A stretch of DNA of 60,971 bases from an uncultured virus (IMG/VR IMGVR_UViG_3300038423_000674) (IMGVR_UViG_3300038423_000674); one strand, 5' to 3'. Shown: positions 1 through 60,971, numbered from the stretch's first letter. Notes: generated from the letters alone by a model not told the origin. A program made the numbers and translations.

Positions 1-239
1 TCGCTGGAATAGTCCTTCAGGCAATGGGCGCTGATGCCGGTGATGCGGGAGAACTCGGCCCTGGACTTGACCGCCGCCATGATCATGACTTGCTTCCCAT
101 TGCGGAAGTCGTCGGTGCATAGCACCTTCCTCCCGATGCAGTAGGGGCAGGGGACGGGCCTCGTCAGGGGGCCGTAGGGGATGCCCGTGGCACCCTCGTA
201 CCTTCCCTTTCCATCGCATTCCGTGCAGGGCTTCTTCAT
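1..239 (-). CDS. Hypothetical protein with two CxxC pairs (runs off the window edge)
   Basis: ATG at 239 after a GAGG site; MKKPCTECDGKG...CPYCIG. Confidence 0.55.
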   Translation of the reverse strand, partial: MKKPCTECDGKGRYEGATGIPYGPLTRPVPCPYCIGRKVLCTDDFRNGKQVMIMAAVKSRAEFSRITGISAHCLKDYSS

Positions 240-258
240 GCCCGTCCCTCGTTCTTGT

Positions 259-498
259 CTAGTCTAGGAGCTCCGACAGCTTCTCGTACGTCCAGTAGAC
301 TTCCGAGTAGCCGTTCGAATGCCCGTCGTCCCACGCGATCTCGAACAGCCGGTCCTTCTTCGGGTGTAATTTCAGCCCGAACTTCTTCTCCAGGTCCGTC
401 TTGAACAGCATCCTGAGGCGGTAGTCCTCGGCCCGGTAGGCGTCCCGGGAAACGTTCTTGTATTCAAGCTTGTTTTCGTACTTCTTGAGGTCCATCAT
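259..498 (-). CDS. Hypothetical phage protein
   Basis: 79-aa ORF, AGGAAAGG upstream, GC3-rich codons. Confidence 0.7.
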   Translation of the reverse strand: MMDLKKYENKLEYKNVSRDAYRAEDYRLRMLFKTDLEKKFGLKLHPKKDRLFEIAWDDGHSNGYSEVYWTYEKLSELLD

Positions 499-560
499 CG
501 GGCGTCACCTTTCCTTTCCACCTATAGAATACACGATGCTACACGAAATTTTCGGGGAAT

Positions 561-1580
561 TCATTGTACTGTTGAAGGTGATGATGACAGATTTAGGGTA
601 GCTTTGTTCCGGAAGCACTCAGTCATCTTAAACCACTCTTCATGTGTAAAAGCATTCCCCTTACCATCGTTGCATTTCCAACAACATACCACCAAGTTAA
701 AGGCTTCATACCCCACATTGTTGTCCATCCGGTCAAGATTATAACGAGGAGAACTGCCGATGTTCAGGTTGTACATCTTCCACTCTACAGACGAATGGCA
801 ATAATGGCAATGATCCTGCTTGGTGAACTCCAAAAATTCCTCATAGGTAAGTGTAAAGCTCCGTCTTCGTTTTCTCCTCTGATTCGCTTGCAAATTGCTG
901 CTTTTGAACCAGTTATACATCGCCTCAAATGGGCGTAAACGTTGCTCTACTTTTTCCCTTTTGCGCCCACAGGCCTCACACATGGCGGGAGGGTCATTGA
1001 GAACCTTGGTCAGCTTAATATCTTTTACGAGACCACAGCACAGATACTGGCAACTGACCTGGGTTTGCCCCTTTTTATTTGGCGACGCCAGCGACAGTAC
1101 TTTTACGCCGTCATAAGTCTTTCCTATGGCCTCAGCCGCCTCCAACGCCGACTTTGCCAAAATTTGTGCCTTGTGGGCCACCGTTCCACGAACATCTCCA
1201 CACAAAGGGCAACCTTGACCATGACTTCGATGATTGTGATATAACTGAAAATAGTCTGGATGCTCGTTCTTTTTGAGAGGGCAATGAAACCAGTAACTGA
1301 CAGCATTACCCTTCCATACCTGCCCTTTAACCATATCAGGACAACGGCGTTCGGCTTCCTCGATTGTAAGTCTTTTCACATTTCCCCTCTTTATGTTCCC
1401 GCATACTGGACAACCCTTACCCTGTTGATGAACATAATAAGCTTGCTGGTAATCGGGGTGCCTGCTATCAGGGACAAGGCAGCGAAACCAATATTTGGCT
1501 GCTGCATTCTTCCATACTTGTCCCTTGATAATTTCTGGGTAACGACACTCAACTTCTTTGATGGTCAACCTTATTGGCAT
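561..1580 (-). CDS. HNH homing endonuclease with tandem zinc-ribbon repeats
   Basis: Low GC; repeats RLTIKEVECRYPEIIKGQVWK / RLTIEEAERRCPDMVKGQVWK each followed by GCPxC; C-terminal CHYC...LDRMDNNVGY...NLVVCCWKCNDGK; start placed at MPIRL after AAAGGGG. Confidence 0.8.
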   Translation of the reverse strand: MPIRLTIKEVECRYPEIIKGQVWKNAAAKYWFRCLVPDSRHPDYQQAYYVHQQGKGCPVCGNIKRGNVKRLTIEEAERRCPDMVKGQVWKGNAVSYWFHCPLKKNEHPDYFQLYHNHRSHGQGCPLCGDVRGTVAHKAQILAKSALEAAEAIGKTYDGVKVLSLASPNKKGQTQVSCQYLCCGLVKDIKLTKVLNDPPAMCEACGRKREKVEQRLRPFEAMYNWFKSSNLQANQRRKRRRSFTLTYEEFLEFTKQDHCHYCHSSVEWKMYNLNIGSSPRYNLDRMDNNVGYEAFNLVVCCWKCNDGKGNAFTHEEWFKMTECFRNKATLNLSSSPSTVQ

Positions 1581-1680
1581 ATGCCCCTTTAACTCTAAAG
1601 CCTTCCCACCTATAGTATACACCGGGATACACAAAACCTTCAAGGATTCTTCTACCGTTTCCCTAAGCAGGAGAGCAAGG

Positions 1681-2991
1681 ATGGTGACGGAGCTGCTCGT
1701 CCTCAATTCGAGCTACGTCGGGAGCCGAGACCTCTGGTGGGTCGACGACCCCGAGGCCACGCAGGGCTACCACGTCTATCGGGCCCACGACTACCCGGCG
1801 AACTGGCGGAAGCTCAACCCCGGCGCATGGAAGGGGCATTTCTGGAGGGACCAGGCGGCCCTGGAGGAAGTCCAATACCAGGTCCAGGACTCGGACTGGG
1901 TGGACAGGGGGAAACTGGGCAAGTGGGGGTTCAGGCTTCCGGACGCCCCCTATTCCGACGTCGTGGCGGCGAGGCCCGTCCTGGCCACCAGCCCCGACGA
2001 CGTGTCCGTGACGGTCACCGACATATCCAACGTGTCCACGACCTTGAGGCCGGTGGCCGTCGTCCCCCTGGACCAGACCGTCTGGCTGCCGGCCGACAAC
2101 TCCCTGCCCGCTGGCGGGGCGGTGAGCGACCAGGCCGAAGTCCATACGGACGACGTCAACAAGGTCAACTATTCTGCCATCCAGAGCTTCGTCGTCGCCT
2201 ACAAGCGGCTGGCCAACTACGTCGACATCTACGCCGCGATGGACAGGACCTTCTACACCATCGTAAGCGTCGGGGACCACGGGGAACTGCACCCCCCGGG
2301 GGCCAAGGGGACCAAGGTCGTCAACACCATGGAGGTGGACGCCGTCACCTGGGAGTACGCCGAGATGGTCAACCGCAACCAGTGGATCTTCGAGCAGGTG
2401 GGGGAGCCCGCCTACCTCCTGTTCCGCAGGACCAGGGGGGAGCCGTGCGGGTGCGTCCGGCCGCAGGCCGGGCTGGGGGCCCCGAGGCACGGGTGCAAGT
2501 CCTGCTTCGAGACGGGCATAGCCGGGGGCTACTACGGCCCCTACGACGTGCTGTACGTGCCCCCCGACACCGCCCTGGTCAGGGAGCTGGACGAGGGGGG
2601 CGGCATCAAGGCCACCAGGGAGAGCCGCAGCTACCTCACCAACACCCCCATCGTCCAGGACGGCGACCTGATCGTGCGGCGCAACGGGGAGCGCCTCGTG
2701 ATACACGGCGCGACGTACAAGAAGCCGAGGGGCATCCTGCTCCAGCAGGACTTCGGGACGGAGCTGCTCAAGCCGGGCGACACCCGCTACCTCATCCCGC
2801 TGAACACCGGCCTGCCCACCCTCTACAACCCCGTGATCCGGGACAACCCGTTCCAGGGCGTCGGGCCGAACGACCTCAGGGGCGACGGGGAGCCGGTCTT
2901 CGACGCGAGGGAGCAGCCGGACAAGCCCTGGGAGAACGACGTCAAGGTGCCCATCGGCAGGACGATGGCATTCGGAAGGATAGAGGCGTAA
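1681..2991 (+). CDS. Probable virion head-closure or neck-type structural protein
   Basis: ATG after AGGAGAG; CGC...CKSCFETGIAGGY motif of the kind seen in large-phage neck proteins; candidate late-promoter motif upstream. Confidence 0.55.
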   Translation: MVTELLVLNSSYVGSRDLWWVDDPEATQGYHVYRAHDYPANWRKLNPGAWKGHFWRDQAALEEVQYQVQDSDWVDRGKLGKWGFRLPDAPYSDVVAARPVLATSPDDVSVTVTDISNVSTTLRPVAVVPLDQTVWLPADNSLPAGGAVSDQAEVHTDDVNKVNYSAIQSFVVAYKRLANYVDIYAAMDRTFYTIVSVGDHGELHPPGAKGTKVVNTMEVDAVTWEYAEMVNRNQWIFEQVGEPAYLLFRRTRGEPCGCVRPQAGLGAPRHGCKSCFETGIAGGYYGPYDVLYVPPDTALVRELDEGGGIKATRESRSYLTNTPIVQDGDLIVRRNGERLVIHGATYKKPRGILLQQDFGTELLKPGDTRYLIPLNTGLPTLYNPVIRDNPFQGVGPNDLRGDGEPVFDAREQPDKPWENDVKVPIGRTMAFGRIEA

Positions 2992-2992
2992 A

Positions 2993-3193
2993 ATGGAGTA
3001 TGTCTGCCCGATATGCAAGGGGGGGATGAAGACGAGGGAGTACGACGGCTTCCGCCAGGGCGGGATGGACTCAATCGAATGCCCGGCCCCGGGGTGCGGG
3101 TACTTCGACTACTTCGACCCGGGCGACCCCGTGGTGCTCGACTACTACCGGCCGGGAAGCCCCAGGTTCCACAGGTTCGAGGCCCGCGCATGA
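2993..3193 (+). CDS. Small zinc-ribbon protein
   Basis: CPIC...CPAPGC; stop overlaps the next ATG (ATGA). Confidence 0.65.
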   Translation: MEYVCPICKGGMKTREYDGFRQGGMDSIECPAPGCGYFDYFDPGDPVVLDYYRPGSPRFHRFEARA

Positions 3194-4923
3194 GGTACCT
3201 CTACCATTGCACCCCCGCCGACCGGATGCCCAGCATCCGGAAGACCGGCCTCCAGCCTTCGGAGGACTCGCACTGGGGAGGGGAGTTCGAGGCATCGTCG
3301 CTCGGGAGGGTGTTCCTTGCCGACACACCGGAGCATGCCTACTATTTCGGGGAGATCATCTTTCGGGAAAACCTGCGGGACCTCGGGATGGCATTCCCGC
3401 CGGTCGTCCTCAGGACAAGGGCCCCCCGGGATGCCGTCAGGAGCACCGAGGACGAGCACGAATTTTCCGTGGAAAGGGAAATCCCCCCGCAGGAGGTCGA
3501 CGTCCTGTGGCACGGCTGGAAGCCCATAGGGAGCGCGACGCCCGGCTGGGAGGACATGGGATACAGGCTGAACGATGACGAGGGCGTCTACGAGGACTGG
3601 GAGGGCACCCCCTTCGACAGCATGGAGGAGGTGCTTGCGGACGCCAAGGGCACCTTCCTGTCCCCCGCCTCGGGATTCCAGCAGAAGGGCGGCCTCATGC
3701 CGAAGAACTCCGCGAACGGACAAGGCAAGGCAAAAGTCATCGTGGCGGTAACGCATTCCAGGGTCCTCCTGGCCATGCCGTGCATCCTGTCCGACGGCGA
3801 CCCCAGGACCATCCCGCAGGTCGGGGGGGCCAAGGTGGGGGAGATCCTGGAGGTCCAGAAGAACGGGGGGAAGTGGGTCATGAGGACGTTCCAGGAGGCC
3901 TCCGACCTGGGGGAGGAGGACGGCTACGGGACGAGGCCCACCGTGTTCTTCGTGCGGCACGGGCACACGCCCTTCAACTCCACGACCGGGGACTCCCTGG
4001 ACGGAAAGATCAGGGGGTACCTCGACATACCCCTGGACGACGAGGGAAGGAAGCAGGCCGCGGAGGTGGCGGAGAAGTTCGAGGGCATGTCCGTCTCGGA
4101 GCTATGGTCGTCGGACCTGGGAAGGGCGACGGAGACCGCCAAGGAGATATCGGAGGTCACGGGAAGGCCGGTGCGCCCCACGAAGGCCCTGCGTCCCTGC
4201 GACTGGGGGGACATGAACGGCAAGGTGGTCAGGGACTGCATCAAGAAGATGGAGGAGCTGCAGGAAAGCCTGGACGTCCCCGCCCCGGGGGGCGAGGCGT
4301 TCGGGGGGTTCTACCGGAGGGCCAAGCAGGGGGTCGAGATGCTCCTGGCCAGGGCGGAGGGCGGGACGGAAACCGACTACCCAAGCCTTAAGGGAGGGAT
4401 CAGCATGGACGCAAAAGAGCTTAGCGAGGATTTGGCAAAGACGGCCGGGATACTGTGCGAGATGGAGCCGAACGCCGACCAGGGGCTCCAGGCCATCGTG
4501 GGGGACCCGGACGACGTGCGGACGTCGACCTTCGCCCAGTTCAATCCCAACCCCGGCACGATGCAGCTCCCCAACCCCCTGTCCCCCGTGGAGGGCGACG
4601 ACATCTTCTTTACCTACATGATCCCCGGCGCGAAGTTCCAGGCGCACGACGGAACCCAATGGAACATCATGACCTACGGTGCCCCGGACCAGATCGAGAT
4701 CGAGAACGTATGGTATCCCCGGGAGCACGCAATCGTAGCCATAGGGGACATCCGGCGCAGCATCGACCAATGGATCGAACCCGTGCAGCAGTACGTCCCG
4801 GCCCCGCCTCCGGGAGTGGACTACTCCTCCCTGCCCGTCAAGGTGATGGACAAGGACGACAACCTGGGGGACATCGACCAGAGGACGGATACGGGAACGT
4901 CCACCCAGACCGGCGGGTGGTAG
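3190..4923 (+). CDS. Multidomain protein: Tpt1/KptA-like ADP-ribosyltransferase fold, circularly permuted histidine phosphatase, and a C-terminal domain with a likely internal start at 4405
   Basis: LYHCT...SIRKTGLQP...VFLA...VVLR...IPP (ART); FVRHGHT...SSDLGRATETA...GEAF (histidine phosphatase). Confidence 0.7.
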   Translation: MRYLYHCTPADRMPSIRKTGLQPSEDSHWGGEFEASSLGRVFLADTPEHAYYFGEIIFRENLRDLGMAFPPVVLRTRAPRDAVRSTEDEHEFSVEREIPPQEVDVLWHGWKPIGSATPGWEDMGYRLNDDEGVYEDWEGTPFDSMEEVLADAKGTFLSPASGFQQKGGLMPKNSANGQGKAKVIVAVTHSRVLLAMPCILSDGDPRTIPQVGGAKVGEILEVQKNGGKWVMRTFQEASDLGEEDGYGTRPTVFFVRHGHTPFNSTTGDSLDGKIRGYLDIPLDDEGRKQAAEVAEKFEGMSVSELWSSDLGRATETAKEISEVTGRPVRPTKALRPCDWGDMNGKVVRDCIKKMEELQESLDVPAPGGEAFGGFYRRAKQGVEMLLARAEGGTETDYPSLKGGISMDAKELSEDLAKTAGILCEMEPNADQGLQAIVGDPDDVRTSTFAQFNPNPGTMQLPNPLSPVEGDDIFFTYMIPGAKFQAHDGTQWNIMTYGAPDQIEIENVWYPREHAIVAIGDIRRSIDQWIEPVQQYVPAPPPGVDYSSLPVKVMDKDDNLGDIDQRTDTGTSTQTGGW

Positions 4924-4939
4924 GAAAGGAAGGATCACC

Positions 4940-5170
4940 ATGCTGCTATTGCTCATCATCCTCATCCTGTTGTTCGGCGGGGGCTTCGGCTACTACGGAT
5001 GGGGCCCGGGCCCCAACGGGCCGAGGTACGGCTACGGCTACGGCGGGGGCTTCGGGCTGATACTGCTCATCATCCTGCTGTGGCTTTTGCTCGGCAACAC
5101 GTCGAGCTGCAACGGACGGCGCATCACCATAGGCTCCAACGCGGGCAGCGCCACGACGGCGCTCGTCTAG
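4940..5170 (+). CDS. Small Gly-rich membrane protein (DUF3309-like)
   Basis: LLIILILLFGGGFGYYGW...GGGFGLILLIILLWLLLG. Confidence 0.6.
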   Translation: MLLLLIILILLFGGGFGYYGWGPGPNGPRYGYGYGGGFGLILLIILLWLLLGNTSSCNGRRITIGSNAGSATTALV

Positions 5171-5203
5171 GCGGCCTGCCTGGGGACTCGAAGGAGGCTC
5201 GAC

Positions 5204-5371
5204 ATGACGGCCATATTGCTCAGCGTATTCATAGCCCTGGTGGGGCTCTTGATATACGGCTTTACCAGGAACGCCAAGCTGGGATGGGTCGGCCAGACGA
5301 TGTTTTGGTGCGGCCTCCTGGTCAGCCTGCTGAAGTTCCAGGACACCATGATCCACTTCGGGGGCCGGTAG
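5204..5371 (+). CDS. Small two-TM membrane protein
   Basis: AGGAGG RBS; MTAILLSVFIALVGLLIYG...; 55 aa, below the ORF-track cutoff. Confidence 0.6.
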   Translation: MTAILLSVFIALVGLLIYGFTRNAKLGWVGQTMFWCGLLVSLLKFQDTMIHFGGR

Positions 5372-5426
5372 AAAAACCTGGCCGAATCCAGTATTATCCC
5401 ACGACAGAAAGGCACGGAGGTGCACA

Positions 5427-5597
5427 ATGGTGGTAACAGTTGGAGTGGGAGCAGTCTGCCTGGTCGTGGGGTTCGCCTGCGGCCGGATCAAGAACGCCAA
5501 GAAGCTGGCGGCCGTCAAGGCGTACGCAACAGAGGCGGAAGCAAACTTCGAGACGGACGGCAAGAAAATCGTCGCCGCCATCAAGGCGAAGCTGTAG
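5427..5597 (+). CDS. Small membrane-anchored protein
   Basis: GGAGG RBS; MVVTVGVGAVCLVVGFACGRIK...; 56 aa. Confidence 0.6.
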   Translation: MVVTVGVGAVCLVVGFACGRIKNAKKLAAVKAYATEAEANFETDGKKIVAAIKAKL

Positions 5598-5656
5598 GAA
5601 GGCCAACGAGCCCCCGGCACGGTTCCCGCCTATGCATTCCTAAGTAGGAGGAAGCC

Positions 5657-7255
5657 GTGCTGGATCTTACGGGTGCATCACTAATTTCCTACCTTCGCAG
5701 GATCATCGAGGATGCGATAAGCCGCAGTCCGCGCTTCAGGCGCACCCTCGGGAAGGTCACCACCCAGTACAGCAACATCCTCCAGTTCCAGGACGCCCAG
5801 GTCACCATCAAGGACGTGGCCTCGGCGGGAAACCGCCTCTCGCCCGACTACTTCCTGTGTAAGACGTACGGCAGGGCCATCCTGGCCAAGGTCCAGGACC
5901 ACGAGGGGCAGTTCGTGGAATGGCTCCAGGAGATAGACCCGACGAGGGCCACTCCGCCGCCCGGGGTCTACTACCTGAACGTGGACTCGGTGGACGAGCA
6001 GACCAACGACGTGAGGCTGGGCGTCCAGACCTACCAGTGGACGGAGGGCAAGGTGGTGAACGCCCAGGGGTCCGTGGCGTACCTGGCCCCCTGGGTGGAC
6101 GGGACCGCTCTCGAAGCAAGCATCCCCGGCTCCCCGCCCGTGATCCTGACGACGGCGGTGGGGACGGGCGACGACCCGCCGGACGTGGACGTCCTGCTCT
6201 TCTCCCGTTTCCTTTACCTCCTGACCCCCACCCCGGCGGGCCTGGAGCTATGCACGCTGGGCTCCCCGCCCGTCGCCCTCGTCCCCATGCAGGACTACTG
6301 GTACCAGCAAAAGGCAAACGTAATCATCGTCCAGAGCACCGTGGGAGGAAAGGAGGTGGCGAACCTCCCAGGCGACTTCCTGTCCTTCGTCCTGGTGGAC
6401 CAGACGGGATACGAGCTCCGGCCCGGGATAGACTACACGTGGTACGCCACGAACGGATGGATAGAGCTTTCGCAATGGACCCCGCCGGGCCAGACCGTCA
6501 TAGCCCGCCTGACGGTCAAGGCCGACCCCTCGACGGTGCCGGGGACCAATCCCGAGAACGTACTGGCCATGAACCTGGGGCCGGGGAAAACGCCCGCCCA
6601 GGTGTTCATCCACACGCAGTCCGCGACCTACACCAGCGTCTCGCCGGAGCCGGACGGGACCGTCGTCCTCCCCGTCCTCCTGACGCCGGGGCAGTCGTGC
6701 CGCTGGGAGGCCAGGACGGACGGGGGGGAGCGCCGGGCCACGGCGAAGAAGTTCAACCTGAACGACAACGTCGTCATGCCGGGTCTCAGGGTGGCGATAG
6801 GGGACAACGTGACCGTGGGGGACCAGGTGGCGGTGATCGTGTCGCCCCAGGTCTGCGAAACCTACGAGGTGTACGGGTCCAAGGATAACCTGGACTTCAC
6901 CATCGACGTGAGGTCCAACGACCTCCAGACGTCGTCCGACCTGAGCGAGATGCTCAAGCAGCAGCTCCTGGTGATGCGCCGGACCAACATGGAGGCGGAC
7001 GGGGTGACGATCTTCGAGGCAAGGCGGACCTACCACGGCACCCAGCGCGACGCCTCGGGCACCGCCCCGCAGTTCGTCTACACGATAGGGATAACGGCCA
7101 TGGCGGACTGGAAGGTGTTCGTCCCCCTCGTCACCCGTTTGATGCACCTGGAGATAACGGAGTCCGCCTACGCCTACGCCCCGACCGGGAGGCTGAGCCT
7201 CCAGCCCAGGACCAGGGCCTTCGGCGTTACAAAATTTATCCAATCATATTCATAG
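5657..7255 (+). CDS. Virion structural protein (tail-completion or neck-like)
   Basis: GTG after AGGAGG; beta-rich; C-terminal FTIDVRSND..SDLSEML pattern resembling tail-terminator folds. Confidence 0.55.
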   Translation: MLDLTGASLISYLRRIIEDAISRSPRFRRTLGKVTTQYSNILQFQDAQVTIKDVASAGNRLSPDYFLCKTYGRAILAKVQDHEGQFVEWLQEIDPTRATPPPGVYYLNVDSVDEQTNDVRLGVQTYQWTEGKVVNAQGSVAYLAPWVDGTALEASIPGSPPVILTTAVGTGDDPPDVDVLLFSRFLYLLTPTPAGLELCTLGSPPVALVPMQDYWYQQKANVIIVQSTVGGKEVANLPGDFLSFVLVDQTGYELRPGIDYTWYATNGWIELSQWTPPGQTVIARLTVKADPSTVPGTNPENVLAMNLGPGKTPAQVFIHTQSATYTSVSPEPDGTVVLPVLLTPGQSCRWEARTDGGERRATAKKFNLNDNVVMPGLRVAIGDNVTVGDQVAVIVSPQVCETYEVYGSKDNLDFTIDVRSNDLQTSSDLSEMLKQQLLVMRRTNMEADGVTIFEARRTYHGTQRDASGTAPQFVYTIGITAMADWKVFVPLVTRLMHLEITESAYAYAPTGRLSLQPRTRAFGVTKFIQSYS

Positions 7256-7291
7256 AAAAACAACTTCCTCTTGCTTAAACAGGAGGGAGTT

Positions 7292-8200
7292 ATGTTCATC
7301 TACCTCATCGTCAACCGCGAGACCGGGAAGTACTACATCGGTCAGCACAAAGGCAACAACCTAAAGAAGTACCTCCAGCAGAAGTTCCACCATGCCCAAA
7401 GAGGGATATCCGAGAACTCCCGCTTGTTCCGTTCAATGAGGGCACATCCCGATCCCTCCATCTGGTCCATCCACGCCCTCCGTTCCGACATCCAGACAAG
7501 GGAGGAGCTCGACCAGATCGAGCGAGATTTCATCAAATTCCTCAAAGCACAGGACCCCGGATACGGCTACAACATCTGCCGGGGAGGAGAGGGGTTCACG
7601 GGGCCGCATACGGAGGAGACCAAGAAAAAATTATCGGCTTCCATCAGAGAAGGCATGTCAACAACCGCATACCGCCAAAAAAGGTCCCGTCTTTCAAGAG
7701 AGATGTGGCAACGACCGGGGTATAGGGAAGACCACATTACGAAAATGAAAGAGACACTCGCCAGTCCTGATAAGCGTGCCGAAAAAGCTAGGATCAGCAA
7801 AGAACTATGGCTCAATAATCAGGAGAGAAGGGCTAAGCAATCGCAATTTGATAGAATAGCGTGGTCCGATCCCGAGAAGCGTGCCAAAAGAATTGATGCC
7901 ATAAAGAAAGGCCACGCCAACCCTACCACCCGTGCCAAATGCAGTGAGGCCTCTCGACAAAGATGGCTAGACCCAGCATGTCGTGTCAGAATGACACAAA
8001 GCAGAAAATCCCGACGAATTGACTTGGCTGGGCGGAGTTTTGGGCTATGGAAGGTGCTGCATTTTGCGGGAACGATGGGTAAAGAGTCAATGTGGTGGGC
8101 GGAATGCCAAGGCGGGTGTCGAATTCAAAAAGCCGTCGCTGGCAGTTCGTTGAGGGGTGGCACTTCAAGAAGCTGCGGGTATGCTTGGCTTCATCCTTAG
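7292..8200 (+). CDS. GIY-YIG homing endonuclease
   Basis: MFIYLIVN...YYIGQ...E..FI...GYNICRGGEGF; NUMOD-like helical repeats; low-GC C-terminus. Confidence 0.88.
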   Translation: MFIYLIVNRETGKYYIGQHKGNNLKKYLQQKFHHAQRGISENSRLFRSMRAHPDPSIWSIHALRSDIQTREELDQIERDFIKFLKAQDPGYGYNICRGGEGFTGPHTEETKKKLSASIREGMSTTAYRQKRSRLSREMWQRPGYREDHITKMKETLASPDKRAEKARISKELWLNNQERRAKQSQFDRIAWSDPEKRAKRIDAIKKGHANPTTRAKCSEASRQRWLDPACRVRMTQSRKSRRIDLAGRSFGLWKVLHFAGTMGKESMWWAECQGGCRIQKAVAGSSLRGGTSRSCGYAWLHP

Positions 8201-8203
8201 CCC

Positions 8204-8407
8204 CTATTCCAGGAACTCCAGGAGCACCTTCTCGGCCTCCTCGACGGTGGGATAGCCGAACAGGGGGGTGGCGGACCTCAGCGCCGCCCATTCCTTGCCC
8301 GACTCCTTGCCCACTTGGAGCTCGATGCTCTTCCTGACCTGGTCCCCGACGAGGAACTCGGCAAGCCTCTTGATGAATATCCTCTTTCTCTCCACTTTGC
8401 TGGACAT
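8204..8407 (-). CDS. Hypothetical protein
   Basis: 67-aa ORF with AGGA RBS. Confidence 0.65.
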   Translation of the reverse strand: MSSKVERKRIFIKRLAEFLVGDQVRKSIELQVGKESGKEWAALRSATPLFGYPTVEEAEKVLLEFLE

Positions 8408-8437
8408 GTCCGTTCCTTTCCGCTTCAGGAAGGAATG

Positions 8438-8650
8438 CTAGATTCCACTTCCGGCCTCTGCCTTTGCTTCTTCCTTTGCCTCGTCCTTGGCATTGGCGAG
8501 GCAGTTTTCGCAGGGGTCTATGTTGAGCCTCCGGTTGAAGCTGTTGTAGTGCCTGGTTTCCTCGAACTCCCCGTCCAGTATGGCGTCGCACTTGGCGCAC
8601 CGGAGGTCGATGTCCAGCTCCACCTCTGCGTGCTCGGTCTTGATCGTCAT
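8438..8650 (-). CDS. Small zinc-finger protein
   Basis: CAKC...CENC; ATGA overlap with the upstream gene. Confidence 0.65.
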   Translation of the reverse strand: MTIKTEHAEVELDIDLRCAKCDAILDGEFEETRHYNSFNRRLNIDPCENCLANAKDEAKEEAKAEAGSGI

Positions 8651-9261
8651 GGTCCCCCCTCTTCACAATATTTCCTTGCGACCTCCCTGCCGAACGCCTC
8701 GTCCAACCTCCTGAGGTAGGCGAGGGTCTTTATCTTCGCCATCCACCCGTCGCCCTTGGCCACGACCCCCTCGACGACCGGGTAGGCCCCGTTGCGGACG
8801 TCGTTGATGAACTGCCTCCCCATGTTCCCCTGGTAGACAACCTCGGCGGCAAAGGGCAGGCCGCCGAAGGTCTCGACGAATTGCCGGGGGGCCATGATGC
8901 CCCGCTTGTAGAGGCATACGTCGATGAGCCTGAGCTCCTTCGGCTCGTCCAGCTTGTGGATGCCCGCGAACGACGAGGGGCCGAAGAACTCGGTGAATGC
9001 CGTGACGCGCTGGACGCCCCACTCCGCCTCCCGGCACCTGCGGACCACCTCGTCCCCCATGCCGCCGAGGAACAGGGGGATGGCCTGCCCATAGAGGGGG
9101 TCGGAGGCATCGAACAGCTCGGTCCGGGTGCCGAACTTGTGCCATCCCCGCTTGGAGGACCACTCCCACCGGAGGTTGGAGCCGTCGTACTTGACGAAGG
9201 CTATGCACGGCACTCCCAGCGGGGCGCGGGCGCTGCCCGGTATCTCGGGGTACTGCTTCAC
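8647..9261 (-). CDS. RNA ligase-like (Rnl2-type adenylation domain) protein
   Basis: Y-P-x-I near the start; KYDGSN motif I; EFFG; EGVVAKG; MAKIK; GTG overlapping the upstream TGA. Confidence 0.72.
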   Translation of the reverse strand: MKQYPEIPGSARAPLGVPCIAFVKYDGSNLRWEWSSKRGWHKFGTRTELFDASDPLYGQAIPLFLGGMGDEVVRRCREAEWGVQRVTAFTEFFGPSSFAGIHKLDEPKELRLIDVCLYKRGIMAPRQFVETFGGLPFAAEVVYQGNMGRQFINDVRNGAYPVVEGVVAKGDGWMAKIKTLAYLRRLDEAFGREVARKYCEEGGP

Positions 9262-9809
9262 GAGAGCACCACGATGCACGCCACTACCACCAGGACGATC
9301 ATGAATATGCTGAGGAAAACCCCGCTCATGGTCCTTGCGTCGCCGGAAGCAAACTTGTAGGCGGGATGGTCGGCGTACGTCTTCTTCCTGGAGTACCATG
9401 GCCCCTCCACGGTGGCGAGCACCCGGTACCCTATGAACAACCGCTTGTAGAGATGGAACCACACGCCCAGCCCTATTATCAGGAACGGAATGCCGAGGCC
9501 GATGCGGAGTGCGTCCCCCCCGATTATCTTCCAGGCGATCATCACCATGACGAAGGTCCCCACCCTGGTCGCCCCGAACTTGTTTGTCGTGTCCACCACG
9601 GCGTCGAGGCCTTCCTTCGTGGCGATGCCGATCTCCTTGCCGATGCCTATCCATTGGTTGAACTCGGCCGGTGCCTGGTGCGCAAGCCCCTCCGCCGAGA
9701 CGTACCGCTTCGGGACCGTCACCAGGGTGTCCAGGTCGTTGGCTCCCTGCGGGAACGCCATGGCGGCGGCCAGCAGGACGAGAATCGGGAACAGAAACAG
9801 CGTTTTCAT
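9258..9809 (-). CDS. Membrane protein with signal peptide
   Basis: N-terminal signal-like segment plus three hydrophobic stretches; GAGGAG RBS. Confidence 0.65.
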   Translation of the reverse strand: MKTLFLFPILVLLAAAMAFPQGANDLDTLVTVPKRYVSAEGLAHQAPAEFNQWIGIGKEIGIATKEGLDAVVDTTNKFGATRVGTFVMVMIAWKIIGGDALRIGLGIPFLIIGLGVWFHLYKRLFIGYRVLATVEGPWYSRKKTYADHPAYKFASGDARTMSGVFLSIFMIVLVVVACIVVLS

Positions 9810-9839
9810 TGGTTTTCTCCTCTCCGTTTTTTCCATGTG

Positions 9840-11258
9840 CTACTCCTCTTCCGTATACCTGTCGAAGCTGGCGGCCAGCTTGCGCACCTCTTCGAGCGTG
9901 TAGGACTTCAATATCCTCCCGTCCTCGAACACCGTGTGCAGGAGGTTCCCGGCCTCGTTGTTCTTCCATCCGTGCTGGGCCACGCGAAAGTCCTCTTTGC
10001 CATGCATGAGGAGGTCGAACCGGCCCCCGATGGACGCCTTGCCCGGGTCCGCCGTGGTGGTTTTGTACACGTCGAACCATTCGCCGCCGCGCCTTACCGC
10101 CGAGCACTTGATTGCGAAGCGCATCGTGTCGCGGTTCTGCTGCTGGAGGAGCGCGCCGCCCATGCCATAGCCCCAGTTGTCCATGGACCACCCGGCCCGG
10201 GTGAGGTGCGAGTTGATGCGGAGGATGTTCTGGTAGTTGACGCCGTCCCCCTGGATGACCCTGACCTTCGGGTTCAGCACCCTCCATCCCTTCTGGTTGG
10301 TGTCGAACCCGAACTTCTCCGCCAGGGCGTTGAAGATGTCCTCAATCACCACGCAGGGGTCGCCGGAATCCGGGCGCAGGACGACGGTGCCGTTCCTTTG
10401 CAGGACTTTGTCCCGCAGCTTGCCCCCGAAGATTTCCGACACCGCATGGTGGGCGTCGTAGCTGTCGACGACGCATGCCGCCAGGGGCGTGGGGCTCCTG
10501 CCCAGCATGTTGGCATATGCCTCGGCCTCGTGCGCCTCCCCCCAGGACGTGACGGTCGAGTGCTCCATCGCGGGGATGGAGAATCCCGCCATGGGGGCAG
10601 CGTAGTACCCCCGCAGGAGGGCGAGCGCCGCCATGGTGTCGGTACCAAGGAAGTTGACCAAGTGCGCCGCCCCGCCGATGGCTGCGGTCTCCTCCGAAGA
10701 CACCCCCCGGTAGCCGAAGTCATGCAGCTTAAAGGGCAGGAGGGCGGGGTCGCCGGTGCGGACGAGGTCCTTGCCGATGGCCTGCTTGATCTCGAAGGAA
10801 AGGGTCCCGACCGTGATCGGATACCACACCTTGAGCAATAGGGTCTCCGCCCAGTTGGTGAGCCATGGGAACTCGGGATTCGTGTTCTCGACGGTCATGA
10901 GGACGTTCTTGACCGGCACCACCATGCCCTCCGGCACCGCCCTTACGCGGAGCGGCAGGCTGCCGTCGTGCTTCTCCAGGAGGCGCATCCAGCCTTCCCG
11001 GTTGAACACCCGGTAGTCCCCGAAGTGCTCCTTGGCCAGCTCGCTTGCCTCGTTGACGTCGCTCCTGTTGAAGACCTCCCCCTCGAAGTATGCCTTGAGG
11101 ATGTACTGGAGCCCGAAGAACAGGGTGTGCTTCCAGAAGCCGCCCCGGGACATCAGGTATGAATAGACGTGCTCGACGTCCGGGGGGTACTGGAACCAGT
11201 GCGACAGCTTGTAGCTGTCGGTCCTGAGCAACGGATTGATCCAAAGCCTTTTCGGCAT
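9840..11258 (-). CDS. nadV: Nicotinamide phosphoribosyltransferase (NAMPT)
   Basis: TDSYKLSHWFQYP, LHDFGYRGVSS, FLGTDT, SIPAMEHS, VVDSYD, LRPDSGDP, VIQGDG, GMGGALLQ. Confidence 0.95.
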   Translation of the reverse strand: MPKRLWINPLLRTDSYKLSHWFQYPPDVEHVYSYLMSRGGFWKHTLFFGLQYILKAYFEGEVFNRSDVNEASELAKEHFGDYRVFNREGWMRLLEKHDGSLPLRVRAVPEGMVVPVKNVLMTVENTNPEFPWLTNWAETLLLKVWYPITVGTLSFEIKQAIGKDLVRTGDPALLPFKLHDFGYRGVSSEETAAIGGAAHLVNFLGTDTMAALALLRGYYAAPMAGFSIPAMEHSTVTSWGEAHEAEAYANMLGRSPTPLAACVVDSYDAHHAVSEIFGGKLRDKVLQRNGTVVLRPDSGDPCVVIEDIFNALAEKFGFDTNQKGWRVLNPKVRVIQGDGVNYQNILRINSHLTRAGWSMDNWGYGMGGALLQQQNRDTMRFAIKCSAVRRGGEWFDVYKTTTADPGKASIGGRFDLLMHGKEDFRVAQHGWKNNEAGNLLHTVFEDGRILKSYTLEEVRKLAASFDRYTEEE

Positions 11259-11294
11259 GCCTTCCTCCTCGTCTTTATGCCCCCGTCCGCGGGG

Positions 11295-11486
11295 TCAAAT
11301 CCTGTCCCGCGAGTCGTCCCAGGGGTCGCCGGACGCCACCAGGTCTTGGATGTCCTTCTCGATGGCGTCCAGGCGCTTCTGTTCTTCCGGCACAAGCCCG
11401 CCCTTCTCGGCTTGTCTTTCCAGGACTCTCTTTGACGCCTGGAGCGACTCCAGGCGGTTGTGCGCTGCCCTTGCCAATATGCCCAT
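11295..11486 (-). CDS. Hypothetical protein
   Basis: 63-aa ORF between nadM and nadV. Confidence 0.55.
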   Translation of the reverse strand: MGILARAAHNRLESLQASKRVLERQAEKGGLVPEEQKRLDAIEKDIQDLVASGDPWDDSRDRI

Positions 11487-11487
11487 T

Positions 11488-12438
11488 TCAGTCTCCTTCT
11501 TCCGTTCCGATGAATTGCCCGCCTAGGGCCCTGCGGGCCGAGGCATGGAGCATCTCGAACAGGGGCTTGTGCTCCTCCTCGATGTCCGCCTCCGTCACCG
11601 CAGCAAGGTCGAACCACCGGCATTCGGCGAGGTCGTCGGCGGCCCTGCCGCCCAGGGTCGTGGACCATGCGACGAAGAACAGGGTCTTCATGCCCTCGGA
11701 CTTCTCCGCCTTCCAGCGCCAGCTCTCTATCCGCGAGGAGCCGACGTACCCGATGCCCGACACGTCCAGTCCCGTCTCCTCGAAGGCCTCGTCCTTGACG
11801 TCCTGCTCGAAGGTGGGGGTGAGGGGCTTGGCATGTCCCCCGACGAACCTCCATCCGACGTCCTCGGCCTTCTTCCCGAGCAGGATGGATACCCCGCCGT
11901 CCCCCCTGGCATGCAGGATGGCGACGTCGACCGTGGTGATGCAGCGGGGGTATAGCTGGTTCATGGCATAGATGACGCCCGCCCGGAACTTGGGGTCCTC
12001 CATGACCTCGTTGGTCAGCTTCTCCCGGATGTCCGTGGCCGAAAGGGACGTCGGGACCTCGACGTCCAGCTCCTTGACCCCGTGCCTGCCGTGGTAGAAC
12101 GGGGCGAAGCTTTCCCTGGAACCGTACAGCACGATCTCGGCTGGCACGCCGCCCACGGCATCGTCGATGCGGGCGTCCAGCTCGGTGCTCCATTCCTCGT
12201 CCGTCTTCTTGTCCTGGAGGGGGAGGACGGTGAAGTCCGGGAACTTGGCCTGCACCATCTTCCTGCGGGTCTCGAAGTCCAGCGGATCGTGCCGGGTGGG
12301 CCCGACCTTGGTGCATCCCAGGAACACGATGACGCGGCTGTGCCGCCCGCGGACCACGCGGAACAGCTCCATGTGCCCGTCGTGCAGCTCGTGGACCTGG
12401 AAGCGGCCGACCACCACGCCGAAAGACGGCTTATTCAT
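11488..12438 (-). CDS. nadM: Bifunctional NMN adenylyltransferase / Nudix hydrolase
   Basis: GRFQVHELHDGH (HxGH), SATDIR, GG...EAFEETG Nudix box, AADDL. Confidence 0.92.
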   Translation of the reverse strand: MNKPSFGVVVGRFQVHELHDGHMELFRVVRGRHSRVIVFLGCTKVGPTRHDPLDFETRRKMVQAKFPDFTVLPLQDKKTDEEWSTELDARIDDAVGGVPAEIVLYGSRESFAPFYHGRHGVKELDVEVPTSLSATDIREKLTNEVMEDPKFRAGVIYAMNQLYPRCITTVDVAILHARGDGGVSILLGKKAEDVGWRFVGGHAKPLTPTFEQDVKDEAFEETGLDVSGIGYVGSSRIESWRWKAEKSEGMKTLFFVAWSTTLGGRAADDLAECRWFDLAAVTEADIEEEHKPLFEMLHASARRALGGQFIGTEEGD

Positions 12439-12697
12439 GCGGCCTCCGTCGCTTTTGCGTTCTGGGGGCCTCGGGCAAATCGGCCCAGTGCGAGACCTCT
12501 TCCTCATAGAAGGTCGAGCCCTGCAGGGATACGAATACGGGAAGATTGTAAGCGTTCAAGAAATACCTGCCAGCGCAAACGGTATGTCGCTTGTTGTTGC
12601 TAGGAACGTTGAAAAGCACTGGGGCGTAGCCGCTGCCGACCTGGATTTCAGGCTTGCCTTCCTTGAGCGTCCTCCAATGTATTTGAACGGTAGTCAT
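12431..12697 (-). CDS. Hypothetical protein (DUF551-like)
   Basis: Ends VSHWADLPEAP; lower GC. Confidence 0.5.
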   Translation of the reverse strand: MTTVQIHWRTLKEGKPEIQVGSGYAPVLFNVPSNNKRHTVCAGRYFLNAYNLPVFVSLQGSTFYEEEVSHWADLPEAPRTQKRRRPHE

Positions 12698-12939
12698 TCC
12701 ACCCTCCGTCCGTTGCCGATGATTTCGTATTCGATCAGTTCCTTGGTGCCGTGCTGCGGAAGGACGGCGAACTCCCTTACGGCCTTGTCCCTTTCCATGA
12801 CGAAGCCGTAATCGGCGACGCCCCAGTAGCCCTCCCCGCCGTCCCCGTGGCCCGGCATCCAGTCCACCCAGGGTGGCCCTTTGAACATGAACACGTCCAC
12901 TTCGTTCCTTACTGCTCCGGTCCCGACCCACAGCTTCAT
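12694..12939 (-). CDS. Hypothetical protein
   Basis: ATGA-coupled ORF, MKLWVGTG... Confidence 0.55.
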   Translation of the reverse strand: MKLWVGTGAVRNEVDVFMFKGPPWVDWMPGHGDGGEGYWGVADYGFVMERDKAVREFAVLPQHGTKELIEYEIIGNGRRVE

Positions 12940-13247
12940 GATTTGCTCCCTTCCTGGGGCGGTATGCGCCCGTAGGAAAATTCTATCCCGGCATATTCCT
13001 CGGGGTTCGCCAGCACCACCCTGAGGCCGCGATCCAGGCCGCGCTGGTCGATGGGATACATGCCGTGGATGCCGTTGTGGACCTGGACATACGAACCCAC
13101 GTACGAGTTTCCCGGCCATCGTTCGAGGATTTCCCGCTCAAGGAGGTGGAACAGCCACTCCCCGCAGTACGCATGGTGGACCCTGACGACCTTGCCGAAG
13201 GACGGCCTGAGGTCCTCGACCTTCTTTATCTCCAAGCCAACGTCCAT
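12936..13247 (-). CDS. Hypothetical protein
   Basis: Lies just downstream of a GTGTATAAT box; MDVGLEIKK... Confidence 0.5.
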   Translation of the reverse strand: MDVGLEIKKVEDLRPSFGKVVRVHHAYCGEWLFHLLEREILERWPGNSYVGSYVQVHNGIHGMYPIDQRGLDRGLRVVLANPEEYAGIEFSYGRIPPQEGSKS

Positions 13248-13315
13248 CGCCTGCATTATACACCCTTCCGTGTATGAATTCGTGCAATTCCGGCAGTGGG
13301 GACGCTTCCGTGCAT

Positions 13316-14296
13316 TCAGTCCTTGAAGCCCACGGGCGACGCATCTTCGTTGTTCTTGGGCTTTACCCTCATGGCCTTGAGCCTCTCCAGCGTCTCGCCG
13401 AACGACCGGTCGAGGCATTGCGTCGCCGCGACGACCTCCCGCAGGTGCGCCACGCTGAGGCCCTCCGTCTCCTTTGCCCACGTCCGGATCGTTTCCTCGG
13501 GCACCCTCCCCTTGAGGATGTGCTCGAAATACTTGACCCTTGCCCGTTCGTCCGGCATGCGGACCTTGATGACCTCGTCGAACCGGCTGGGCCGGTTGAC
13601 GATCCTCGGGCCCAGGAGGCCGGGATAGTTGGTGGTGGCGAGGTACACGACGTTGTTCACTTGGTCCTCCCCGTCCAGGAGGGCAAGGAGGCTGTGCTCC
13701 CCATAGGCGGAGATGAGCTCCTCGATGTCCTCTATGACGATGATGAGCGGGCGGGAGGGCTCGATTTTGCGGAGGATGCTGAGGGCCTTGCTGCACATCT
13801 TCGGGTTGTCGCACAGGACGACTATCCCGCCTCGGGACACGAGCTTCCGCATCAGGATGCTCACGGCGACGGTCTTCCCGGATCCCGCGGGGCCCCAGAG
13901 GAGGATGCCCCGCTTGAACAGGATGCCCCTTTCTTCGAAGCGGTGCTTCGACTCCCAGAACTTCTCGATGGACCCCACCACCCTGGCGGTGACGGTCTCC
14001 CCGAGGTCGATGATGGCGTCCGTGAGGGGGTTGGACTTGACGAAGAGGAGCATCCCGTCCGGGGTCCTGTCCAGCTTGTACACGTCCGGGGGCAGGGAGC
14101 CCTCGGTGTGCGAGGCGGCCGAGAATGCCCCGTTGGAAAGGACCTGCCACTGGCAGTAGCTGTACGGCCATTCGTTTTTGGGCCTCCCTTCCGGGGCGTC
14201 GCCGGTGGCCGGACCGTCGTTCTGCGCGATGGTCCGGTTGGGACGGTCTGGCTTCTCGTCCAGCAGCTCCTGAAGTTCCTGCATGTCGTCTGCCAT
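13316..14296 (-). CDS. AAA+ ATPase
   Basis: GILLWGPAGSGKT, IVIEDIE, ATTNY, NRPSRFD. Confidence 0.9.
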   Translation of the reverse strand: MADDMQELQELLDEKPDRPNRTIAQNDGPATGDAPEGRPKNEWPYSYCQWQVLSNGAFSAASHTEGSLPPDVYKLDRTPDGMLLFVKSNPLTDAIIDLGETVTARVVGSIEKFWESKHRFEERGILFKRGILLWGPAGSGKTVAVSILMRKLVSRGGIVVLCDNPKMCSKALSILRKIEPSRPLIIVIEDIEELISAYGEHSLLALLDGEDQVNNVVYLATTNYPGLLGPRIVNRPSRFDEVIKVRMPDERARVKYFEHILKGRVPEETIRTWAKETEGLSVAHLREVVAATQCLDRSFGETLERLKAMRVKPKNNEDASPVGFKD

Positions 14297-14311
14297 TGTG
14301 TGTCCTCCGGA

Positions 14312-14890
14312 CTACTTGTTGAACAGGTTGAGCTCCGGTGCCCGCTTGGTGTCGAAGTCCTGCTCCGTCTTGGTGCTGGTCACGATGTCGTACTTCGACA
14401 GGTCGATGTGCGGGTAGTGGGCGACCAGGTTGTAGAAGCGCCCGTGCATGGTGCCGGTCAGGAGGTTCTGGTACTCCTGCTTCCTGGACACCAGCTCGGT
14501 CTGCGCCTGGGCGAACTGGTTGTGGAATATCTCCACGGCCTGCTGGATGTCCCTGTACACCGAGGCGTCGATGGTCGGGTTCTGCTCCTTGATGAACTGG
14601 AGCAGCGCCTGGGAGCCGTTGGGGCCGTAGCGCCCCTTCATGACCCCGTCGTAGACGTCCTTCATCTGCCCTATGTACTCCTTGGGCACCTGGGCCTTCT
14701 CCATGACCGTCTTCCAGCCGTTGTCGTACACGTTCTTGTTGTTGGTCCAGGCGGCCACGATGCCGTTCTCGGACCGGTTGGCCTCGTTTCCAAAGTTGAC
14801 GTATCCGAACGCCAGGGAGGTCGCAAGCAAGACGGCAATCCCGACAATGATCCCGACGATTGTAAGCACGGTGATGGCTGTTTTCGACAT
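14312..14890 (-). CDS. Membrane-anchored LemA-like helical protein
   Basis: Single N-terminal TM followed by a coiled-coil. Confidence 0.55.
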   Translation of the reverse strand: MSKTAITVLTIVGIIVGIAVLLATSLAFGYVNFGNEANRSENGIVAAWTNNKNVYDNGWKTVMEKAQVPKEYIGQMKDVYDGVMKGRYGPNGSQALLQFIKEQNPTIDASVYRDIQQAVEIFHNQFAQAQTELVSRKQEYQNLLTGTMHGRFYNLVAHYPHIDLSKYDIVTSTKTEQDFDTKRAPELNLFNK

Positions 14891-14901
14891 AGTTTTCTCC
14901 C

Positions 14902-15996
14902 TCAATAGTAGCGATGGTAGCTACGGTAGTGGCCGCAGCCGCCGCAGTAGTCCCCGCGCAGGTTGGCGGACGCGAAGGCCGTCGCCAGCACGGTGACGCA
15001 CTCCAGGAACAGTATGATGCCCAGGGCCCGGCCCCCCGGCTGGTGGCTGGCCGCGAGGTACTTGAGGTCCCTCATGTGGCGGCGCTCGAACCTGCCCTGG
15101 ACCTCCTTGCGCACGGCCCCCATGATGTCGTCCCTCCGGTCGAGGGTGCCTATGGCCTGTATGTCGTCCCGCAGCACCACCTTGAGGTCCTCGGCGGTGG
15201 ACCACGACACGATGCGCACCCATGAAATCTTGGGATAGCGGGTGGTGCCGATCAGGACTATGAGGTCGTTCTTCTTGCCCCCGACCCATTCCTTTTCGAG
15301 GGCGTACTGGTAGCGGGGATCGTCCGTGAACGCCAGGACGACGATGACGTTGACCTGCTTGGCGGCCCCCAGGTCGGCATTCAGCCTGTCCAGAAGCCAT
15401 TGCCAATCCTTCTCGCCCCGCACGGGCACCGCCCCGCCCAGGAGGAACCGGTTGCACCGGTAGTAGTCGTAGACCTCGCCCGGGTACGGGGGCACGAGGC
15501 CCGAGAAGCCCTCGGGGGCGTCGTGGTGGAGCAGGATGCTGTCCGTGGCGGCCAGGAGGTAGTTGGTGAACTCACGAGTCTCGGCGGTTGGTTCGCCGAC
15601 GTAGGCGGCGTCCCATCGGGGGGGCTCCAGGAGCCCCTGGCGGTCGGCGGTGGGTATACCGACGACCTTGCCAGTGGAGAAGTGCAGGTTCCAGTCCACG
15701 TCGTAGAAATGCTCGTAGCAGGTCTGGCAGTGCGAATGCCCGTCTTTGTCGGTGTGGCAATTGCAGTCATAGGAATGGCGGCATGAAACCACATCGCGAG
15801 TCTTGGCGACAATGCACCCGTTCCATATCTCGGTATCGGACGTCGCACTCCAGAACTCAACGGCCAGGCCGCCGAGCGAGAGGAGCACGCAGGCCCCCAC
15901 GGCAACCAGGAACGCCGCGATGCCGAACCTCTTGTCGACCGCCCGCGCCATCAGGCACAGGATGATCGGGACGATCAGGAGCAGGGCAAGGTACAT
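14902..15996 (-). CDS. Membrane protein with a Cys-rich loop and a C-terminal TPM-like domain
   Basis: N-terminal TMs, CRHSYDCNC...CQTCYEH, WVGGKKND, C-terminal TM. Confidence 0.6.
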   Translation of the reverse strand: MYLALLLIVPIILCLMARAVDKRFGIAAFLVAVGACVLLSLGGLAVEFWSATSDTEIWNGCIVAKTRDVVSCRHSYDCNCHTDKDGHSHCQTCYEHFYDVDWNLHFSTGKVVGIPTADRQGLLEPPRWDAAYVGEPTAETREFTNYLLAATDSILLHHDAPEGFSGLVPPYPGEVYDYYRCNRFLLGGAVPVRGEKDWQWLLDRLNADLGAAKQVNVIVVLAFTDDPRYQYALEKEWVGGKKNDLIVLIGTTRYPKISWVRIVSWSTAEDLKVVLRDDIQAIGTLDRRDDIMGAVRKEVQGRFERRHMRDLKYLAASHQPGGRALGIILFLECVTVLATAFASANLRGDYCGGCGHYRSYHRYY

Positions 15997-16769
15997 GCAT
16001 CCTCCCTTTTCTTCTTTTTGGGGATGGGCCCCTTGTCCTTCGCCCAGTCCTTGAGGTCCTGGAGGGTGAACCACCCGAAGTTGTTCTTCTGCTGCTCCAT
16101 CGGGTTGAGCCAGAACGAGAGCTCGCCGTCGCTGCGTATCTGCGGGGAGAGGGAGAAATACCTCTTGCCCTTCTTTGCCAGGAGCTTCTCGATGCCGCTC
16201 TCCCTCAGCTTCTTCTGGGCTTGGTTGCGATCCAGGTCGTTCTTTTCCCATTCCTTCCCTATGTTCGCGGGGATGCGGCTGGCTATGCCCAGGAGGAGGC
16301 TGGACCCCATGAAGTCCGTATGCAGGCAGACGATGGCGTCCATTTCCTTGAAGTGTTTGAACACCTCCTGGAGGGCGTCCGCCTCGGAGGCGACGTTGGA
16401 GGTGACCATGAAGGACTCCTCGTCCCATGCGGCCACGAGGCCGTGCCGGGCCTCGTCCAGCCGGAGGACCTGCCAGTAGTGGGCGGCGACGTTGTCCTTT
16501 TCGTACTCGACGTCGAACGGGGTGGCCATGAGGATGCCCTTCCTGCTGCCCTTGCCCACCCACGAAAGCCCCTTCGGGACCACGGACGCCTTCCTGCGGG
16601 CGACGCCCATCTCGTCGCCAGCGGGGATCCCGAAGGCCGAGAGCAGGCGTCGGATTCCGTGCTCGTGCTCGGAGCAGAAGTCGTACCCGAGGAAGACGCC
16701 CCAGACGCGATCGGGGCCCGTCTCGCTTTCCTCGTAGGCGATGCATGCCTTGGAAGTGGATTTTCTCAT
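15975..16769 (-). CDS. Hypothetical protein
   Basis: 264 aa, GGAGG RBS. Confidence 0.7.
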   Translation of the reverse strand: MRKSTSKACIAYEESETGPDRVWGVFLGYDFCSEHEHGIRRLLSAFGIPAGDEMGVARRKASVVPKGLSWVGKGSRKGILMATPFDVEYEKDNVAAHYWQVLRLDEARHGLVAAWDEESFMVTSNVASEADALQEVFKHFKEMDAIVCLHTDFMGSSLLLGIASRIPANIGKEWEKNDLDRNQAQKKLRESGIEKLLAKKGKRYFSLSPQIRSDGELSFWLNPMEQQKNNFGWFTLQDLKDWAKDKGPIPKKKKREDACTLPCS

Positions 16770-16802
16770 GGCTTTCCTCCTAGCTTGGCCTTGCGCCCGT
16801 CG

Positions 16803-17141
16803 TCAGTCCTTCCTTGCCGTGCCGTTCTTCTTGGGCACGGTGAGCCGCTCCGCGTCGAACCACCTCGGGCGGTGGGACGCGCCTCGCCGGGGGCGCTTGG
16901 CGGGACGGGGCGGAGGCGGCTCCTCCTTGAACGCCCACTCGGGGTTGGCCTCCAGGAAGTCAAAGTAAAAACTCTTCATCTCGTCGAGCCCGGCCTTGGT
17001 GTTGGAGGGGGATGCCGCTGGGCCCATGCGGTCAACCGCCGCCTTGTACAGCTCCTTGAGCCTCCGCCTGCCCACGGGTGGGATGACCCGGAAGTACTCC
17101 CACAGCAGGGCTTCTGTCCTTTGTTGGTTCAGTTCGGTCAT
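16803..17141 (-). CDS. Hypothetical protein
   Basis: AGGAG RBS, 112 aa. Confidence 0.55.
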   Translation of the reverse strand: MTELNQQRTEALLWEYFRVIPPVGRRRLKELYKAAVDRMGPAASPSNTKAGLDEMKSFYFDFLEANPEWAFKEEPPPPRPAKRPRRGASHRPRWFDAERLTVPKKNGTARKD

Positions 17142-17407
17142 GATGACTCCTGGAATCTTGGATTGGGGGACTCGGGGTCCCCCTGCAGCATTCGAAGCAT
17201 CGCTTCCTGGCGGCGGCCCCGCTCAGGGCCCGTGCCAGGTCGCCGATCAATTCCGATTTGCCCTTGTTCCCGATGCGGCCCCGGACGACGTGCCCGCATT
17301 CCAGGGCGATCCTGGGGACCCGGACGTCGGGGTTCACGGGCGAGGGAATCGTGTACTCCCTGACCACCTTCCGCATTTTGTAGGGGATTCGCATCCTTCC
17401 TCAATGG

Positions 17408-17436
17408 TAGTATACCTCGGGAAGAAGGAAATGCAA
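17408..17436 (-). promoter_or_regulatory. Sigma70-like promoter
   Basis: TTGCAT-N16-TATACT on the - strand. Confidence 0.5.
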
Positions 17437-17461
17437 GGGGATTCTGCCTCCCGTCCTTCAC

Positions 17462-18043
17462 TCACTCGCCCAGATGGGTGGACTTTCTGAGTTCCTTTTT
17501 GGCCAAATCCCACGCTCGCCGATAATCGGAAAGCACGGCGGAATCCACCTTGTAGCCCTTCGAAAGGTTGTTTGCCTTGATCAGTTCCACCACGTCGGCC
17601 AGGTCCTGCTGCCTCCCGGCGGAAAGCTTTGCGGACAGGAGGTCGGCAAGTGTCAGGAACACGGGCACGGCAGATACCTTGATGGGCATGGGAAGGGCGA
17701 CTAAGCCTCCCTTGGACACGGTGCTCCCCCCCTTCAGCAGGTCTATGGGGACCTTCGTTTCCCTGTCCGTCACGGTCATTCCGCTTCCTTGGTTCTTCCT
17801 GAACAGGCCGCTCTGCCGGAGCCGCCACATCGCATGCCCGGGGTCCGGGACGATGACGTCCACGTCGATGGTCAGCCGCGGGTACCCATGCTCCTGCACG
17901 GCGAACCCGCCGCAGACGTAGTGCGGGATGCCCCACTCGGCCAGGACGGACACCGCCTTCTTGAGGGTCGTTTCGAGCGACGTGGTGGCGGTCGCTCTGC
18001 GCAAGAATGTAGCCCTGAAATTGAGTGGCACGGATGCCTCCAT
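17462..18043 (-). CDS. Pol-beta-family nucleotidyltransferase
   Basis: VCGGFAV..HG.PRLTIDVDV; K....GRQQDLADV. Confidence 0.8.
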   Translation of the reverse strand: MEASVPLNFRATFLRRATATTSLETTLKKAVSVLAEWGIPHYVCGGFAVQEHGYPRLTIDVDVIVPDPGHAMWRLRQSGLFRKNQGSGMTVTDRETKVPIDLLKGGSTVSKGGLVALPMPIKVSAVPVFLTLADLLSAKLSAGRQQDLADVVELIKANNLSKGYKVDSAVLSDYRRAWDLAKKELRKSTHLGE

Positions 18044-18066
18044 CCACATTATACAGCGAAGGCGGG

Positions 18067-18408
18067 TCAATCCTCGATCTTTTTCCAGGCGCGGGGCCGT
18101 CCCTTGAGCAAGACACGAAGCCCCCTGGCGTGCTTACACGGGGTGCGCCTCCCCGACAGCGCCAGGACGGCCCTGAACATCGAGTCGAGGCAACTGCACA
18201 CGATGGTGCAGGACCCGTTCCCCCACCCTGCCTTCCTGTCCTTGATCGCCTGGAGGTAGTAGCCCTCGGCCTCGTAGGTCAGGGAGGGCGTCGCGAACAT
18301 GCGGACGGACGACTCGTCCGGGAAGTCAATCAGGATGCGGGCGGGGATTCCGATCTCCCTGTACTGGCCGGGCCTCAGGCCCGGGTAGTTCCTGGAGAAC
18401 GAGGACAT
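18067..18408 (-). CDS. SWIM zinc-finger protein
   Basis: CSC...CKH. Confidence 0.65.
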   Translation of the reverse strand: MSSFSRNYPGLRPGQYREIGIPARILIDFPDESSVRMFATPSLTYEAEGYYLQAIKDRKAGWGNGSCTIVCSCLDSMFRAVLALSGRRTPCKHARGLRVLLKGRPRAWKKIED

Positions 18409-18423
18409 GGTGTGCCTCCTACT

Positions 18424-20382
18424 CTAAAACTGCTTCGAAAAAGTCCCCGATTGCGTCTCATTGGGGTCTATCCCGACCATGACGGCATGGGACGGGTCGA
18501 TCAGATAGATTGCAAAGTTTCCAGCTCCCTGACCAAAACCCACCACCCCCCTGCCGTTTGCTTGAATGGGCTGGACAACCGTTCCGGCTGAAATTATGCC
18601 GTTGGTGCCATCATAGAATGGGCAAGACGTACCAACTGAGGAAACCACCCAAGATTCGAATGCAAAAAAGATGCTTCCACTCTCTTCGGTACGCATGATT
18701 CCTACACTAGAAAAAACCCCCGTGGGGTTGGTACCAGACACCAAAAATGCATACGTCCCATTAAGGGACGAATTAGAAAATGGTATTCCTTGCTGGAGGA
18801 AAGAGCGTCCTATGACAACGCCGCCAGCCGTATCTATCACATATGCCTCATCCGAGGATGCCATATAAAAGTCGATGGTATCGTTCCAGGAACTGCCCTG
18901 AACTGTTACTTTGCCAATCCCGTTAGAATCAATGCTATAGGAACCTGACAAGCTTTCCGCCGCAAATACCGATCCACCTCCACTTATATCTGCTATCCCA
19001 CTTATACCTCCGCTCCCGTCAAACACGACCCTTCCGACTTCCTGTATGGCTCCGTAATCCTCCAATCCGGAGAGCACGAACACATAGCTTCCCGCCAAGG
19101 AAGATGTCGAAAACGTTCCTTGCTGTTTCTCCGCCCATCCAGTTAGCTGGTCCCCAACAGAATCATTTGAAACAATCGCCAGCTTGTTGGCCGAAATCGG
19201 ATAAAAGGCGAAAGAGGACGTTCCCAAAGAGCTGTTTGTGGTTATCGTTCCCTGCCCATTGTTATAGGTCGCTGTCCCCAAAAAGGAGGCCTTGGACAGG
19301 CTTGCCAATCCGGTTCCTTCGACGAAATCCTCGGAGCCCGACACAGTACCATGTTGATCGACAGAAAGTATCCCTACCGCGGCAGCCACAGTCCATGGTT
19401 GTACATGTCCGTTGAAACTGAATACCCAGCTTCCGGAGAACGAGGCAAGGTCAAGGTTTGCTATCTCGTCTTGTTTGACGAATTTCCCAATGCCCTTGAC
19501 GCCCCAGCCAAGCGTAACGAGGCGTCCGGACCCAGCCTCATCTAACGAGAAATATAGGTCAATGCCCCCATCAGTGGAGATATGTCCGTCTCCTCCGGAG
19601 TCCACTTGATAGGTTCCCGTAAAGTTGTTCCCGTTTCCCCACCCCCAAGCCACTCCTATGCCAGTAACATTGCCGTTACCATCAGATGTCATTTTTCCCA
19701 CGAAGGAATATTCAGTCGCATTATCATCATGAAATTCCAGCACGTAGACTCCAGCAAGACTTGCGTTAGATGGGGTGGAAACCACGGTCACTATCGTGCT
19801 GCCAACCTTAGTTGCATCTTCCGTTGATGTAGCAGTGATGGTCACCGTATTGGCTGTGACGGGTGCGGTGAACAACCCCGAAGAATTGATCGTCCCCGCG
19901 CTTGCGGACCATGTGACGGTCGAGCTGTAGGTCCCCGTTCCCGTGACCGTCGCCGTGCATTGCGAGGTCTGCCCGGTTTCGACTGAGGCGGGAGTGCAGG
20001 AGACGGAGACAGAGGTGACAACCGGCAAGATGGTCAACACAAAGCTCTGGACCGCATTGGGCAATACGCCGTTTGATGCAGTGAAAGTGATAGGGAACGA
20101 GCCGCTTTCCATAGGCGTTCCACCCAGGATGCCAGCAGCAAATGTTACACCGGTAGGAAGCGCCCCCAATTCCGTGATGGTCGGGACGGGCGTTCCAGTA
20201 GCAGTCACGATAAACGAGCCCACCGTGCCAACAGTGAATGTCGTACTGCTAGCACTGGTGATTGCCGGAGCCACTTGAGACGGAGGTGGTGGGGCGAAAT
20301 TGCTTGAGCCTCCCCCACCGCATCCGAGATAAAAAGCCACAAACATTGCCAACAAAACTGACACCAAGATAGGATGTTTCAT
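18424..20382 (-). CDS. Ig-like domain lipoprotein, probably host-derived
   Basis: Lipobox LGC-GGGGSS; Ig domains; repeated (L/F)xGxY(V/A)F beta units; clearly lower GC than its flanks. Confidence 0.75.
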   Translation of the reverse strand: MKHPILVSVLLAMFVAFYLGCGGGGSSNFAPPPPSQVAPAITSASSTTFTVGTVGSFIVTATGTPVPTITELGALPTGVTFAAGILGGTPMESGSFPITFTASNGVLPNAVQSFVLTILPVVTSVSVSCTPASVETGQTSQCTATVTGTGTYSSTVTWSASAGTINSSGLFTAPVTANTVTITATSTEDATKVGSTIVTVVSTPSNASLAGVYVLEFHDDNATEYSFVGKMTSDGNGNVTGIGVAWGWGNGNNFTGTYQVDSGGDGHISTDGGIDLYFSLDEAGSGRLVTLGWGVKGIGKFVKQDEIANLDLASFSGSWVFSFNGHVQPWTVAAAVGILSVDQHGTVSGSEDFVEGTGLASLSKASFLGTATYNNGQGTITTNSSLGTSSFAFYPISANKLAIVSNDSVGDQLTGWAEKQQGTFSTSSLAGSYVFVLSGLEDYGAIQEVGRVVFDGSGGISGIADISGGGSVFAAESLSGSYSIDSNGIGKVTVQGSSWNDTIDFYMASSDEAYVIDTAGGVVIGRSFLQQGIPFSNSSLNGTYAFLVSGTNPTGVFSSVGIMRTEESGSIFFAFESWVVSSVGTSCPFYDGTNGIISAGTVVQPIQANGRGVVGFGQGAGNFAIYLIDPSHAVMVGIDPNETQSGTFSKQF

Positions 20383-20473
20383 GCTACTCTCCTTTATATG
20401 GAATGTCTCGCTTTTCTCAACGAGATTCCCATAATGATTATACATTGTGAAAAACCCGATTGCAGAAGATTCT

Positions 20474-22411
20474 TCAGGCAACGCCGATCTCCGCCAAAAA
20501 CCTGCTTGGGGCCACGGTCCTAGTGCCGGGCCCGTACTGCTCCACCTCGTGAATGCAGATCGCCAGGGCGTCCTTCGCCCTCGTGCAAGCCACATAAAAC
20601 AAACGCCTTTCTTCCTCAATTTCTGATAATAAACTCATACTAAATCTATGGGGTAATGACCCCTCTGTTACGTTAGTAACATACACCCTCCGCCATTCCA
20701 GGCCCTTGGCCGAATGGATGGTGCTGATCACCACCTCCCCCCCGTCGTCCTCCCCCTCCCTTTCCTCCTCCGTCGCCCTGTCCATGGTCAATTGGAACAC
20801 GAGGTCCTCGGCCGAGAGGCCGTCCTCACACAGCGTTGCCACGAGGGCCAGGAACCGGTCGACGTTCTCCGCCTTGGCCTTGGCCTTGCCCGCCTCCCGG
20901 AAGTACTTCCTGGAGATGTGGTCCTTGTAGCCAAACAGCCTCACGATGGCCTCCAGGGCGGCGGCGGGGTCGGCCAGCTCCGCCATGGCCTGCCTCATCC
21001 CGTCGTGGAACGAAAGCAGCCTGTCCTCCTCCCCGCACGCCTCCACGAGGTCGCCCCCGTAGAGGGCCCCGGCAGCCTTGCGAAGCCTCTCCAGGGAGAC
21101 GTCCCCCACCCCCCTCTTCGGGGCCCCCACGGCCCTCGCGAACGCCGTGAAGTCCCTGGGGTTGACCGCCAGCCGGAAGTACGCCAGAACGTCCTTGGCC
21201 TCCTCGGTCTGGAGCAGCCCCTTGCCCCCCCTCACGACGTAGGGGATGCGGAGCCTCACGAGCTCCCCCTCTATGTCCCTCACCTGGATGGCGCTGCGCA
21301 CCAGGATGGCGTTCTCCCGGTATGGTACAGCTTGACTGTCGCGGCGTATCTCCTGGGCGATGGTGAAGGCAATGTCCTTGGGGGTGGCGGCCCTGATCAG
21401 GCGGGTGCTGCCGGACAGGACCTCCGTCCCGACGTCGTCGAGCCCCCGGAACAGCGCCATCCTCAGGGGGATGGTCTCGGTCATCGTGGCGTTGATCTTG
21501 TTGCCCAGGCGGATGATGCTGGGCAGGCTGCGGTGGTTCCGGGAGATGCGGTAGAGGTCCGGCACCAGCCCCCGCCAGCCCTCGCTGAACTCCCTAAGTA
21601 GTTTAGGCTCAGCGCCCTGGAATCCATAAATCGACTGGCTAATATCTCCCACACAATAGAGGTTGGGGTTATCGTCCGCCAGCAGCAGGTTGATGAGCCT
21701 CCACTGCACGGGGGAGGTGTCCTGGGACTCGTCCTGGAGGACGTGGTGGAACCTGCGCTGGAGGGCGGCCCGCCAGGAGGCGTCGCCCTCCCCCCGCCGC
21801 ACGACCAGTATGACCATGTCGTCGAAGTCGACAAGGTTGGCGGCCTTCTTCATTTCCTCGAACTGCCCCCACAGGCCGACCTCCCAGTCGTCCATGGCGT
21901 GGTACCCCCCGTGGCGCTCCTGCGCCTCGTCGTCGACCTCCTTCGTGTAGTCCGCGGCGAAGCCGACCCCCCTCGCCCGGTGGTAGCCTATCTTCTCCAG
22001 CACCCTCCATGCGTTCATGTCCACGCCCCGGACGGGCGGGGTCCTTTCGATGAGCTTCTTCATCGCCTGCCCCTGGTCGTAGTCATCCATGGGCGTCACC
22101 CTGCCGTCGAACCCGAAGCCCTCGGGGTCCTTGCGGATGGCGTTCAGGGCGAGGCTGTGGATGGTGCTGATGTGGGGACGGGACTCCGGGCTGGCGTCGT
22201 CCGCCAGGCCGAGGCGCGACGCCAGCGTGCCCGCGGCCTTGTTCGTGAAGGTCACGACCCCGATCCTCAGGGGCGGGACGCCCTGCTGGATGAGCCAGCG
22301 CACCCTTTCCGTGAGGGTGGTCGTCTTCCCGCTGCCCGCCCCGGCGATGAGGCAGGCGGGCCTCCCGATGGGATGGCCCACGGCCGTGAGCTGCTCCTCG
22401 TTGAGCGTCAT
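20474..22411 (-). CDS. uvrD: UvrD/PcrA/Rep family SF1 helicase
   Basis: LNEEQ; AGAGSGKT; VTFTNKAA; DESQD; VGDISQSIYGF; NHRS; STIHSAKGLEW; EERRLFYVACTRA. Confidence 0.95.
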   Translation of the reverse strand: MTLNEEQLTAVGHPIGRPACLIAGAGSGKTTTLTERVRWLIQQGVPPLRIGVVTFTNKAAGTLASRLGLADDASPESRPHISTIHSLALNAIRKDPEGFGFDGRVTPMDDYDQGQAMKKLIERTPPVRGVDMNAWRVLEKIGYHRARGVGFAADYTKEVDDEAQERHGGYHAMDDWEVGLWGQFEEMKKAANLVDFDDMVILVVRRGEGDASWRAALQRRFHHVLQDESQDTSPVQWRLINLLLADDNPNLYCVGDISQSIYGFQGAEPKLLREFSEGWRGLVPDLYRISRNHRSLPSIIRLGNKINATMTETIPLRMALFRGLDDVGTEVLSGSTRLIRAATPKDIAFTIAQEIRRDSQAVPYRENAILVRSAIQVRDIEGELVRLRIPYVVRGGKGLLQTEEAKDVLAYFRLAVNPRDFTAFARAVGAPKRGVGDVSLERLRKAAGALYGGDLVEACGEEDRLLSFHDGMRQAMAELADPAAALEAIVRLFGYKDHISRKYFREAGKAKAKAENVDRFLALVATLCEDGLSAEDLVFQLTMDRATEEEREGEDDGGEVVISTIHSAKGLEWRRVYVTNVTEGSLPHRFSMSLLSEIEEERRLFYVACTRAKDALAICIHEVEQYGPGTRTVAPSRFLAEIGVA

Positions 22412-22800
22412 AGGCCCGCTTTTTCCATGATTCGATCCTTGAGGCTTGCACTTGCCGCCACGGACTCCGCAAACTTCCTGATGAGCTGGGCTACGGCCTC
22501 GTTGGGGTCCTTCCCGTCCTCCCACCACACCGATACCCGGACGTCCTGCCTGTTGTATTCCTCGCCAAAGAAGTCGGCGCTGAACCGGGGCTGCCCGTCG
22601 TTGGTTGTAGTGGGGTAGACCTTGATGCCCAGGGCACGGGAGACGATCTCGTAGTGCCAGTCCATGCGCTTCCAGACATGGATTTCCCAATCGTTGCCGA
22701 CCCTCATGCCTTGGACGAGCAGGCTGCCCCGGCTTACGGCATCCTCCTCCGACTCGGGGTTGTTCACCACGGCTTTTAGCTGCTCCTCGTTGAGCTCCAT
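22408..22800 (-). CDS. Hypothetical protein with a UvrD-like N-terminal decapeptide
   Basis: MELNEEQLKAV; AGGAG RBS. Confidence 0.65.
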   Translation of the reverse strand: MELNEEQLKAVVNNPESEEDAVSRGSLLVQGMRVGNDWEIHVWKRMDWHYEIVSRALGIKVYPTTTNDGQPRFSADFFGEEYNRQDVRVSVWWEDGKDPNEAVAQLIRKFAESVAASASLKDRIMEKAGL

Positions 22801-22807
22801 CCGGCTC

Positions 22808-23635
22808 CTATCCTTCCTCGATCTTCTTCTCGGCGACCGGGACGAACCCCGGGACCGTCTCGATGCCCACCCAGTGCCTGCCCAGCCTCTTGGCGGCCAG
22901 GCAGGTCGTCCCGCTGCCGCAGAAGGGATCCAGCACCGTCTCCCCGGGCAGCGTGAAGAGCCTGATGAACCATTCCGGAAGCCCCACGGGAAAGACGGCG
23001 CTGTGGGACTGGTTGGTGAACTCGGGGGAGAGGTAGACGACGTTCGTCGGCAGGACCATGTCCTTGCCGATCCATCGCGCCCTATTCCTCCCAAACCCGC
23101 TTCCCGTCTTCGTTTCCTTCCGTACGTCCTCCCTGCCGTCCGCCCGGGCGCTGGACTCCGCCCTCCGCACCGTGCTCTCGGCGGCCGGGACCATCACCGC
23201 CTCCTGGTGCATGGAGAACGACCTCTGTTTGGTGAAGTGGTAGCAGTGCTCCCACGCGTCCCGGAACCGGTTGGGCCACTTCCCGGGCATCGCCGTCGCC
23301 TTGTGCCAGATGTACTCCTCGACCCACAGCCATCCCTGCCTCCTGAGCGCCATGACCAGCTCCATGACGTAGGTCTGGCGCTCCCCGTCCTTGCAGCCTT
23401 CCTTGATGTTCAGGACGAAGGAGCCGGAGGGCCTCAGCACCCGGAGGAACTGCGCCGACCGCGGCAGGAACCATCCGACGTACTTGTCCGCCTCGATCCC
23501 CCCGTAGGTATGGGAGCGCTTGTCGGCATAGGGAGGGGAGGTGACGACGAGGTCGACGCAGGCGTCGGGGAAGCACGCGAGGACGTCGAGGCAGTCCCCC
23601 TCGATGACCCGGTCCGGGACGAAGGCAGGCTCCAC
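22808..23635 (-). CDS. Beta-class DNA N4-C/N6-A methyltransferase
   Basis: VTSPPY, HSAVFP, VLDPFCGSGTT. Confidence 0.9.
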   Translation of the reverse strand: MEPAFVPDRVIEGDCLDVLACFPDACVDLVVTSPPYADKRSHTYGGIEADKYVGWFLPRSAQFLRVLRPSGSFVLNIKEGCKDGERQTYVMELVMALRRQGWLWVEEYIWHKATAMPGKWPNRFRDAWEHCYHFTKQRSFSMHQEAVMVPAAESTVRRAESSARADGREDVRKETKTGSGFGRNRARWIGKDMVLPTNVVYLSPEFTNQSHSAVFPVGLPEWFIRLFTLPGETVLDPFCGSGTTCLAAKRLGRHWVGIETVPGFVPVAEKKIEEG

Positions 23636-23803
23636 GCTATGCCTCCCCGAGGCATTCCACTTCCCACCGCCAGCACTTGGCATCCCTGCCGAGCACGGCG
23701 GCCCTGCGCTCCGCCTCGTAGTGGTTGGACGCAGGAAACCTGAAGACCTTCCAGGCCTTCGCGGCGCTGTTCTTGAACAGGGACACCTTGTAGCGGTACT
23801 TCA

Positions 23804-24499
23804 TTATTCGGTAGCTGTAGGGCATAAGGTCCCTTTCTTCCTGAATACCAGGAAATAGGAGTGGTTCTTCCTGGCGTGGAGCTGCCTCTTCATCCTGCTG
23901 ACGCCGGGCCTGCCCTTCCTCACCACCACGAACAGGTCGTCGGCCTCGAAGCCCATCCCGGCTAGCCGGTTTATGATCTCGACGTGGGCGAGCCGCTGCC
24001 GGCCGGCGCACACCTCGTCCTGGCACTTCACTATGTAGACGCCCCCCGGGCGGAGCACCCGCCTCGCCTCCTCCGCCGCCTCGAAGTAGAGCTCCAGCAC
24101 CGCGTCGTGGTACTTCTTCGTACTACGCTCTTTTGCGTTACGCAAAGATGCGTAACGCTCGTTGTTCTTGTAGTTCGGCTCGTATTCCTGGTGGCCCTTG
24201 TGGGCCGTCCCCCCCGAAAGGTGCATGTACGGCGGGTCGAAGACGATGCACTCGGCGCTCCCGGCGACGTAGGGAAGGCTGCGGCAGTCCACGCCCGTGG
24301 AGATGTCGGACGCCCATACCTCGTAGAGGTCCCGGGGCACCTTCCTCCAGAACACCCCCTTGCCGTAGGTGACGTCGCAGACGACCGAGCCGGGACGCAC
24401 GTGCAGTTCGAGGATGCGGGGGAACACGTCGGCGTTGCCGCCCACGGAGGCGCTGAGCACGAGGTCGTTGGTGGGCCTTCCGGAAGGGCGCTTCCTCAT
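23804..24499 (-). CDS. Amino-DNA methyltransferase
   Basis: [39 protein letters not shown]. Confidence 0.8.
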
Positions 24500-25065
24500 G
24501 GCCTGAAGTACCCCTCGACCAGCGTCTGCCGGTTGAACGTGTTGTACACCCATTCCCGCATCCCTTCCTGCAGCTTCTTGTGCCATTCCCCGAGGTTCCC
24601 AGTCGCCTCCCCCTTTTCCCTGGACAGGGCGACGTATTCCGGAAGGCTTCCGCACAGGCGAGCCAGGAAGAGGAACAGCCAGCAGGGAGTCATGACCAGG
24701 GCCAGCTTGTCGGCCAGGGCGAGCCTCGAAACCGGATGCCCGTCCCTCTTGGCAAAGAAGCGGGAATGGTAGAGGCAGAAGTCGTGCCAGAAAAGCGGCT
24801 CGTCGCCGGGGCACGAGAACTCCGGACGCTTCACGAGGTCGAACAGCCAATGGGCTATCTGCGCCCCGAGTTCCGGATGGGTGCTCCCTTCCTCCCCGTC
24901 CATGTTCGGCTTGCCCCAATATCCGAGGTCGTGGACGAAGAAGCAGACCCACAGCCTCGGGTCGCGGGGGAACCCGAACAGCCTCCACCAGGCGCGGGCG
25001 ACGAACAGGGGGTGGATCAGGAACTGGTGGTCCCCGAAAAGGATGCTTTTCGTCCCGACGTTCAT
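24496..25065 (-). CDS. HD-domain-like hydrolase
   Basis: H..HP, VHDLGYW, HPELGA, HSR, ADKL. Confidence 0.65.
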
Positions 25066-25430
25066 TCCGAGAATCCCTCGTAGCGGTGCCCGACCAGGCG
25101 GCACCGGTCCTCCAGCTTGTCCGAAGGGCACTGGTACACGTCCGACACGTTGGCCGTGAAGCTGGTGCCGGGGCGCAAGCGCCTGAAAAGCTCGGGATCG
25201 TTGACGATCATCCTCGACCCATCGTCGAACTGGATGACGATCTGATACACGTCCGTGGTGTATGCGGCATCGGGGGTGTACTTGAGGCTTACCACGGACG
25301 CCGGGGCCTGCCTCCGGGCCTCCTTCGTAAAGACCATCAATCCCAGCCATCGGGCGACGAGGGGAAAGAGGAGCGCAGCCAGGACCATCGTCGCAAGGAA
25401 CACGGGGACTATCAGGTGCTTTGCCTTCAT
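25062..25430 (-). CDS. Membrane-anchored hypothetical protein
   Basis: N-terminal TM; ATGA overlap. Confidence 0.55.
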
Positions 25431-25523
25431 GTCGTCTTCCTTTCGGACGGGCTGGGCCCGTCCAATGGCAAATACCACGCCTTCGGGGAATGGCATCACT
25501 TGCGGATTGGCACTGGGACGGGG

Positions 25524-25970
25524 CTATTTGTCGTGGCTTTGCTTTTCGACCCGGGCATGCGCCCTGCGGAGGATGTCCACGGCGGCCGCCACCAGGTCCG
25601 CGGCGGCCTCGTCCACGGTGGCCACATCCGTGGCTTGATTCGACAAGTCCCTGATGGCGTCGTCCAGGCCCCTTTCGCAGCGCTCCTCCGTGCTCGGCTT
25701 CTTCCGGCAAGCCTTCATCTTCGCCATGTGGGCGCTCTTTTCGACGTACGCAACGGCGTCCCCGAACGTCGTCAGCGCCTCCTCCTCCCCGTCCGCTATG
25801 TCGATGTCGAACTCCTCCTCGACCGCCAGCACGAGTGCCACGAGGTCGAACGAATCCGCGCCCATGTCGTCGACGAAGCGGGCCGCGGGGGTGACGTCGC
25901 CCTCGTCGGGCCTGAGCTGCTCGACGACGATCTTCCTGAGCCTGTCCTCTATCGTGGGGAGCTTGTTCAT
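25524..25970 (-). CDS. acpP: Acyl carrier protein with a C-terminal extension
   Basis: IVVEQL...FVDDMGADSFDLVALVLAVEEEFDIDI...TFGDAVAYV. Confidence 0.85.
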   Translation of the reverse strand: MNKLPTIEDRLRKIVVEQLRPDEGDVTPAARFVDDMGADSFDLVALVLAVEEEFDIDIADGEEEALTTFGDAVAYVEKSAHMAKMKACRKKPSTEERCERGLDDAIRDLSNQATDVATVDEAAADLVAAAVDILRRAHARVEKQSHDK

Positions 25971-25980
25971 GCCGTTCTCC

Positions 25981-26199
25981 TTATCTGGTTGTCCCATGTT
26001 CCTTCAGGTCGGCCCTGGCGGCGGCTATGGCGTCCTTCGTCACGGGGGTCGGGCATATTGCCCGCAGTCCCTCGGGCCCCCGGCCTATCGCCTTCCGGAA
26101 GCCCGGGGCATGCAGCTCGACGAACTCGATCACGTCCTCCCGGTCGCCCTCGTAGAACCCGAAGTCCCAGCCGGGGCCCGTGGCGTGCCATATCCTCAT
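25981..26199 (-). CDS. Hypothetical protein
   Basis: GGAGG RBS; MRIWHATG... Confidence 0.55.
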   Translation of the reverse strand: MRIWHATGPGWDFGFYEGDREDVIEFVELHAPGFRKAIGRGPEGLRAICPTPVTKDAIAAARADLKEHGTTR

Positions 26200-26255
26200 T
26201 GCCCTTCCTCCTTTTCCAACGCTTCCCGACACGATCTTCTGATCGCACAATACCC

Positions 26256-26693
26256 CTAGATTGGCTCCCCAAAGGCCCATAAATCCTGGTCTTCTACCTC
26301 TAGCTCGTCCAACCCGTGGTACCACAGCACTGTATTGGGCTCCAGCCGCAATTTTTTGAATTCGTCCCATTCCCAAAGCCGGGCGAACATCCGATTGCCC
26401 TTGAACATCGCATGTACGTCCACCATCCTTGACTCGCCCGACCAGAAATCCACCATCAGCCAAAACGGCTTGATGGGGGTGGCTTGCCTTATCGCATAGG
26501 GCCCATGCCTTTTGATTGCCCGCGGGGCGATGGCAACCCCGGCTTTTTTGTTCCTTAACTCCTGAGGGGCCGGGATTTTGACCATAGGCTTTCCGTATTG
26601 AGAGAGCAGCCAGTTGTCGTACATCAGACTTCGCACCGTCTTCTCTCCGCCTACTGGCATTTCGAACCAGTCCTTTATCTGCCCGATGCGCAC
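26256..26693 (-). CDS. DUF2442-like putative antitoxin
   Basis: WLMVDFWSGESRMVDV...F..L.....F......TVLW. Confidence 0.65.
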   Translation of the reverse strand: MRIGQIKDWFEMPVGGEKTVRSLMYDNWLLSQYGKPMVKIPAPQELRNKKAGVAIAPRAIKRHGPYAIRQATPIKPFWLMVDFWSGESRMVDVHAMFKGNRMFARLWEWDEFKKLRLEPNTVLWYHGLDELEVEDQDLWAFGEPI

Positions 26694-26694
26694 G

Positions 26695-26907
26695 CTAGAC
26701 AGAACTCCTCTCCCCCCTTTCCGTGGGCTTCAAATCCCATATGTTTATGGAGTAGGTCGTTCCTTTACCGGATCCCTCCCCGATTCTCACATGGAAGTGC
26801 GGGGGGTTGTGCTCCTTAGGAGGGTACTGAATCCTGAAACTCATCCCATTCCATCTGGAGACTTCTGGAAAGGCGCGTTTGCGAAGAAGGAAATTCTTGA
26901 GGATCAT
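26695..26907 (-). CDS. DUF4160-like putative toxin with an N-terminal leader
   Basis: EHNPPHFHV; directly upstream of the DUF2442-like gene. Confidence 0.65.
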   Translation of the reverse strand: MILKNFLLRKRAFPEVSRWNGMSFRIQYPPKEHNPPHFHVRIGEGSGKGTTYSINIWDLKPTERGERSSV

Positions 26908-27743
26908 CCCGTCTCCTGGTTTTTGCCCGACTCTTCTGCCTTCAATGCCTCCTGGTACAGCCTCCTGGCATTGGCCACGTGCTCCTCGGTCTGCGGCACG
27001 CCGCACTCGTTGATGGCCAGGAAGAGCCACAGGATGTCGGACCTCTTGACCCGGGCCGAGTCGAGCATGCAAGTCTGGACGTGCATCTCCGCGAAGGCCA
27101 GCTTGTCCTCGCGGGACAACTGGGCCCACAGCTTCCCCTCGTACCGGAACCTCCCCTCCATGAAGTCCAGGACGGCCCGGATGCGCTGCTTCCCGTCCAC
27201 GACCTCCAGCCTGTTCTCGGGGTAGGGATGCTCCACGAAGACGAACTTCCCGATGTCGGTCCGGTTGAGTATGGAGCGGATCAGGCGCTGCTTGTCCTTC
27301 AGGGTCCAGGCGTAGTCCCTCTGGTACTCGGGGTTCTCGATGAGCCCCCTGCGATAGCAGGTGAAGGCGAGGCTGCGGAGGTCCGTGGAGGAGTACTGGG
27401 CGTGGATGCGGGGGCGGGAGAACCTGGTCCTTTCCTCCGCCGCGAGGGGGGCGAGGTCCACCCACCAGACGATGCGGGGCTTCCGTCCGGCGTCGTAGAG
27501 CTTCCCGTAGATTTTCCCCTTGTCGTGGTAGCTGATGTGGTAGCGCACGCCGCCGTCGAGGACCTCCTCCACCCTGGCGTCGGCGAGCGCCCCGTACACG
27601 ACCTTTTCGCCCACGGAATAGACGTACGTGGGGTCGCGGGGGACGTGGTCGTCGGCATGGCGGGTCTGCCACTGCCCGTGCTCCTCCCTCAGGAGGCCCT
27701 CGTAGGTCTCGGGTTCTTCCGGCGCTTTCGATTTCCTGGCCAT
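26904..27743 (-). CDS. DUF262 (ParB/Srx-like) protein
   Basis: PEYQRDYAW...LIRSIL...VVDGKQR...FLAIN. Confidence 0.85.
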   Translation of the reverse strand: MARKSKAPEEPETYEGLLREEHGQWQTRHADDHVPRDPTYVYSVGEKVVYGALADARVEEVLDGGVRYHISYHDKGKIYGKLYDAGRKPRIVWWVDLAPLAAEERTRFSRPRIHAQYSSTDLRSLAFTCYRRGLIENPEYQRDYAWTLKDKQRLIRSILNRTDIGKFVFVEHPYPENRLEVVDGKQRIRAVLDFMEGRFRYEGKLWAQLSREDKLAFAEMHVQTCMLDSARVKRSDILWLFLAINECGVPQTEEHVANARRLYQEALKAEESGKNQETG

Positions 27744-27761
27744 GCCCTTCCTTCCTCCCGT

Positions 27762-28076
27762 CTACGTCTTGATTATGACGGCCCGCTCGGCCCTGTCGCA
27801 TTCCCACGGATCGCAATATTCGGTCCAGTTGCTCCCCGTGTCCACGGCGGACCTAGCCTTCCTGTGCTCCATGTGCTTCAGGACCGCGAACGGGGGGCCG
27901 AAGCCATGGTGCATGTCCTCCTCGGCGAGCACCAGGAGGTCGCCTTCCTTCTCCTCCAGCTCGGAGAGCGTCCGGATGAGGTCGCTGAGGCGCACCTCGA
28001 TCTGTTCGACCGTGTCCCCCGCCTGGTTCTCGGACGTGCCGACAACGTGGTAGTGCGGCGGCTTGCGGAATTCCAT
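27762..28076 (-). CDS. Hypothetical protein
   Basis: GGAGG RBS, 104 aa. Confidence 0.6.
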   Translation of the reverse strand: MEFRKPPHYHVVGTSENQAGDTVEQIEVRLSDLIRTLSELEEKEGDLLVLAEEDMHHGFGPPFAVLKHMEHRKARSAVDTGSNWTEYCDPWECDRAERAVIIKT

Positions 28077-28134
28077 ATACTTCCTCCCGGTTAACGTCGT
28101 CCGTCGAGATCGACGGCTATATAGACACGTAATA

Positions 28135-28518
28135 CTACGCCCGTGCCTCGAAGTTCGGGGACGACAGGAAGCAGCGGGCGACGAACTCGTGGGTCACCCT
28201 GAACTTGCCGTCCTTCCCGAACTGGACGAACTGGTTCTCCTCGTCCTGCAGCCATTCGAGGGTGCCGGGCTGGGCATGCCGCAGGCCGTTGAAGGTGTAA
28301 TCCTCATGCCCCTCGGGCTTGTTGGCCAGGTAGAACCTGTTGAGCTGTTTGAACGTGAACGGGAACCACCCGACACGCTCCTGGCAGAAAGCGACGATGT
28401 AGTTGGCCGAGACCTCCGTCTCGCTGTTCCCGAACGCATCCCAGAAATGGGTCGATGCGTCGATGTCCGAGGGCCGGATCGGGTACGCTGCGTCCTTTTC
28501 GTCCAAGACGTGCTTCAT
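28135..28518 (-). CDS. Hypothetical protein
   Basis: ATGA-coupled ORF. Confidence 0.6.
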   Translation of the reverse strand: MKHVLDEKDAAYPIRPSDIDASTHFWDAFGNSETEVSANYIVAFCQERVGWFPFTFKQLNRFYLANKPEGHEDYTFNGLRHAQPGTLEWLQDEENQFVQFGKDGKFRVTHEFVARCFLSSPNFEARA

Positions 28519-28971
28519 GGGCTTCCTTCCTTTCTGACAAGCTGCCCGATGATGTCGAAATGCGAGTCGGGATAGCTCCTCAGGTCGTTGATCGCCTTCC
28601 AGCAGTAGGCACGCTGCCTGCCGGACCATCCCAGCCAGCTTACCTGCACCCATGCCGCCACCGTCCAGCGGTCCCGGAGGGCGACGTAGTACAGGCCGGG
28701 CTTCCGCACGGTCTCCCTGGACAGGCCGTGGTCCTTCGCAAAGCCGTCGTCGAGCCTTTTCAATGCATCCTTGAGCCTTCCCATAATGTCTCCGTTCGCC
28801 AAGCCCGGAGTCTCGCCCCCTTCGATCCTGCGGGGTCCTTGCCTCCCTTGCTCCGAGTCTCGTGGCCCGCCTTAGATGCCTTCAACAGTAGTATACATCG
28901 GCGGGAGGGCAAATCACAGGGATTTTTTGTGCCAGCGTGGTAGGGGCCTACCACAAGTGTGGTGGGCGGGC

Positions 28972-29373
28972 CTACGGGATGTCGAGGTCGGACGGGGAGC
29001 CCCCGATGCCGCTGGCGTCCATGTCGAGGGGGCTGGGGGTGCCGTCGAGGAAAGACGTCAGCGCCGCAAAAAACCGCGCCAGCTTGACGTCCCCCTCACG
29101 GGCAAATATCTCTTTTGGCGTGCGGATCGTATTGGGCAGGTCGCCCTTTCCCGCAAGCTTCCACCCCTTGAGCGAGGGATCGTACGGAGTCAGGTCTATC
29201 CACCATCCCTGCCAATGGTCGGATTTTAGTGTTCTTATGCCTAGTGCGGGCAAGGCCTTGTCCCAAAGCGCTTCGGGGGGATTGTGAATACGAATGTGAT
29301 GTTCAAGCCCTCGATCCTCCTCCCAACCTTTGGTGGGCCATTTCTTTGGGTCGAAGATGATGCGCTCTTTCAC
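28972..29373 (-). CDS. Hypothetical protein
   Basis: GTGA-coupled to the upstream gene; lower GC. Confidence 0.55.
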   Translation of the reverse strand: MKERIIFDPKKWPTKGWEEDRGLEHHIRIHNPPEALWDKALPALGIRTLKSDHWQGWWIDLTPYDPSLKGWKLAGKGDLPNTIRTPKEIFAREGDVKLARFFAALTSFLDGTPSPLDMDASGIGGSPSDLDIP

Positions 29374-29765
29374 CTTTTGAACCCTTCCTTGACAAGGGCT
29401 AGGGCTACACGGCTGGAAATGGGAAGGCTGAAACAGCCCTTCGGCTTTTCGACGTAACCAAGTTTCACGAGCTCTTTGTCGGTCAGTTCTCGACCCCTGG
29501 CCTTGGCGGCTGCTTCGGCGGCGTCAACCGCCGCAATCATCTTTTTCGCCGCCACCACCTGCTTGGCAATCTTCGTTGTTGGCTTCGTCTCGGGAAACGC
29601 CGGAAGCTCGACGAACCCAAGCTCCTCAAGCATCTCCTCGTCGGTGGGATGACGACCCTCGGCGGCGGCTTTTGCTTTGAAAGCGGCGAAAAGAGCGTCG
29701 TGGTCGGCATAGACCCCCTTCGCTTCCATCGCCCGCTTCGCGGTCTTTGCGATCCGTTTTGCCAT
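29370..29765 (-). CDS. Hypothetical protein with an internal duplication
   Basis: AKAAAEGRHPTDEEMLEELGFVE / AAAKARGRELTDKELVKLGYVE; own TATAAT box upstream. Confidence 0.6.
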   Translation of the reverse strand: MAKRIAKTAKRAMEAKGVYADHDALFAAFKAKAAAEGRHPTDEEMLEELGFVELPAFPETKPTTKIAKQVVAAKKMIAAVDAAEAAAKARGRELTDKELVKLGYVEKPKGCFSLPISSRVALALVKEGFKR

Positions 29766-29831
29766 GGTGTCTTTTTCCCTCCACCTACATTATACACCGT
29801 AAAGCTAGGGTTTTTCAGGGATTTTAAGGCT

Positions 29832-29905
29832 TGGTTCCGGGAGGAGGAATCGAACCTCCATAGCGAGTTTCAAGGGCTCGCGGCCTACCATTAGCCGACC
29901 CCGGA
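29832..29905 (-). tRNA. tRNA-Gln(TTG), atypical (C33, C31:A39 mismatch)
   Basis: TCCGGGG/TCCCGGA acceptor, GGAGG-TTCGATT-CCTCC T arm, loop CCTTGAA, encoded CCA. Confidence 0.8.
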
Positions 29906-29962
29906 ATGACCACGATGATGGACGCAATGCCTGATAGCGTCCACCATCATGAACGTTAAGCC

Positions 29963-30050
29963 TGGAGCTGGCGGAGGGAGTCGAACCCCCGTGGGGCCGT
30001 GGCCCTTCCGCTTACAAGGCGGATGCGGTCGACCGCTGCGCCACGCCAGC
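29963..30050 (-). tRNA. tRNA-Thr(TGT) with a long variable arm
   Basis: GCTGGCG/CGCCAGC; TCCGC-CTTGTAA-GCGGA; 16-nt variable region; TTCGA; CCA. Confidence 0.85.
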
Positions 30051-30055
30051 AAAGC

Positions 30056-30129
30056 TGGAGCTGCCTGGGAGAATCGGACTCCCGTGACTAGCTTACCAAG
30101 CTAACGCACTGCCACTGTGCTAAGGCAGC
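30056..30129 (-). tRNA. tRNA-Thr(GGT)
   Basis: GCTGCCT/AGGCAGC; TTAGC-TTGGTAA-GCTAG; T loop TCCGATT; CCA. Confidence 0.85.
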
Positions 30130-30224
30130 AAAAACTTATGTTCACACAGCATCAAAAACTTATGTCCACACAGCATCAAAAACTTGCGTTCGCACAGCAT
30201 AATAGGCTTGCGTTCGCACGAAAC
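30130..30224. repeat. About four degenerate 24-bp tandem repeats in a tRNA spacer
   Basis: AAAAACTTATGTTCACACAGCATC / AAAAACTTATGTCCACACAGCATC / AAAAACTTGCGTTCGCACAGCATA / ATAGGCTTGCGTTCGCACGAAAC. Confidence 0.9.
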
Positions 30225-30300
30225 TGGAGCTGGCGAGAGGGTTTGGGCCTCCGACCTCTGCATTACGGGTGCAGCGCTCTACCAACTGAGCTACGCCAGC
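30225..30300 (-). tRNA. tRNA-Thr(CGT) with C33 and a degenerate T loop
   Basis: GCTGGCG/CGCCAGC; CTGCA-CCCGTAA-TGCAG; T loop CCCAAAC; CCA. Confidence 0.75.
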
Positions 30301-30306
30301 AAATCC

Positions 30307-30381
30307 TGGTGGTTCCGTAGGGACTTAAACCCCAATCTCTCGCTAATCGGGCGAGGGTCCTGGTTATTGGACGACGGAACC
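30307..30381 (-). tRNA. Atypical tRNA or tRNA-like RNA, nominal anticodon GAT
   Basis: GGTTCCG/CGGAACC; GTCC/GGAC D stem with no GG in the loop; CTCGC-CCGATTA-GCGAG; T loop TTTAAGT; CCA. Confidence 0.6.
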
Positions 30382-30388
30382 ACGATCT

Positions 30389-30464
30389 TGGTTGGCGTGG
30401 TGGGAGTCGAACCCAACCGCCTCAGTCTTATCAGGACTGCGCTCCACCGACGAGCTGCACGCCA
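30389..30464 (-). tRNA. tRNA-Ile(GAT)
   Basis: TGGCGTG/CACGCCA; CAGTC-CTGATAA-GACTG; TTCGA; CCA. Confidence 0.85.
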
Positions 30465-30817
30465 AAAATCCTTCCCCATTCCTCCTTGACCTTCTTCTCG
30501 AACTCGTCCCACCATGCGTCCTCGCCCCCCGGTGCCATGGAGGCCGGGGCGACCTCTATGCGGAAGTCGTGCGCCCGGTAGTAGTCCCTCTCCCTCGGCA
30601 CCCTGCCGCAGTCTCGGACGATGTGGGCCACCGCCGCCCTGGCCGCCTCCCGCCCGAACAGCTCGTCGGCCTCGTCCACCCCCCGGGAATGGTGCCGGAA
30701 GCGCCGGTGGTCCGCCCCGTGCTTCCCGAACTCCTGGTCCATCCACTGGTGGACCGCCTCGTGCCCGTCCCCCAGGAGCCTCTCGCAGTCCCTGCAGTGC
30801 CGTTCCAGGTCGGCCAT
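30431..30817 (-). CDS. His-rich hypothetical protein (DUF6915-like)
   Basis: H...VHQWMD...HRRFRHH..G...HIVRDCG; the 3' end overlaps tRNA-Ile. Confidence 0.55.
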   Translation of the reverse strand: MADLERHCRDCERLLGDGHEAVHQWMDQEFGKHGADHRRFRHHSRGVDEADELFGREAARAAVAHIVRDCGRVPRERDYYRAHDFRIEVAPASMAPGGEDAWWDEFEKKVKEEWGRIFGVQLVGGAQS

Positions 30818-31059
30818 CAGAACGCCCTCACGGGATCGCATCCCTCCCACTTCTCGCCGGGGGGAATCTCCCGCATTTCGAGCACGGAGGACACCTCGTA
30901 CGTCCTCCCGCAGTACCCGCACTGGACGGCGTAGACGAACTCCCCGTCGATGTGGAACTGCTGCCCGCACACGCAATAGTAGTCGGCGCAGGAGCCCGTC
31001 CCCTTCCACTGGATGAATGCGCTCGGCCTCGGCAGGTCCCTCGTCGCCCAGTCGCTCAT
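30817..31059 (-). CDS. Zinc-ribbon protein
   Basis: FIQWKGT..C.D..CVCG...CGYC. Confidence 0.65.
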   Translation of the reverse strand: MSDWATRDLPRPSAFIQWKGTGSCADYYCVCGQQFHIDGEFVYAVQCGYCGRTYEVSSVLEMREIPPGEKWEGCDPVRAF

Positions 31060-31074
31060 GGTCCCCCCACAGAC

Positions 31075-31358
31075 ACGAAAGCCGCCGATTACCTCCGGCG
31101 GCCTTTGAACCTCGTTCCGGGATCGTCTATCCCGGGCGGGCTCCGCCGCCAGCCCTAGTTTGGGTCGTTGTCGTCCGAATTCGGAGAACGTGCGGCATGT
31201 GCATCCCTCGATCCTTGAAGGCGGGGACGGCCCGGACACATTAAGGACCGTCCCTACCTATTTGACGCGTCGGGCATCCTCCCCGGGCCAACGCCGCCCG
31301 CGTATCTGTTGCGGCCAGCGAAGTGGGCTCGGGTGGGGAAAGGGCTGGGCCCCTCCCC
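31075..31358 (-). ncRNA. Candidate structured ncRNA
   Basis: No convincing ORF; lies between a CGAGGTATTAT box and a terminator-like hairpin; several stems. Confidence 0.4.
31076..31105 (-). terminator. Terminator-like hairpin
   Basis: GGCCGCCG-GAGGTAAT-CGGCGGCT followed by TTCGTGTCT. Confidence 0.5.
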
Positions 31359-31408
31359 CATGTATAATACCTCGGAAAGTCGAAAAACTCGAAGGAATCT
31401 TCCGGACC

Positions 31409-32044
31409 TCACTCGCACCGGGGGGACTTGCGGAGCACCAGCCAGTAGCAGTGCCGCCTGCGGCTGTGGTGGGCCTTCTTCCACCTCGGGTCCACGATGG
31501 GCCCCCTGCGCACCTTGACGATGAGGTCGCACGGCGTGAACCCCGCCTTCCGCCCCTCCATGGCCAGGTCCATGTGCGCCCACTGGTAGCGATGGTTGTG
31601 GACGTAGTCCGACACCTTGCACAGCAGCACACCCTCGGGCCTCAGGACCCGGGACGCCTCGCGGAGGAACCCCGGGTAGGTGAAGGAAAACGAATAGCTA
31701 GTCTCCTTGCCCGACTTGGCCCCGAGCCCGAACCTGAAGCGGAAGTCCTTGCGGCTCTTGCCGGAACTGTGGTCGGGGGTATGGGGAGGGTCGTACACCA
31801 CCACGTCGAACGAGCCGTCCGCAAACGGCATCATGGAGTTGTCCCCCACGACCGTGGGGCGGAAGGACGGGTCCACGTCCATTCCCGTCACCTTCCGGGG
31901 GCTCCCCTTCCAGAACCTGCCCCGGTTGACGGTGGCGTCCAGGATGCCCTCGGGCGGTCGCCGGGGATAGAACAGGAGCATGAGCTCCAGGAGCTCGGCG
32001 TCGCTGCCCTCCCATACGGAGGAAAGAGGATGGTAGGAATCCAT
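31409..32044 (-). CDS. Amino-DNA methyltransferase (paralogue of 23804-24499)
   Basis: DATVNRGRFW, YDPPH, RVLRPEG, HSRRRHCYWLV. Confidence 0.75.
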   Translation of the reverse strand: MDSYHPLSSVWEGSDAELLELMLLFYPRRPPEGILDATVNRGRFWKGSPRKVTGMDVDPSFRPTVVGDNSMMPFADGSFDVVVYDPPHTPDHSSGKSRKDFRFRFGLGAKSGKETSYSFSFTYPGFLREASRVLRPEGVLLCKVSDYVHNHRYQWAHMDLAMEGRKAGFTPCDLIVKVRRGPIVDPRWKKAHHSRRRHCYWLVLRKSPRCE

Positions 32045-32048
32045 GCGG

Positions 32049-32696
32049 TCAGTTCAGCCATTCCTTCTTTTCTCTTTTTTCGATGCCGATCACCTTCCCG
32101 TCCCACGTTATCGCCACGCCTTCGTCCCATTGTTTCCGCCTGCGCTCGGCGTAGCTGGGGAATGTGCCCGGCTCCCCCGCCTTCGGCGGCACGACCCTCG
32201 GCAGGGGGTCCCTGTAGCTCAGGTTGCGGTCGAAGAAGTCCTCGGCGAGCTCCGAGAACCCCACGTCGTCGATTTCCTCACTGATGTCCGGGAAGGAGGC
32301 GTGCGCCAGCTCCCTGGCCCATTCCAGGAACAGGCCGAGCTCGGCCTCGCGGTGGACGCCCCTGTTCTCCTGCCGCAGCCTCTCGTCGGCCTCCCTGTAC
32401 CTCGTCGCCCTCGGCTCGGTGAGGCCGGAGTAGTCTATCGGGGCCTCGGGATTCTCCAGGAGCACGTCGTCCTCCGACAGGGTGTGGATGACGACCTTGT
32501 CCCCGCTCTCCACGTACCGGACGCCCGTGACGTTGTAGCCGTCGATGGACTTGTCCCGCACCAGGAGCCGCAGGCAGCCGTCGTGGTAGGCGGGCTCCCT
32601 GGAGACGAAGAAGATGTCGTCGTTCCCGACGCACACCTCCGTCTCGCCGGACGGGTCCGATTGCCTGATCAGCCTTATGACTTCCTTGGATTTCAT
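32049..32696 (-). CDS. Hypothetical protein
   Basis: MKSKEVIRLIRQSDPSGETEVCV...EPAYHDG. Confidence 0.65.
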   Translation of the reverse strand: MKSKEVIRLIRQSDPSGETEVCVGNDDIFFVSREPAYHDGCLRLLVRDKSIDGYNVTGVRYVESGDKVVIHTLSEDDVLLENPEAPIDYSGLTEPRATRYREADERLRQENRGVHREAELGLFLEWARELAHASFPDISEEIDDVGFSELAEDFFDRNLSYRDPLPRVVPPKAGEPGTFPSYAERRRKQWDEGVAITWDGKVIGIEKREKKEWLN

Positions 32697-33001
32697 GTGT
32701 GCATCCCCACCAGGAACGCCCCGCCGTCCGCAAGTTCGATGCGGGCTACGGAGCAGAATTTGAAGGGCCCGTCGCCCTCCGCCATGGACATCCAGGAGTC
32801 CGCCAGGTCGGGGGGCACCAGGGCCACCCAGTCGCCCTCTCTTCCCCCGACCACATCCCTCACCGCCCCGGGGGCGTCCCGGAGCCTCCATAGCAGGACG
32901 GGGGGCACGTACCCCCCGTGCGCCGAGCCGTAGAGATGCGACCAGCTAGGCCTTCCTTCCTCGTCGTCCATGAAGGGGAATACCAGGAATTTCAGGAAAC
33001 T

Positions 33002-33298
33002 TCATTCTTTCCAGCAGGGGTTGAGCTGGGGCGTCTCGGTGGCGATGTCCTCGATTTCCTTGGGGGTCACCTCGTTCCTCGGGTCGTCGATGAAGGTCAG
33101 GAGGCCCTTGGGGGTGCCCGTGCCGCTGTTCTCGTCCGCCGCCCATCGCGTGTACTTGCTGCGGATGATCGCCTCTATCTGGCGGTCGTCGTACCCTCGC
33201 CTGCGCAGGGCGAGGATGCAGCCCTCCCACCCGCCATATGCGTCGGTGGAGTACGCGTCGCTCAGTTCCTCGGCGAATTCCTTGACCGGCTTCTGCAT
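33002..33298 (-). CDS. Hypothetical protein
   Basis: CGAGGTATAAT box and GGAGG upstream. Confidence 0.6.
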   Translation of the reverse strand: MQKPVKEFAEELSDAYSTDAYGGWEGCILALRRRGYDDRQIEAIIRSKYTRWAADENSGTGTPKGLLTFIDDPRNEVTPKEIEDIATETPQLNPCWKE

Positions 33299-33318
33299 GG
33301 CTTGTCCCTCCACGGTCA

Positions 33319-33972
33319 TTATACCTCGCTTTGCCGAGGATTCGGGGGGATGTTCGGACTAGCCTCCCGCCTTCTGTACTCCCTGCATTCAGGGTGGTCG
33401 GAGCATTCCCCGTACTCGACGCCGCCGCCCTCGCTCACCCTCTTGCGGTGCTTGCCCTGGTCGCATCCGCACTCGCACCTGTACCTCTCGTCGACCTCGG
33501 CTATCGCCTTCCTGGCCATGTCGTCCTGGGGCACGACGTCCACCCCCTGGCACACGAACCTGCCGATGGGGGTGGCGAACACGTCGCCCTCCTTCAGGCT
33601 GTCGTTGACCTGAAACTCGGCGTACAACGCCCTGTACAGCTCCTCGGCCAGGTCCAGGTTCTTGGCCTCAAGGGGAACGTCGAGCCATGCGTCGGGCGTC
33701 TTGACGGTCGGGGGGCCTCCTTCTTCCTCGTTGACTTCCTCCCCCTGGAGGCCGATGACGTACCAGAAGCCGTCCTCCTTCTTCCTGACCGGGTATTCCC
33801 TGGGGGCCGAGGCGGCGGCCTTTGCATGCAGCGGAGGGGCGGGCGGCCTGGGCGGCTCGGGAGGCTTCGGCGGCTCCGAGGGATTGCCCCTGGCCCCATA
33901 GTCCGGCCTGCGCCGGAGGCCGGGCGCTGCCTTCTTCAGGAAGGCGGACTCGAACGTGCTGGCTTTGGACAT
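33319..33972 (-). CDS. Hypothetical protein with FESAFLKKA leader and C-terminal Zn finger (candidate internal virion protein)
   Basis: Leader motif, Pro-rich linker, CECG...H...C...C. Confidence 0.6.
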   Translation of the reverse strand: MSKASTFESAFLKKAAPGLRRRPDYGARGNPSEPPKPPEPPRPPAPPLHAKAAASAPREYPVRKKEDGFWYVIGLQGEEVNEEEGGPPTVKTPDAWLDVPLEAKNLDLAEELYRALYAEFQVNDSLKEGDVFATPIGRFVCQGVDVVPQDDMARKAIAEVDERYRCECGCDQGKHRKRVSEGGGVEYGECSDHPECREYRRREASPNIPPNPRQSEV

Positions 33973-34046
33973 GGCATTCCCCCACTAAAGAAACGAAAAT
34001 ACGGAATGTTCGGGCGATGCGAGGTATAATGTAGGCGGAGGACGCC

Positions 34047-34307
34047 ATGGGACGGATGAACAGGGAAACCGAGAGGCTGCTGCCGGTGCTCCACGCCCTG
34101 CTGGCCGGATGGGATCCCCGGGAGGGAAACCGGCGGGCACGGAGGCACTTCTACTACGACGGGCCCGCTGGGGTATGCACGTTCGAGGTGCACTGGCATT
34201 GCGGGGAGCCCAGCTACACGGTGGGGAACCAGGGGACCACCAGCGAAACGAGGACCATCGAATGGCTGGAGGAGGCCGTCACGGGAAGGCCATGGACGAA
34301 AGAATGA
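34047..34307 (+). CDS. Hypothetical protein
   Basis: CGAGGTATAAT at 34020-34030 and GGAGG RBS. Confidence 0.55.
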   Translation: MGRMNRETERLLPVLHALLAGWDPREGNRRARRHFYYDGPAGVCTFEVHWHCGEPSYTVGNQGTTSETRTIEWLEEAVTGRPWTKE

Positions 34308-34449
34308 GCAAGGACGCACGGCTGGAGCCCCCCGTGAGGTGCCTCAGGTACGGGTGGGTCGGCAAGCGCTACCCGGTGCCGACCTACACGGGCCCGGGCT
34401 GCCCCATGTGCGGGGGCCAATTGGAGCATGCAGAAGAAACGGGCGGACC

Positions 34450-34914
34450 TCAGGACGGAAAGGAACAGGGCAGGCCCTCGGCGTAGTTCCGGTAATAGTC
34501 CTGCTGCGGCCTCCATTCCCAGAACCCCAGCATCCCCCTGGCGGGGATGGGCTCGATGAACTCCGGGTCCAGGAGCTGGTAGCAGAACCTCCCGTCCCGG
34601 TAGTCCCCGAACGCCAGCTCCTGTTTGGACAACTGGTCGCGGACCTCCTCCACCGGGCGGCAGGAAGCGAACGTCACGAACCCTATGACGTGCCCGAGGG
34701 CGAACTGGTCTGGCTCTATGTCGTGCCTGGCCAGGGCCTCGATAAAGGGGCTGGTTTCGCACAGGGCGAGCGCCTTCCTGGGGAATCCCTTGGACGCGTG
34801 GATGGCGACCCGCGCCCCCACTATCCTCCTGTTCGGGCGGGATCGGGTCTCCCACTTCTTTTCCTCCCACACCACCAGCGACGCCCACGGCTCGGTAAGG
34901 GTGAATGCCTTCAT
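34450..34914 (-). CDS. ASCH domain protein
   Basis: AFTLTEPWASLV...KKWETRS...IHAS...PIPARGMLGFW. Confidence 0.85.
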   Translation of the reverse strand: MKAFTLTEPWASLVVWEEKKWETRSRPNRRIVGARVAIHASKGFPRKALALCETSPFIEALARHDIEPDQFALGHVIGFVTFASCRPVEEVRDQLSKQELAFGDYRDGRFCYQLLDPEFIEPIPARGMLGFWEWRPQQDYYRNYAEGLPCSFPS

Positions 34915-35276
34915 TGGGTCCCCCTCTGGCTCGAATTCAGGGCTATCAGGAGGTTGGAGAACGACTTGTGCGGGGTGGGGGGCACCATCTTCCAGTTGAC
35001 CAGGTGGAACGGCTTGCGGAGGGCGAACGCCATGCCGAGGTCGAACAGGCTCCCCTGGCTCGCCGGGTTCCACCAGACGTCCACCCGGTCGGCCCGCTCC
35101 ATCCCCTCCCTGTTGCTTGAGCATATGTCCAGGCCGCAGGGGTCGGACTGGTCCGTGTCCCTCGCCGGCCAATAGACCTCGTGGCCCTCCTCCTCCATCA
35201 GGGAAACGTATTCGGCTACGAACTTCGTTTCCTCCTTCGTAGCCTCGCGGACGGGGCAAATCAAGAACACCTTCAT
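34911..35276 (-). CDS. Nucleoside 2-deoxyribosyltransferase-like protein
   Basis: VFLICP...GHEVYWP...AD...SQGSLFDLGMAFALRKP. Confidence 0.7.
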   Translation of the reverse strand: MKVFLICPVREATKEETKFVAEYVSLMEEEGHEVYWPARDTDQSDPCGLDICSSNREGMERADRVDVWWNPASQGSLFDLGMAFALRKPFHLVNWKMVPPTPHKSFSNLLIALNSSQRGTQ

Positions 35277-35491
35277 GTTTCTTTCCTCCATTTGACCAGG
35301 TTCCTGAGGGCCAGGACGGCGAACACGGCGCAGATGAAGGCCAGCGACCAGAGGCGGTGCTGGAAGGAATAGAGCACCCACACCGACTCCCCGACCAGGG
35401 AAAATGCGAAGGCCCACCATTTCCTGGCCCCCATGTACCACAGGCCGAGGCAGATCAGGGCGTTCCCCGCCCAGTCGAACGGCACCGTCAT
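35273..35491 (-). CDS. Three-TM semi-PnuC/SemiSWEET-like membrane protein
   Basis: 72 aa, three TMs, Trp-rich, ends NLVKW. Confidence 0.5.
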   Translation of the reverse strand: MTVPFDWAGNALICLGLWYMGARKWWAFAFSLVGESVWVLYSFQHRLWSLAFICAVFAVLALRNLVKWRKET

Positions 35492-35512
35492 CCCTTTCCT
35501 CCTTGCGCCCCC

Positions 35513-36283
35513 TCAGAAATTGAAGAACAGGACCTCCGCCTTGGGCTTCGCCGTAGTGTCGTGCGCCCCGGTCCTCGCCCTGCCGACCGTGTCCTTCCTC
35601 TCGGATCGCCATCCCGGATAATGGACGGCCGCCTCGGGGTACTCCGACACCACCACCCTGGCCTTGGCCTCGCGGAGGGCCTCTACGAGCCTCCCGTAGT
35701 CCACGGAGAACCTGTACTCGCCCTCGTGCCCGGAATACGGCGGATCGACGTAGACGAGGGCGTCCTCCTGCATGTAGACCCTCTTGAGGGCGTCGACCCC
35801 GTCCTCGTTGAGGATTTCGACGCTGCGAAGCCTGGCTGCGGCCGGCAAGACCCGGAGGAACCAGTCCGCCCATACCTCGGGCTTGGGCTTGTGCGGCACC
35901 CCCGACTTCTCCAGCGCCCACGTGCTGGTATTGCCGTTCCCGCAGTAGAACTGCGTTCCCTGGGCCATGAGCAGCCTGGCGTCCTCCAGGGCGTCATCGC
36001 CGCATGCGGCGTCGCGCCAGTTGTCCTTGGAATAGGGCGTCGCCCACAGGAGGGCGGCAAGCTGCTCGGGGTTCTCCCTCGCCTGCCTGAACATGCCGAC
36101 GATGCGCCCGTCGAGGTCGTTGGCGATCTCGATGAACGACCTGGGCTTGGCGAACAGGACGGCGCACGAGCCGCAGAACGGCTCCATGTAGACCCTGTGG
36201 GGAGGAAAATGCGAGACTATCCACCTGGCGATGGAGGACTTCCCGCCGTACTGCTTGTACAGGATTTTCGGGGTGCCGCCCAT
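35513..36283 (-). CDS. Dam-like (D12 class) DNA adenine methyltransferase
   Basis: YGGK, EPFCGS, ANDLD, YVDPPY. Confidence 0.9.
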   Translation of the reverse strand: MGGTPKILYKQYGGKSSIARWIVSHFPPHRVYMEPFCGSCAVLFAKPRSFIEIANDLDGRIVGMFRQARENPEQLAALLWATPYSKDNWRDAACGDDALEDARLLMAQGTQFYCGNGNTSTWALEKSGVPHKPKPEVWADWFLRVLPAAARLRSVEILNEDGVDALKRVYMQEDALVYVDPPYSGHEGEYRFSVDYGRLVEALREAKARVVVSEYPEAAVHYPGWRSERKDTVGRARTGAHDTTAKPKAEVLFFNF

Positions 36284-36315
36284 GCAGCATCAATACCGAT
36301 GGAATGCCGCTTTTT

Positions 36316-36813
36316 TCAATTTCCCTTGATGGAGTAGTCGGCGGGCCCCCCGACGACGCTCGGGAACTTGCGGAACAGGGGGATGGTGTTGTTGAAGTTG
36401 CCCTGGAACTTCACCCACCATCCCCTGAGGGAATCGTACCCGTTACCTATAAGGACGAGCGGGGCCTCGACCGTGGGGAATGGGGTGGGCTGGGCCGGGA
36501 CGAGGTATATCCCGGAGCTGGCGAGGGACGGGTTCGGGGGGACGGACTCGAACTCCGCCCACATGACGGGATGCATCAGGAACCTCGAAAGGAACTTCCT
36601 GTACAGGGCTATGCTGTCGAGGGATCCCACGTCGACCGTCCCCGCCCCCCACGGGGAGCCCGTCATCTGGAATAGCTGGTCGCCGTAGAAGGTGGTGGTC
36701 TGCACGTCGGCCTGGATGACGTTGACGGCGAGGATAATCCTGTAGCCGGTGTCGATGGCACCATTCCCCAGTTCCTGCCTCTCGCCGAGACGGACCGCCA
36801 GTATCCTTCCCAT
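36316..36813 (-). CDS. Probable structural protein
   Basis: At the end of the late operon; AGGAAG RBS. Confidence 0.5.
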   Translation of the reverse strand: MGRILAVRLGERQELGNGAIDTGYRIILAVNVIQADVQTTTFYGDQLFQMTGSPWGAGTVDVGSLDSIALYRKFLSRFLMHPVMWAEFESVPPNPSLASSGIYLVPAQPTPFPTVEAPLVLIGNGYDSLRGWWVKFQGNFNNTIPLFRKFPSVVGGPADYSIKGN

Positions 36814-36815
36814 GC

Positions 36816-37157
36816 CTACTTCCTCCCGTCCTTCCCACCGACCCGGGGCAGGATGTCGTCGGGGGACCTGCGCATCACCCCCAGCGTCCACCACAGGTAG
36901 AGCCTTCCCGCAAGGGTCAGCAGCCGGTCGCCCAGCACGGCGTGCCTCCAGAAGGAAACGTGGAACCCCAGGCCGGACGTCGAGCGCCCCCCGGACGCCC
37001 TCCGGAGCCGCCAGCACCTCTCCGCCATCCCCAGCGCGAGGTCCCCGACCATGGAGGGGGGTGTGTCGGGGTCCAGCGAGGCGGCGACGAGCGCCCTGCT
37101 CTCCTCGACCAGGCCCATCCGATCCCTTGCCTCGTTGTACGGGGCGGCCTTCGACAT
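36816..37157 (-). CDS. Hypothetical protein
   Basis: 113-aa ORF with AAGGA upstream. Confidence 0.45.
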   Translation of the reverse strand: MSKAAPYNEARDRMGLVEESRALVAASLDPDTPPSMVGDLALGMAERCWRLRRASGGRSTSGLGFHVSFWRHAVLGDRLLTLAGRLYLWWTLGVMRRSPDDILPRVGGKDGRK

Positions 37158-37173
37158 GACAAGTCCTTTAGAA

Positions 37174-37815
37174 TCAGAAGGAAAAAATCCACGAAAAGAT
37201 GATGTTTATTCCTGGTGGAAGTAACAAAGGAGGTAATGTCTTATAGTTCAAAAGGATGACCGTCTGCTGCGCCGCCGCCACGCTGGGGTAGGAGGACGGC
37301 ACGCCGTCGAAGTACGGCGCGGTCTGCATGGGCGTAGAAGGGAGCCCTCCCCCGATCAGCCCCATCTCCCGGATGGCCTGGACGATGCCGTCGACGGTCG
37401 GGTTGACCGTGGTCTGGAAGTCCACGCTCGTGGATATGGTGTTGACCGGGTTGAAGTTCCCGCTGTTGTCCTGCGTCACGAAGTTTATCCTGGAGAGCCG
37501 GATGCGGGCGATTTCCTGGACCATCGCCACCTGCGAGGCGGTCTCTATGGGCTGCGTCTCGGGTGCCCACGTCGGGCTCCCGGCCCCGAGGGCCAGCCCC
37601 CATGCGCCCCATGCTGGCTCGACGGCCGGCACGCTGATGGGCTGCGTCTGCGGAGGGGACAGCGAGATGGGGCTCGCCGTCGCCATGAAGATGGAGAACA
37701 ACCACCTGCTGACGTCGGTTATGATGTTGTCGGCGCGGTACAGGACCTCCCCGGTGTCCTCCCTGGAGACCGTGATCCTCCCCCTCCTGATGATGGCATC
37801 GTGCTTCTCCGTCAT
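37174..37815 (-). CDS. Tail or baseplate-associated protein (tail-fibre N-terminal, collar-like)
   Basis: NIIT...LALGAG...EIAR...IREMGLIGG...LNYKT...FSWIFSF. Confidence 0.7.
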   Translation of the reverse strand: MTEKHDAIIRRGRITVSREDTGEVLYRADNIITDVSRWLFSIFMATASPISLSPPQTQPISVPAVEPAWGAWGLALGAGSPTWAPETQPIETASQVAMVQEIARIRLSRINFVTQDNSGNFNPVNTISTSVDFQTTVNPTVDGIVQAIREMGLIGGGLPSTPMQTAPYFDGVPSSYPSVAAAQQTVILLNYKTLPPLLLPPGINIIFSWIFSF

Positions 37816-39896
37816 TTTGTTCCCCCCTTGCCTTCCCCGGGCATGCCCCTTCCCTTCCGGCACAGCCGCCGTATCATCTTGCCGGAATCCTCGAACAGGG
37901 CGAGCATGCCGGGATGGAACTGCTTGGGATCGGACTCCATGAGCGCCTCGGCGTCGTCCAGCCCCACCCACCTTATCTTGTCCGTCTCCCATGCGCTGTC
38001 CTCTACGGGGCGGAAGGCAAACTCCCTCTGCACTTCCCCGACGAAGTTGAAATACTGGAACTTGCCGTCCTTGTAGACGAAGGCGGGATGGAGCAGGATG
38101 CCTCCCCCGTACCCCGTCTCCTCCTTCAGCTCGTGCCTGGCGCTGTCGGCGGGCGACATCCCCTGCTTCACCGCCCCGCCTATCGTGCCCCAGCAGTTCC
38201 CCTTCAGGACGTCGGCGCTGCGCCATGCGAGGCAGACGCGCCCGGTGGCAGGGCATACGGGAAGGATGCCGGACGCCGCGTCGCCCTCTCCCGCCCAGTG
38301 GCCCTCCTCGTCGATGTAGTCGGCCTTCTTCTCAATCGCCAAGTCGGACAGCCGTCCGACAATCTTGCCCTTCTGGATCATGACGTAGATTTTGTCGGCA
38401 GGCACGGGATGCTGGGACAGCCAGTCGCCGGGCTCGTAGGCGATCACGTTCCCGTATGGATGCCGCTGGACCGGGCCCAGGTCCTTCAGGCTTACGGCAA
38501 GCCATACGTCCCCCCAGACGCTTATCGGCCTGGAGGAGAACGAGCCCTGTATGAACCCCTCGGCCTTGATGGAGGGCAGGTATTCCAGCCTGGTATGGTG
38601 GTAGACGAGGTCCTTGGGGAGCGCCAGGGCGAGTTTGGCTACCTTGCCCCTGGCCGCGGCATCCTCGTGTTCCCTATGGCTTTTCTCTATCTTCGCCTTG
38701 ACGTTCTCCGGGGTGGTGTCCTCGAAGCGGAGCACGAACGAGGACCCGCATGATGGGTCGGGGTCGGTAAACCAGACGTGCCCCCCCGAGATGCCATCGA
38801 ACCTGCCTCCCCCGTCCTTGACCTTCTGGGCAAGGGCCTCCTCGGAGTCCCCGCCTCCTGGAGGAAGGCTGGTTACGCCCGCAGCCTTGCCCTTCGCGCC
38901 CTCCAGCAGGAGGACCTCCTTCTTCACCTGCTGCCTCCTGGCCTCCTGGTCCTTCCATCCCTTGACCTCGGGCTCCCTGAAAAGCTCCCTGGCCAGCAAT
39001 GCGGCCTTGCGGCGGACGGAATGGGGGACTTCCGAGCCGTGGTCGAGGAGGAAGGTGGCGACCGCGACATAGTCCTGCTTCCGCTCGGGCGTGTCGAGGG
39101 CCATGCCCTCTATCTCGGCGAGGAGCGCCGGGACGTTCTCCTTCGGTATGGGCTCATCGAAGCCCAGCGCCGTCCCCGGCTGCCTGTACCTGTCCAGGAT
39201 GTCGTGGGCGGAGTCCCCATCGTAGGAGCGCACCCCCCACTGCCCCGCCTTCTTGCCGTACTGCATCCTGAGCAGTTCGTTGTGGAACCCGGGCCCGAGC
39301 GACAGCGTCCCCTTGGGGTTCCCCTCCTTGTCGTACACGACGAGGTAGAGGGGGAAGGGCTGCGTCTTTATGCTCTGGAACCTGTAGCGTCTGATGGCCT
39401 TGAGGACGTCGTTCTTGGACGGCTTCTCCGGGCGGTCCTTGACGAACTCCAGGGCCCTGTACTTCGGGGCCTTCCTGACCTTCTTGCCCGCCGTGACCAC
39501 GTGCTTCTGCGTCTCGTTGACGAACCCCATGGGAAGCTCGAAGCTCCCCCTGGCGGTCCTCACCGTGGGGTCCTTATCCTCCTCCTCCGCCTTCCCCCTC
39601 TCCGTGATTTCCCTGTAGCATTCGAGGGCCAGGGCGTACATCTTGGCGATGACGTCCTTCCCGTACCCCGTGGAGAGCATGAAGGCCGACATCTCGTCCA
39701 GCATCACGGCCAGGGCCTCGCTCGCCACCTGCCGGAACACGCCCGGGTCGCTGGGAGGAGCCGGGAACTTTACGGAAAATATGGAGAAATTGGGTATGCC
39801 GAGGTCCAGGACTATGGAGGCGGACGGCTGCGCCGAGCGCGTCGTCGTTATTTCGAGCGTCCCGTTGGCCGGCGAAAGGTAGGACTTCTTCTTCAT
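37812..39896 (-). CDS. Polyvalent protein: unknown domains plus DUF4259-like, ART-like and Nudix domains
   Basis: GQWGVRSYDGDSAHD; VYHHT...SIKAEGF; WGTIGG...SARHELKEETG. Confidence 0.75.
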   Translation of the reverse strand: MKKKSYLSPANGTLEITTTRSAQPSASIVLDLGIPNFSIFSVKFPAPPSDPGVFRQVASEALAVMLDEMSAFMLSTGYGKDVIAKMYALALECYREITERGKAEEEDKDPTVRTARGSFELPMGFVNETQKHVVTAGKKVRKAPKYRALEFVKDRPEKPSKNDVLKAIRRYRFQSIKTQPFPLYLVVYDKEGNPKGTLSLGPGFHNELLRMQYGKKAGQWGVRSYDGDSAHDILDRYRQPGTALGFDEPIPKENVPALLAEIEGMALDTPERKQDYVAVATFLLDHGSEVPHSVRRKAALLARELFREPEVKGWKDQEARRQQVKKEVLLLEGAKGKAAGVTSLPPGGGDSEEALAQKVKDGGGRFDGISGGHVWFTDPDPSCGSSFVLRFEDTTPENVKAKIEKSHREHEDAAARGKVAKLALALPKDLVYHHTRLEYLPSIKAEGFIQGSFSSRPISVWGDVWLAVSLKDLGPVQRHPYGNVIAYEPGDWLSQHPVPADKIYVMIQKGKIVGRLSDLAIEKKADYIDEEGHWAGEGDAASGILPVCPATGRVCLAWRSADVLKGNCWGTIGGAVKQGMSPADSARHELKEETGYGGGILLHPAFVYKDGKFQYFNFVGEVQREFAFRPVEDSAWETDKIRWVGLDDAEALMESDPKQFHPGMLALFEDSGKMIRRLCRKGRGMPGEGKGGTK

Positions 39897-39925
39897 CTAA
39901 CTAGGAACGGGTAGTCCCTTGCCTC

Positions 39926-40378
39926 CTATGCTTGGTGAAGCTCGCCGTCCTTCAGGAACCCGTGCCAGCCATTGGCCAGGACGCTGCCCGCCCCCACGGG
40001 GCATGTCGGCCCGGCATTCTTGTCCACGGTGACGTTGGGGGGCTCCCCCCGCCTGGGCCAGCAGCGGTGCGTCCAGTCGTCCTTCATTGTGCAATTGGAA
40101 CAATGCCCGTCGATGCTCCAGTCGGAGCCGTTGGGGAGGACGACGCAAAGCGGGGGCTCGGTCTCGTTCTTCCATATGGCGTTTTTGACGTACCAGTAGC
40201 AATGCCACATGGCTCCCGGGCCGAACTCATGCACGTGTTCGTGGCGCTCGCCTGTGTCGTTGCGCACAAAGCCCAGGATTTCCCGGTTGTCCCATACGGG
40301 ATAATCGGAGTCGTCGATGCGCTTGTCCCCGAATATGGGCTCCACGAGGAAGCATTTGATCCCCATGCTTGTATTCAT
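39926..40378 (-). CDS. Cys/His-rich hypothetical protein (DUF6527-like)
   Basis: C-terminal WHGFLKDGEL. Confidence 0.55.
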   Translation of the reverse strand: MNTSMGIKCFLVEPIFGDKRIDDSDYPVWDNREILGFVRNDTGERHEHVHEFGPGAMWHCYWYVKNAIWKNETEPPLCVVLPNGSDWSIDGHCSNCTMKDDWTHRCWPRRGEPPNVTVDKNAGPTCPVGAGSVLANGWHGFLKDGELHQA

Positions 40379-41307
40379 CTATTTAGGGGACTTAAAGCCC
40401 TCAAACAAAACCCGCAACCATTGCTGAGGATACCTCTAGCAACATGCCAACGTGTATGCCTGCCTCTGTCTAAAGAGGCCTTTCGTTTATCGTCGCATAC
40501 CATCCCCTTGAGTGCATTGGAAATAGCGTCTCTTTGAGATTTTGGCATGGGTCTTCCTTGCTGTCGCAACCTCATCCGCTCAGCCTGCCTAAGCCTTTCT
40601 ACATCGGTCCATACATGTCGCATGGGCATAACGGGCTTAATCCCTTGCTCCCTTTCCCGTCTTCGCCGAACGGACTGAGCTTCCGACATATGAATATGAA
40701 ACGTGGGAGATTTTTGGGCCTTTCGCAAGGCGTTCAATCTTATTTGCTCACTCCTTTTGTCTTTTATCCGATGCAAAAAGCAGGTTGATGAGCAATATAC
40801 CCTCTTCTTTTTTCCAAAGGATACGAAAAAGGTCCCCCCACAGACAGGACAGAGTTTTTCTATCTGTGGTTTTTTATTAAGTTGCTTAGCCTTACGGATT
40901 TTGAGTGAGTGAACTCTACGATCTTGTGGACTATAGGATGACCACATCTCTTTACTTGCTGCAGATATTTTAGAACAAGTGGCCTTCGTGTGCGGCCCCG
41001 TGAACCCCTCCCCTCCCCGTTGGATGTTGTAGCCGTACTCCGGGTCCTGCGAGCGCAGGAACCTGATGAAGTCCCGTTCAATTTGGTCAAGCTCGATCCT
41101 GTCCTGGATGTCGGATCGTAGGGCGTGGATGGACCAGACCTTGGGGTCTGGGTGCTTGCGCATGGAATGGAACAGGCGGGAGTTTTCGGAGATTCCTCTC
41201 CGGGCGTGGTGGAGCTTCTGCTGGAGGTACTTCTTTAGGTTGCTCCCTTTGTGCTGACCAACGTAATATTTGCTGGTCTCATGGTTTACGATCAGGTAGA
41301 CGAACAC
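40375..41307 (-). CDS. GIY-YIG homing endonuclease
   Basis: FVYLIVN...YYVGQ...GYNIQRGGEGF; CPVC/YCS..C finger; low-GC C-terminus. Confidence 0.88.
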   Translation of the reverse strand: MFVYLIVNHETSKYYVGQHKGSNLKKYLQQKLHHARRGISENSRLFHSMRKHPDPKVWSIHALRSDIQDRIELDQIERDFIRFLRSQDPEYGYNIQRGGEGFTGPHTKATCSKISAASKEMWSSYSPQDRRVHSLKIRKAKQLNKKPQIEKLCPVCGGTFFVSFGKKKRVYCSSTCFLHRIKDKRSEQIRLNALRKAQKSPTFHIHMSEAQSVRRRREREQGIKPVMPMRHVWTDVERLRQAERMRLRQQGRPMPKSQRDAISNALKGMVCDDKRKASLDRGRHTRWHVARGILSNGCGFCLRALSPLNR

Positions 41308-41346
41308 GACAACCCCCCCCTATAATACCAATGGGAAGTTGTTTTT

Positions 41347-42777
41347 TCAATCAAAGTTTAATACCTGCAATGAGTCTTTACGAATCTCCCAGGCGTTCGA
41401 CTCCCTCGGGGCCACGAGGCCCATCGGGCTGGCGACGTTCCAATTGGCAACCTCGCCGGTGGGGCTCCCCGTCTTGTCCACGACCTGGATCCATTTCTGC
41501 GGACTGGTGAGGTAGCTCGTGCCGAGGTTCTCCCACAGGATGCCGTTGTCGTCCGTGATGTCCCCCTTGGTGGTGCTGAACGTCACGGAAGCGCCGGATA
41601 TGCCCCCCGTGGTCGCAACCTGCAAGTTGCCATTCGGGTCCAGGATGAACTGGCCCGCATAGAACGGCGAGCCGCCCGCCCACGGGGCGATGCCGAGGAT
41701 GTAAGCCCCGGAAGGCAGCGGATGGTATGCCTGCCATGCCGCGGGGCTGGGGAGCTGCTTCCAGTAGGAGGGGCTGCTTGCCGGGGACTGCCCGACGTTC
41801 TTCTTCAGGGCCCGGTACATGAGGTAGCTCGCCATCGGCGGGCTGATCGTGGAGAGGCTCGCCAGGATGCCCCTGGCGTACGTCGCGGCCGGGTCCCACG
41901 GGGCGGGAAGGGCCTGGAGCGCCGTCCACTGGGCATAGGTCAGGAAGGGCGTCATGCGGCGTCCGAACGATGCGAGCGTCGTCTTCGGGTGCTTCACGTC
42001 GAATATGGGGGCTATCCACAGCATCGGGTCGAGCGGCGCTGCCTCTATCTGCTGGACGATGATCCGCAGCGTGTCGATGATGGACATGGGGAGGTTCTCG
42101 GTCTCCCCGAACACCGTGGTGAACTCCAGGCCGACGTGGGCGGGCTTGGCGAGGTCGATGGCCCCGTAAAGGCTCCGCACTATCTCCTGGAGCTGCCCGA
42201 GGCTCTGCACCTCCGTCAGGGGATTGCTCCCGAAGGCGTTGACGCTCACCTGGATGGCGTTCCGGTCCGACTGGTCGTAGACGCCCTGCCCTATCTGCGT
42301 GTAGAGCTCCACCACCTTGATGGCCTTCCCCGTGTAGGCGTAGATCACGTCTTCGATTGCCTTGGAGGTGGCCCCGAGCCGGTAGGCGGCAAGGAGGTCG
42401 ACGAGCATGTCCCTGTACCCCACCGGGTTGGTCAGGGAGGGGACCACGGGGCTCCCCGTGAAGTCGCCCTTGTCGAACTGCGCGGGCGGGGGGAAGTTGC
42501 GCCCCACGGACAGCGGCCCCGCCCAGCGGCGGCGGGCGTCGGGGGGCGTCAGGTACTGCGGCTCCCCCGTGACAATATCATATTGGTAGTCGTAGTCCAG
42601 GCGGGCGAGCTCCTGGGCGATGGCGCGCATGAGGCCCCCCCACATGGGCTGGTCGTTGCGCGGGGAGTAGTAGTTGCAGACCGCCTGGAGGAGCCCGAAC
42701 AGGCGGGCGTCCTCGAAGACCAGGAGCGATTCCCTGGGCAGGAGGTAGAGCAGGTCCGGATTGATCTGGCTAGCCAC
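41347..42777 (-). CDS. Baseplate wedge (gpI-like) protein
   Basis: AYRLGAT...IDLAKPAHV motif; follows the baseplate J-like gene. Confidence 0.7.
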   Translation of the reverse strand: MASQINPDLLYLLPRESLLVFEDARLFGLLQAVCNYYSPRNDQPMWGGLMRAIAQELARLDYDYQYDIVTGEPQYLTPPDARRRWAGPLSVGRNFPPPAQFDKGDFTGSPVVPSLTNPVGYRDMLVDLLAAYRLGATSKAIEDVIYAYTGKAIKVVELYTQIGQGVYDQSDRNAIQVSVNAFGSNPLTEVQSLGQLQEIVRSLYGAIDLAKPAHVGLEFTTVFGETENLPMSIIDTLRIIVQQIEAAPLDPMLWIAPIFDVKHPKTTLASFGRRMTPFLTYAQWTALQALPAPWDPAATYARGILASLSTISPPMASYLMYRALKKNVGQSPASSPSYWKQLPSPAAWQAYHPLPSGAYILGIAPWAGGSPFYAGQFILDPNGNLQVATTGGISGASVTFSTTKGDITDDNGILWENLGTSYLTSPQKWIQVVDKTGSPTGEVANWNVASPMGLVAPRESNAWEIRKDSLQVLNFD

Positions 42778-42869
42778 CCTTTTTCCTCGTTGCCAGCAGG
42801 CCTATGATGAAAAGGAAAGTGCTGAGCGCCGAAACGCTGGCGAACGCCGTCCACATGTCCTTGGTCATG

Positions 42870-43220
42870 TTATCCGATGATCCTCATCCGGGGCTTCCAC
42901 CGCTCGTCGTCGGATTCCCCCATGGGATGCATGTACATGTCCTCGTAGTCGTGGGGGTCCCACGAAGGATCGAGGATAGGAACCTTGCGTATGTCATCCC
43001 CCTTGACCTCGATGGCGACGGGGTCCTTCAGCTCCCCGTCCCAGCCGCCCCTGGCAGCATATTCCTCGGCGGAATAGGGAGTGCCGTAAAGGTATACCCC
43101 GTAGCCCGCATCCCCCCATCCTCCCGCAAAGCCGTTCTTCAGGATGTCCGCCGCGGCATCCCTTTCCGTGACGTGGTAGAATGTCCTCGGCGAAGCGAGG
43201 AACTGCGCCCTGAATCCCAT
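42870..43220 (-). CDS. Stand-alone ADP-ribosyltransferase-fold protein
   Basis: FYHVT...ILKNGF...GYGVYL...AEEYA...IEV...E. Confidence 0.75.
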   Translation of the reverse strand: MGFRAQFLASPRTFYHVTERDAAADILKNGFAGGWGDAGYGVYLYGTPYSAEEYAARGGWDGELKDPVAIEVKGDDIRKVPILDPSWDPHDYEDMYMHPMGESDDERWKPRMRIIG

Positions 43221-43222
43221 GC

Positions 43223-46200
43223 CTAGCTCCCCGACGCCACGTAGCCGATGGTGACGCGGCCCGGCACGACGTACTCCGTGCTGGAAAGGACGACGTCGCT
43301 CGCCGTCGTCTCCCCCTCCACGACGTAGGTCACGAAGTAACTCTTGAGCGAGGGCGTCGGCGTGTCGGCCGGAATCGTGAGGATGACCTTCTGGGCGTAG
43401 GATGCGGCGAGCGGCGCGGAGGCGCTGACCTGGTCGTTGGCCCCTATGATGTAGAACGAGCCGTTCTCCGAGGACACGGAGGGCGTCGCCGCATTGTCGA
43501 GGAAGTCCCGCACCGACGTGGCGCGGGCGTATTCCTGCCCCTGGTAGAGCAGCCCGACGAAGGCGTCTGCAGGCCCCCCCGAGGGGACGGTGCTGTCCGG
43601 AAGAATTTGGCCGGAGGAGATGAAGCTGTTGCTCGGGACCGCCAGCCCGGTGAATGCTGGGTCCTGGGAAAGCGGGGTCCAGGCCGTCCCCGTGGGTATC
43701 ACGACCGCGACGTCGTAGCTCCCGTCGCTCTTGGCGCACTTCGTGAGGGGCAGGACGACGGACTTCACGCCCGGGACCGCCTGCACCTGGGCGACGATCT
43801 CGGACTGGTAGAGCGTCGTCTCGGCGTTGTCCAGCACCGTGTCGATGGCGGTGCGGACGGCCGGGTCTATCGTGCTGGCTGAGATTCCCTGCTCCAGCAC
43901 CACGGTCAGCGTGACGTCCACGGGGTTGGCGACCATCGCCTTGACCAGCACGTCAGCATCGGCATGCTTCGTGCTGGCGATCCGATTCGCCAGGATGGGG
44001 ACGAACGCGGGGTATTCCGTGGCGACGGTGAAGGCCTCGTTGTAGAAGTACGACACGAGGACCTGCCCGCCATCGGGGATGCGGCTCGTCCCGCTGACGG
44101 ACGTGTTCCTCTGGATCGTGGCGAGGCCCGAGATCGGGTCCACGGCAAGGATGAAGTCCACGCCCTCGACCATCGTCTCGTACGTCGGGGGATCCTGCCC
44201 GTTCTGGAACAGGACCTTGACGTAGCGGCTTGCGTAGGGCACCCTGGCGGCGATGAGGTCGACGTCCAGGACGAGGACGGTGCCATCGACCGTGTCCCCC
44301 AGGGGATTGACGTAGCTGGTGCCGTAGGTCGGCGGCTGCCATGCGTTCTGGATGAACCCTTGGTTGGCCAGGGCGCTGGGGATGCTCCCGTTGAGCGTCA
44401 GGGCCTCGCCGGAGGCGAAGCTCAGGCTCTCGCTGACGACGAACTTGTTGTACGCCACGACCACCTTCTGCTGGTCCTGGATGGCGCTTCCCGTGGCCGT
44501 CCCCGTCACCGCCGTGGCGGGAAGGTCGCTGCCGGGATAGGTGGCGGTGAAGGCCGTGCCGGTCGAGGCGACGACGACGACGGTCTCCCCGTTGAGGAAC
44601 GCCGCCGCGTTGGCGGCCGGAATCCCGCCCAGAAGGATGGGTGCCCCCGTCCCGAAGTCGTTGGCGCATGCCACGGTCAGGACGTTGCCGGAGATGCTTA
44701 CTTGCGTGATGGCGACCGACTTGACCTGCGGGAGCAGGGCATACGTGCGGTAGGGCCCGGCGGGCACGATGACGTAGTCGCCGCCCGGGCCGAAGCTGTA
44801 CAGTATCGAGGAGTCCGTGGAACGGACGGACAGGACGTTGCCGGGGACGCCGTTCGTGTCCACCGGCAGGTCCATCCCCGAGTCGATCAGGACGGGGAGG
44901 GGGACGCCTCCCGGCACGCTCGCCTCTATGGTCAGGATGAGGGGGCTGCTTGCCGTGGAGGGGACCTGCGCGGTGTCCCCGGCCCGGTTGGACCCCCCGT
45001 CGAGCAGGAAGTCCGAATGGTGCACCAGGGTGACGAGGGCCTCCGGGACCGCCCCCGTATAGCCCGCCTGCCCGACGACGGAATTTACCTTCATCACGGG
45101 CTGGTTCTCCGGAACGTCGGACAGGGGGGACTGGATGCGGGCGAGCAGGCTGTAGTTCGCCGAGCCGCCAGCATACGTCACCGCCGCCAGGTTGGTTGCC
45201 GGGACGCCGTTGATCAGGAAGGGGACGTAGGCTTGCGTGGGGCCGCTTCCCGTGACCTGGTATGCCATGTCGCCGGGGTCGAGGATGAGGAACCCGTCCG
45301 TGTTGTTGAACTGCGCCTTGCCGAGGCCGAGGAAGAACTGGCCCGTGAGGCTGGAGACCAGCAGCTCCACCCCCTGGTAGGGCTGCCACGGCAGCGCCCG
45401 GAAGGCGGCGCTCCCTATCTGGAACTTCACGAGCTGGCTGGACTTGGAGACCAGGGTGAGGAACAGGTAGCTGGTGTAGGCCCCGTACGTCCCGGAGTTC
45501 TGGTACCGGAACGCCACGATGTCGTCCTCCTCGGACGACGTGTTCCCCTGGACGTAGACGTCAACGCAACCGAAGACGTGCTTCTGGCGGATGGGGTCCC
45601 AGTCCCTCTGCATCTCGACGTCCCCTGCCGCCACCACCTCCCCCGCCACCACGCCCGGAGTGGCCAGGGCGGCGGTGAGGTAGCCGTCCCGGGTCCCGGA
45701 GTCGACGCCCGTGACCTGCCGCACGGCGATGCGGGATGCGAACTTGGAGTTTATCTCGTCGTCCTGCCCGAACGTGGCGGCGACGGGGTTCGTGATGTTC
45801 CAGCCCGCAGGGGCACCGGAGCCTATGGTGCGGATCGTACCGGCCCCCGCGTTCGTGGTGCTTCCGGCAGTCTGGCACGATGCGGGGACCGACACCGCCC
45901 ACCATCCGTTGACGGGGTCGTAGAAGGATGCCGCGGAGCCCTTGTCCACCACGGCGGAGCCCGTGGTCATGAACGTCAGCGAGGGCGTGTTGCCATCGGG
46001 GACCGTGGCGCACAGGATGCCCACGGGAAACGACACCGTGACCGTGGGCTTGACGTAGGTGTAGAACGTGAGGGTCACGACGGAGGATGTGGCCCCTCCG
46101 CGAACGAGCCCCACGCTTTCCCCGAGGATGTCGAACTGCTTGTCGATGAGCGTCTGCGTGTCGTTGGCGCTGAGCCCGAAGGCCCGGGAAATCTGCTGCT

Positions 46201-47446
46201 TGACGGAGGAGGTATTGAACGGGTCGCTGGTCCCGTTGCCGCTTGCGTTGTCCACCTGGCTCATGGCGGACACCGACTGGCTCACCCTGGCGAACCATTC
46301 CCTGACGCTCATGTTGGACAGCTCTATGGCCACGGGGTCGATGAGCAGGTCGCGGGGCTCCGAGCGGGGGGTCAAGTCGAGGTCCGGGTAGAGCTGCGTC
46401 ATGTAGGCAATGAGCCGGCCGGCGATGTCCTCCTTGCGCTGGAGGGCGAGGAAGTCGGTGGGGCTGACCAGGGACAGGTCGGCAAACCCACACGTCACGG
46501 GCCCGTTCTGCTGGGATTCGAACACCACGCTGGTCAACGGATCCTGAACGACCGTCGAGAGCATGGCATAGAACTTGGCTGCCCCGTTGACCGCCGAGGG
46601 CAGTATGTCCACGTAGTTGTAGGTGAACTCCTGCGTCTGGTTGACCGTGGTGATAACCTGCGTGCCGGTCTTCGGGTCGTAGCTCGTGGAGGTGGAGCTG
46701 TCGATGACCTGCGTGCTGGTACGGCTGACCGCGCTGGTGGGGACCACGTCCCCGTACTGGACGTACGGCGGGCTGACCCCGGCAGGGTCGGTGGAGAGCA
46801 TGACCTTGGTCCCCATGGTCCCCGGGAAGGTCGGCATCAGCCATTCCACCCGGCAGGCCACCTGGGACTTGTAGGAGCTTATGCCGCTCGGGGGGCCGAT
46901 TACGGCGCTGGAGCCGCTGACGAACGGTATGACGGTGAAGCCGACCGTGGGGCTCACCTCGTAGAGGCCCATGTTCTTCCACGTGGTGCCGCCGTCCTGC
47001 GTGATGGTGGCGGGGAGGTCCTGGGCGATCCCCGCAGGGGTGAAGACGACGGGCTGGGAGGCCCCGGTGGGCCCGGTGGCCGCCGTGACGGCCTGCACGT
47101 ACCCGTTGGCGTCCACGAACCGGAAGCCCACGGCATACAGGGTCCTACCCGCCCACGTCATTATCTGCATGGGATCGTAGTTCCTGGCCAGGAACTGGAG
47201 GACCGCCTGCTCGCCCTGCGTGTCTATGGCTATGGTGCCGACGAAATGCGTCTTTCCGGACACGGGGGGCAGGGGTGCGCCGTTTATGGTGACGGTCCCG
47301 TAGATCGAGACCTCAAGCCGGACGTAGGAGGAGTCGGCCAGGACGTCGTATGGAAGGACGGTCGAGTCCACCGACATGGAGGTGGCTCCAGCCTGGAGGA
47401 CCGGCGTGACGAGCGTCAAGGCGCTTCCCGAGATTGGTGGCTGCAT
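43223..47446 (-). CDS. Baseplate J-like wedge protein
   Basis: DLLIDP, G.S.GL.R, FGQDDE, GTRDGY, GCVDVYV, EIVAQVQAVPGVKSV. Confidence 0.82.
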   Translation of the reverse strand: MQPPISGSALTLVTPVLQAGATSMSVDSTVLPYDVLADSSYVRLEVSIYGTVTINGAPLPPVSGKTHFVGTIAIDTQGEQAVLQFLARNYDPMQIMTWAGRTLYAVGFRFVDANGYVQAVTAATGPTGASQPVVFTPAGIAQDLPATITQDGGTTWKNMGLYEVSPTVGFTVIPFVSGSSAVIGPPSGISSYKSQVACRVEWLMPTFPGTMGTKVMLSTDPAGVSPPYVQYGDVVPTSAVSRTSTQVIDSSTSTSYDPKTGTQVITTVNQTQEFTYNYVDILPSAVNGAAKFYAMLSTVVQDPLTSVVFESQQNGPVTCGFADLSLVSPTDFLALQRKEDIAGRLIAYMTQLYPDLDLTPRSEPRDLLIDPVAIELSNMSVREWFARVSQSVSAMSQVDNASGNGTSDPFNTSSVKQQISRAFGLSANDTQTLIDKQFDILGESVGLVRGGATSSVVTLTFYTYVKPTVTVSFPVGILCATVPDGNTPSLTFMTTGSAVVDKGSAASFYDPVNGWWAVSVPASCQTAGSTTNAGAGTIRTIGSGAPAGWNITNPVAATFGQDDEINSKFASRIAVRQVTGVDSGTRDGYLTAALATPGVVAGEVVAAGDVEMQRDWDPIRQKHVFGCVDVYVQGNTSSEEDDIVAFRYQNSGTYGAYTSYLFLTLVSKSSQLVKFQIGSAAFRALPWQPYQGVELLVSSLTGQFFLGLGKAQFNNTDGFLILDPGDMAYQVTGSGPTQAYVPFLINGVPATNLAAVTYAGGSANYSLLARIQSPLSDVPENQPVMKVNSVVGQAGYTGAVPEALVTLVHHSDFLLDGGSNRAGDTAQVPSTASSPLILTIEASVPGGVPLPVLIDSGMDLPVDTNGVPGNVLSVRSTDSSILYSFGPGGDYVIVPAGPYRTYALLPQVKSVAITQVSISGNVLTVACANDFGTGAPILLGGIPAANAAAFLNGETVVVVASTGTAFTATYPGSDLPATAVTGTATGSAIQDQQKVVVAYNKFVVSESLSFASGEALTLNGSIPSALANQGFIQNAWQPPTYGTSYVNPLGDTVDGTVLVLDVDLIAARVPYASRYVKVLFQNGQDPPTYETMVEGVDFILAVDPISGLATIQRNTSVSGTSRIPDGGQVLVSYFYNEAFTVATEYPAFVPILANRIASTKHADADVLVKAMVANPVDVTLTVVLEQGISASTIDPAVRTAIDTVLDNAETTLYQSEIVAQVQAVPGVKSVVLPLTKCAKSDGSYDVAVVIPTGTAWTPLSQDPAFTGLAVPSNSFISSGQILPDSTVPSGGPADAFVGLLYQGQEYARATSVRDFLDNAATPSVSSENGSFYIIGANDQVSASAPLAASYAQKVILTIPADTPTPSLKSYFVTYVVEGETTASDVVLSSTEYVVPGRVTIGYVASGS

Positions 47447-48219
47447 CAGTTCCCTACCCTGTCTCTAGTAGACGATACCGTGAAATTGACCGGCAGCGGG
47501 GAGGACTGCACCCCGTAGCTGGTGATCGAGCACTCCACGCTCACCGACGTCGGGTCGGGCATGGAGGAGGATATCCCCGTCACGTCCTTGAGCATCTCCT
47601 GGAGGCTCAGGTCCTGGACGGTCCTCTGGGCGGCCTGCACGCTCTTAATGTCCTGGAGGGCGTCCAGGATTTGCGAGGACACGTCCGCCTCCGTTATGGC
47701 GTTGCCAAACTTCTTCCCCACGTAGTCCTTGATCTTGCAGGTGAACTGGGGATAGAAGGAGCACCTGGAGGTCAGCACGAACTTCAGCACCTTCTGGATC
47801 AGCTTGTCGGTGTTCACGACCCTCAGGAGCCCCCCGATCCCCGACATCTTGAGGTCGTTGAGCTGCCCCTGGGCGCTGCACCTCAGGCAGTACGGCTGGC
47901 GGGTGATGTACCCCGCCTCGATCAGGGGGACGAACCAGCGCACCGGCTTCCTGAACATGACCTTGTAGAACTGGTCGTTGGTCTGCAGCCGGTTCTCGTC
48001 CGCCAGGATGTCGTACCCGTAGGTCGGGTCGTCGGGCTGGACGAGGGTCCCGCTGATGCGCAGGGTGAGGGTGCTCTGCCCGTTTATGGGTGCCCTCATG
48101 TTGAGGGAGGTGTTCGCGGCCAGGTGGAGCGTCCTGAAGTCCTTCGCGTCGACGATGTACCTCTCCTCCGAGATGACATGGGGGCAGGGGGCCGTCCGCG
48201 TGTTGAAGTCGTAGCTCAT
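47446..48219 (-). CDS. Baseplate gp25/GPW-like protein with a CxxC insert
   Basis: DKLIQKVLKFVLT...FYPQFTC; directly upstream of the J-like gene. Confidence 0.65.
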   Translation of the reverse strand: MSYDFNTRTAPCPHVISEERYIVDAKDFRTLHLAANTSLNMRAPINGQSTLTLRISGTLVQPDDPTYGYDILADENRLQTNDQFYKVMFRKPVRWFVPLIEAGYITRQPYCLRCSAQGQLNDLKMSGIGGLLRVVNTDKLIQKVLKFVLTSRCSFYPQFTCKIKDYVGKKFGNAITEADVSSQILDALQDIKSVQAAQRTVQDLSLQEMLKDVTGISSSMPDPTSVSVECSITSYGVQSSPLPVNFTVSSTRDRVGN

Positions 48220-48923
48220 GGGTCGATCTGCCCCCTGTCCACTACCCCGAGGGGCGTCCCGACCGGGCTGTGGTTCACCTGCTCAAGCTCGAAGATCGTG
48301 GGCGGGTCGGCAGGATGCACCCTGGCATACGGCTGGCCCTTGTATAGGACGGTGTCGTCGACCAGCACGGTCTGGTACTCGGGCTTGGAGAAGTAGCCAT
48401 CGACCTTGGAGAGGATGGCCTGCAGGCCCTCGGGGCTGCCCTGGTCGGCATCCGCGGGGGGATTGACGAAGTCGTTGGCGTACTGGGCCCAGTCCTCGTG
48501 CTTCTCGACGAGGCAGCGGACCTGGTTCATGTAGTAGACCGCGTCCTCGTGCCTCTGGAGCATCTCCTTCATCTGCCTTTTCACCTTCCCCACCAGGACC
48601 ATGGGAAGCTGGTCGTCCCCGGAGGCGTAGTTGAAGTGCCCCTGCTCCCCGGGCTGCCACGTCTCCTTGCGGAAGGTCGGGGCCAGCTTCTCCCCGTACG
48701 TTCCCTGCTCGCTGGGATACACCGAGGAATAGTACTCCTCCAGGATGCCCGCCGTCTTGCGGAGCTGCTGGGCACGGATGCGGTGGAAGGTCGAGACCTC
48801 CCCCACGTCCCCCTGGCGCAGGCCCGCCCACTTCTTCATCGCCTGCCACTGGGTCATCGAGAAATTCCCGAGCCAGTTGAAGGGCGGCCCGGCGTAGCCG
48901 TATTTCCAAGGATATCCCGCCAT
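48216..48923 (-). CDS. Probable baseplate or structural protein
   Basis: ATGA-coupled within the structural operon. Confidence 0.55.
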   Translation of the reverse strand: MAGYPWKYGYAGPPFNWLGNFSMTQWQAMKKWAGLRQGDVGEVSTFHRIRAQQLRKTAGILEEYYSSVYPSEQGTYGEKLAPTFRKETWQPGEQGHFNYASGDDQLPMVLVGKVKRQMKEMLQRHEDAVYYMNQVRCLVEKHEDWAQYANDFVNPPADADQGSPEGLQAILSKVDGYFSKPEYQTVLVDDTVLYKGQPYARVHPADPPTIFELEQVNHSPVGTPLGVVDRGQIDP

Positions 48924-48972
48924 TTTAACCCTAGCTTGCCTAAACCAGCCGATTTGACCCGCAGGTCAGGTC

Positions 48973-51900
48973 CTAGCCGCGATTAGCGGTTATCGTGGCG
49001 ACCGCCCCGCTGATGTACGAGATGGCCTGGGCGAAAAGCATGCTGGTGCCGCCCATGTACGTGACGACGCCCCCCACCGTCATGCTCAGGACGGAGACGA
49101 CGGTCCCCGTGCCGGACGGGAACTGGGCCTCTATCGTCCATCCCGTCAGCCATCCGCCGCCGTCGTAGTTCGGGGTGACTCCCACGACCGTGACCCCGTT
49201 GCTCATGGTGGCGGAGGCCGATATGCTGTTCCCGGTCCCGCTGGCCGTCCCCTGCTGCTGCGGCGAGAAGGGCTTGCTGAGGGCGACGACGATGTTGCTG
49301 TAGTTGGGGACTTTGTAGGTCACCGACATCGTCACATAGTACACGCCCAAAGAAGTGCTCCCGAGCGACACGACCGTGATCCACAAGCCGAAAATTGATG
49401 CGTTTAAGTTGGTCGGCGTCAGGTTGGTGAACCCAAACGTCTCGGTCGGCGATCCAAAGGTGATGGTTCCTGCACTGGAGGGCCAGGATAGATTGCCGAC
49501 CGTCTGAACTTGATTTCCGACGAAAACCACCACAGTGCTGAGTGTCGGAGAAATACCCCCAATCAACTGTCTCTTGATCGTTATCGACAGACCCGTGATC
49601 GTGGCGTTCAACGGTATGTTGAACCCGAAGTCCTGGGCTACGAGTTCCGGGGCTCCTTGATTGTTGAGCTGGACGCTTGCATATGCATCGGTGTTCGCCT
49701 CGATGGCGGACGCATTGGTCCATCCAGTTCCACTCCTCGGGAAGTTAGGACCTGCAGTTACCGTGGAGATGTTGCTCGTCGGTATGGTCAGAGGGTTCGG
49801 CGTGACGGACGCCACCGTGGGCTTGACCATGTAGAGGACCGGGAGCGCCTGGCTTTTCCCCCCTCCTCCCGAGGTCACGGCGAACGTGTCGAAGCTCTTG
49901 TTCGCCGAGTTGAACCAGGCAATGTCCTCGTCCGACAGGGCGAGGTTGGTGAGGGCCACGTGCGAATCGAAGCCCGCCCCGCCGTAGGACAGGGAGAAGT
50001 TCGTGCCGTCGAACCCGAAGCCCACCTTCCCCTGGTAGCTGCTGTTGTCCCCCGTCAGGGAGAAGTCCGCCGTCGCCGCGGAGGGCTTGTCGACGTTCTG
50101 CCCGTTGTACTGCTGGAACGTGAAGGTCGGGTTGTTCGGATCGTTGTATACCGGCAAACTTGCGCTTGTCCCTTCGAGCAGGGGGACGCCGTAGGCCGGG
50201 ATGGATCCGTTGCCCGGGGCGGGCCGGAGCGCCCCGTTGGCATAGACTATCCAGGTGAACGACCCGGAGGCGTTGATCCCGCCCACGTCCGTGACGCCCA
50301 CGTTCAGCGTGTTGCTCCCGATGAAGCCCGACGCAAAGGGTCCGCTAAGCCTGATGTATGCCGTGCCTCCGGATACTGATTCGACGACCGACGTATAGCC
50401 GGATGGGACCGTCACGAGGAGCTGGCTCGGGGAGGTGGCGATCACGCCCGTGGCAACGATGTAGAACGAGCGGTTCGTACGGGGGCTAATGGTATCGGCA
50501 TTGCCCGTGGCGACGTATCCAAGGATTCCCAGGCTGAGCGAGTCGACGTAGTCCACCCCGGCATGCAGGGTAAGACCGACATTGACGGGGAGCACAAACG
50601 CCTTCTGCACGACGGTGCTCGCGCCGTCCGTGACCTGCACCGTGATGTTCACGTTCCCGGCCACATTGGTCGTCCCGCTGATCGTGCCGCCCGAGCTCAG
50701 GGACAGGCCAGTCGGCAGGGACCCGCCCACTAGGGCCCATGCGTAGGGAGGCGTACCGCCCGTGGCCGCCAGGATCGTGGAGTACGCCACCCCTGCCGTC
50801 GCGCTGGGGAGCGGGGAGGCGGTGGATATGGCAAGCGTACTGGACGATGCCGTGATCGTGAAGTCGTCGCTCGCCGTATCGGCCGGGCTCATGGCATCGG
50901 ATACCTGCACGGTGAAGGTCCAAGTATTGTTCACGCCGGGCGTGCCCGTGAGGACGCCGCCGCTGCTCAGGCTGAACGGGAAGCCGCCCGGGGAGGCCGT
51001 GATGGCCCACGTGTAGGAGGGGGTGCCCCCGCTCGGGGAGCCGCCGCCTGAGGCGGCGAACTGGAACGGGCTTCCTCCCGGCTGGTAGGCCGTGCCCACG
51101 ACCGCCGTGGGAAGGGGGGACAGGGTGGTTATCGCCAGGTTGGACGACGCGATGAGGCTGAGCGTGGCGGTCGCCATGTGGCCCGCGATGTCCACGGCCT
51201 GGACCTTGACGAGGTATCCGGCGAACGCCGCCCCCGTGTAGAGCCCGACGATGCGTGCGGTCGCCCCGCTGTCCGACGAGCTGGGGGTCAGCGTGAGGCC
51301 GGACGGAAGCGGGTTGGGGGAATCCGCGGTGACCGTCCACGACACCGGCGTCGTGAACGTGCCGTCGACCGCCGGGGTCCCCAGGTAGAACGACCCACGG
51401 TTGATCGTCCCCACGCCGCTCGGGTCAATGGTCATCCCCGCGACTGCGCCGACCGTGACGGGCAGGCTCGTGGTGGGCGTGGGCACGTAGGTCGAGTCGG
51501 TGACCTGGAACGTCACGTACTCCGTGCCGTACCCGCTGTCGGCGGTAGTGCCCGAGATGACCCCGGAATCGTTCATAGTGATGCTGGTGGGCAGCGAGCC
51601 AACGGTCACGGACCAGTGGTATGGAGGAATCCCGCCCGCCGCCTGCATCGTGAACGAGTAGGGGCTGGCGAGGGTTATGGGGGCGACGGCGGTCGTGGTG
51701 ATGACCAGGGCGTTGTTCACGCTGAGGGTGACGACCCTCGTTACCACGGTCCCGTTGCTGTCGGTGAGCGTGAAGGTGACGTTATAGTTGTGCCCGTTGA
51801 GCGTGGCGTCGGTGACGGTCCCCGAGAGCACCCCGGTGGACGCATCGAGGGTTATGTAGGGCACCAATGCCGCCGCGCTGGACGCCATGTCGCTCGACCA

Positions 51901-54711
51901 CGTGTAGGCGGGGACGCCCCCGTATCCCTGCAGGGCCTGGGAATATGCCTGGTTGATGACGATGGCGGGAAGGGTGGAGGTCAGTATCACCAGCGGGGTG
52001 GCATACGTCACGGCGAGCCTCTGGTAGACGTACGCCGAATGCCCGTCCACGTTGGCCGCCTTGATCCACAGGTCGAAGTACCCCGCCTCCGCGGGGGTCC
52101 CGCTCAGGACGACGCTCGTGCCGGTGACGGAGAGCGACAGCCCGGCGGGGAGGACGCCGCGATAGACCGACGCCGAGGCCAGGTTGGACGAGGACGTGGT
52201 GGTGATGGTCCCGGTGTAGACCTTCTGTATGCTGCCGGAAGGGAGGCCGGAACTGAGCGTGAAGGCGCTCGCCAGCGTGTCCCAATAGACCGTGACGGTC
52301 CCCTGGACCACGCCGTTGGAGTCCACGTATTCCAGGATGCTGGCATTGCCCCCGCCGAGGAGCGACCCGTACGTGCCCACCAGCGTCCCGTAGACCAGGC
52401 CCGTGTCCTGGTCGAGGGAAATCCCGGGGGGAAGCGCCGAGCCGGACTGCACCCTGACGACGATGCCGGGCGTGATGGAAATCTCGGGCGAATTGAAATA
52501 GGGCCTCCGCGGGTTAAGCGCGACGAAGTCGCCCACGATGTAGGGGCGGGTGTACGTCGACACCAGGGCGCTCTGCGTCAGCAGGGTGAATTCCTGCGAG
52601 ATGGTCGTCACGATGGCAGCGCCGTTCGTCAGCGGGAACGGGAAGCGGACTTCCGAGTTGCAGAAGGCGCTCGGCGGCCCGATTACCTCCACGGCGGGGG
52701 CCGCGAGCGGCGGGGAGACCGGGGGCGACGTGGAGGGCGGGGAGGACGGATAGACGGTGGCCGTCAGGCCGCTGGGCCGGGAGAAGGAGGCCGATGGGAT
52801 GACCAGCGACCTTCCGAAGTTGAGCTGGAATCCCCCGAGCTGTCCCTCTATCGGATAGCCCAGGGACTCGGTGTCGCCGGTCCCCCAGTCGTGGTCGAAG
52901 GCTGGCTGGGACACCACGATGTTGCTGACCTCCCGGCCTACCGTGTAGTAGACGGTCTTGGACGCCGTGGCAGAAGCGCTGTCCTGGATCGTCACGACGA
53001 AGTAGTGCGTCCCGGCCTTCGTGTTGGGGACGTTGATCTCGACCTCGAACTGCCCGCCTTCCAAAGCCTCGGCATTGGCGGGAGGATAGGGAGGGGAGAG
53101 GGAGAACATCCCGTCGTCCGAGAAGCCCGTGACGGTGTAGGGCGACTTGCCCCCGAATATCGGGATCTCCATCCGGAAGGACTGCCCCGCGTAGATGAGG
53201 GGCTGGTCGGGGAGCCCGACCTGGAGGGCGGCGGGGGACAGCACGATTGAGTAGGTCTTGGATGCCAGCGCCCCCACGGCGTCCTGGACCTGGAGCGTGA
53301 CGGAGAAGGGCCCGCCGAAGTCCTGGAGGCTGTACGTGCAGGGCACGCCGGAGATCAAGCCGGTGCTCTGGTTAAGGGTGATGCCAACCGGGAATTTCCC
53401 TCCCTGGACGGACCAAGTGAAGGGGAAGAGGCCCCCCGTGTTCGTCATCTGGACGCTGTAGGGAGCCAGCACCACGGCACCGGGGAGGGAGGCCGTGACG
53501 ATGGCCAAGTCCGTTGGTATGGCGAAGACGAGCGTGGTCTCTGCGATGAAGGCCGGGACGCTGCCATCCATGACGGAAAAATCCACCGTGAAGTTCCCGA
53601 GCCGGGTGGGGGTGCCGGATATCGTCCCGTCGATGCTCATCTGGAGGCCGGGGGGGAGCCCGTTGGAAAACCAGCTATAGGGGGCGATGCCTCCCGAGGC
53701 CGCCATCTTGAAGTCCAGCATGGGCTTGCCGATGTAGGAGTTCCCGGGCAGGGCGGTCGTCTGAATCTTGACCGGGGAGGAGGAGCTTGCGGCGGCCGTG
53801 ACCTCCGCGAGCGGCTCCACGAGCTCGGTGGCCTGCGGGCGTCCGGAAAGCGGGAACACATCCAGGGCCATGGTCCCCAGGAGGCTGCTGGCATTGGAGA
53901 AGCGGCTCGTGGCGACCAGCAGCTTGAGCTCGTTCGTGATGGTGTCGCGGACGAGGCTGCGAACGATGACCTCGTACGGGGCGGGGACGGCGACCGCGCC
54001 GGTGCCCGTTATCTCGAACCCCTGCTCGCCGCCGACGCCCAGGGTGCCGGTGATGGCGGTGCTGGCCGAGGCGCTCCACTGCTGGTTCACGACGAACACG
54101 GAGAAGGCGAAGGAGCGGGTCAGCTTCACCGGGGGGCTGGCGGCGCTGTAGTCGCACTGCGTCTGCACGACGATGTTCTGCTGGCCCGGCGTGTTGAAAA
54201 TCTTGGCCACGACGCGGTTGGTGATGGGCAGCCATCCCGACGAGGTGCCGTCCTGGTAGAGCACCTGCCATCCGCTGATGGGGTTGCCGCTGACGTTCGT
54301 CGTCGGGTAGGCACTGGCCAGCGTGATGGTCAGGGTCTGCCCGAGGAACAGCGTCGGGTTGTCGTACGACACGTTGCCGTTGAGGTCGGGCGGGAACGTA
54401 TGGGCGCTGTCCCATATGTTGCCGATGTAGAGCGGCGGGCTGGCGACGGGCAGGGCCGCCATGTCGATGGAGTAGTCCCCCACGTGGAGGGTGTCCTCCC
54501 ACGACGGGCTGCTGACCGTCCCGCCGAAGTCGAGGCCGTTGGTGAACGTCGTCGTGGGGGCGTTTGTCGGGGGGGTGGCGACGGATACGTTCCATCCCTC
54601 GTAGGCGGAATATCCCCCGCCGACCTCGGGCGGCACCCAGTTAACCGCAAGCAAGTAGGCTTGGTCGATGTCGGCGATGGTCGGGGCAAGCGGAAGCGTA
54701 ATCAGGCTCAT
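48973..54711 (-). CDS. Large tail fibre or adhesin with tandem Ig-like (He_PIG-type) domains
   Basis: Repeated L.I.T..LP....Y...GG.PPY.W....LP.G.....G.ISGTP units. Confidence 0.85.
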   Translation of the reverse strand: MSLITLPLAPTIADIDQAYLLAVNWVPPEVGGGYSAYEGWNVSVATPPTNAPTTTFTNGLDFGGTVSSPSWEDTLHVGDYSIDMAALPVASPPLYIGNIWDSAHTFPPDLNGNVSYDNPTLFLGQTLTITLASAYPTTNVSGNPISGWQVLYQDGTSSGWLPITNRVVAKIFNTPGQQNIVVQTQCDYSAASPPVKLTRSFAFSVFVVNQQWSASASTAITGTLGVGGEQGFEITGTGAVAVPAPYEVIVRSLVRDTITNELKLLVATSRFSNASSLLGTMALDVFPLSGRPQATELVEPLAEVTAAASSSSPVKIQTTALPGNSYIGKPMLDFKMAASGGIAPYSWFSNGLPPGLQMSIDGTISGTPTRLGNFTVDFSVMDGSVPAFIAETTLVFAIPTDLAIVTASLPGAVVLAPYSVQMTNTGGLFPFTWSVQGGKFPVGITLNQSTGLISGVPCTYSLQDFGGPFSVTLQVQDAVGALASKTYSIVLSPAALQVGLPDQPLIYAGQSFRMEIPIFGGKSPYTVTGFSDDGMFSLSPPYPPANAEALEGGQFEVEINVPNTKAGTHYFVVTIQDSASATASKTVYYTVGREVSNIVVSQPAFDHDWGTGDTESLGYPIEGQLGGFQLNFGRSLVIPSASFSRPSGLTATVYPSSPPSTSPPVSPPLAAPAVEVIGPPSAFCNSEVRFPFPLTNGAAIVTTISQEFTLLTQSALVSTYTRPYIVGDFVALNPRRPYFNSPEISITPGIVVRVQSGSALPPGISLDQDTGLVYGTLVGTYGSLLGGGNASILEYVDSNGVVQGTVTVYWDTLASAFTLSSGLPSGSIQKVYTGTITTTSSSNLASASVYRGVLPAGLSLSVTGTSVVLSGTPAEAGYFDLWIKAANVDGHSAYVYQRLAVTYATPLVILTSTLPAIVINQAYSQALQGYGGVPAYTWSSDMASSAAALVPYITLDASTGVLSGTVTDATLNGHNYNVTFTLTDSNGTVVTRVVTLSVNNALVITTTAVAPITLASPYSFTMQAAGGIPPYHWSVTVGSLPTSITMNDSGVISGTTADSGYGTEYVTFQVTDSTYVPTPTTSLPVTVGAVAGMTIDPSGVGTINRGSFYLGTPAVDGTFTTPVSWTVTADSPNPLPSGLTLTPSSSDSGATARIVGLYTGAAFAGYLVKVQAVDIAGHMATATLSLIASSNLAITTLSPLPTAVVGTAYQPGGSPFQFAASGGGSPSGGTPSYTWAITASPGGFPFSLSSGGVLTGTPGVNNTWTFTVQVSDAMSPADTASDDFTITASSSTLAISTASPLPSATAGVAYSTILAATGGTPPYAWALVGGSLPTGLSLSSGGTISGTTNVAGNVNITVQVTDGASTVVQKAFVLPVNVGLTLHAGVDYVDSLSLGILGYVATGNADTISPRTNRSFYIVATGVIATSPSQLLVTVPSGYTSVVESVSGGTAYIRLSGPFASGFIGSNTLNVGVTDVGGINASGSFTWIVYANGALRPAPGNGSIPAYGVPLLEGTSASLPVYNDPNNPTFTFQQYNGQNVDKPSAATADFSLTGDNSSYQGKVGFGFDGTNFSLSYGGAGFDSHVALTNLALSDEDIAWFNSANKSFDTFAVTSGGGGKSQALPVLYMVKPTVASVTPNPLTIPTSNISTVTAGPNFPRSGTGWTNASAIEANTDAYASVQLNNQGAPELVAQDFGFNIPLNATITGLSITIKRQLIGGISPTLSTVVVFVGNQVQTVGNLSWPSSAGTITFGSPTETFGFTNLTPTNLNASIFGLWITVVSLGSTSLGVYYVTMSVTYKVPNYSNIVVALSKPFSPQQQGTASGTGNSISASATMSNGVTVVGVTPNYDGGGWLTGWTIEAQFPSGTGTVVSVLSMTVGGVVTYMGGTSMLFAQAISYISGAVATITANRG

Positions 54712-54720
54712 GGTTTTACC

Positions 54721-57700
54721 TTATATCTGCGTGACGACCGAGGACGACGGGTCCGCGATGATGCCTCCTAGGAACGGATCGATAGTCACCGAACGAGAAA
54801 GCACCGAGTTCGCCGTCAGAATCGCTTGCCCCGCGGACTGGAAGCTTCCCGATGCCACGATGTTCGAATTGAGCTGGGCATAGGCGACGATGGTGGAGGC
54901 GGAAACGTTCGTCTCCTGGCCAGGCACCGGCGCATGCAGGGAAAGGTTGATGGAGGAGGAACGTTCCCCCGTGAAGAACGCCCCCGGCGTGGCCCCGGGT
55001 GCGACGATCAGCTCCGTGCCCGAGACGGTGAGCTCCGACTGCGACAGGACGAACCCGTTGCCGAAGTTCGGGAGCGAGATCGAGCCCCCCGTGAGGATCA
55101 CGCCGCATCCCTGCTCGAAGCCGCCCGCCTGTGCGTTGTTCTGGAAGACACAGTCCACGAACTCGACGTCGGAGTCTATCCCGTACACGACGGGGTTCGT
55201 GAATCCCTGGAATTGGATGTTGTTGAACATCACCCGGCTGTTGTCGACGAAGAATGCCGACGTGGGGCCGTCGCCGAATCCCGCCCATCCCGTGGCGTCC
55301 ACGACGATGGGGCTAGTCGCGTCCGCAGTGCTGGTAACGACCACGCGGCCTTCCTCCTGGATGGAGAATGCGAAGTTTGCCAGGGCGTACCACTTCGCGA
55401 AGCGGACCGTCCCGTCCCCCAGGGCGATGACCTGCATGGTCGGGGCCAGGGCCTTGATGGGATAGGGGACGCCCGTGGTGATGAGCTGGATAGAGCACGG
55501 GTGCCGCAGCACGGGCGGCAGGGCGTTGGCCGCCGACGTGATCGTGAGCTTGGGGCTCTGCGGGGTCAGGCCGTCGTTGGAATCGTTGCCACTGGCGTTG
55601 TTGACGTACAGGACGATGGGGGCGGTCGTGGCCTGGAGGTCCTGGCCCAGCACGGTCCGGGGGGTCGGCGGGGCGATGGCGAAGCCCACGTGCGGGATCG
55701 CCTGGGCGAACCCCCGTCCTCCCGTGTTCCCCTGCAGGAGCTGGATCCGCTTCCGGATGTTCTTGTTCATGGGCAGGATGAAGTCGTTGACGTGCAGGGG
55801 GGCCTCGAACGTCGTTTCGACGTTGTTCTGCCGCATGGCCACATAGTTGGAATCGAACAGCGTGGCGAGCGGGGAGTTCGTGAGGGTGGAGTCGGGCCAG
55901 CTTACCTGGGACGGGAAGGCGAGGGCAATCGGGAACTGCCGGTTGTACGGGAAGACGTCCGACAGCCCTACCTGCGGTGCCGCGCCGCTGCCGTTCGTGG
56001 TGATGAGGGCGTTGTCCACGGTATGAAGGACCTCGTAGTCGCGCCCCTGGATTCCCTCCCCCTGGTACGGGACGTACCGCTCCTCCACGGTCAGGACGGA
56101 ACTGGGGTCGAAGGCCGGGAGGATGGAGCCCACGAAAAAGAACTTGGAGTTGGGGAGGACGAGGTTGACCCCCGGGACCGTGACGATGGCGTAGCCGTTG
56201 TTGAAGTCCACCGTGGAAATCTGGACGGCGTTGAGGTTCCCGGTCTGGTCCAGGACCCATGCCATCTTGGTGACGTCGTCGCCGGATATGCCCTTTATGG
56301 TGCAGCCGTTCGCGGCAAGGACCACGGTGCTGTAGGTGGCGTTTGGGTTGCTGTTGTCGTAGGAGACGGACTCCACGAGCACCCGGGCGTCCATCCGCAG
56401 CGCGGACGTGCTGGGGTAATTGCCGAACAATGCCGTTTCCTCGACCTCGATGAGCCCCCTGACGGGGGGGTTGAAGGCCGCCTGCGCGGTGTCCTGCGCC
56501 ATGAACTCCATGACGACGGTGGAGGAGGCGAGGACCGCCCCCTGGATGGTTATGATGCAGTTTCCCCCGCTGATCGTGCGGGAAATGATGGAATAGGCGG
56601 AGCCGGTCAGGAAATCCGTAGCGCCGACGATGTAGAGCCCGTTGACGCTCCCGTTGACGTTGGCGTTGGGGACGACGAACGTCGTGGAGACCACCCCGGC
56701 GACGGTCTGTCCGATGCCGCTGGAGCCAAGCACCTCGACGAACACCCTCGTGCCGAACTGGACGTTGGAGTACCTGGGGTTGTATGCAAGGACCTTGTAG
56801 GCCTGGACGGCGAGCTGCTGCGCCGAGATGGCATATTCCGAGATGCCGTAGACGGGAAGCGTCTTGCCGGACGTGGCGTCGTACAGGACGCCCCCGTCCA
56901 TGGCGAGCGGGGTCCTGACGAGGCTTGCCGTCCCGCCGGACGGGTAGCCCACCCCGAGGGTCACGTAGATGTTGTTCGCCCCCGGGTCGAAGGAGGTCCC
57001 GCGGAGGTCGTTCGGGAACGACACCACGACGGACTTGGAGCCGAGGCCCTGGATGAGGATTTGGCCGGACAGCAGGTTGATGGGGGCCTTGACGCCCGCC
57101 TTCGTGTTGAAGCCCTGCACGAAGGCCGAGGCTATGACGGCGGTGGAGGCTATGGGGAGCGAGACGACGAAGGCGTCGTTCTGCGTCCATGCCGCCCCCT
57201 TGGTGCCTATGGACTTGTCGTCGATGGTGATTTGCTTCGTCACGAAGAACGTGCGCTGATCGGAGCTGAAGCCGTTGGAGAACCCGTCGAAGCTGCCTAC
57301 GGTGTCGGAGTTCGCGACCACCAGGGGGGCCATGGAGACGTAATATTCCAGGGTGGAGCCCAGGGCGAACGGGCTCATGCCGGGGGACGCGCCGCGGCCT
57401 ATGGCGGAGCGGAGGTTCCCGGAGAGGGCGTCCACGAACCCGTCGTCGGTAAGCTCCCCGTAGTCCCACCCGTCGAGGCTCACGGTCTGCCTGACGTCGA
57501 CCACGTCGTCCTGGAACACTTGGTCGGCAAGCCTTGAGTCGAACCGCCCGGATGCCTCGTATTGTATGAGCCCGGAACTGGGGACCAGCGGGTTGGCGCA
57601 TCCGAACAGGTTGGCCGCCAGGCTGAATGGGCCGTAGTTGCGCTGGAACGCGACGGCAAGGGGCATGGCATAGCTGTATCCGTCGAGGGTGCCGAGGGCG

Positions 57701-58485
57701 TTGGTCGGGTTGCCGTCCCCGGCCCGCCATATCCCCGTGTCCCCCGTCGTGGTGCCGAGGTTCTGGAACTGGTAGGCGACGTCCCCGGAAAGCGGGGATG
57801 CCTGCCCGGCCTGGGCATAGACGGTCTCGCCCGCCCTCGTCCCGGGGTCGAGCCCGTAGCGGTATTGCGTGAAGTCGTAGGTCAGCGCCACCCGCTGGAC
57901 GTTGATGCGCCATTGGATTTGGGCACGCTGCGTCGTATAGAGCCCGTTGTTGAAAATATCAACGGAGTCGTCCGGGAGGGACTCCAGGAGGGACGGGTCC
58001 GGGGTGATGCCCCCATAGGGGTAGAAGTACCGGAGGCCGGTCGTGGGGTCGACGTAGTATCCCAGCCCGGAGGTCGGGTCGAGGGACTGGTACCACATCT
58101 CCAGGAAGGCCACGTATATGCGGGCGGGCTCGTCCGCGACGCCGGGCGTCCAGAAGGCCGGGGAGGGGAGGACGACGTTGTTGAGGGCTTGGTCGGCGCT
58201 CAGCGACCCCCCTATGGTGAGGACCTCGCCGTTGAACAGGACGTCGAACCTCGGGACGGCAAAGGTGTTGGCCACGGTCGTGTCGAACCGCATGGGCTGC
58301 CAGGTGAGGCATCCGGAGGTGGCGGGGCCGTCCTTGAGGAGGAGCTGCCGCTTGTAGTCCTGGAGGTCCTGGATGAGGTTGACGTCTGCGTCGGAAATCT
58401 CGTGGTCGTGCAGCGAGACCACGGTCAGGAGGCTTTTCCCTGTCGGATCCAGCGTCCTGGAGACTACGGAAGGATATGTGACCAT
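54721..58485 (-). CDS. Tail protein with a C-terminal beta-helix-like region
   Basis: N-terminal DADVNLIQD; YVNNASGNDSNDGLT...TI..A motif preceding the beta-helix. Confidence 0.72.
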   Translation of the reverse strand: MVTYPSVVSRTLDPTGKSLLTVVSLHDHEISDADVNLIQDLQDYKRQLLLKDGPATSGCLTWQPMRFDTTVANTFAVPRFDVLFNGEVLTIGGSLSADQALNNVVLPSPAFWTPGVADEPARIYVAFLEMWYQSLDPTSGLGYYVDPTTGLRYFYPYGGITPDPSLLESLPDDSVDIFNNGLYTTQRAQIQWRINVQRVALTYDFTQYRYGLDPGTRAGETVYAQAGQASPLSGDVAYQFQNLGTTTGDTGIWRAGDGNPTNALGTLDGYSYAMPLAVAFQRNYGPFSLAANLFGCANPLVPSSGLIQYEASGRFDSRLADQVFQDDVVDVRQTVSLDGWDYGELTDDGFVDALSGNLRSAIGRGASPGMSPFALGSTLEYYVSMAPLVVANSDTVGSFDGFSNGFSSDQRTFFVTKQITIDDKSIGTKGAAWTQNDAFVVSLPIASTAVIASAFVQGFNTKAGVKAPINLLSGQILIQGLGSKSVVVSFPNDLRGTSFDPGANNIYVTLGVGYPSGGTASLVRTPLAMDGGVLYDATSGKTLPVYGISEYAISAQQLAVQAYKVLAYNPRYSNVQFGTRVFVEVLGSSGIGQTVAGVVSTTFVVPNANVNGSVNGLYIVGATDFLTGSAYSIISRTISGGNCIITIQGAVLASSTVVMEFMAQDTAQAAFNPPVRGLIEVEETALFGNYPSTSALRMDARVLVESVSYDNSNPNATYSTVVLAANGCTIKGISGDDVTKMAWVLDQTGNLNAVQISTVDFNNGYAIVTVPGVNLVLPNSKFFFVGSILPAFDPSSVLTVEERYVPYQGEGIQGRDYEVLHTVDNALITTNGSGAAPQVGLSDVFPYNRQFPIALAFPSQVSWPDSTLTNSPLATLFDSNYVAMRQNNVETTFEAPLHVNDFILPMNKNIRKRIQLLQGNTGGRGFAQAIPHVGFAIAPPTPRTVLGQDLQATTAPIVLYVNNASGNDSNDGLTPQSPKLTITSAANALPPVLRHPCSIQLITTGVPYPIKALAPTMQVIALGDGTVRFAKWYALANFAFSIQEEGRVVVTSTADATSPIVVDATGWAGFGDGPTSAFFVDNSRVMFNNIQFQGFTNPVVYGIDSDVEFVDCVFQNNAQAGGFEQGCGVILTGGSISLPNFGNGFVLSQSELTVSGTELIVAPGATPGAFFTGERSSSINLSLHAPVPGQETNVSASTIVAYAQLNSNIVASGSFQSAGQAILTANSVLSRSVTIDPFLGGIIADPSSSVVTQI

Positions 58486-58551
58486 TCTTCACCCTCAGCC
58501 CACACCTTGACTTCTCGTCTGTTTAGATAGGGGAAAGTCAAAGGATTGCGA

Positions 58552-59094
58552 ATGGGGAGCGTGCCCTACAACTACATCGGCCAGCCCGTGGTCTCCACGG
58601 CCCTCATCCAGCAGATGGACGACGACTCGTTCTATTTTCCTACCCAGAACGGGCATACGGGGTTCGCCTTCGACGGGCAGCACTACACCAACGGGGTACA
58701 GGATCTCTCTCCCCCCACCTCGGCCTCCTGGTACACGGAGGGCCCGGGTGCCTACCGGGGGGCGTCCGCACGGTTCCCCTCCTACGGGCTGGCATTGCTC
58801 GGGAGGGCGTCCTTGACCATCCTGGACGAAAGCACCCCGGACCTGGCCCTGTGGATGACGTTCCTGCTGGAGGACGGGCTGATGCTGGCGAACAACTTCG
58901 CCCTGGACAACCCCGACTTCTCCTCGCCCCCGGCCCTGGACCTCATGGGGTTCCTGCCGAAGGGCCTGGCATACGCCAACGGGGTGATCTCGGTGGTCTA
59001 CTCCCCAGACCCGGGCTCGGAGGCCGTGACGAGCGGCATGGCGGTAAACGTTGATTTTGCAAGGGATACGGCATACCTTGACGTTGCCGTTTAG
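58552..59094 (+). CDS. Probable virion protein
   Basis: Divergent from the tail operon; composition like the structural genes. Confidence 0.55.
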   Translation: MGSVPYNYIGQPVVSTALIQQMDDDSFYFPTQNGHTGFAFDGQHYTNGVQDLSPPTSASWYTEGPGAYRGASARFPSYGLALLGRASLTILDESTPDLALWMTFLLEDGLMLANNFALDNPDFSSPPALDLMGFLPKGLAYANGVISVVYSPDPGSEAVTSGMAVNVDFARDTAYLDVAV

Positions 59095-59106
59095 GAGGAT
59101 GAAGCA

Positions 59107-59754
59107 ATGAGCGAGCTAGGGCTGATGCAGGCCGTGAAGAAAGTGGCGGGACCGTACATTGCCACCCTTCCGGCGTCGAGCGCCGTGCCGCCCGCATTCT
59201 GGGGGGCGCTGACCGCGAACGAGTCGGGCCTCTATTGCGTTCGCGGGCTGGACCCGATGAACTTTCCGCCGAGGTTCGAGCCGTCCGTGTACAAGCACCT
59301 GCTGGATGTGAGCACGGGAAGTGCCAAGGCATACGGCAACATCGGCCTCGACGCAATCCAGGGCGGCGTCGAGGAGGGCATGCACCCGAGGACGGGCGAG
59401 TTTCACTCCACGTTCCTGACGGAGGAGTTTGCAAACGCCCAGGCAAGGGGGCTGGCCGCCATGCAGGACGCGGCCCTGCGGAACCTTGCGTCGAGCTGGG
59501 GGTTCACGCAGGTCATGGGGTACAACCTGCTGATCTGGAACGACAGCCCGGACGACCTCATCGACCCCGGGGCCCATTTCGGCTATGCGGGCTACCTGAT
59601 GGCGGGATTTTGCCGACAATACGGGCTCAACCCGAAGGCCCAGTTCAGGGAGATGTTCTGCTGCTGGAATACGGGCCGACCGGACGGCAAGTGCTTCGAC
59701 CCGGCATACCCGGACAACGGCGTCGCACGGATGGGGCTTTGGGGGCAGGCCTGA
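59107..59754 (+). CDS. N-acetylmuramidase (DUF3380-like) endolysin
   Basis: NESG...RFEP...SSWGFTQVMGYN...WN. Confidence 0.82.
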   Translation: MSELGLMQAVKKVAGPYIATLPASSAVPPAFWGALTANESGLYCVRGLDPMNFPPRFEPSVYKHLLDVSTGSAKAYGNIGLDAIQGGVEEGMHPRTGEFHSTFLTEEFANAQARGLAAMQDAALRNLASSWGFTQVMGYNLLIWNDSPDDLIDPGAHFGYAGYLMAGFCRQYGLNPKAQFREMFCCWNTGRPDGKCFDPAYPDNGVARMGLWGQA

Positions 59755-59763
59755 CCTTCCCTC

Positions 59764-60045
59764 CTATTGGTCCGGCGGGCCTTCGTCCGGCTCTGGATGG
59801 ACGGGCTGGCCCGGAGGCCTGAGTCCTTCCTCGACGGCCTTTCCCGTTGTTGTGCCCGCATCCCCCGCCAAGGACAGGTTGATCCTGGCCGCGCTCCCCT
59901 CGTCCACCTTCTGCGCCCCGTTGACGGCCTTGTCCAGGAAATAGAGGGCCTGCCCCTCCTCCGGGTCGATGCCACCGTTGGCATACGCCTTCACTACATG
60001 GGCTAGGTACTCGTACAGGCCGTCCTGCAGGATCAGGATTCTCAT
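59764..60045 (-). CDS. Hypothetical protein
   Basis: GGAGG RBS, 93 aa. Confidence 0.6.
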   Translation of the reverse strand: MRILILQDGLYEYLAHVVKAYANGGIDPEEGQALYFLDKAVNGAQKVDEGSAARINLSLAGDAGTTTGKAVEEGLRPPGQPVHPEPDEGPPDQ

Positions 60046-60176
60046 TTGCCGCCTCCCACCTTTCTATCTCCTCCCTCGCCTCCCGCCTCCATTGCCTCAC
60101 CCTGCGCAGGGAATCGCGCCGGGAAAGGCCCGGGATGGGAACCCATGCCGACAGCGGAAGCTTCCGGAATACGGGC

Positions 60177-60725
60177 CTAACCCTCTCGTCCATCATTGGC
60201 TTCCCTTAGGGCCGTACCGTCGTTCGGACACAGGATGTCCTTCCTGCGAGCGCCCTGGTATACGTATTTGCATTTCGGGCAGACGAACTTCGGCTCGGGC
60301 GGGGGCGGGGAAATGACCAGGGCTACCGCGAGGCGGGCGATCCCGGACCACCCGCATTCGTAGGGCTTCTGGAGGAGGAGCGATGCCTCGGTCGCACAGA
60401 TCAGGAGGCCGTTCAGGGAACGGCATTCCGTGCCTCCCTGGACCAGGGCCCCGTAGTCCGCCCCGGTCATGTACAGGAACGTCTTGCCGTCCTCCGCTGC
60501 GGCCAAGAGGTCGTAGAACGAGTCGAAGGGCCTTTCCGTGCCGGTTTCCTCCGTCGCTGGGCGATTCCTGAACTCACAGTCGATCATGGAGGCCCATTTG
60601 TCCTTGATCTCCTCCTGGATGTCCTCGTCGACCTGATCCCATTCGCCCCCGAGGCCCCTCCTGTCGGAAAGGTCCCAGATTATCGCCGTAACTGCCTTCC
60701 TGGACGCCTCGCTATGTTCGACCAT
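60177..60725 (-). CDS. Hypothetical protein with a C-terminal Zn ribbon
   Basis: CPKC...CPND; GAGG RBS. Confidence 0.6.
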   Translation of the reverse strand: MVEHSEASRKAVTAIIWDLSDRRGLGGEWDQVDEDIQEEIKDKWASMIDCEFRNRPATEETGTERPFDSFYDLLAAAEDGKTFLYMTGADYGALVQGGTECRSLNGLLICATEASLLLQKPYECGWSGIARLAVALVISPPPPEPKFVCPKCKYVYQGARRKDILCPNDGTALREANDGREG

Positions 60726-60971
60726 CGCCTCACTCCCTGAACGACGAGTTCCTCGCCGAGATGTTCACGGCTGTTTGACCCTGCGCACGGACTCACGCCA
60801 AGTGAAGCCGGGGACGGGAGACCATGCCGACATAGGCAAAGGACGCCAGCCGGACTTAACCATGCTCAGTTCGGCTATTATTGCGTCACTTCTTGAGGGT
60901 GGTTTTCTTGTAGCTTACCACCACGGGTGCCGTAGGACTGGTATAGATTCCAAATATCGTATGACCTTTGC

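Follow-up and report, generated by a model that had tools for sequence, protein, structure and literature searches.

A multi-effector phage protein with modules exchanged at short K-x-A linkers, encoded among baseplate genes of an uncultured virus

The gene and its surroundings

The window analysed here, a stretch of 60,971 nucleotides from an uncultured virus (IMG/VR IMGVR_UViG_3300038423_000674), carries on its minus strand a long open reading frame (Table 1) which is real as judged by its strong coding bias (GC3 0.88, GC2 0.43). The TGA stop of this frame overlaps the ATG of the downstream gene as ATGA. Comparison with related loci showed a conserved gene order, namely p235, sheath initiator, J-like, p476, the multi-effector gene and the wedge-3-like gene. 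Each of the 32 loci that carry the N-terminal domain had p476 upstream and 28 of them had the wedge-3-like gene downstream, and the order held across the loci down to 42% identity. This conserved baseplate-wedge order bears out the claim, made earlier from the sequence, that the gene lies inside a baseplate/tail operon. We propose that the phage is a jumbo myovirus from soil, kin of Tunturiibacter phage Tunturi_5, and that the product is late and virion-associated. Other genes in the window encode a nicotinamide phosphoribosyltransferase, an NMN adenylyltransferase-Nudix protein, a nucleoside deoxyribosyltransferase-like protein and a PnuC-like fragment, and these NAD+ salvage-type genes indicate that NAD+ biology matters to the phage.

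Table 1. Features of the multi-effector gene and its neighbours in the window.
Feature	Coordinates	Strand	Basis or remark
Whole ORF, polyvalent multi-effector protein	37812..39896	-	694 aa plus stop, ATG start
N-terminal K-K-S directly before conserved YLSP	39882..39890	-	Family motif K-x-[A/S]
N-terminal subdomain a, residues 1-136, alpha/beta fold	39489..39896	-	Blocks mostly pLDDT 77-88
VVTA, residues 133-136, insertion hot spot	39489..39500	-	Homologue alignments
N-terminal subdomain b, residues 137-217, C-terminal end MQYGKKA	39246..39488	-	Low-confidence model
K215-K216-A217 linker motif before GQWG	39246..39254	-	Low pLDDT
Helical module, residues 218-339	38880..39245	-	pLDDT about 82-94
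K337-A338-A339 linker motif	38880..38888	-	Inside low-pLDDT stretch 335-348
Small alpha/beta module, residues 340-420, GGG-x-F-x-G signature	38637..38879	-	pLDDT 83-94 over 349-417
K418-V419-A420 linker motif, then K-L-A	38637..38645	-	Low pLDDT
Minimal ART-fold module, ~95 aa, residues 421-525	38322..38636	-	Model pLDDT 91.3, fold searches
K523-K524-A525 linker motif before Nudix module	38322..38330	-	Low pLDDT at 514-524
Nudix hydrolase domain, residues 526-694, then basic, glycine-rich tail	37815..38321	-	Pfam and fold
Downstream gene, resembles baseplate wedge 3 / tail-fibre-network component	37174..37815	-	Translationally coupled (ATGA)
Conserved upstream baseplate genes: Baseplate_J-like (1407 aa), 116-aa ORF, 476-aa protein	41347..47446	-	

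Domain architecture

Polyvalent proteins of phages and conjugative elements, as described by Iyer et al. (2017, PMC5512222), combine many unrelated effector domains in one polypeptide with extreme mosaicism; ART domains are common among them and their separation into units has been predicted. The protein studied here is polyvalent in this sense, with at least two unrelated effector-type domains, and it resembles the described proteins in its multi-effector chain, its mosaic homologues and its location among late/virion genes. Its modular make-up, a claim of the sequence-only reading, stood in our analysis, with a Nudix domain, an ART fold and two more folded modules. It differs from the polyvalent proteins of Iyer et al. 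in two respects: a short K-x-A linker motif marks the borders of its units, and its constant part is N-terminal, a domain with a fixed place in the baseplate gene order.

The conserved region 1-217 forms the constant part of the protein, which is probably built into the particle through it. All 29 homologues that contain the YLSP region have K-x-[A/S] in front of it, and the leader ahead of this motif is variable, with a length of 4-8 aa where it forms the N-terminus of the protein. Subdomain a is closed by VVTA, whose residues V133, V134, T135 and A136 are nearly invariant in the homologues. Modules were found inserted at VVTA in P0007-P0010, P0012, P0014, P0015, P0031 and P0032, and each insert ends anew in [K/V/T]-x-[A/S] before GK. 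A profile of the N-terminal domain gave nothing credible against PDB sequences and PHROGs (the best match, to an amidase, covered 46 residues at E 0.0031), and a match to a known baseplate family was not found in these searches. A complex prediction of the domain with the wedge-3-like neighbour scored 0.00, which is evidence neither way.

Among the cargo modules, the small alpha/beta module was found in many homologues. The helical module had previously been likened to DUF4259 (PF14078), and this membership was not upheld: residues 216-338 had no Pfam match at E <= 10 and the search for short homologues of the module found none. The one line of support is a neighbouring atlas cluster (score 0.86), 28% of whose members carry the family, and we treat the name 'DUF4259-like' as a weak lead from a language model. 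None of the four non-Nudix parts of the protein matched Pfam at E <= 10, and the whole protein and three neighbours gave no NCBIfam match. Fold searches with the whole AlphaFold2 model returned Nudix matches only. A peptidase family was not found in Pfam, either for the whole protein (E <= 1) or for the four non-Nudix parts (E <= 10). In the related genome record G002, a paralogue of any module was not found elsewhere.

The ART-like domain that had been suspected from the sequence gained support from the model, Foldseek and VIA for residues 421-525, and the analysis thereby delimits an ART-fold module of roughly 95 residues. The best Foldseek rows were mostly Tpt1/KptA and diphtheria toxin (best E 0.059), and most of the best 50 VIA rows were ADP-ribosyltransferase-fold by title, though at Z values of only 7.3-3.5. 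The top structural match was mouse Tpt1 (Z 7.3, rmsd 2.9, 85 residues aligned). In the Tpt1/KptA rows it is the C-terminal half of the chain that matches, and in comparison with these enzymes the phage module, at only ~95 residues, is without the N-terminal lobe of Tpt1. An alignment of 15 sequences showed E488 to be invariant and H433 and S452 (within G-S-F-S) to be nearly invariant. Judged from this alignment, the three positions would correspond to catalytic-type residues of the ADP-ribosyltransferase superfamily; set against Tpt1/KptA and other ART-fold enzymes, the triad of the phage module is conserved as H-S-E. The ART-PolyVal profile (PF18760) did not match residues 421-525 at E <= 10, while it matched other modules in the homologues P0005, P0031 and P0039 and also Tunturi_5 gp273. 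The ART module occurs alone and within proteins of 1.6 to 4.1 thousand residues, and in the length class of 381-1215 aa the search with it returned P0004 only.

The Nudix domain, likewise predicted earlier, was confirmed by PF00293 (43.8 bits against a cut-off of 21.1, residues 541-660) and by its fold (VIA Z 15.4-11.8 over residues about 523-683; Foldseek E 4e-7). Compared with the Nudix box consensus, E-E-x-G is retained, the first conserved Glu position is occupied by Met, and the Arg position is His here and variable among the homologues. Homologue forms without Nudix or ART also exist (321-486 aa), and the forms without both keep the N-terminal domain together with a conserved beta-rich or Cys-rich tail.

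Linkers and module exchange

The sequence-only reading had put domain boundaries at six motifs, all of which are present: VRTA (112-115), VVTA (133-136), GKKA (214-217), GKAA (336-339), GKVA (417-420) and EKKA (522-525). In the AlphaFold2 model (mean pLDDT 70.4) the stretches below 50 include residues 137-141, 196-221, 335-348, 418-504 and 514-524. Five of the six sites lie in or abut such stretches, VVTA abutting 137-141 without lying inside it. The sixth, VRTA, is not a boundary, because it falls within a strand (E112-120) of the folded N-terminal domain and lacks conservation among the homologues.

The expectation that homologues would shuffle their modules at the named linkers held for VVTA, GKKA, GKAA, GKVA and EKKA, since the ends of BLAST alignments against 37 homologues clustered at residues 134-142, 211-222, 333-357, 412-423 and 520-524. 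Of 15 homologues, 14 have K-x-A directly before the helical module and one has R-x-A, with three different modules preceding it. Within 10 aa or less before the Nudix start, K-x-A was present in 20 of 31 homologues and K-x-[AGS] in 24. The linker K-x-A is followed by G, D, S or A.

Counted over the protein as a whole the motif is at chance level, with K-x-A found 6 times against 5.1 expected (p 0.4 in a screen that also covered the Tunturi_5 ORFs) and [KR]-x-A 11 times against 8.7. At the breakpoints it is enriched: K-x-A occurred within 7 residues at 69 of 214 internal breakpoints in 38 proteins, as compared to 176 of 4456 background windows (3.9%), and it ranked first among the tested a-x-b patterns. 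Once similar junctions were removed, it was present at 25 of 93. With shuffling within the window around each junction, the z value for K-x-A was 6.6 for all junctions and 2.9 for the non-redundant ones. A-x-K was also raised (z 2.7 and 2.1, respectively), as were K-A and K-x-K, so part of the K-x-A signal reflects K/A-rich linker composition. The order-specific excess of K-x-A in the non-redundant junctions (z 2.9) is thus modest, and the junction motif is degenerate, with K-K-G, V-K-A or V-R-A at many junctions. Two other origins of the motif were weighed and set aside. A signal-peptidase-type site requires a small residue at position -3, where the linkers have Lys, and recombination microhomology does not agree with linkers whose Lys and Ala codons are ordinary AAG/GCN and whose middle codons differ.

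Possible processing of the protein

In relatives of the phage the same motif was found around a protease gene. The Tunturi_5 gp331-type protease was found in 4/5 and 2/5 related records, and one of these, G007, holds on a single contig both this protease and the closest relative of the multi-effector gene. The nearest Pfam-bearing atlas clusters of the protease are Peptidase_S78, S77 and S80 (scores 0.89-0.92). Its variable C-terminal tail contains a conserved K-[A/V]-A-S island in six of seven sequences, and its variable N-terminal stretch contains K-T-A-[A/S] in five of seven. The scaffold proteins of the relatives carry 13-24 copies of K-x-A against 5.6-12.3 expected, a two- to threefold over-representation seen in 7/7 (z 2.5-5.0), and in every one K-x-A is more frequent than A-x-K. 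Among 248 Tunturi_5 ORFs K-x-A was most enriched in two, the scaffold gp332 and gp328, a 'DNA ejection protein'. When K-x-A was combined with the P1' set derived from the junctions, gp328 had 14 matches against 2.7 expected (p 1.2e-6) and gp332 had 9 against 2.3. These data support a specific enrichment of a K-x-A-type motif, in the relatives, in head proteins beside an assemblin-like prohead protease.

In G002, which is 99% complete and syntenic, a gp331-type protease had no match. A PHROG scan of 198 G002 ORFs (88 + 110) detected portal and terminase but not a capsid protein or a protease, and 12 ORFs near the G002 portal, scanned against Pfam, likewise yielded neither of the latter two. Searching G002 by tblastn with the capsid protein, protease and scaffold of Tunturi_5 gave one weak match, to a 165-aa frame beside similar small frames. 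The Peptidase_S78 and HK97 Phage_capsid profiles had no match in five related records; the silence of the Peptidase_S77 and T4 Gp23 profiles in the same records is uninformative, as control genomes were silent too. Tunturi_5 gp90 is annotated as 'major head protein' and was rejected as the capsid protein on account of its GPPGTGKS nucleotide-binding loop.

Prohead proteases cut at L/I-x-E in T4 and at S/A/G-x-E in phiKZ, and T4 Alt, an ART, is among the head-packaged effectors that are trimmed by the prohead protease. The sites of herpesvirus assemblin, which has the same fold as the phage prohead proteases, have Ala at P1 and Ser at P1'. The K-A-A-S island in the phage protease tail would resemble these sites, with Ala-Ser at the putative scissile bond, but the P3 preference differs from that known for assemblin. 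The protease of phage SPN3US cleaves at A-X-E and also trims off its own C-terminal propeptide (PMC10052503). As in T4 Alt and internal proteins and the SPN3US and phiKZ ejection proteins, a short motif appears to recur in scaffold or propeptide regions. In contrast, the motifs of T4, SPN3US and phiKZ end in Glu, whereas the candidate site here has Lys at P3 and Ala at P1; in those phages it is also mostly N-terminal propeptides that are removed, and not an enzyme chain that is dissected. The presence of one motif at the module borders and in the scaffolds, an ejection protein and the protease tails of the relatives gives a concrete cleavage hypothesis.

Our first choice, held tentatively, is a late, virion-associated polyvalent effector whose modules would be freed at the linkers by the phage's own, presumed assemblin-like prohead protease. 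Exchangeable cargo (the helical, small alpha/beta, ART-fold and Nudix modules) would be carried behind the constant region 1-217, and the short, disordered K-x-A linkers would most likely be the recognition sites of this protease. We infer that the protein is housed in the head and cleaved during particle maturation, which would free the modules as separate proteins, and that these would be delivered into the host and, at an early stage of the next infection, act on NAD+/ADP-ribose-type targets. Cleavage at the linkers is plausible but unproven. Polyvalent proteins are believed to be divided into working units, and the sole cutters proposed for this are embedded peptidase domains, which are absent from this family; in the description of Iyer et al. 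(2017, PMC5512222) they are MPTase domains, common among polyvalent proteins though no defining feature of them, and none is detectable here.

Myovirus tails assemble separately from the prohead protease, and a conserved baseplate-wedge order fits a tail anchor, which argues against access of the head protease. In the T4 Alt family the genes lie beside baseplate genes and the protein is nonetheless packaged in the head (Iyer et al., 2017, PMC5512222). The conserved order and the forms without Nudix and ART also fit a structural baseplate protein, and it is possible, if rather doubtful, that the protein remains uncleaved. Region 1-217 would then be a peripheral wedge or tail-fibre-network component with the modules hanging on flexible K/A/G-rich linkers, and K-x-A would represent linker composition or the natural start of a module instead of a protease site. 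This agrees with the invariance of the gene order, with the ATGA coupling to the wedge-3-like gene, with the raised A-x-K and K-x-K at the junctions, with the way K-x-A travels with the helical module behind any upstream module, and with a protein in which no peptidase domain is detectable. On the other hand, Nudix and ART modules outside a baseplate would meet no NAD+/nucleotide substrate unless they were released into the cell, and composition alone is insufficient for a directional motif enriched in the scaffold, ejection protein and protease tails of the relatives. The N-terminal domain, moreover, matches no known baseplate family in the profile searches, and polyvalent relatives in Tunturi_5 adjoin genes annotated as head or connector (gp273 near a 'minor head protein', gp225 near a 'portal protein' and gp321 near a 'head-tail connector protein').

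Much less probable is that the protein stays unpackaged, as a late multi-enzyme of the cytoplasm that acts on NAD+/ADP-ribose metabolism in the producing cell and merely shares the operon with tail genes. The NAD+ salvage-type genes of the window would suit such an enzyme, but it is hard to see on this view why the N-terminal domain keeps its place between wedge genes in 32 loci, and the class is described as virion-associated (Iyer et al., 2017, PMC5512222; Iyer et al., 2022, PMC9503650). Slighter still is the chance that a host or another phage protease, and not the prohead protease, cuts the linkers after injection or in the cytoplasm: linkers that are exposed and disordered in the model, the post-delivery processing proposed for polyvalent proteins (Iyer et al., 2017, PMC5512222) and a tail location, which would exclude the head protease, speak for it, but a peptidase domain is absent from the protein and the flanking genes examined, and the motif enrichment is centred on head proteins beside the prohead protease gene.

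Processing by the prohead protease may also be put more widely, in a form that we consider doubtful though worth stating. The soil jumbo phage clade that includes Tunturi_5 would have a prohead protease with a K-x-A specificity (Lys at P3, Ala at P1, small or acidic P1') not described before, and K-x-A-bounded modules would be swapped into polyprotein-like carriers and released in capsid maturation. If true, this would be a dsDNA-phage analogue of the polyproteins of RNA viruses and would define a new prohead-protease specificity. It would also explain how effector modules are freely exchanged without loss of their release, and it would make mature effector boundaries predictable in many uncultured jumbo phages. 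The hypothesis that the protease of capsid maturation also processes injected effectors is testable in cultured Tunturi_5.

For virion-associated Nudix proteins of myoviruses (the T4 NudE clade), injection and activity on ADP-ribose derivatives have been predicted (Iyer et al., 2022, PMC9503650). In that description the Nudix domain lies among late genes or is fused to virion proteins, as it does here, but the fusion partner in our case is a baseplate-operon domain plus other effectors. Pairing the ART and Nudix modules as writer and eraser is speculation. Across the homologues the Nudix domain is nearly constant, whereas ART modules come and go.

Gene setting and module anatomy

The 694-aa reading frame is clearly coding, with a GC content of 0.88 at codon position 3 and 0.43 at position 2, and stands in the baseplate block of a large myovirus. 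Genes for a sheath-initiator-like protein, a 1407-aa Baseplate_J-like protein and a 476-aa protein lie 5' of it. The TGA stop shares bases with the start codon of the following gene (ATGA), and this 3' neighbour resembles a 'baseplate wedge 3 tail fibre network component'. The closest related record to the window is a 47.8-kb fragment, and among phages with a name the closest is Tunturiibacter phage Tunturi_5, a jumbo myovirus of Acidobacteriota with a 309-kb genome (PMC11924767); no mention of mass spectrometry was found in the available text of that paper.

Other features of the window were also recorded. Between the 476-aa baseplate gene and the gene studied here lies a GIY-YIG homing-endonuclease-like gene with a G+C of 0.564 versus about 0.64, which in relatives is missing, at the same site or shifted downstream, as expected for a mobile endonuclease. 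A 116-aa ORF begins at the stop of the J-like gene and carries a Y-H-V-T ... G-V-Y-L-Y-G signature suggestive of ART cores; this frame had no Pfam, PHROG or NCBIfam match, and no tblastn match in 43 related loci. A 1912-aa tail or baseplate protein contains six He_PIG Ig-like repeats (Pfam E 1.3e-42), and the related viral record G002 has a 1912-aa ORF at the same position. Elsewhere in G002, several kb without a long coding frame, beside an HNH endonuclease gene, look like an RNA-gene array.

Coordinates of the features discussed (AF2, AlphaFold2 model of the whole 694-aa protein)
Feature	Location	Strand	Remark
694-aa protein gene	window 37812..39896	minus	ATG start
Folded alpha/beta domain	residues 11-135		AF2
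Weakly modelled segment	residues 142-215		AF2
Helical module	residues 222-334		AF2, confident
Small alpha/beta module	residues 349-417		AF2, confident
ART-fold module	residues 418-524		unmodelled stretch in AF2; module modelled at 421-525
Nudix domain	residues 525-683		AF2
NAD+ salvage set	window 9840-11258, 11488-12507, 34911-35351, 35273-35491	all minus	
GIY-YIG gene	window 40375-41307	minus	
116-aa ORF	window 42870-43220	minus	
He_PIG repeat protein	window 48973-54711	minus	
Frame-poor stretch	L055 about 8000-13700 (G002 108-113.7 kb)		
gp90	L067:18759-19988		Tunturi_5 locus

Searched with the whole protein, Pfam and PHROGs recognised only the C-terminal Nudix domain, whose presence the sequence-only reading had proposed. 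The AlphaFold2 model was based on an alignment of 32 homologues and had a mean pLDDT of 70.4. The N-terminal domain matched no known family in profile searches against PDB sequences and PHROGs. The helical module had been labelled DUF4259-like, and this label did not hold: there was no Pfam match even at E <= 10, no short homologues were found, and the family appeared only in an atlas neighbour cluster (score 0.86; 28% of members with DUF4259).

The segment left unmodelled at first is a real module of 95 aa. When 1.84 billion representatives were searched in full with HMMER, 43 relatives were found at E <= 0.001, ranging from free-standing proteins of about 100 aa to parts of proteins of 1.6-4.1 thousand residues. 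Modelled alone on an alignment of 14 short relatives, it reached a pLDDT of 91.3 and a pTM of 0.83. Foldseek gave weak rows (best E 0.059), most of them Tpt1/KptA and diphtheria toxin, and an independent VIA search gave a Z of 7.3 to mouse Tpt1, most of the 50 listed chains being ADP-ribosyltransferase-fold proteins as judged by their titles. Among the module sequences, His433, Ser452 (in G-S-F-S) and Glu488 vary little or not at all; Pfam ART-PolyVal did not match it. The earlier designation 'ART-like' is thus accepted at the level of predicted fold and motif. No published description of this module was found in main texts.

K-x-A at module junctions

The number of sites in the protein alone is unremarkable (K-x-A, 6 versus 5.1 expected; [KR]-x-A, 11 versus 8.7 expected); their positions are what matter. 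Six sites had been proposed as domain boundaries, and five of them (VVTA, GKKA, GKAA, GKVA and EKKA) lie in or beside low-confidence linkers of the model, whereas VRTA falls within a strand; VRTA is also not conserved in homologues. All three K-x-A-[SAGD] sites of the protein (215, 337 and 523) are, on our reading, module junctions.

In the 37 homologues the N-terminal region is retained, and as a rule the C-terminal Nudix too, but the middle modules differ. Shuffling at these sites, which had been put forward as a check, was confirmed by BLAST alignments ending at residues 134-142, 211-222, 333-357, 412-423 and 520-524. Breakpoints were then defined as ends of all-against-all alignments (214 internal, 38 proteins), and residue-x-residue patterns seen at least three times were ranked. 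K-x-A ranked first, occurring in 69/214 breakpoint windows versus 176/4456 background windows, and in 25/93 junctions once similar junctions were removed. With residues shuffled within windows, its z was 6.6 for all junctions (reached by 0/1000 shuffles) and 2.9 for the non-redundant ones (4/1000). A-x-K, K-A and K-x-K were likewise raised, so part of the effect comes from K/A-rich linkers.

Directly before the helical module, K-x-A was found in 14/15 homologues and R-x-A in one, after three different upstream modules. Modules inserted at VVTA close again with [K/V/T]-x-[A/S] before GK, and K-x-[A/S] stands ahead of the conserved YLSP in 29/29 homologues, past a short variable leader or an N-terminal extension. 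Before the Nudix domain, K-x-A occurs in 20/31 homologues and K-x-[AGS] in 24/31, with V-K-A and V-R-A in others; about half of the N-terminal-region ends are K-K-G, as we read the junction sequences. The junction motif is thus degenerate. Tunturi_5 has three proteins annotated as MutT/NUDIX hydrolase (1262 to 1489 aa), which we read as polyvalent; K-x-A sites of gp273, including AKVA, PKKA, SKSA, IKSA and GKTA, sit between its Pfam domains. A topic search of the literature, the pattern itself not being searchable as text, found no published description of the junction motif.

Cys-rich segments were seen in two homologues: a long repeat module (Pfam PF00684) between the N-terminal region and Nudix of a 914-aa protein (P0025), and a metallothionein-like tail at the end of the one at locus L037.

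Prohead protease and head proteins of relatives

Standard profile searches for the head module in relatives gave no match, the S77 and Gp23 profiles being silent in control genomes too, and the 317-kb syntenic record G002, scanned with PHROGs, yielded no capsid protein or protease. In Tunturi_5 the annotation makes gp331 a head maturation protease and gp334 a major head protein; gp332, acidic and unnamed, we take to be the scaffold. Another protein deposited as 'major head protein', gp90, carries a GPPGTGKS nucleotide-binding loop as in P-loop ATPases; gp334 is 69-72% identical across six related records and is more likely the capsid protein. Homologues of the protease (61-64% identity) were found in 4/5 and 2/5 related records, one on contig G007, which also holds the closest relative of the 694-aa gene. 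For the protease, the nearest Pfam-bearing atlas clusters were Peptidase_S78, S77 and S80 (scores 0.89-0.92), no more than a lead.

Seven sets of protease, scaffold and capsid alignments were compared. The scaffolds contain 13-24 K-x-A versus 5.6-12.3 expected (z 2.5 to 5.0, 7/7), and K-x-A outnumbers A-x-K in all seven. The conserved capsid-protein N-terminus contains K-[S/T]-A-[A/G] and K-L-A-A. In the protease, K-T-A-[A/S] occurs in 5/7 variable N-terminal stretches, and a K-[A/V]-A-S island in 6/7 C-terminal tails, which are otherwise variable. In the herpesvirus assemblin rule the scissile bond is Ala-Ser. The pattern of the Tunturi_5 clade matches that of SPN3US, in which the short motif A-X-E is found repeatedly in propeptides and the protease cleaves off its own C-terminal tail (PMC10052503).

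Among 248 Tunturi_5 ORFs (about 83% of the genome), K-x-A enrichment was highest in the scaffold (16 versus 5.6) and the 'DNA ejection protein' gp328 (19 versus 8.7), whose genes are both beside the protease gene. With the P1' set D, G, S, A derived from polyvalent junctions, K-x-A-[SAGD] again placed gp328 (14 versus 2.7 expected, p 1.2e-6) and the scaffold (9 versus 2.3, p 6e-4) as the top two. No published link of the motif to these head proteins was found in main texts.

In relatives (L070, L077-L082), the K-A-A-S island of the protease is followed by about 20 conserved, amphipathic residues that form its C-terminus, and the scaffold C-termini are conserved hydrophobic tails of the A-L-F type with K-x-A sites before them. 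Such tails might dock to the capsid and would be set free by cleavage.

Proposed cleaved effector or possible baseplate protein

Both the polyvalent proteins as a class (Iyer 2017, PMC5512222) and the proposal that ART and Nudix are packaged (PMC9503650) are already in print. We tentatively propose that the 694-aa protein is a polyvalent effector associated with the virion and that the phage prohead protease would cut its K-x-A linkers. Cutting would free the helical module, the small alpha/beta module, the minimal ART and the Nudix, which may act early in the next host.

The main alternative, somewhat less likely, is a baseplate protein that stays uncut and from which the modules dangle, K-x-A then being linker composition or module N-caps. 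Myovirus tails are assembled away from the prohead protease. The order around the N-terminal domain is conserved (p235, sheath initiator, J-like, p476, the 694-aa protein, wedge-3-like, p233): at identities down to 42%, p476 is upstream in 32/32 loci and the wedge-3-like gene downstream in 28/32, the other four including loci cut off by a contig edge. There are also relatives of 321-486 aa in which the N-terminal region is joined by neither Nudix nor ART, only by a conserved tail that is beta-rich or Cys-rich. Fixed gene order and such forms are the behaviour of a structural baseplate protein. No published description of a carrier domain fixed in a baseplate operon was found in main texts. The N-terminal domain lacks a match to any known family. 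A precedent stands on the other side: T4 Alt-family genes occur in association with those of the baseplate, although the protein is packaged in the head (Iyer 2017, PMC5512222). Complex prediction of the N-terminal domain with the neighbouring wedge protein scored 0.00, which is evidence for neither reading.

An ADP-ribose writer/eraser pairing of ART and Nudix had also been suggested, and the distribution does not support it: the Nudix is nearly constant and three kinds of ART module come and go. ADP-ribose-type targets are a natural guess for the Nudix because of the NAD+ salvage genes in the window and the literature (PMC9503650). The salvage set consists of a nicotinamide phosphoribosyltransferase (PHROG E 6.5e-147), a fusion of a cytidyltransferase-type adenylyltransferase with a Nudix, a protein resembling nucleoside 2-deoxyribosyltransferase and a PnuC-like fragment of 72 aa, and resembles the NARP2 counter-defence pathway as published. 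Tunturi_5 has the same pair, gp217 and gp218.
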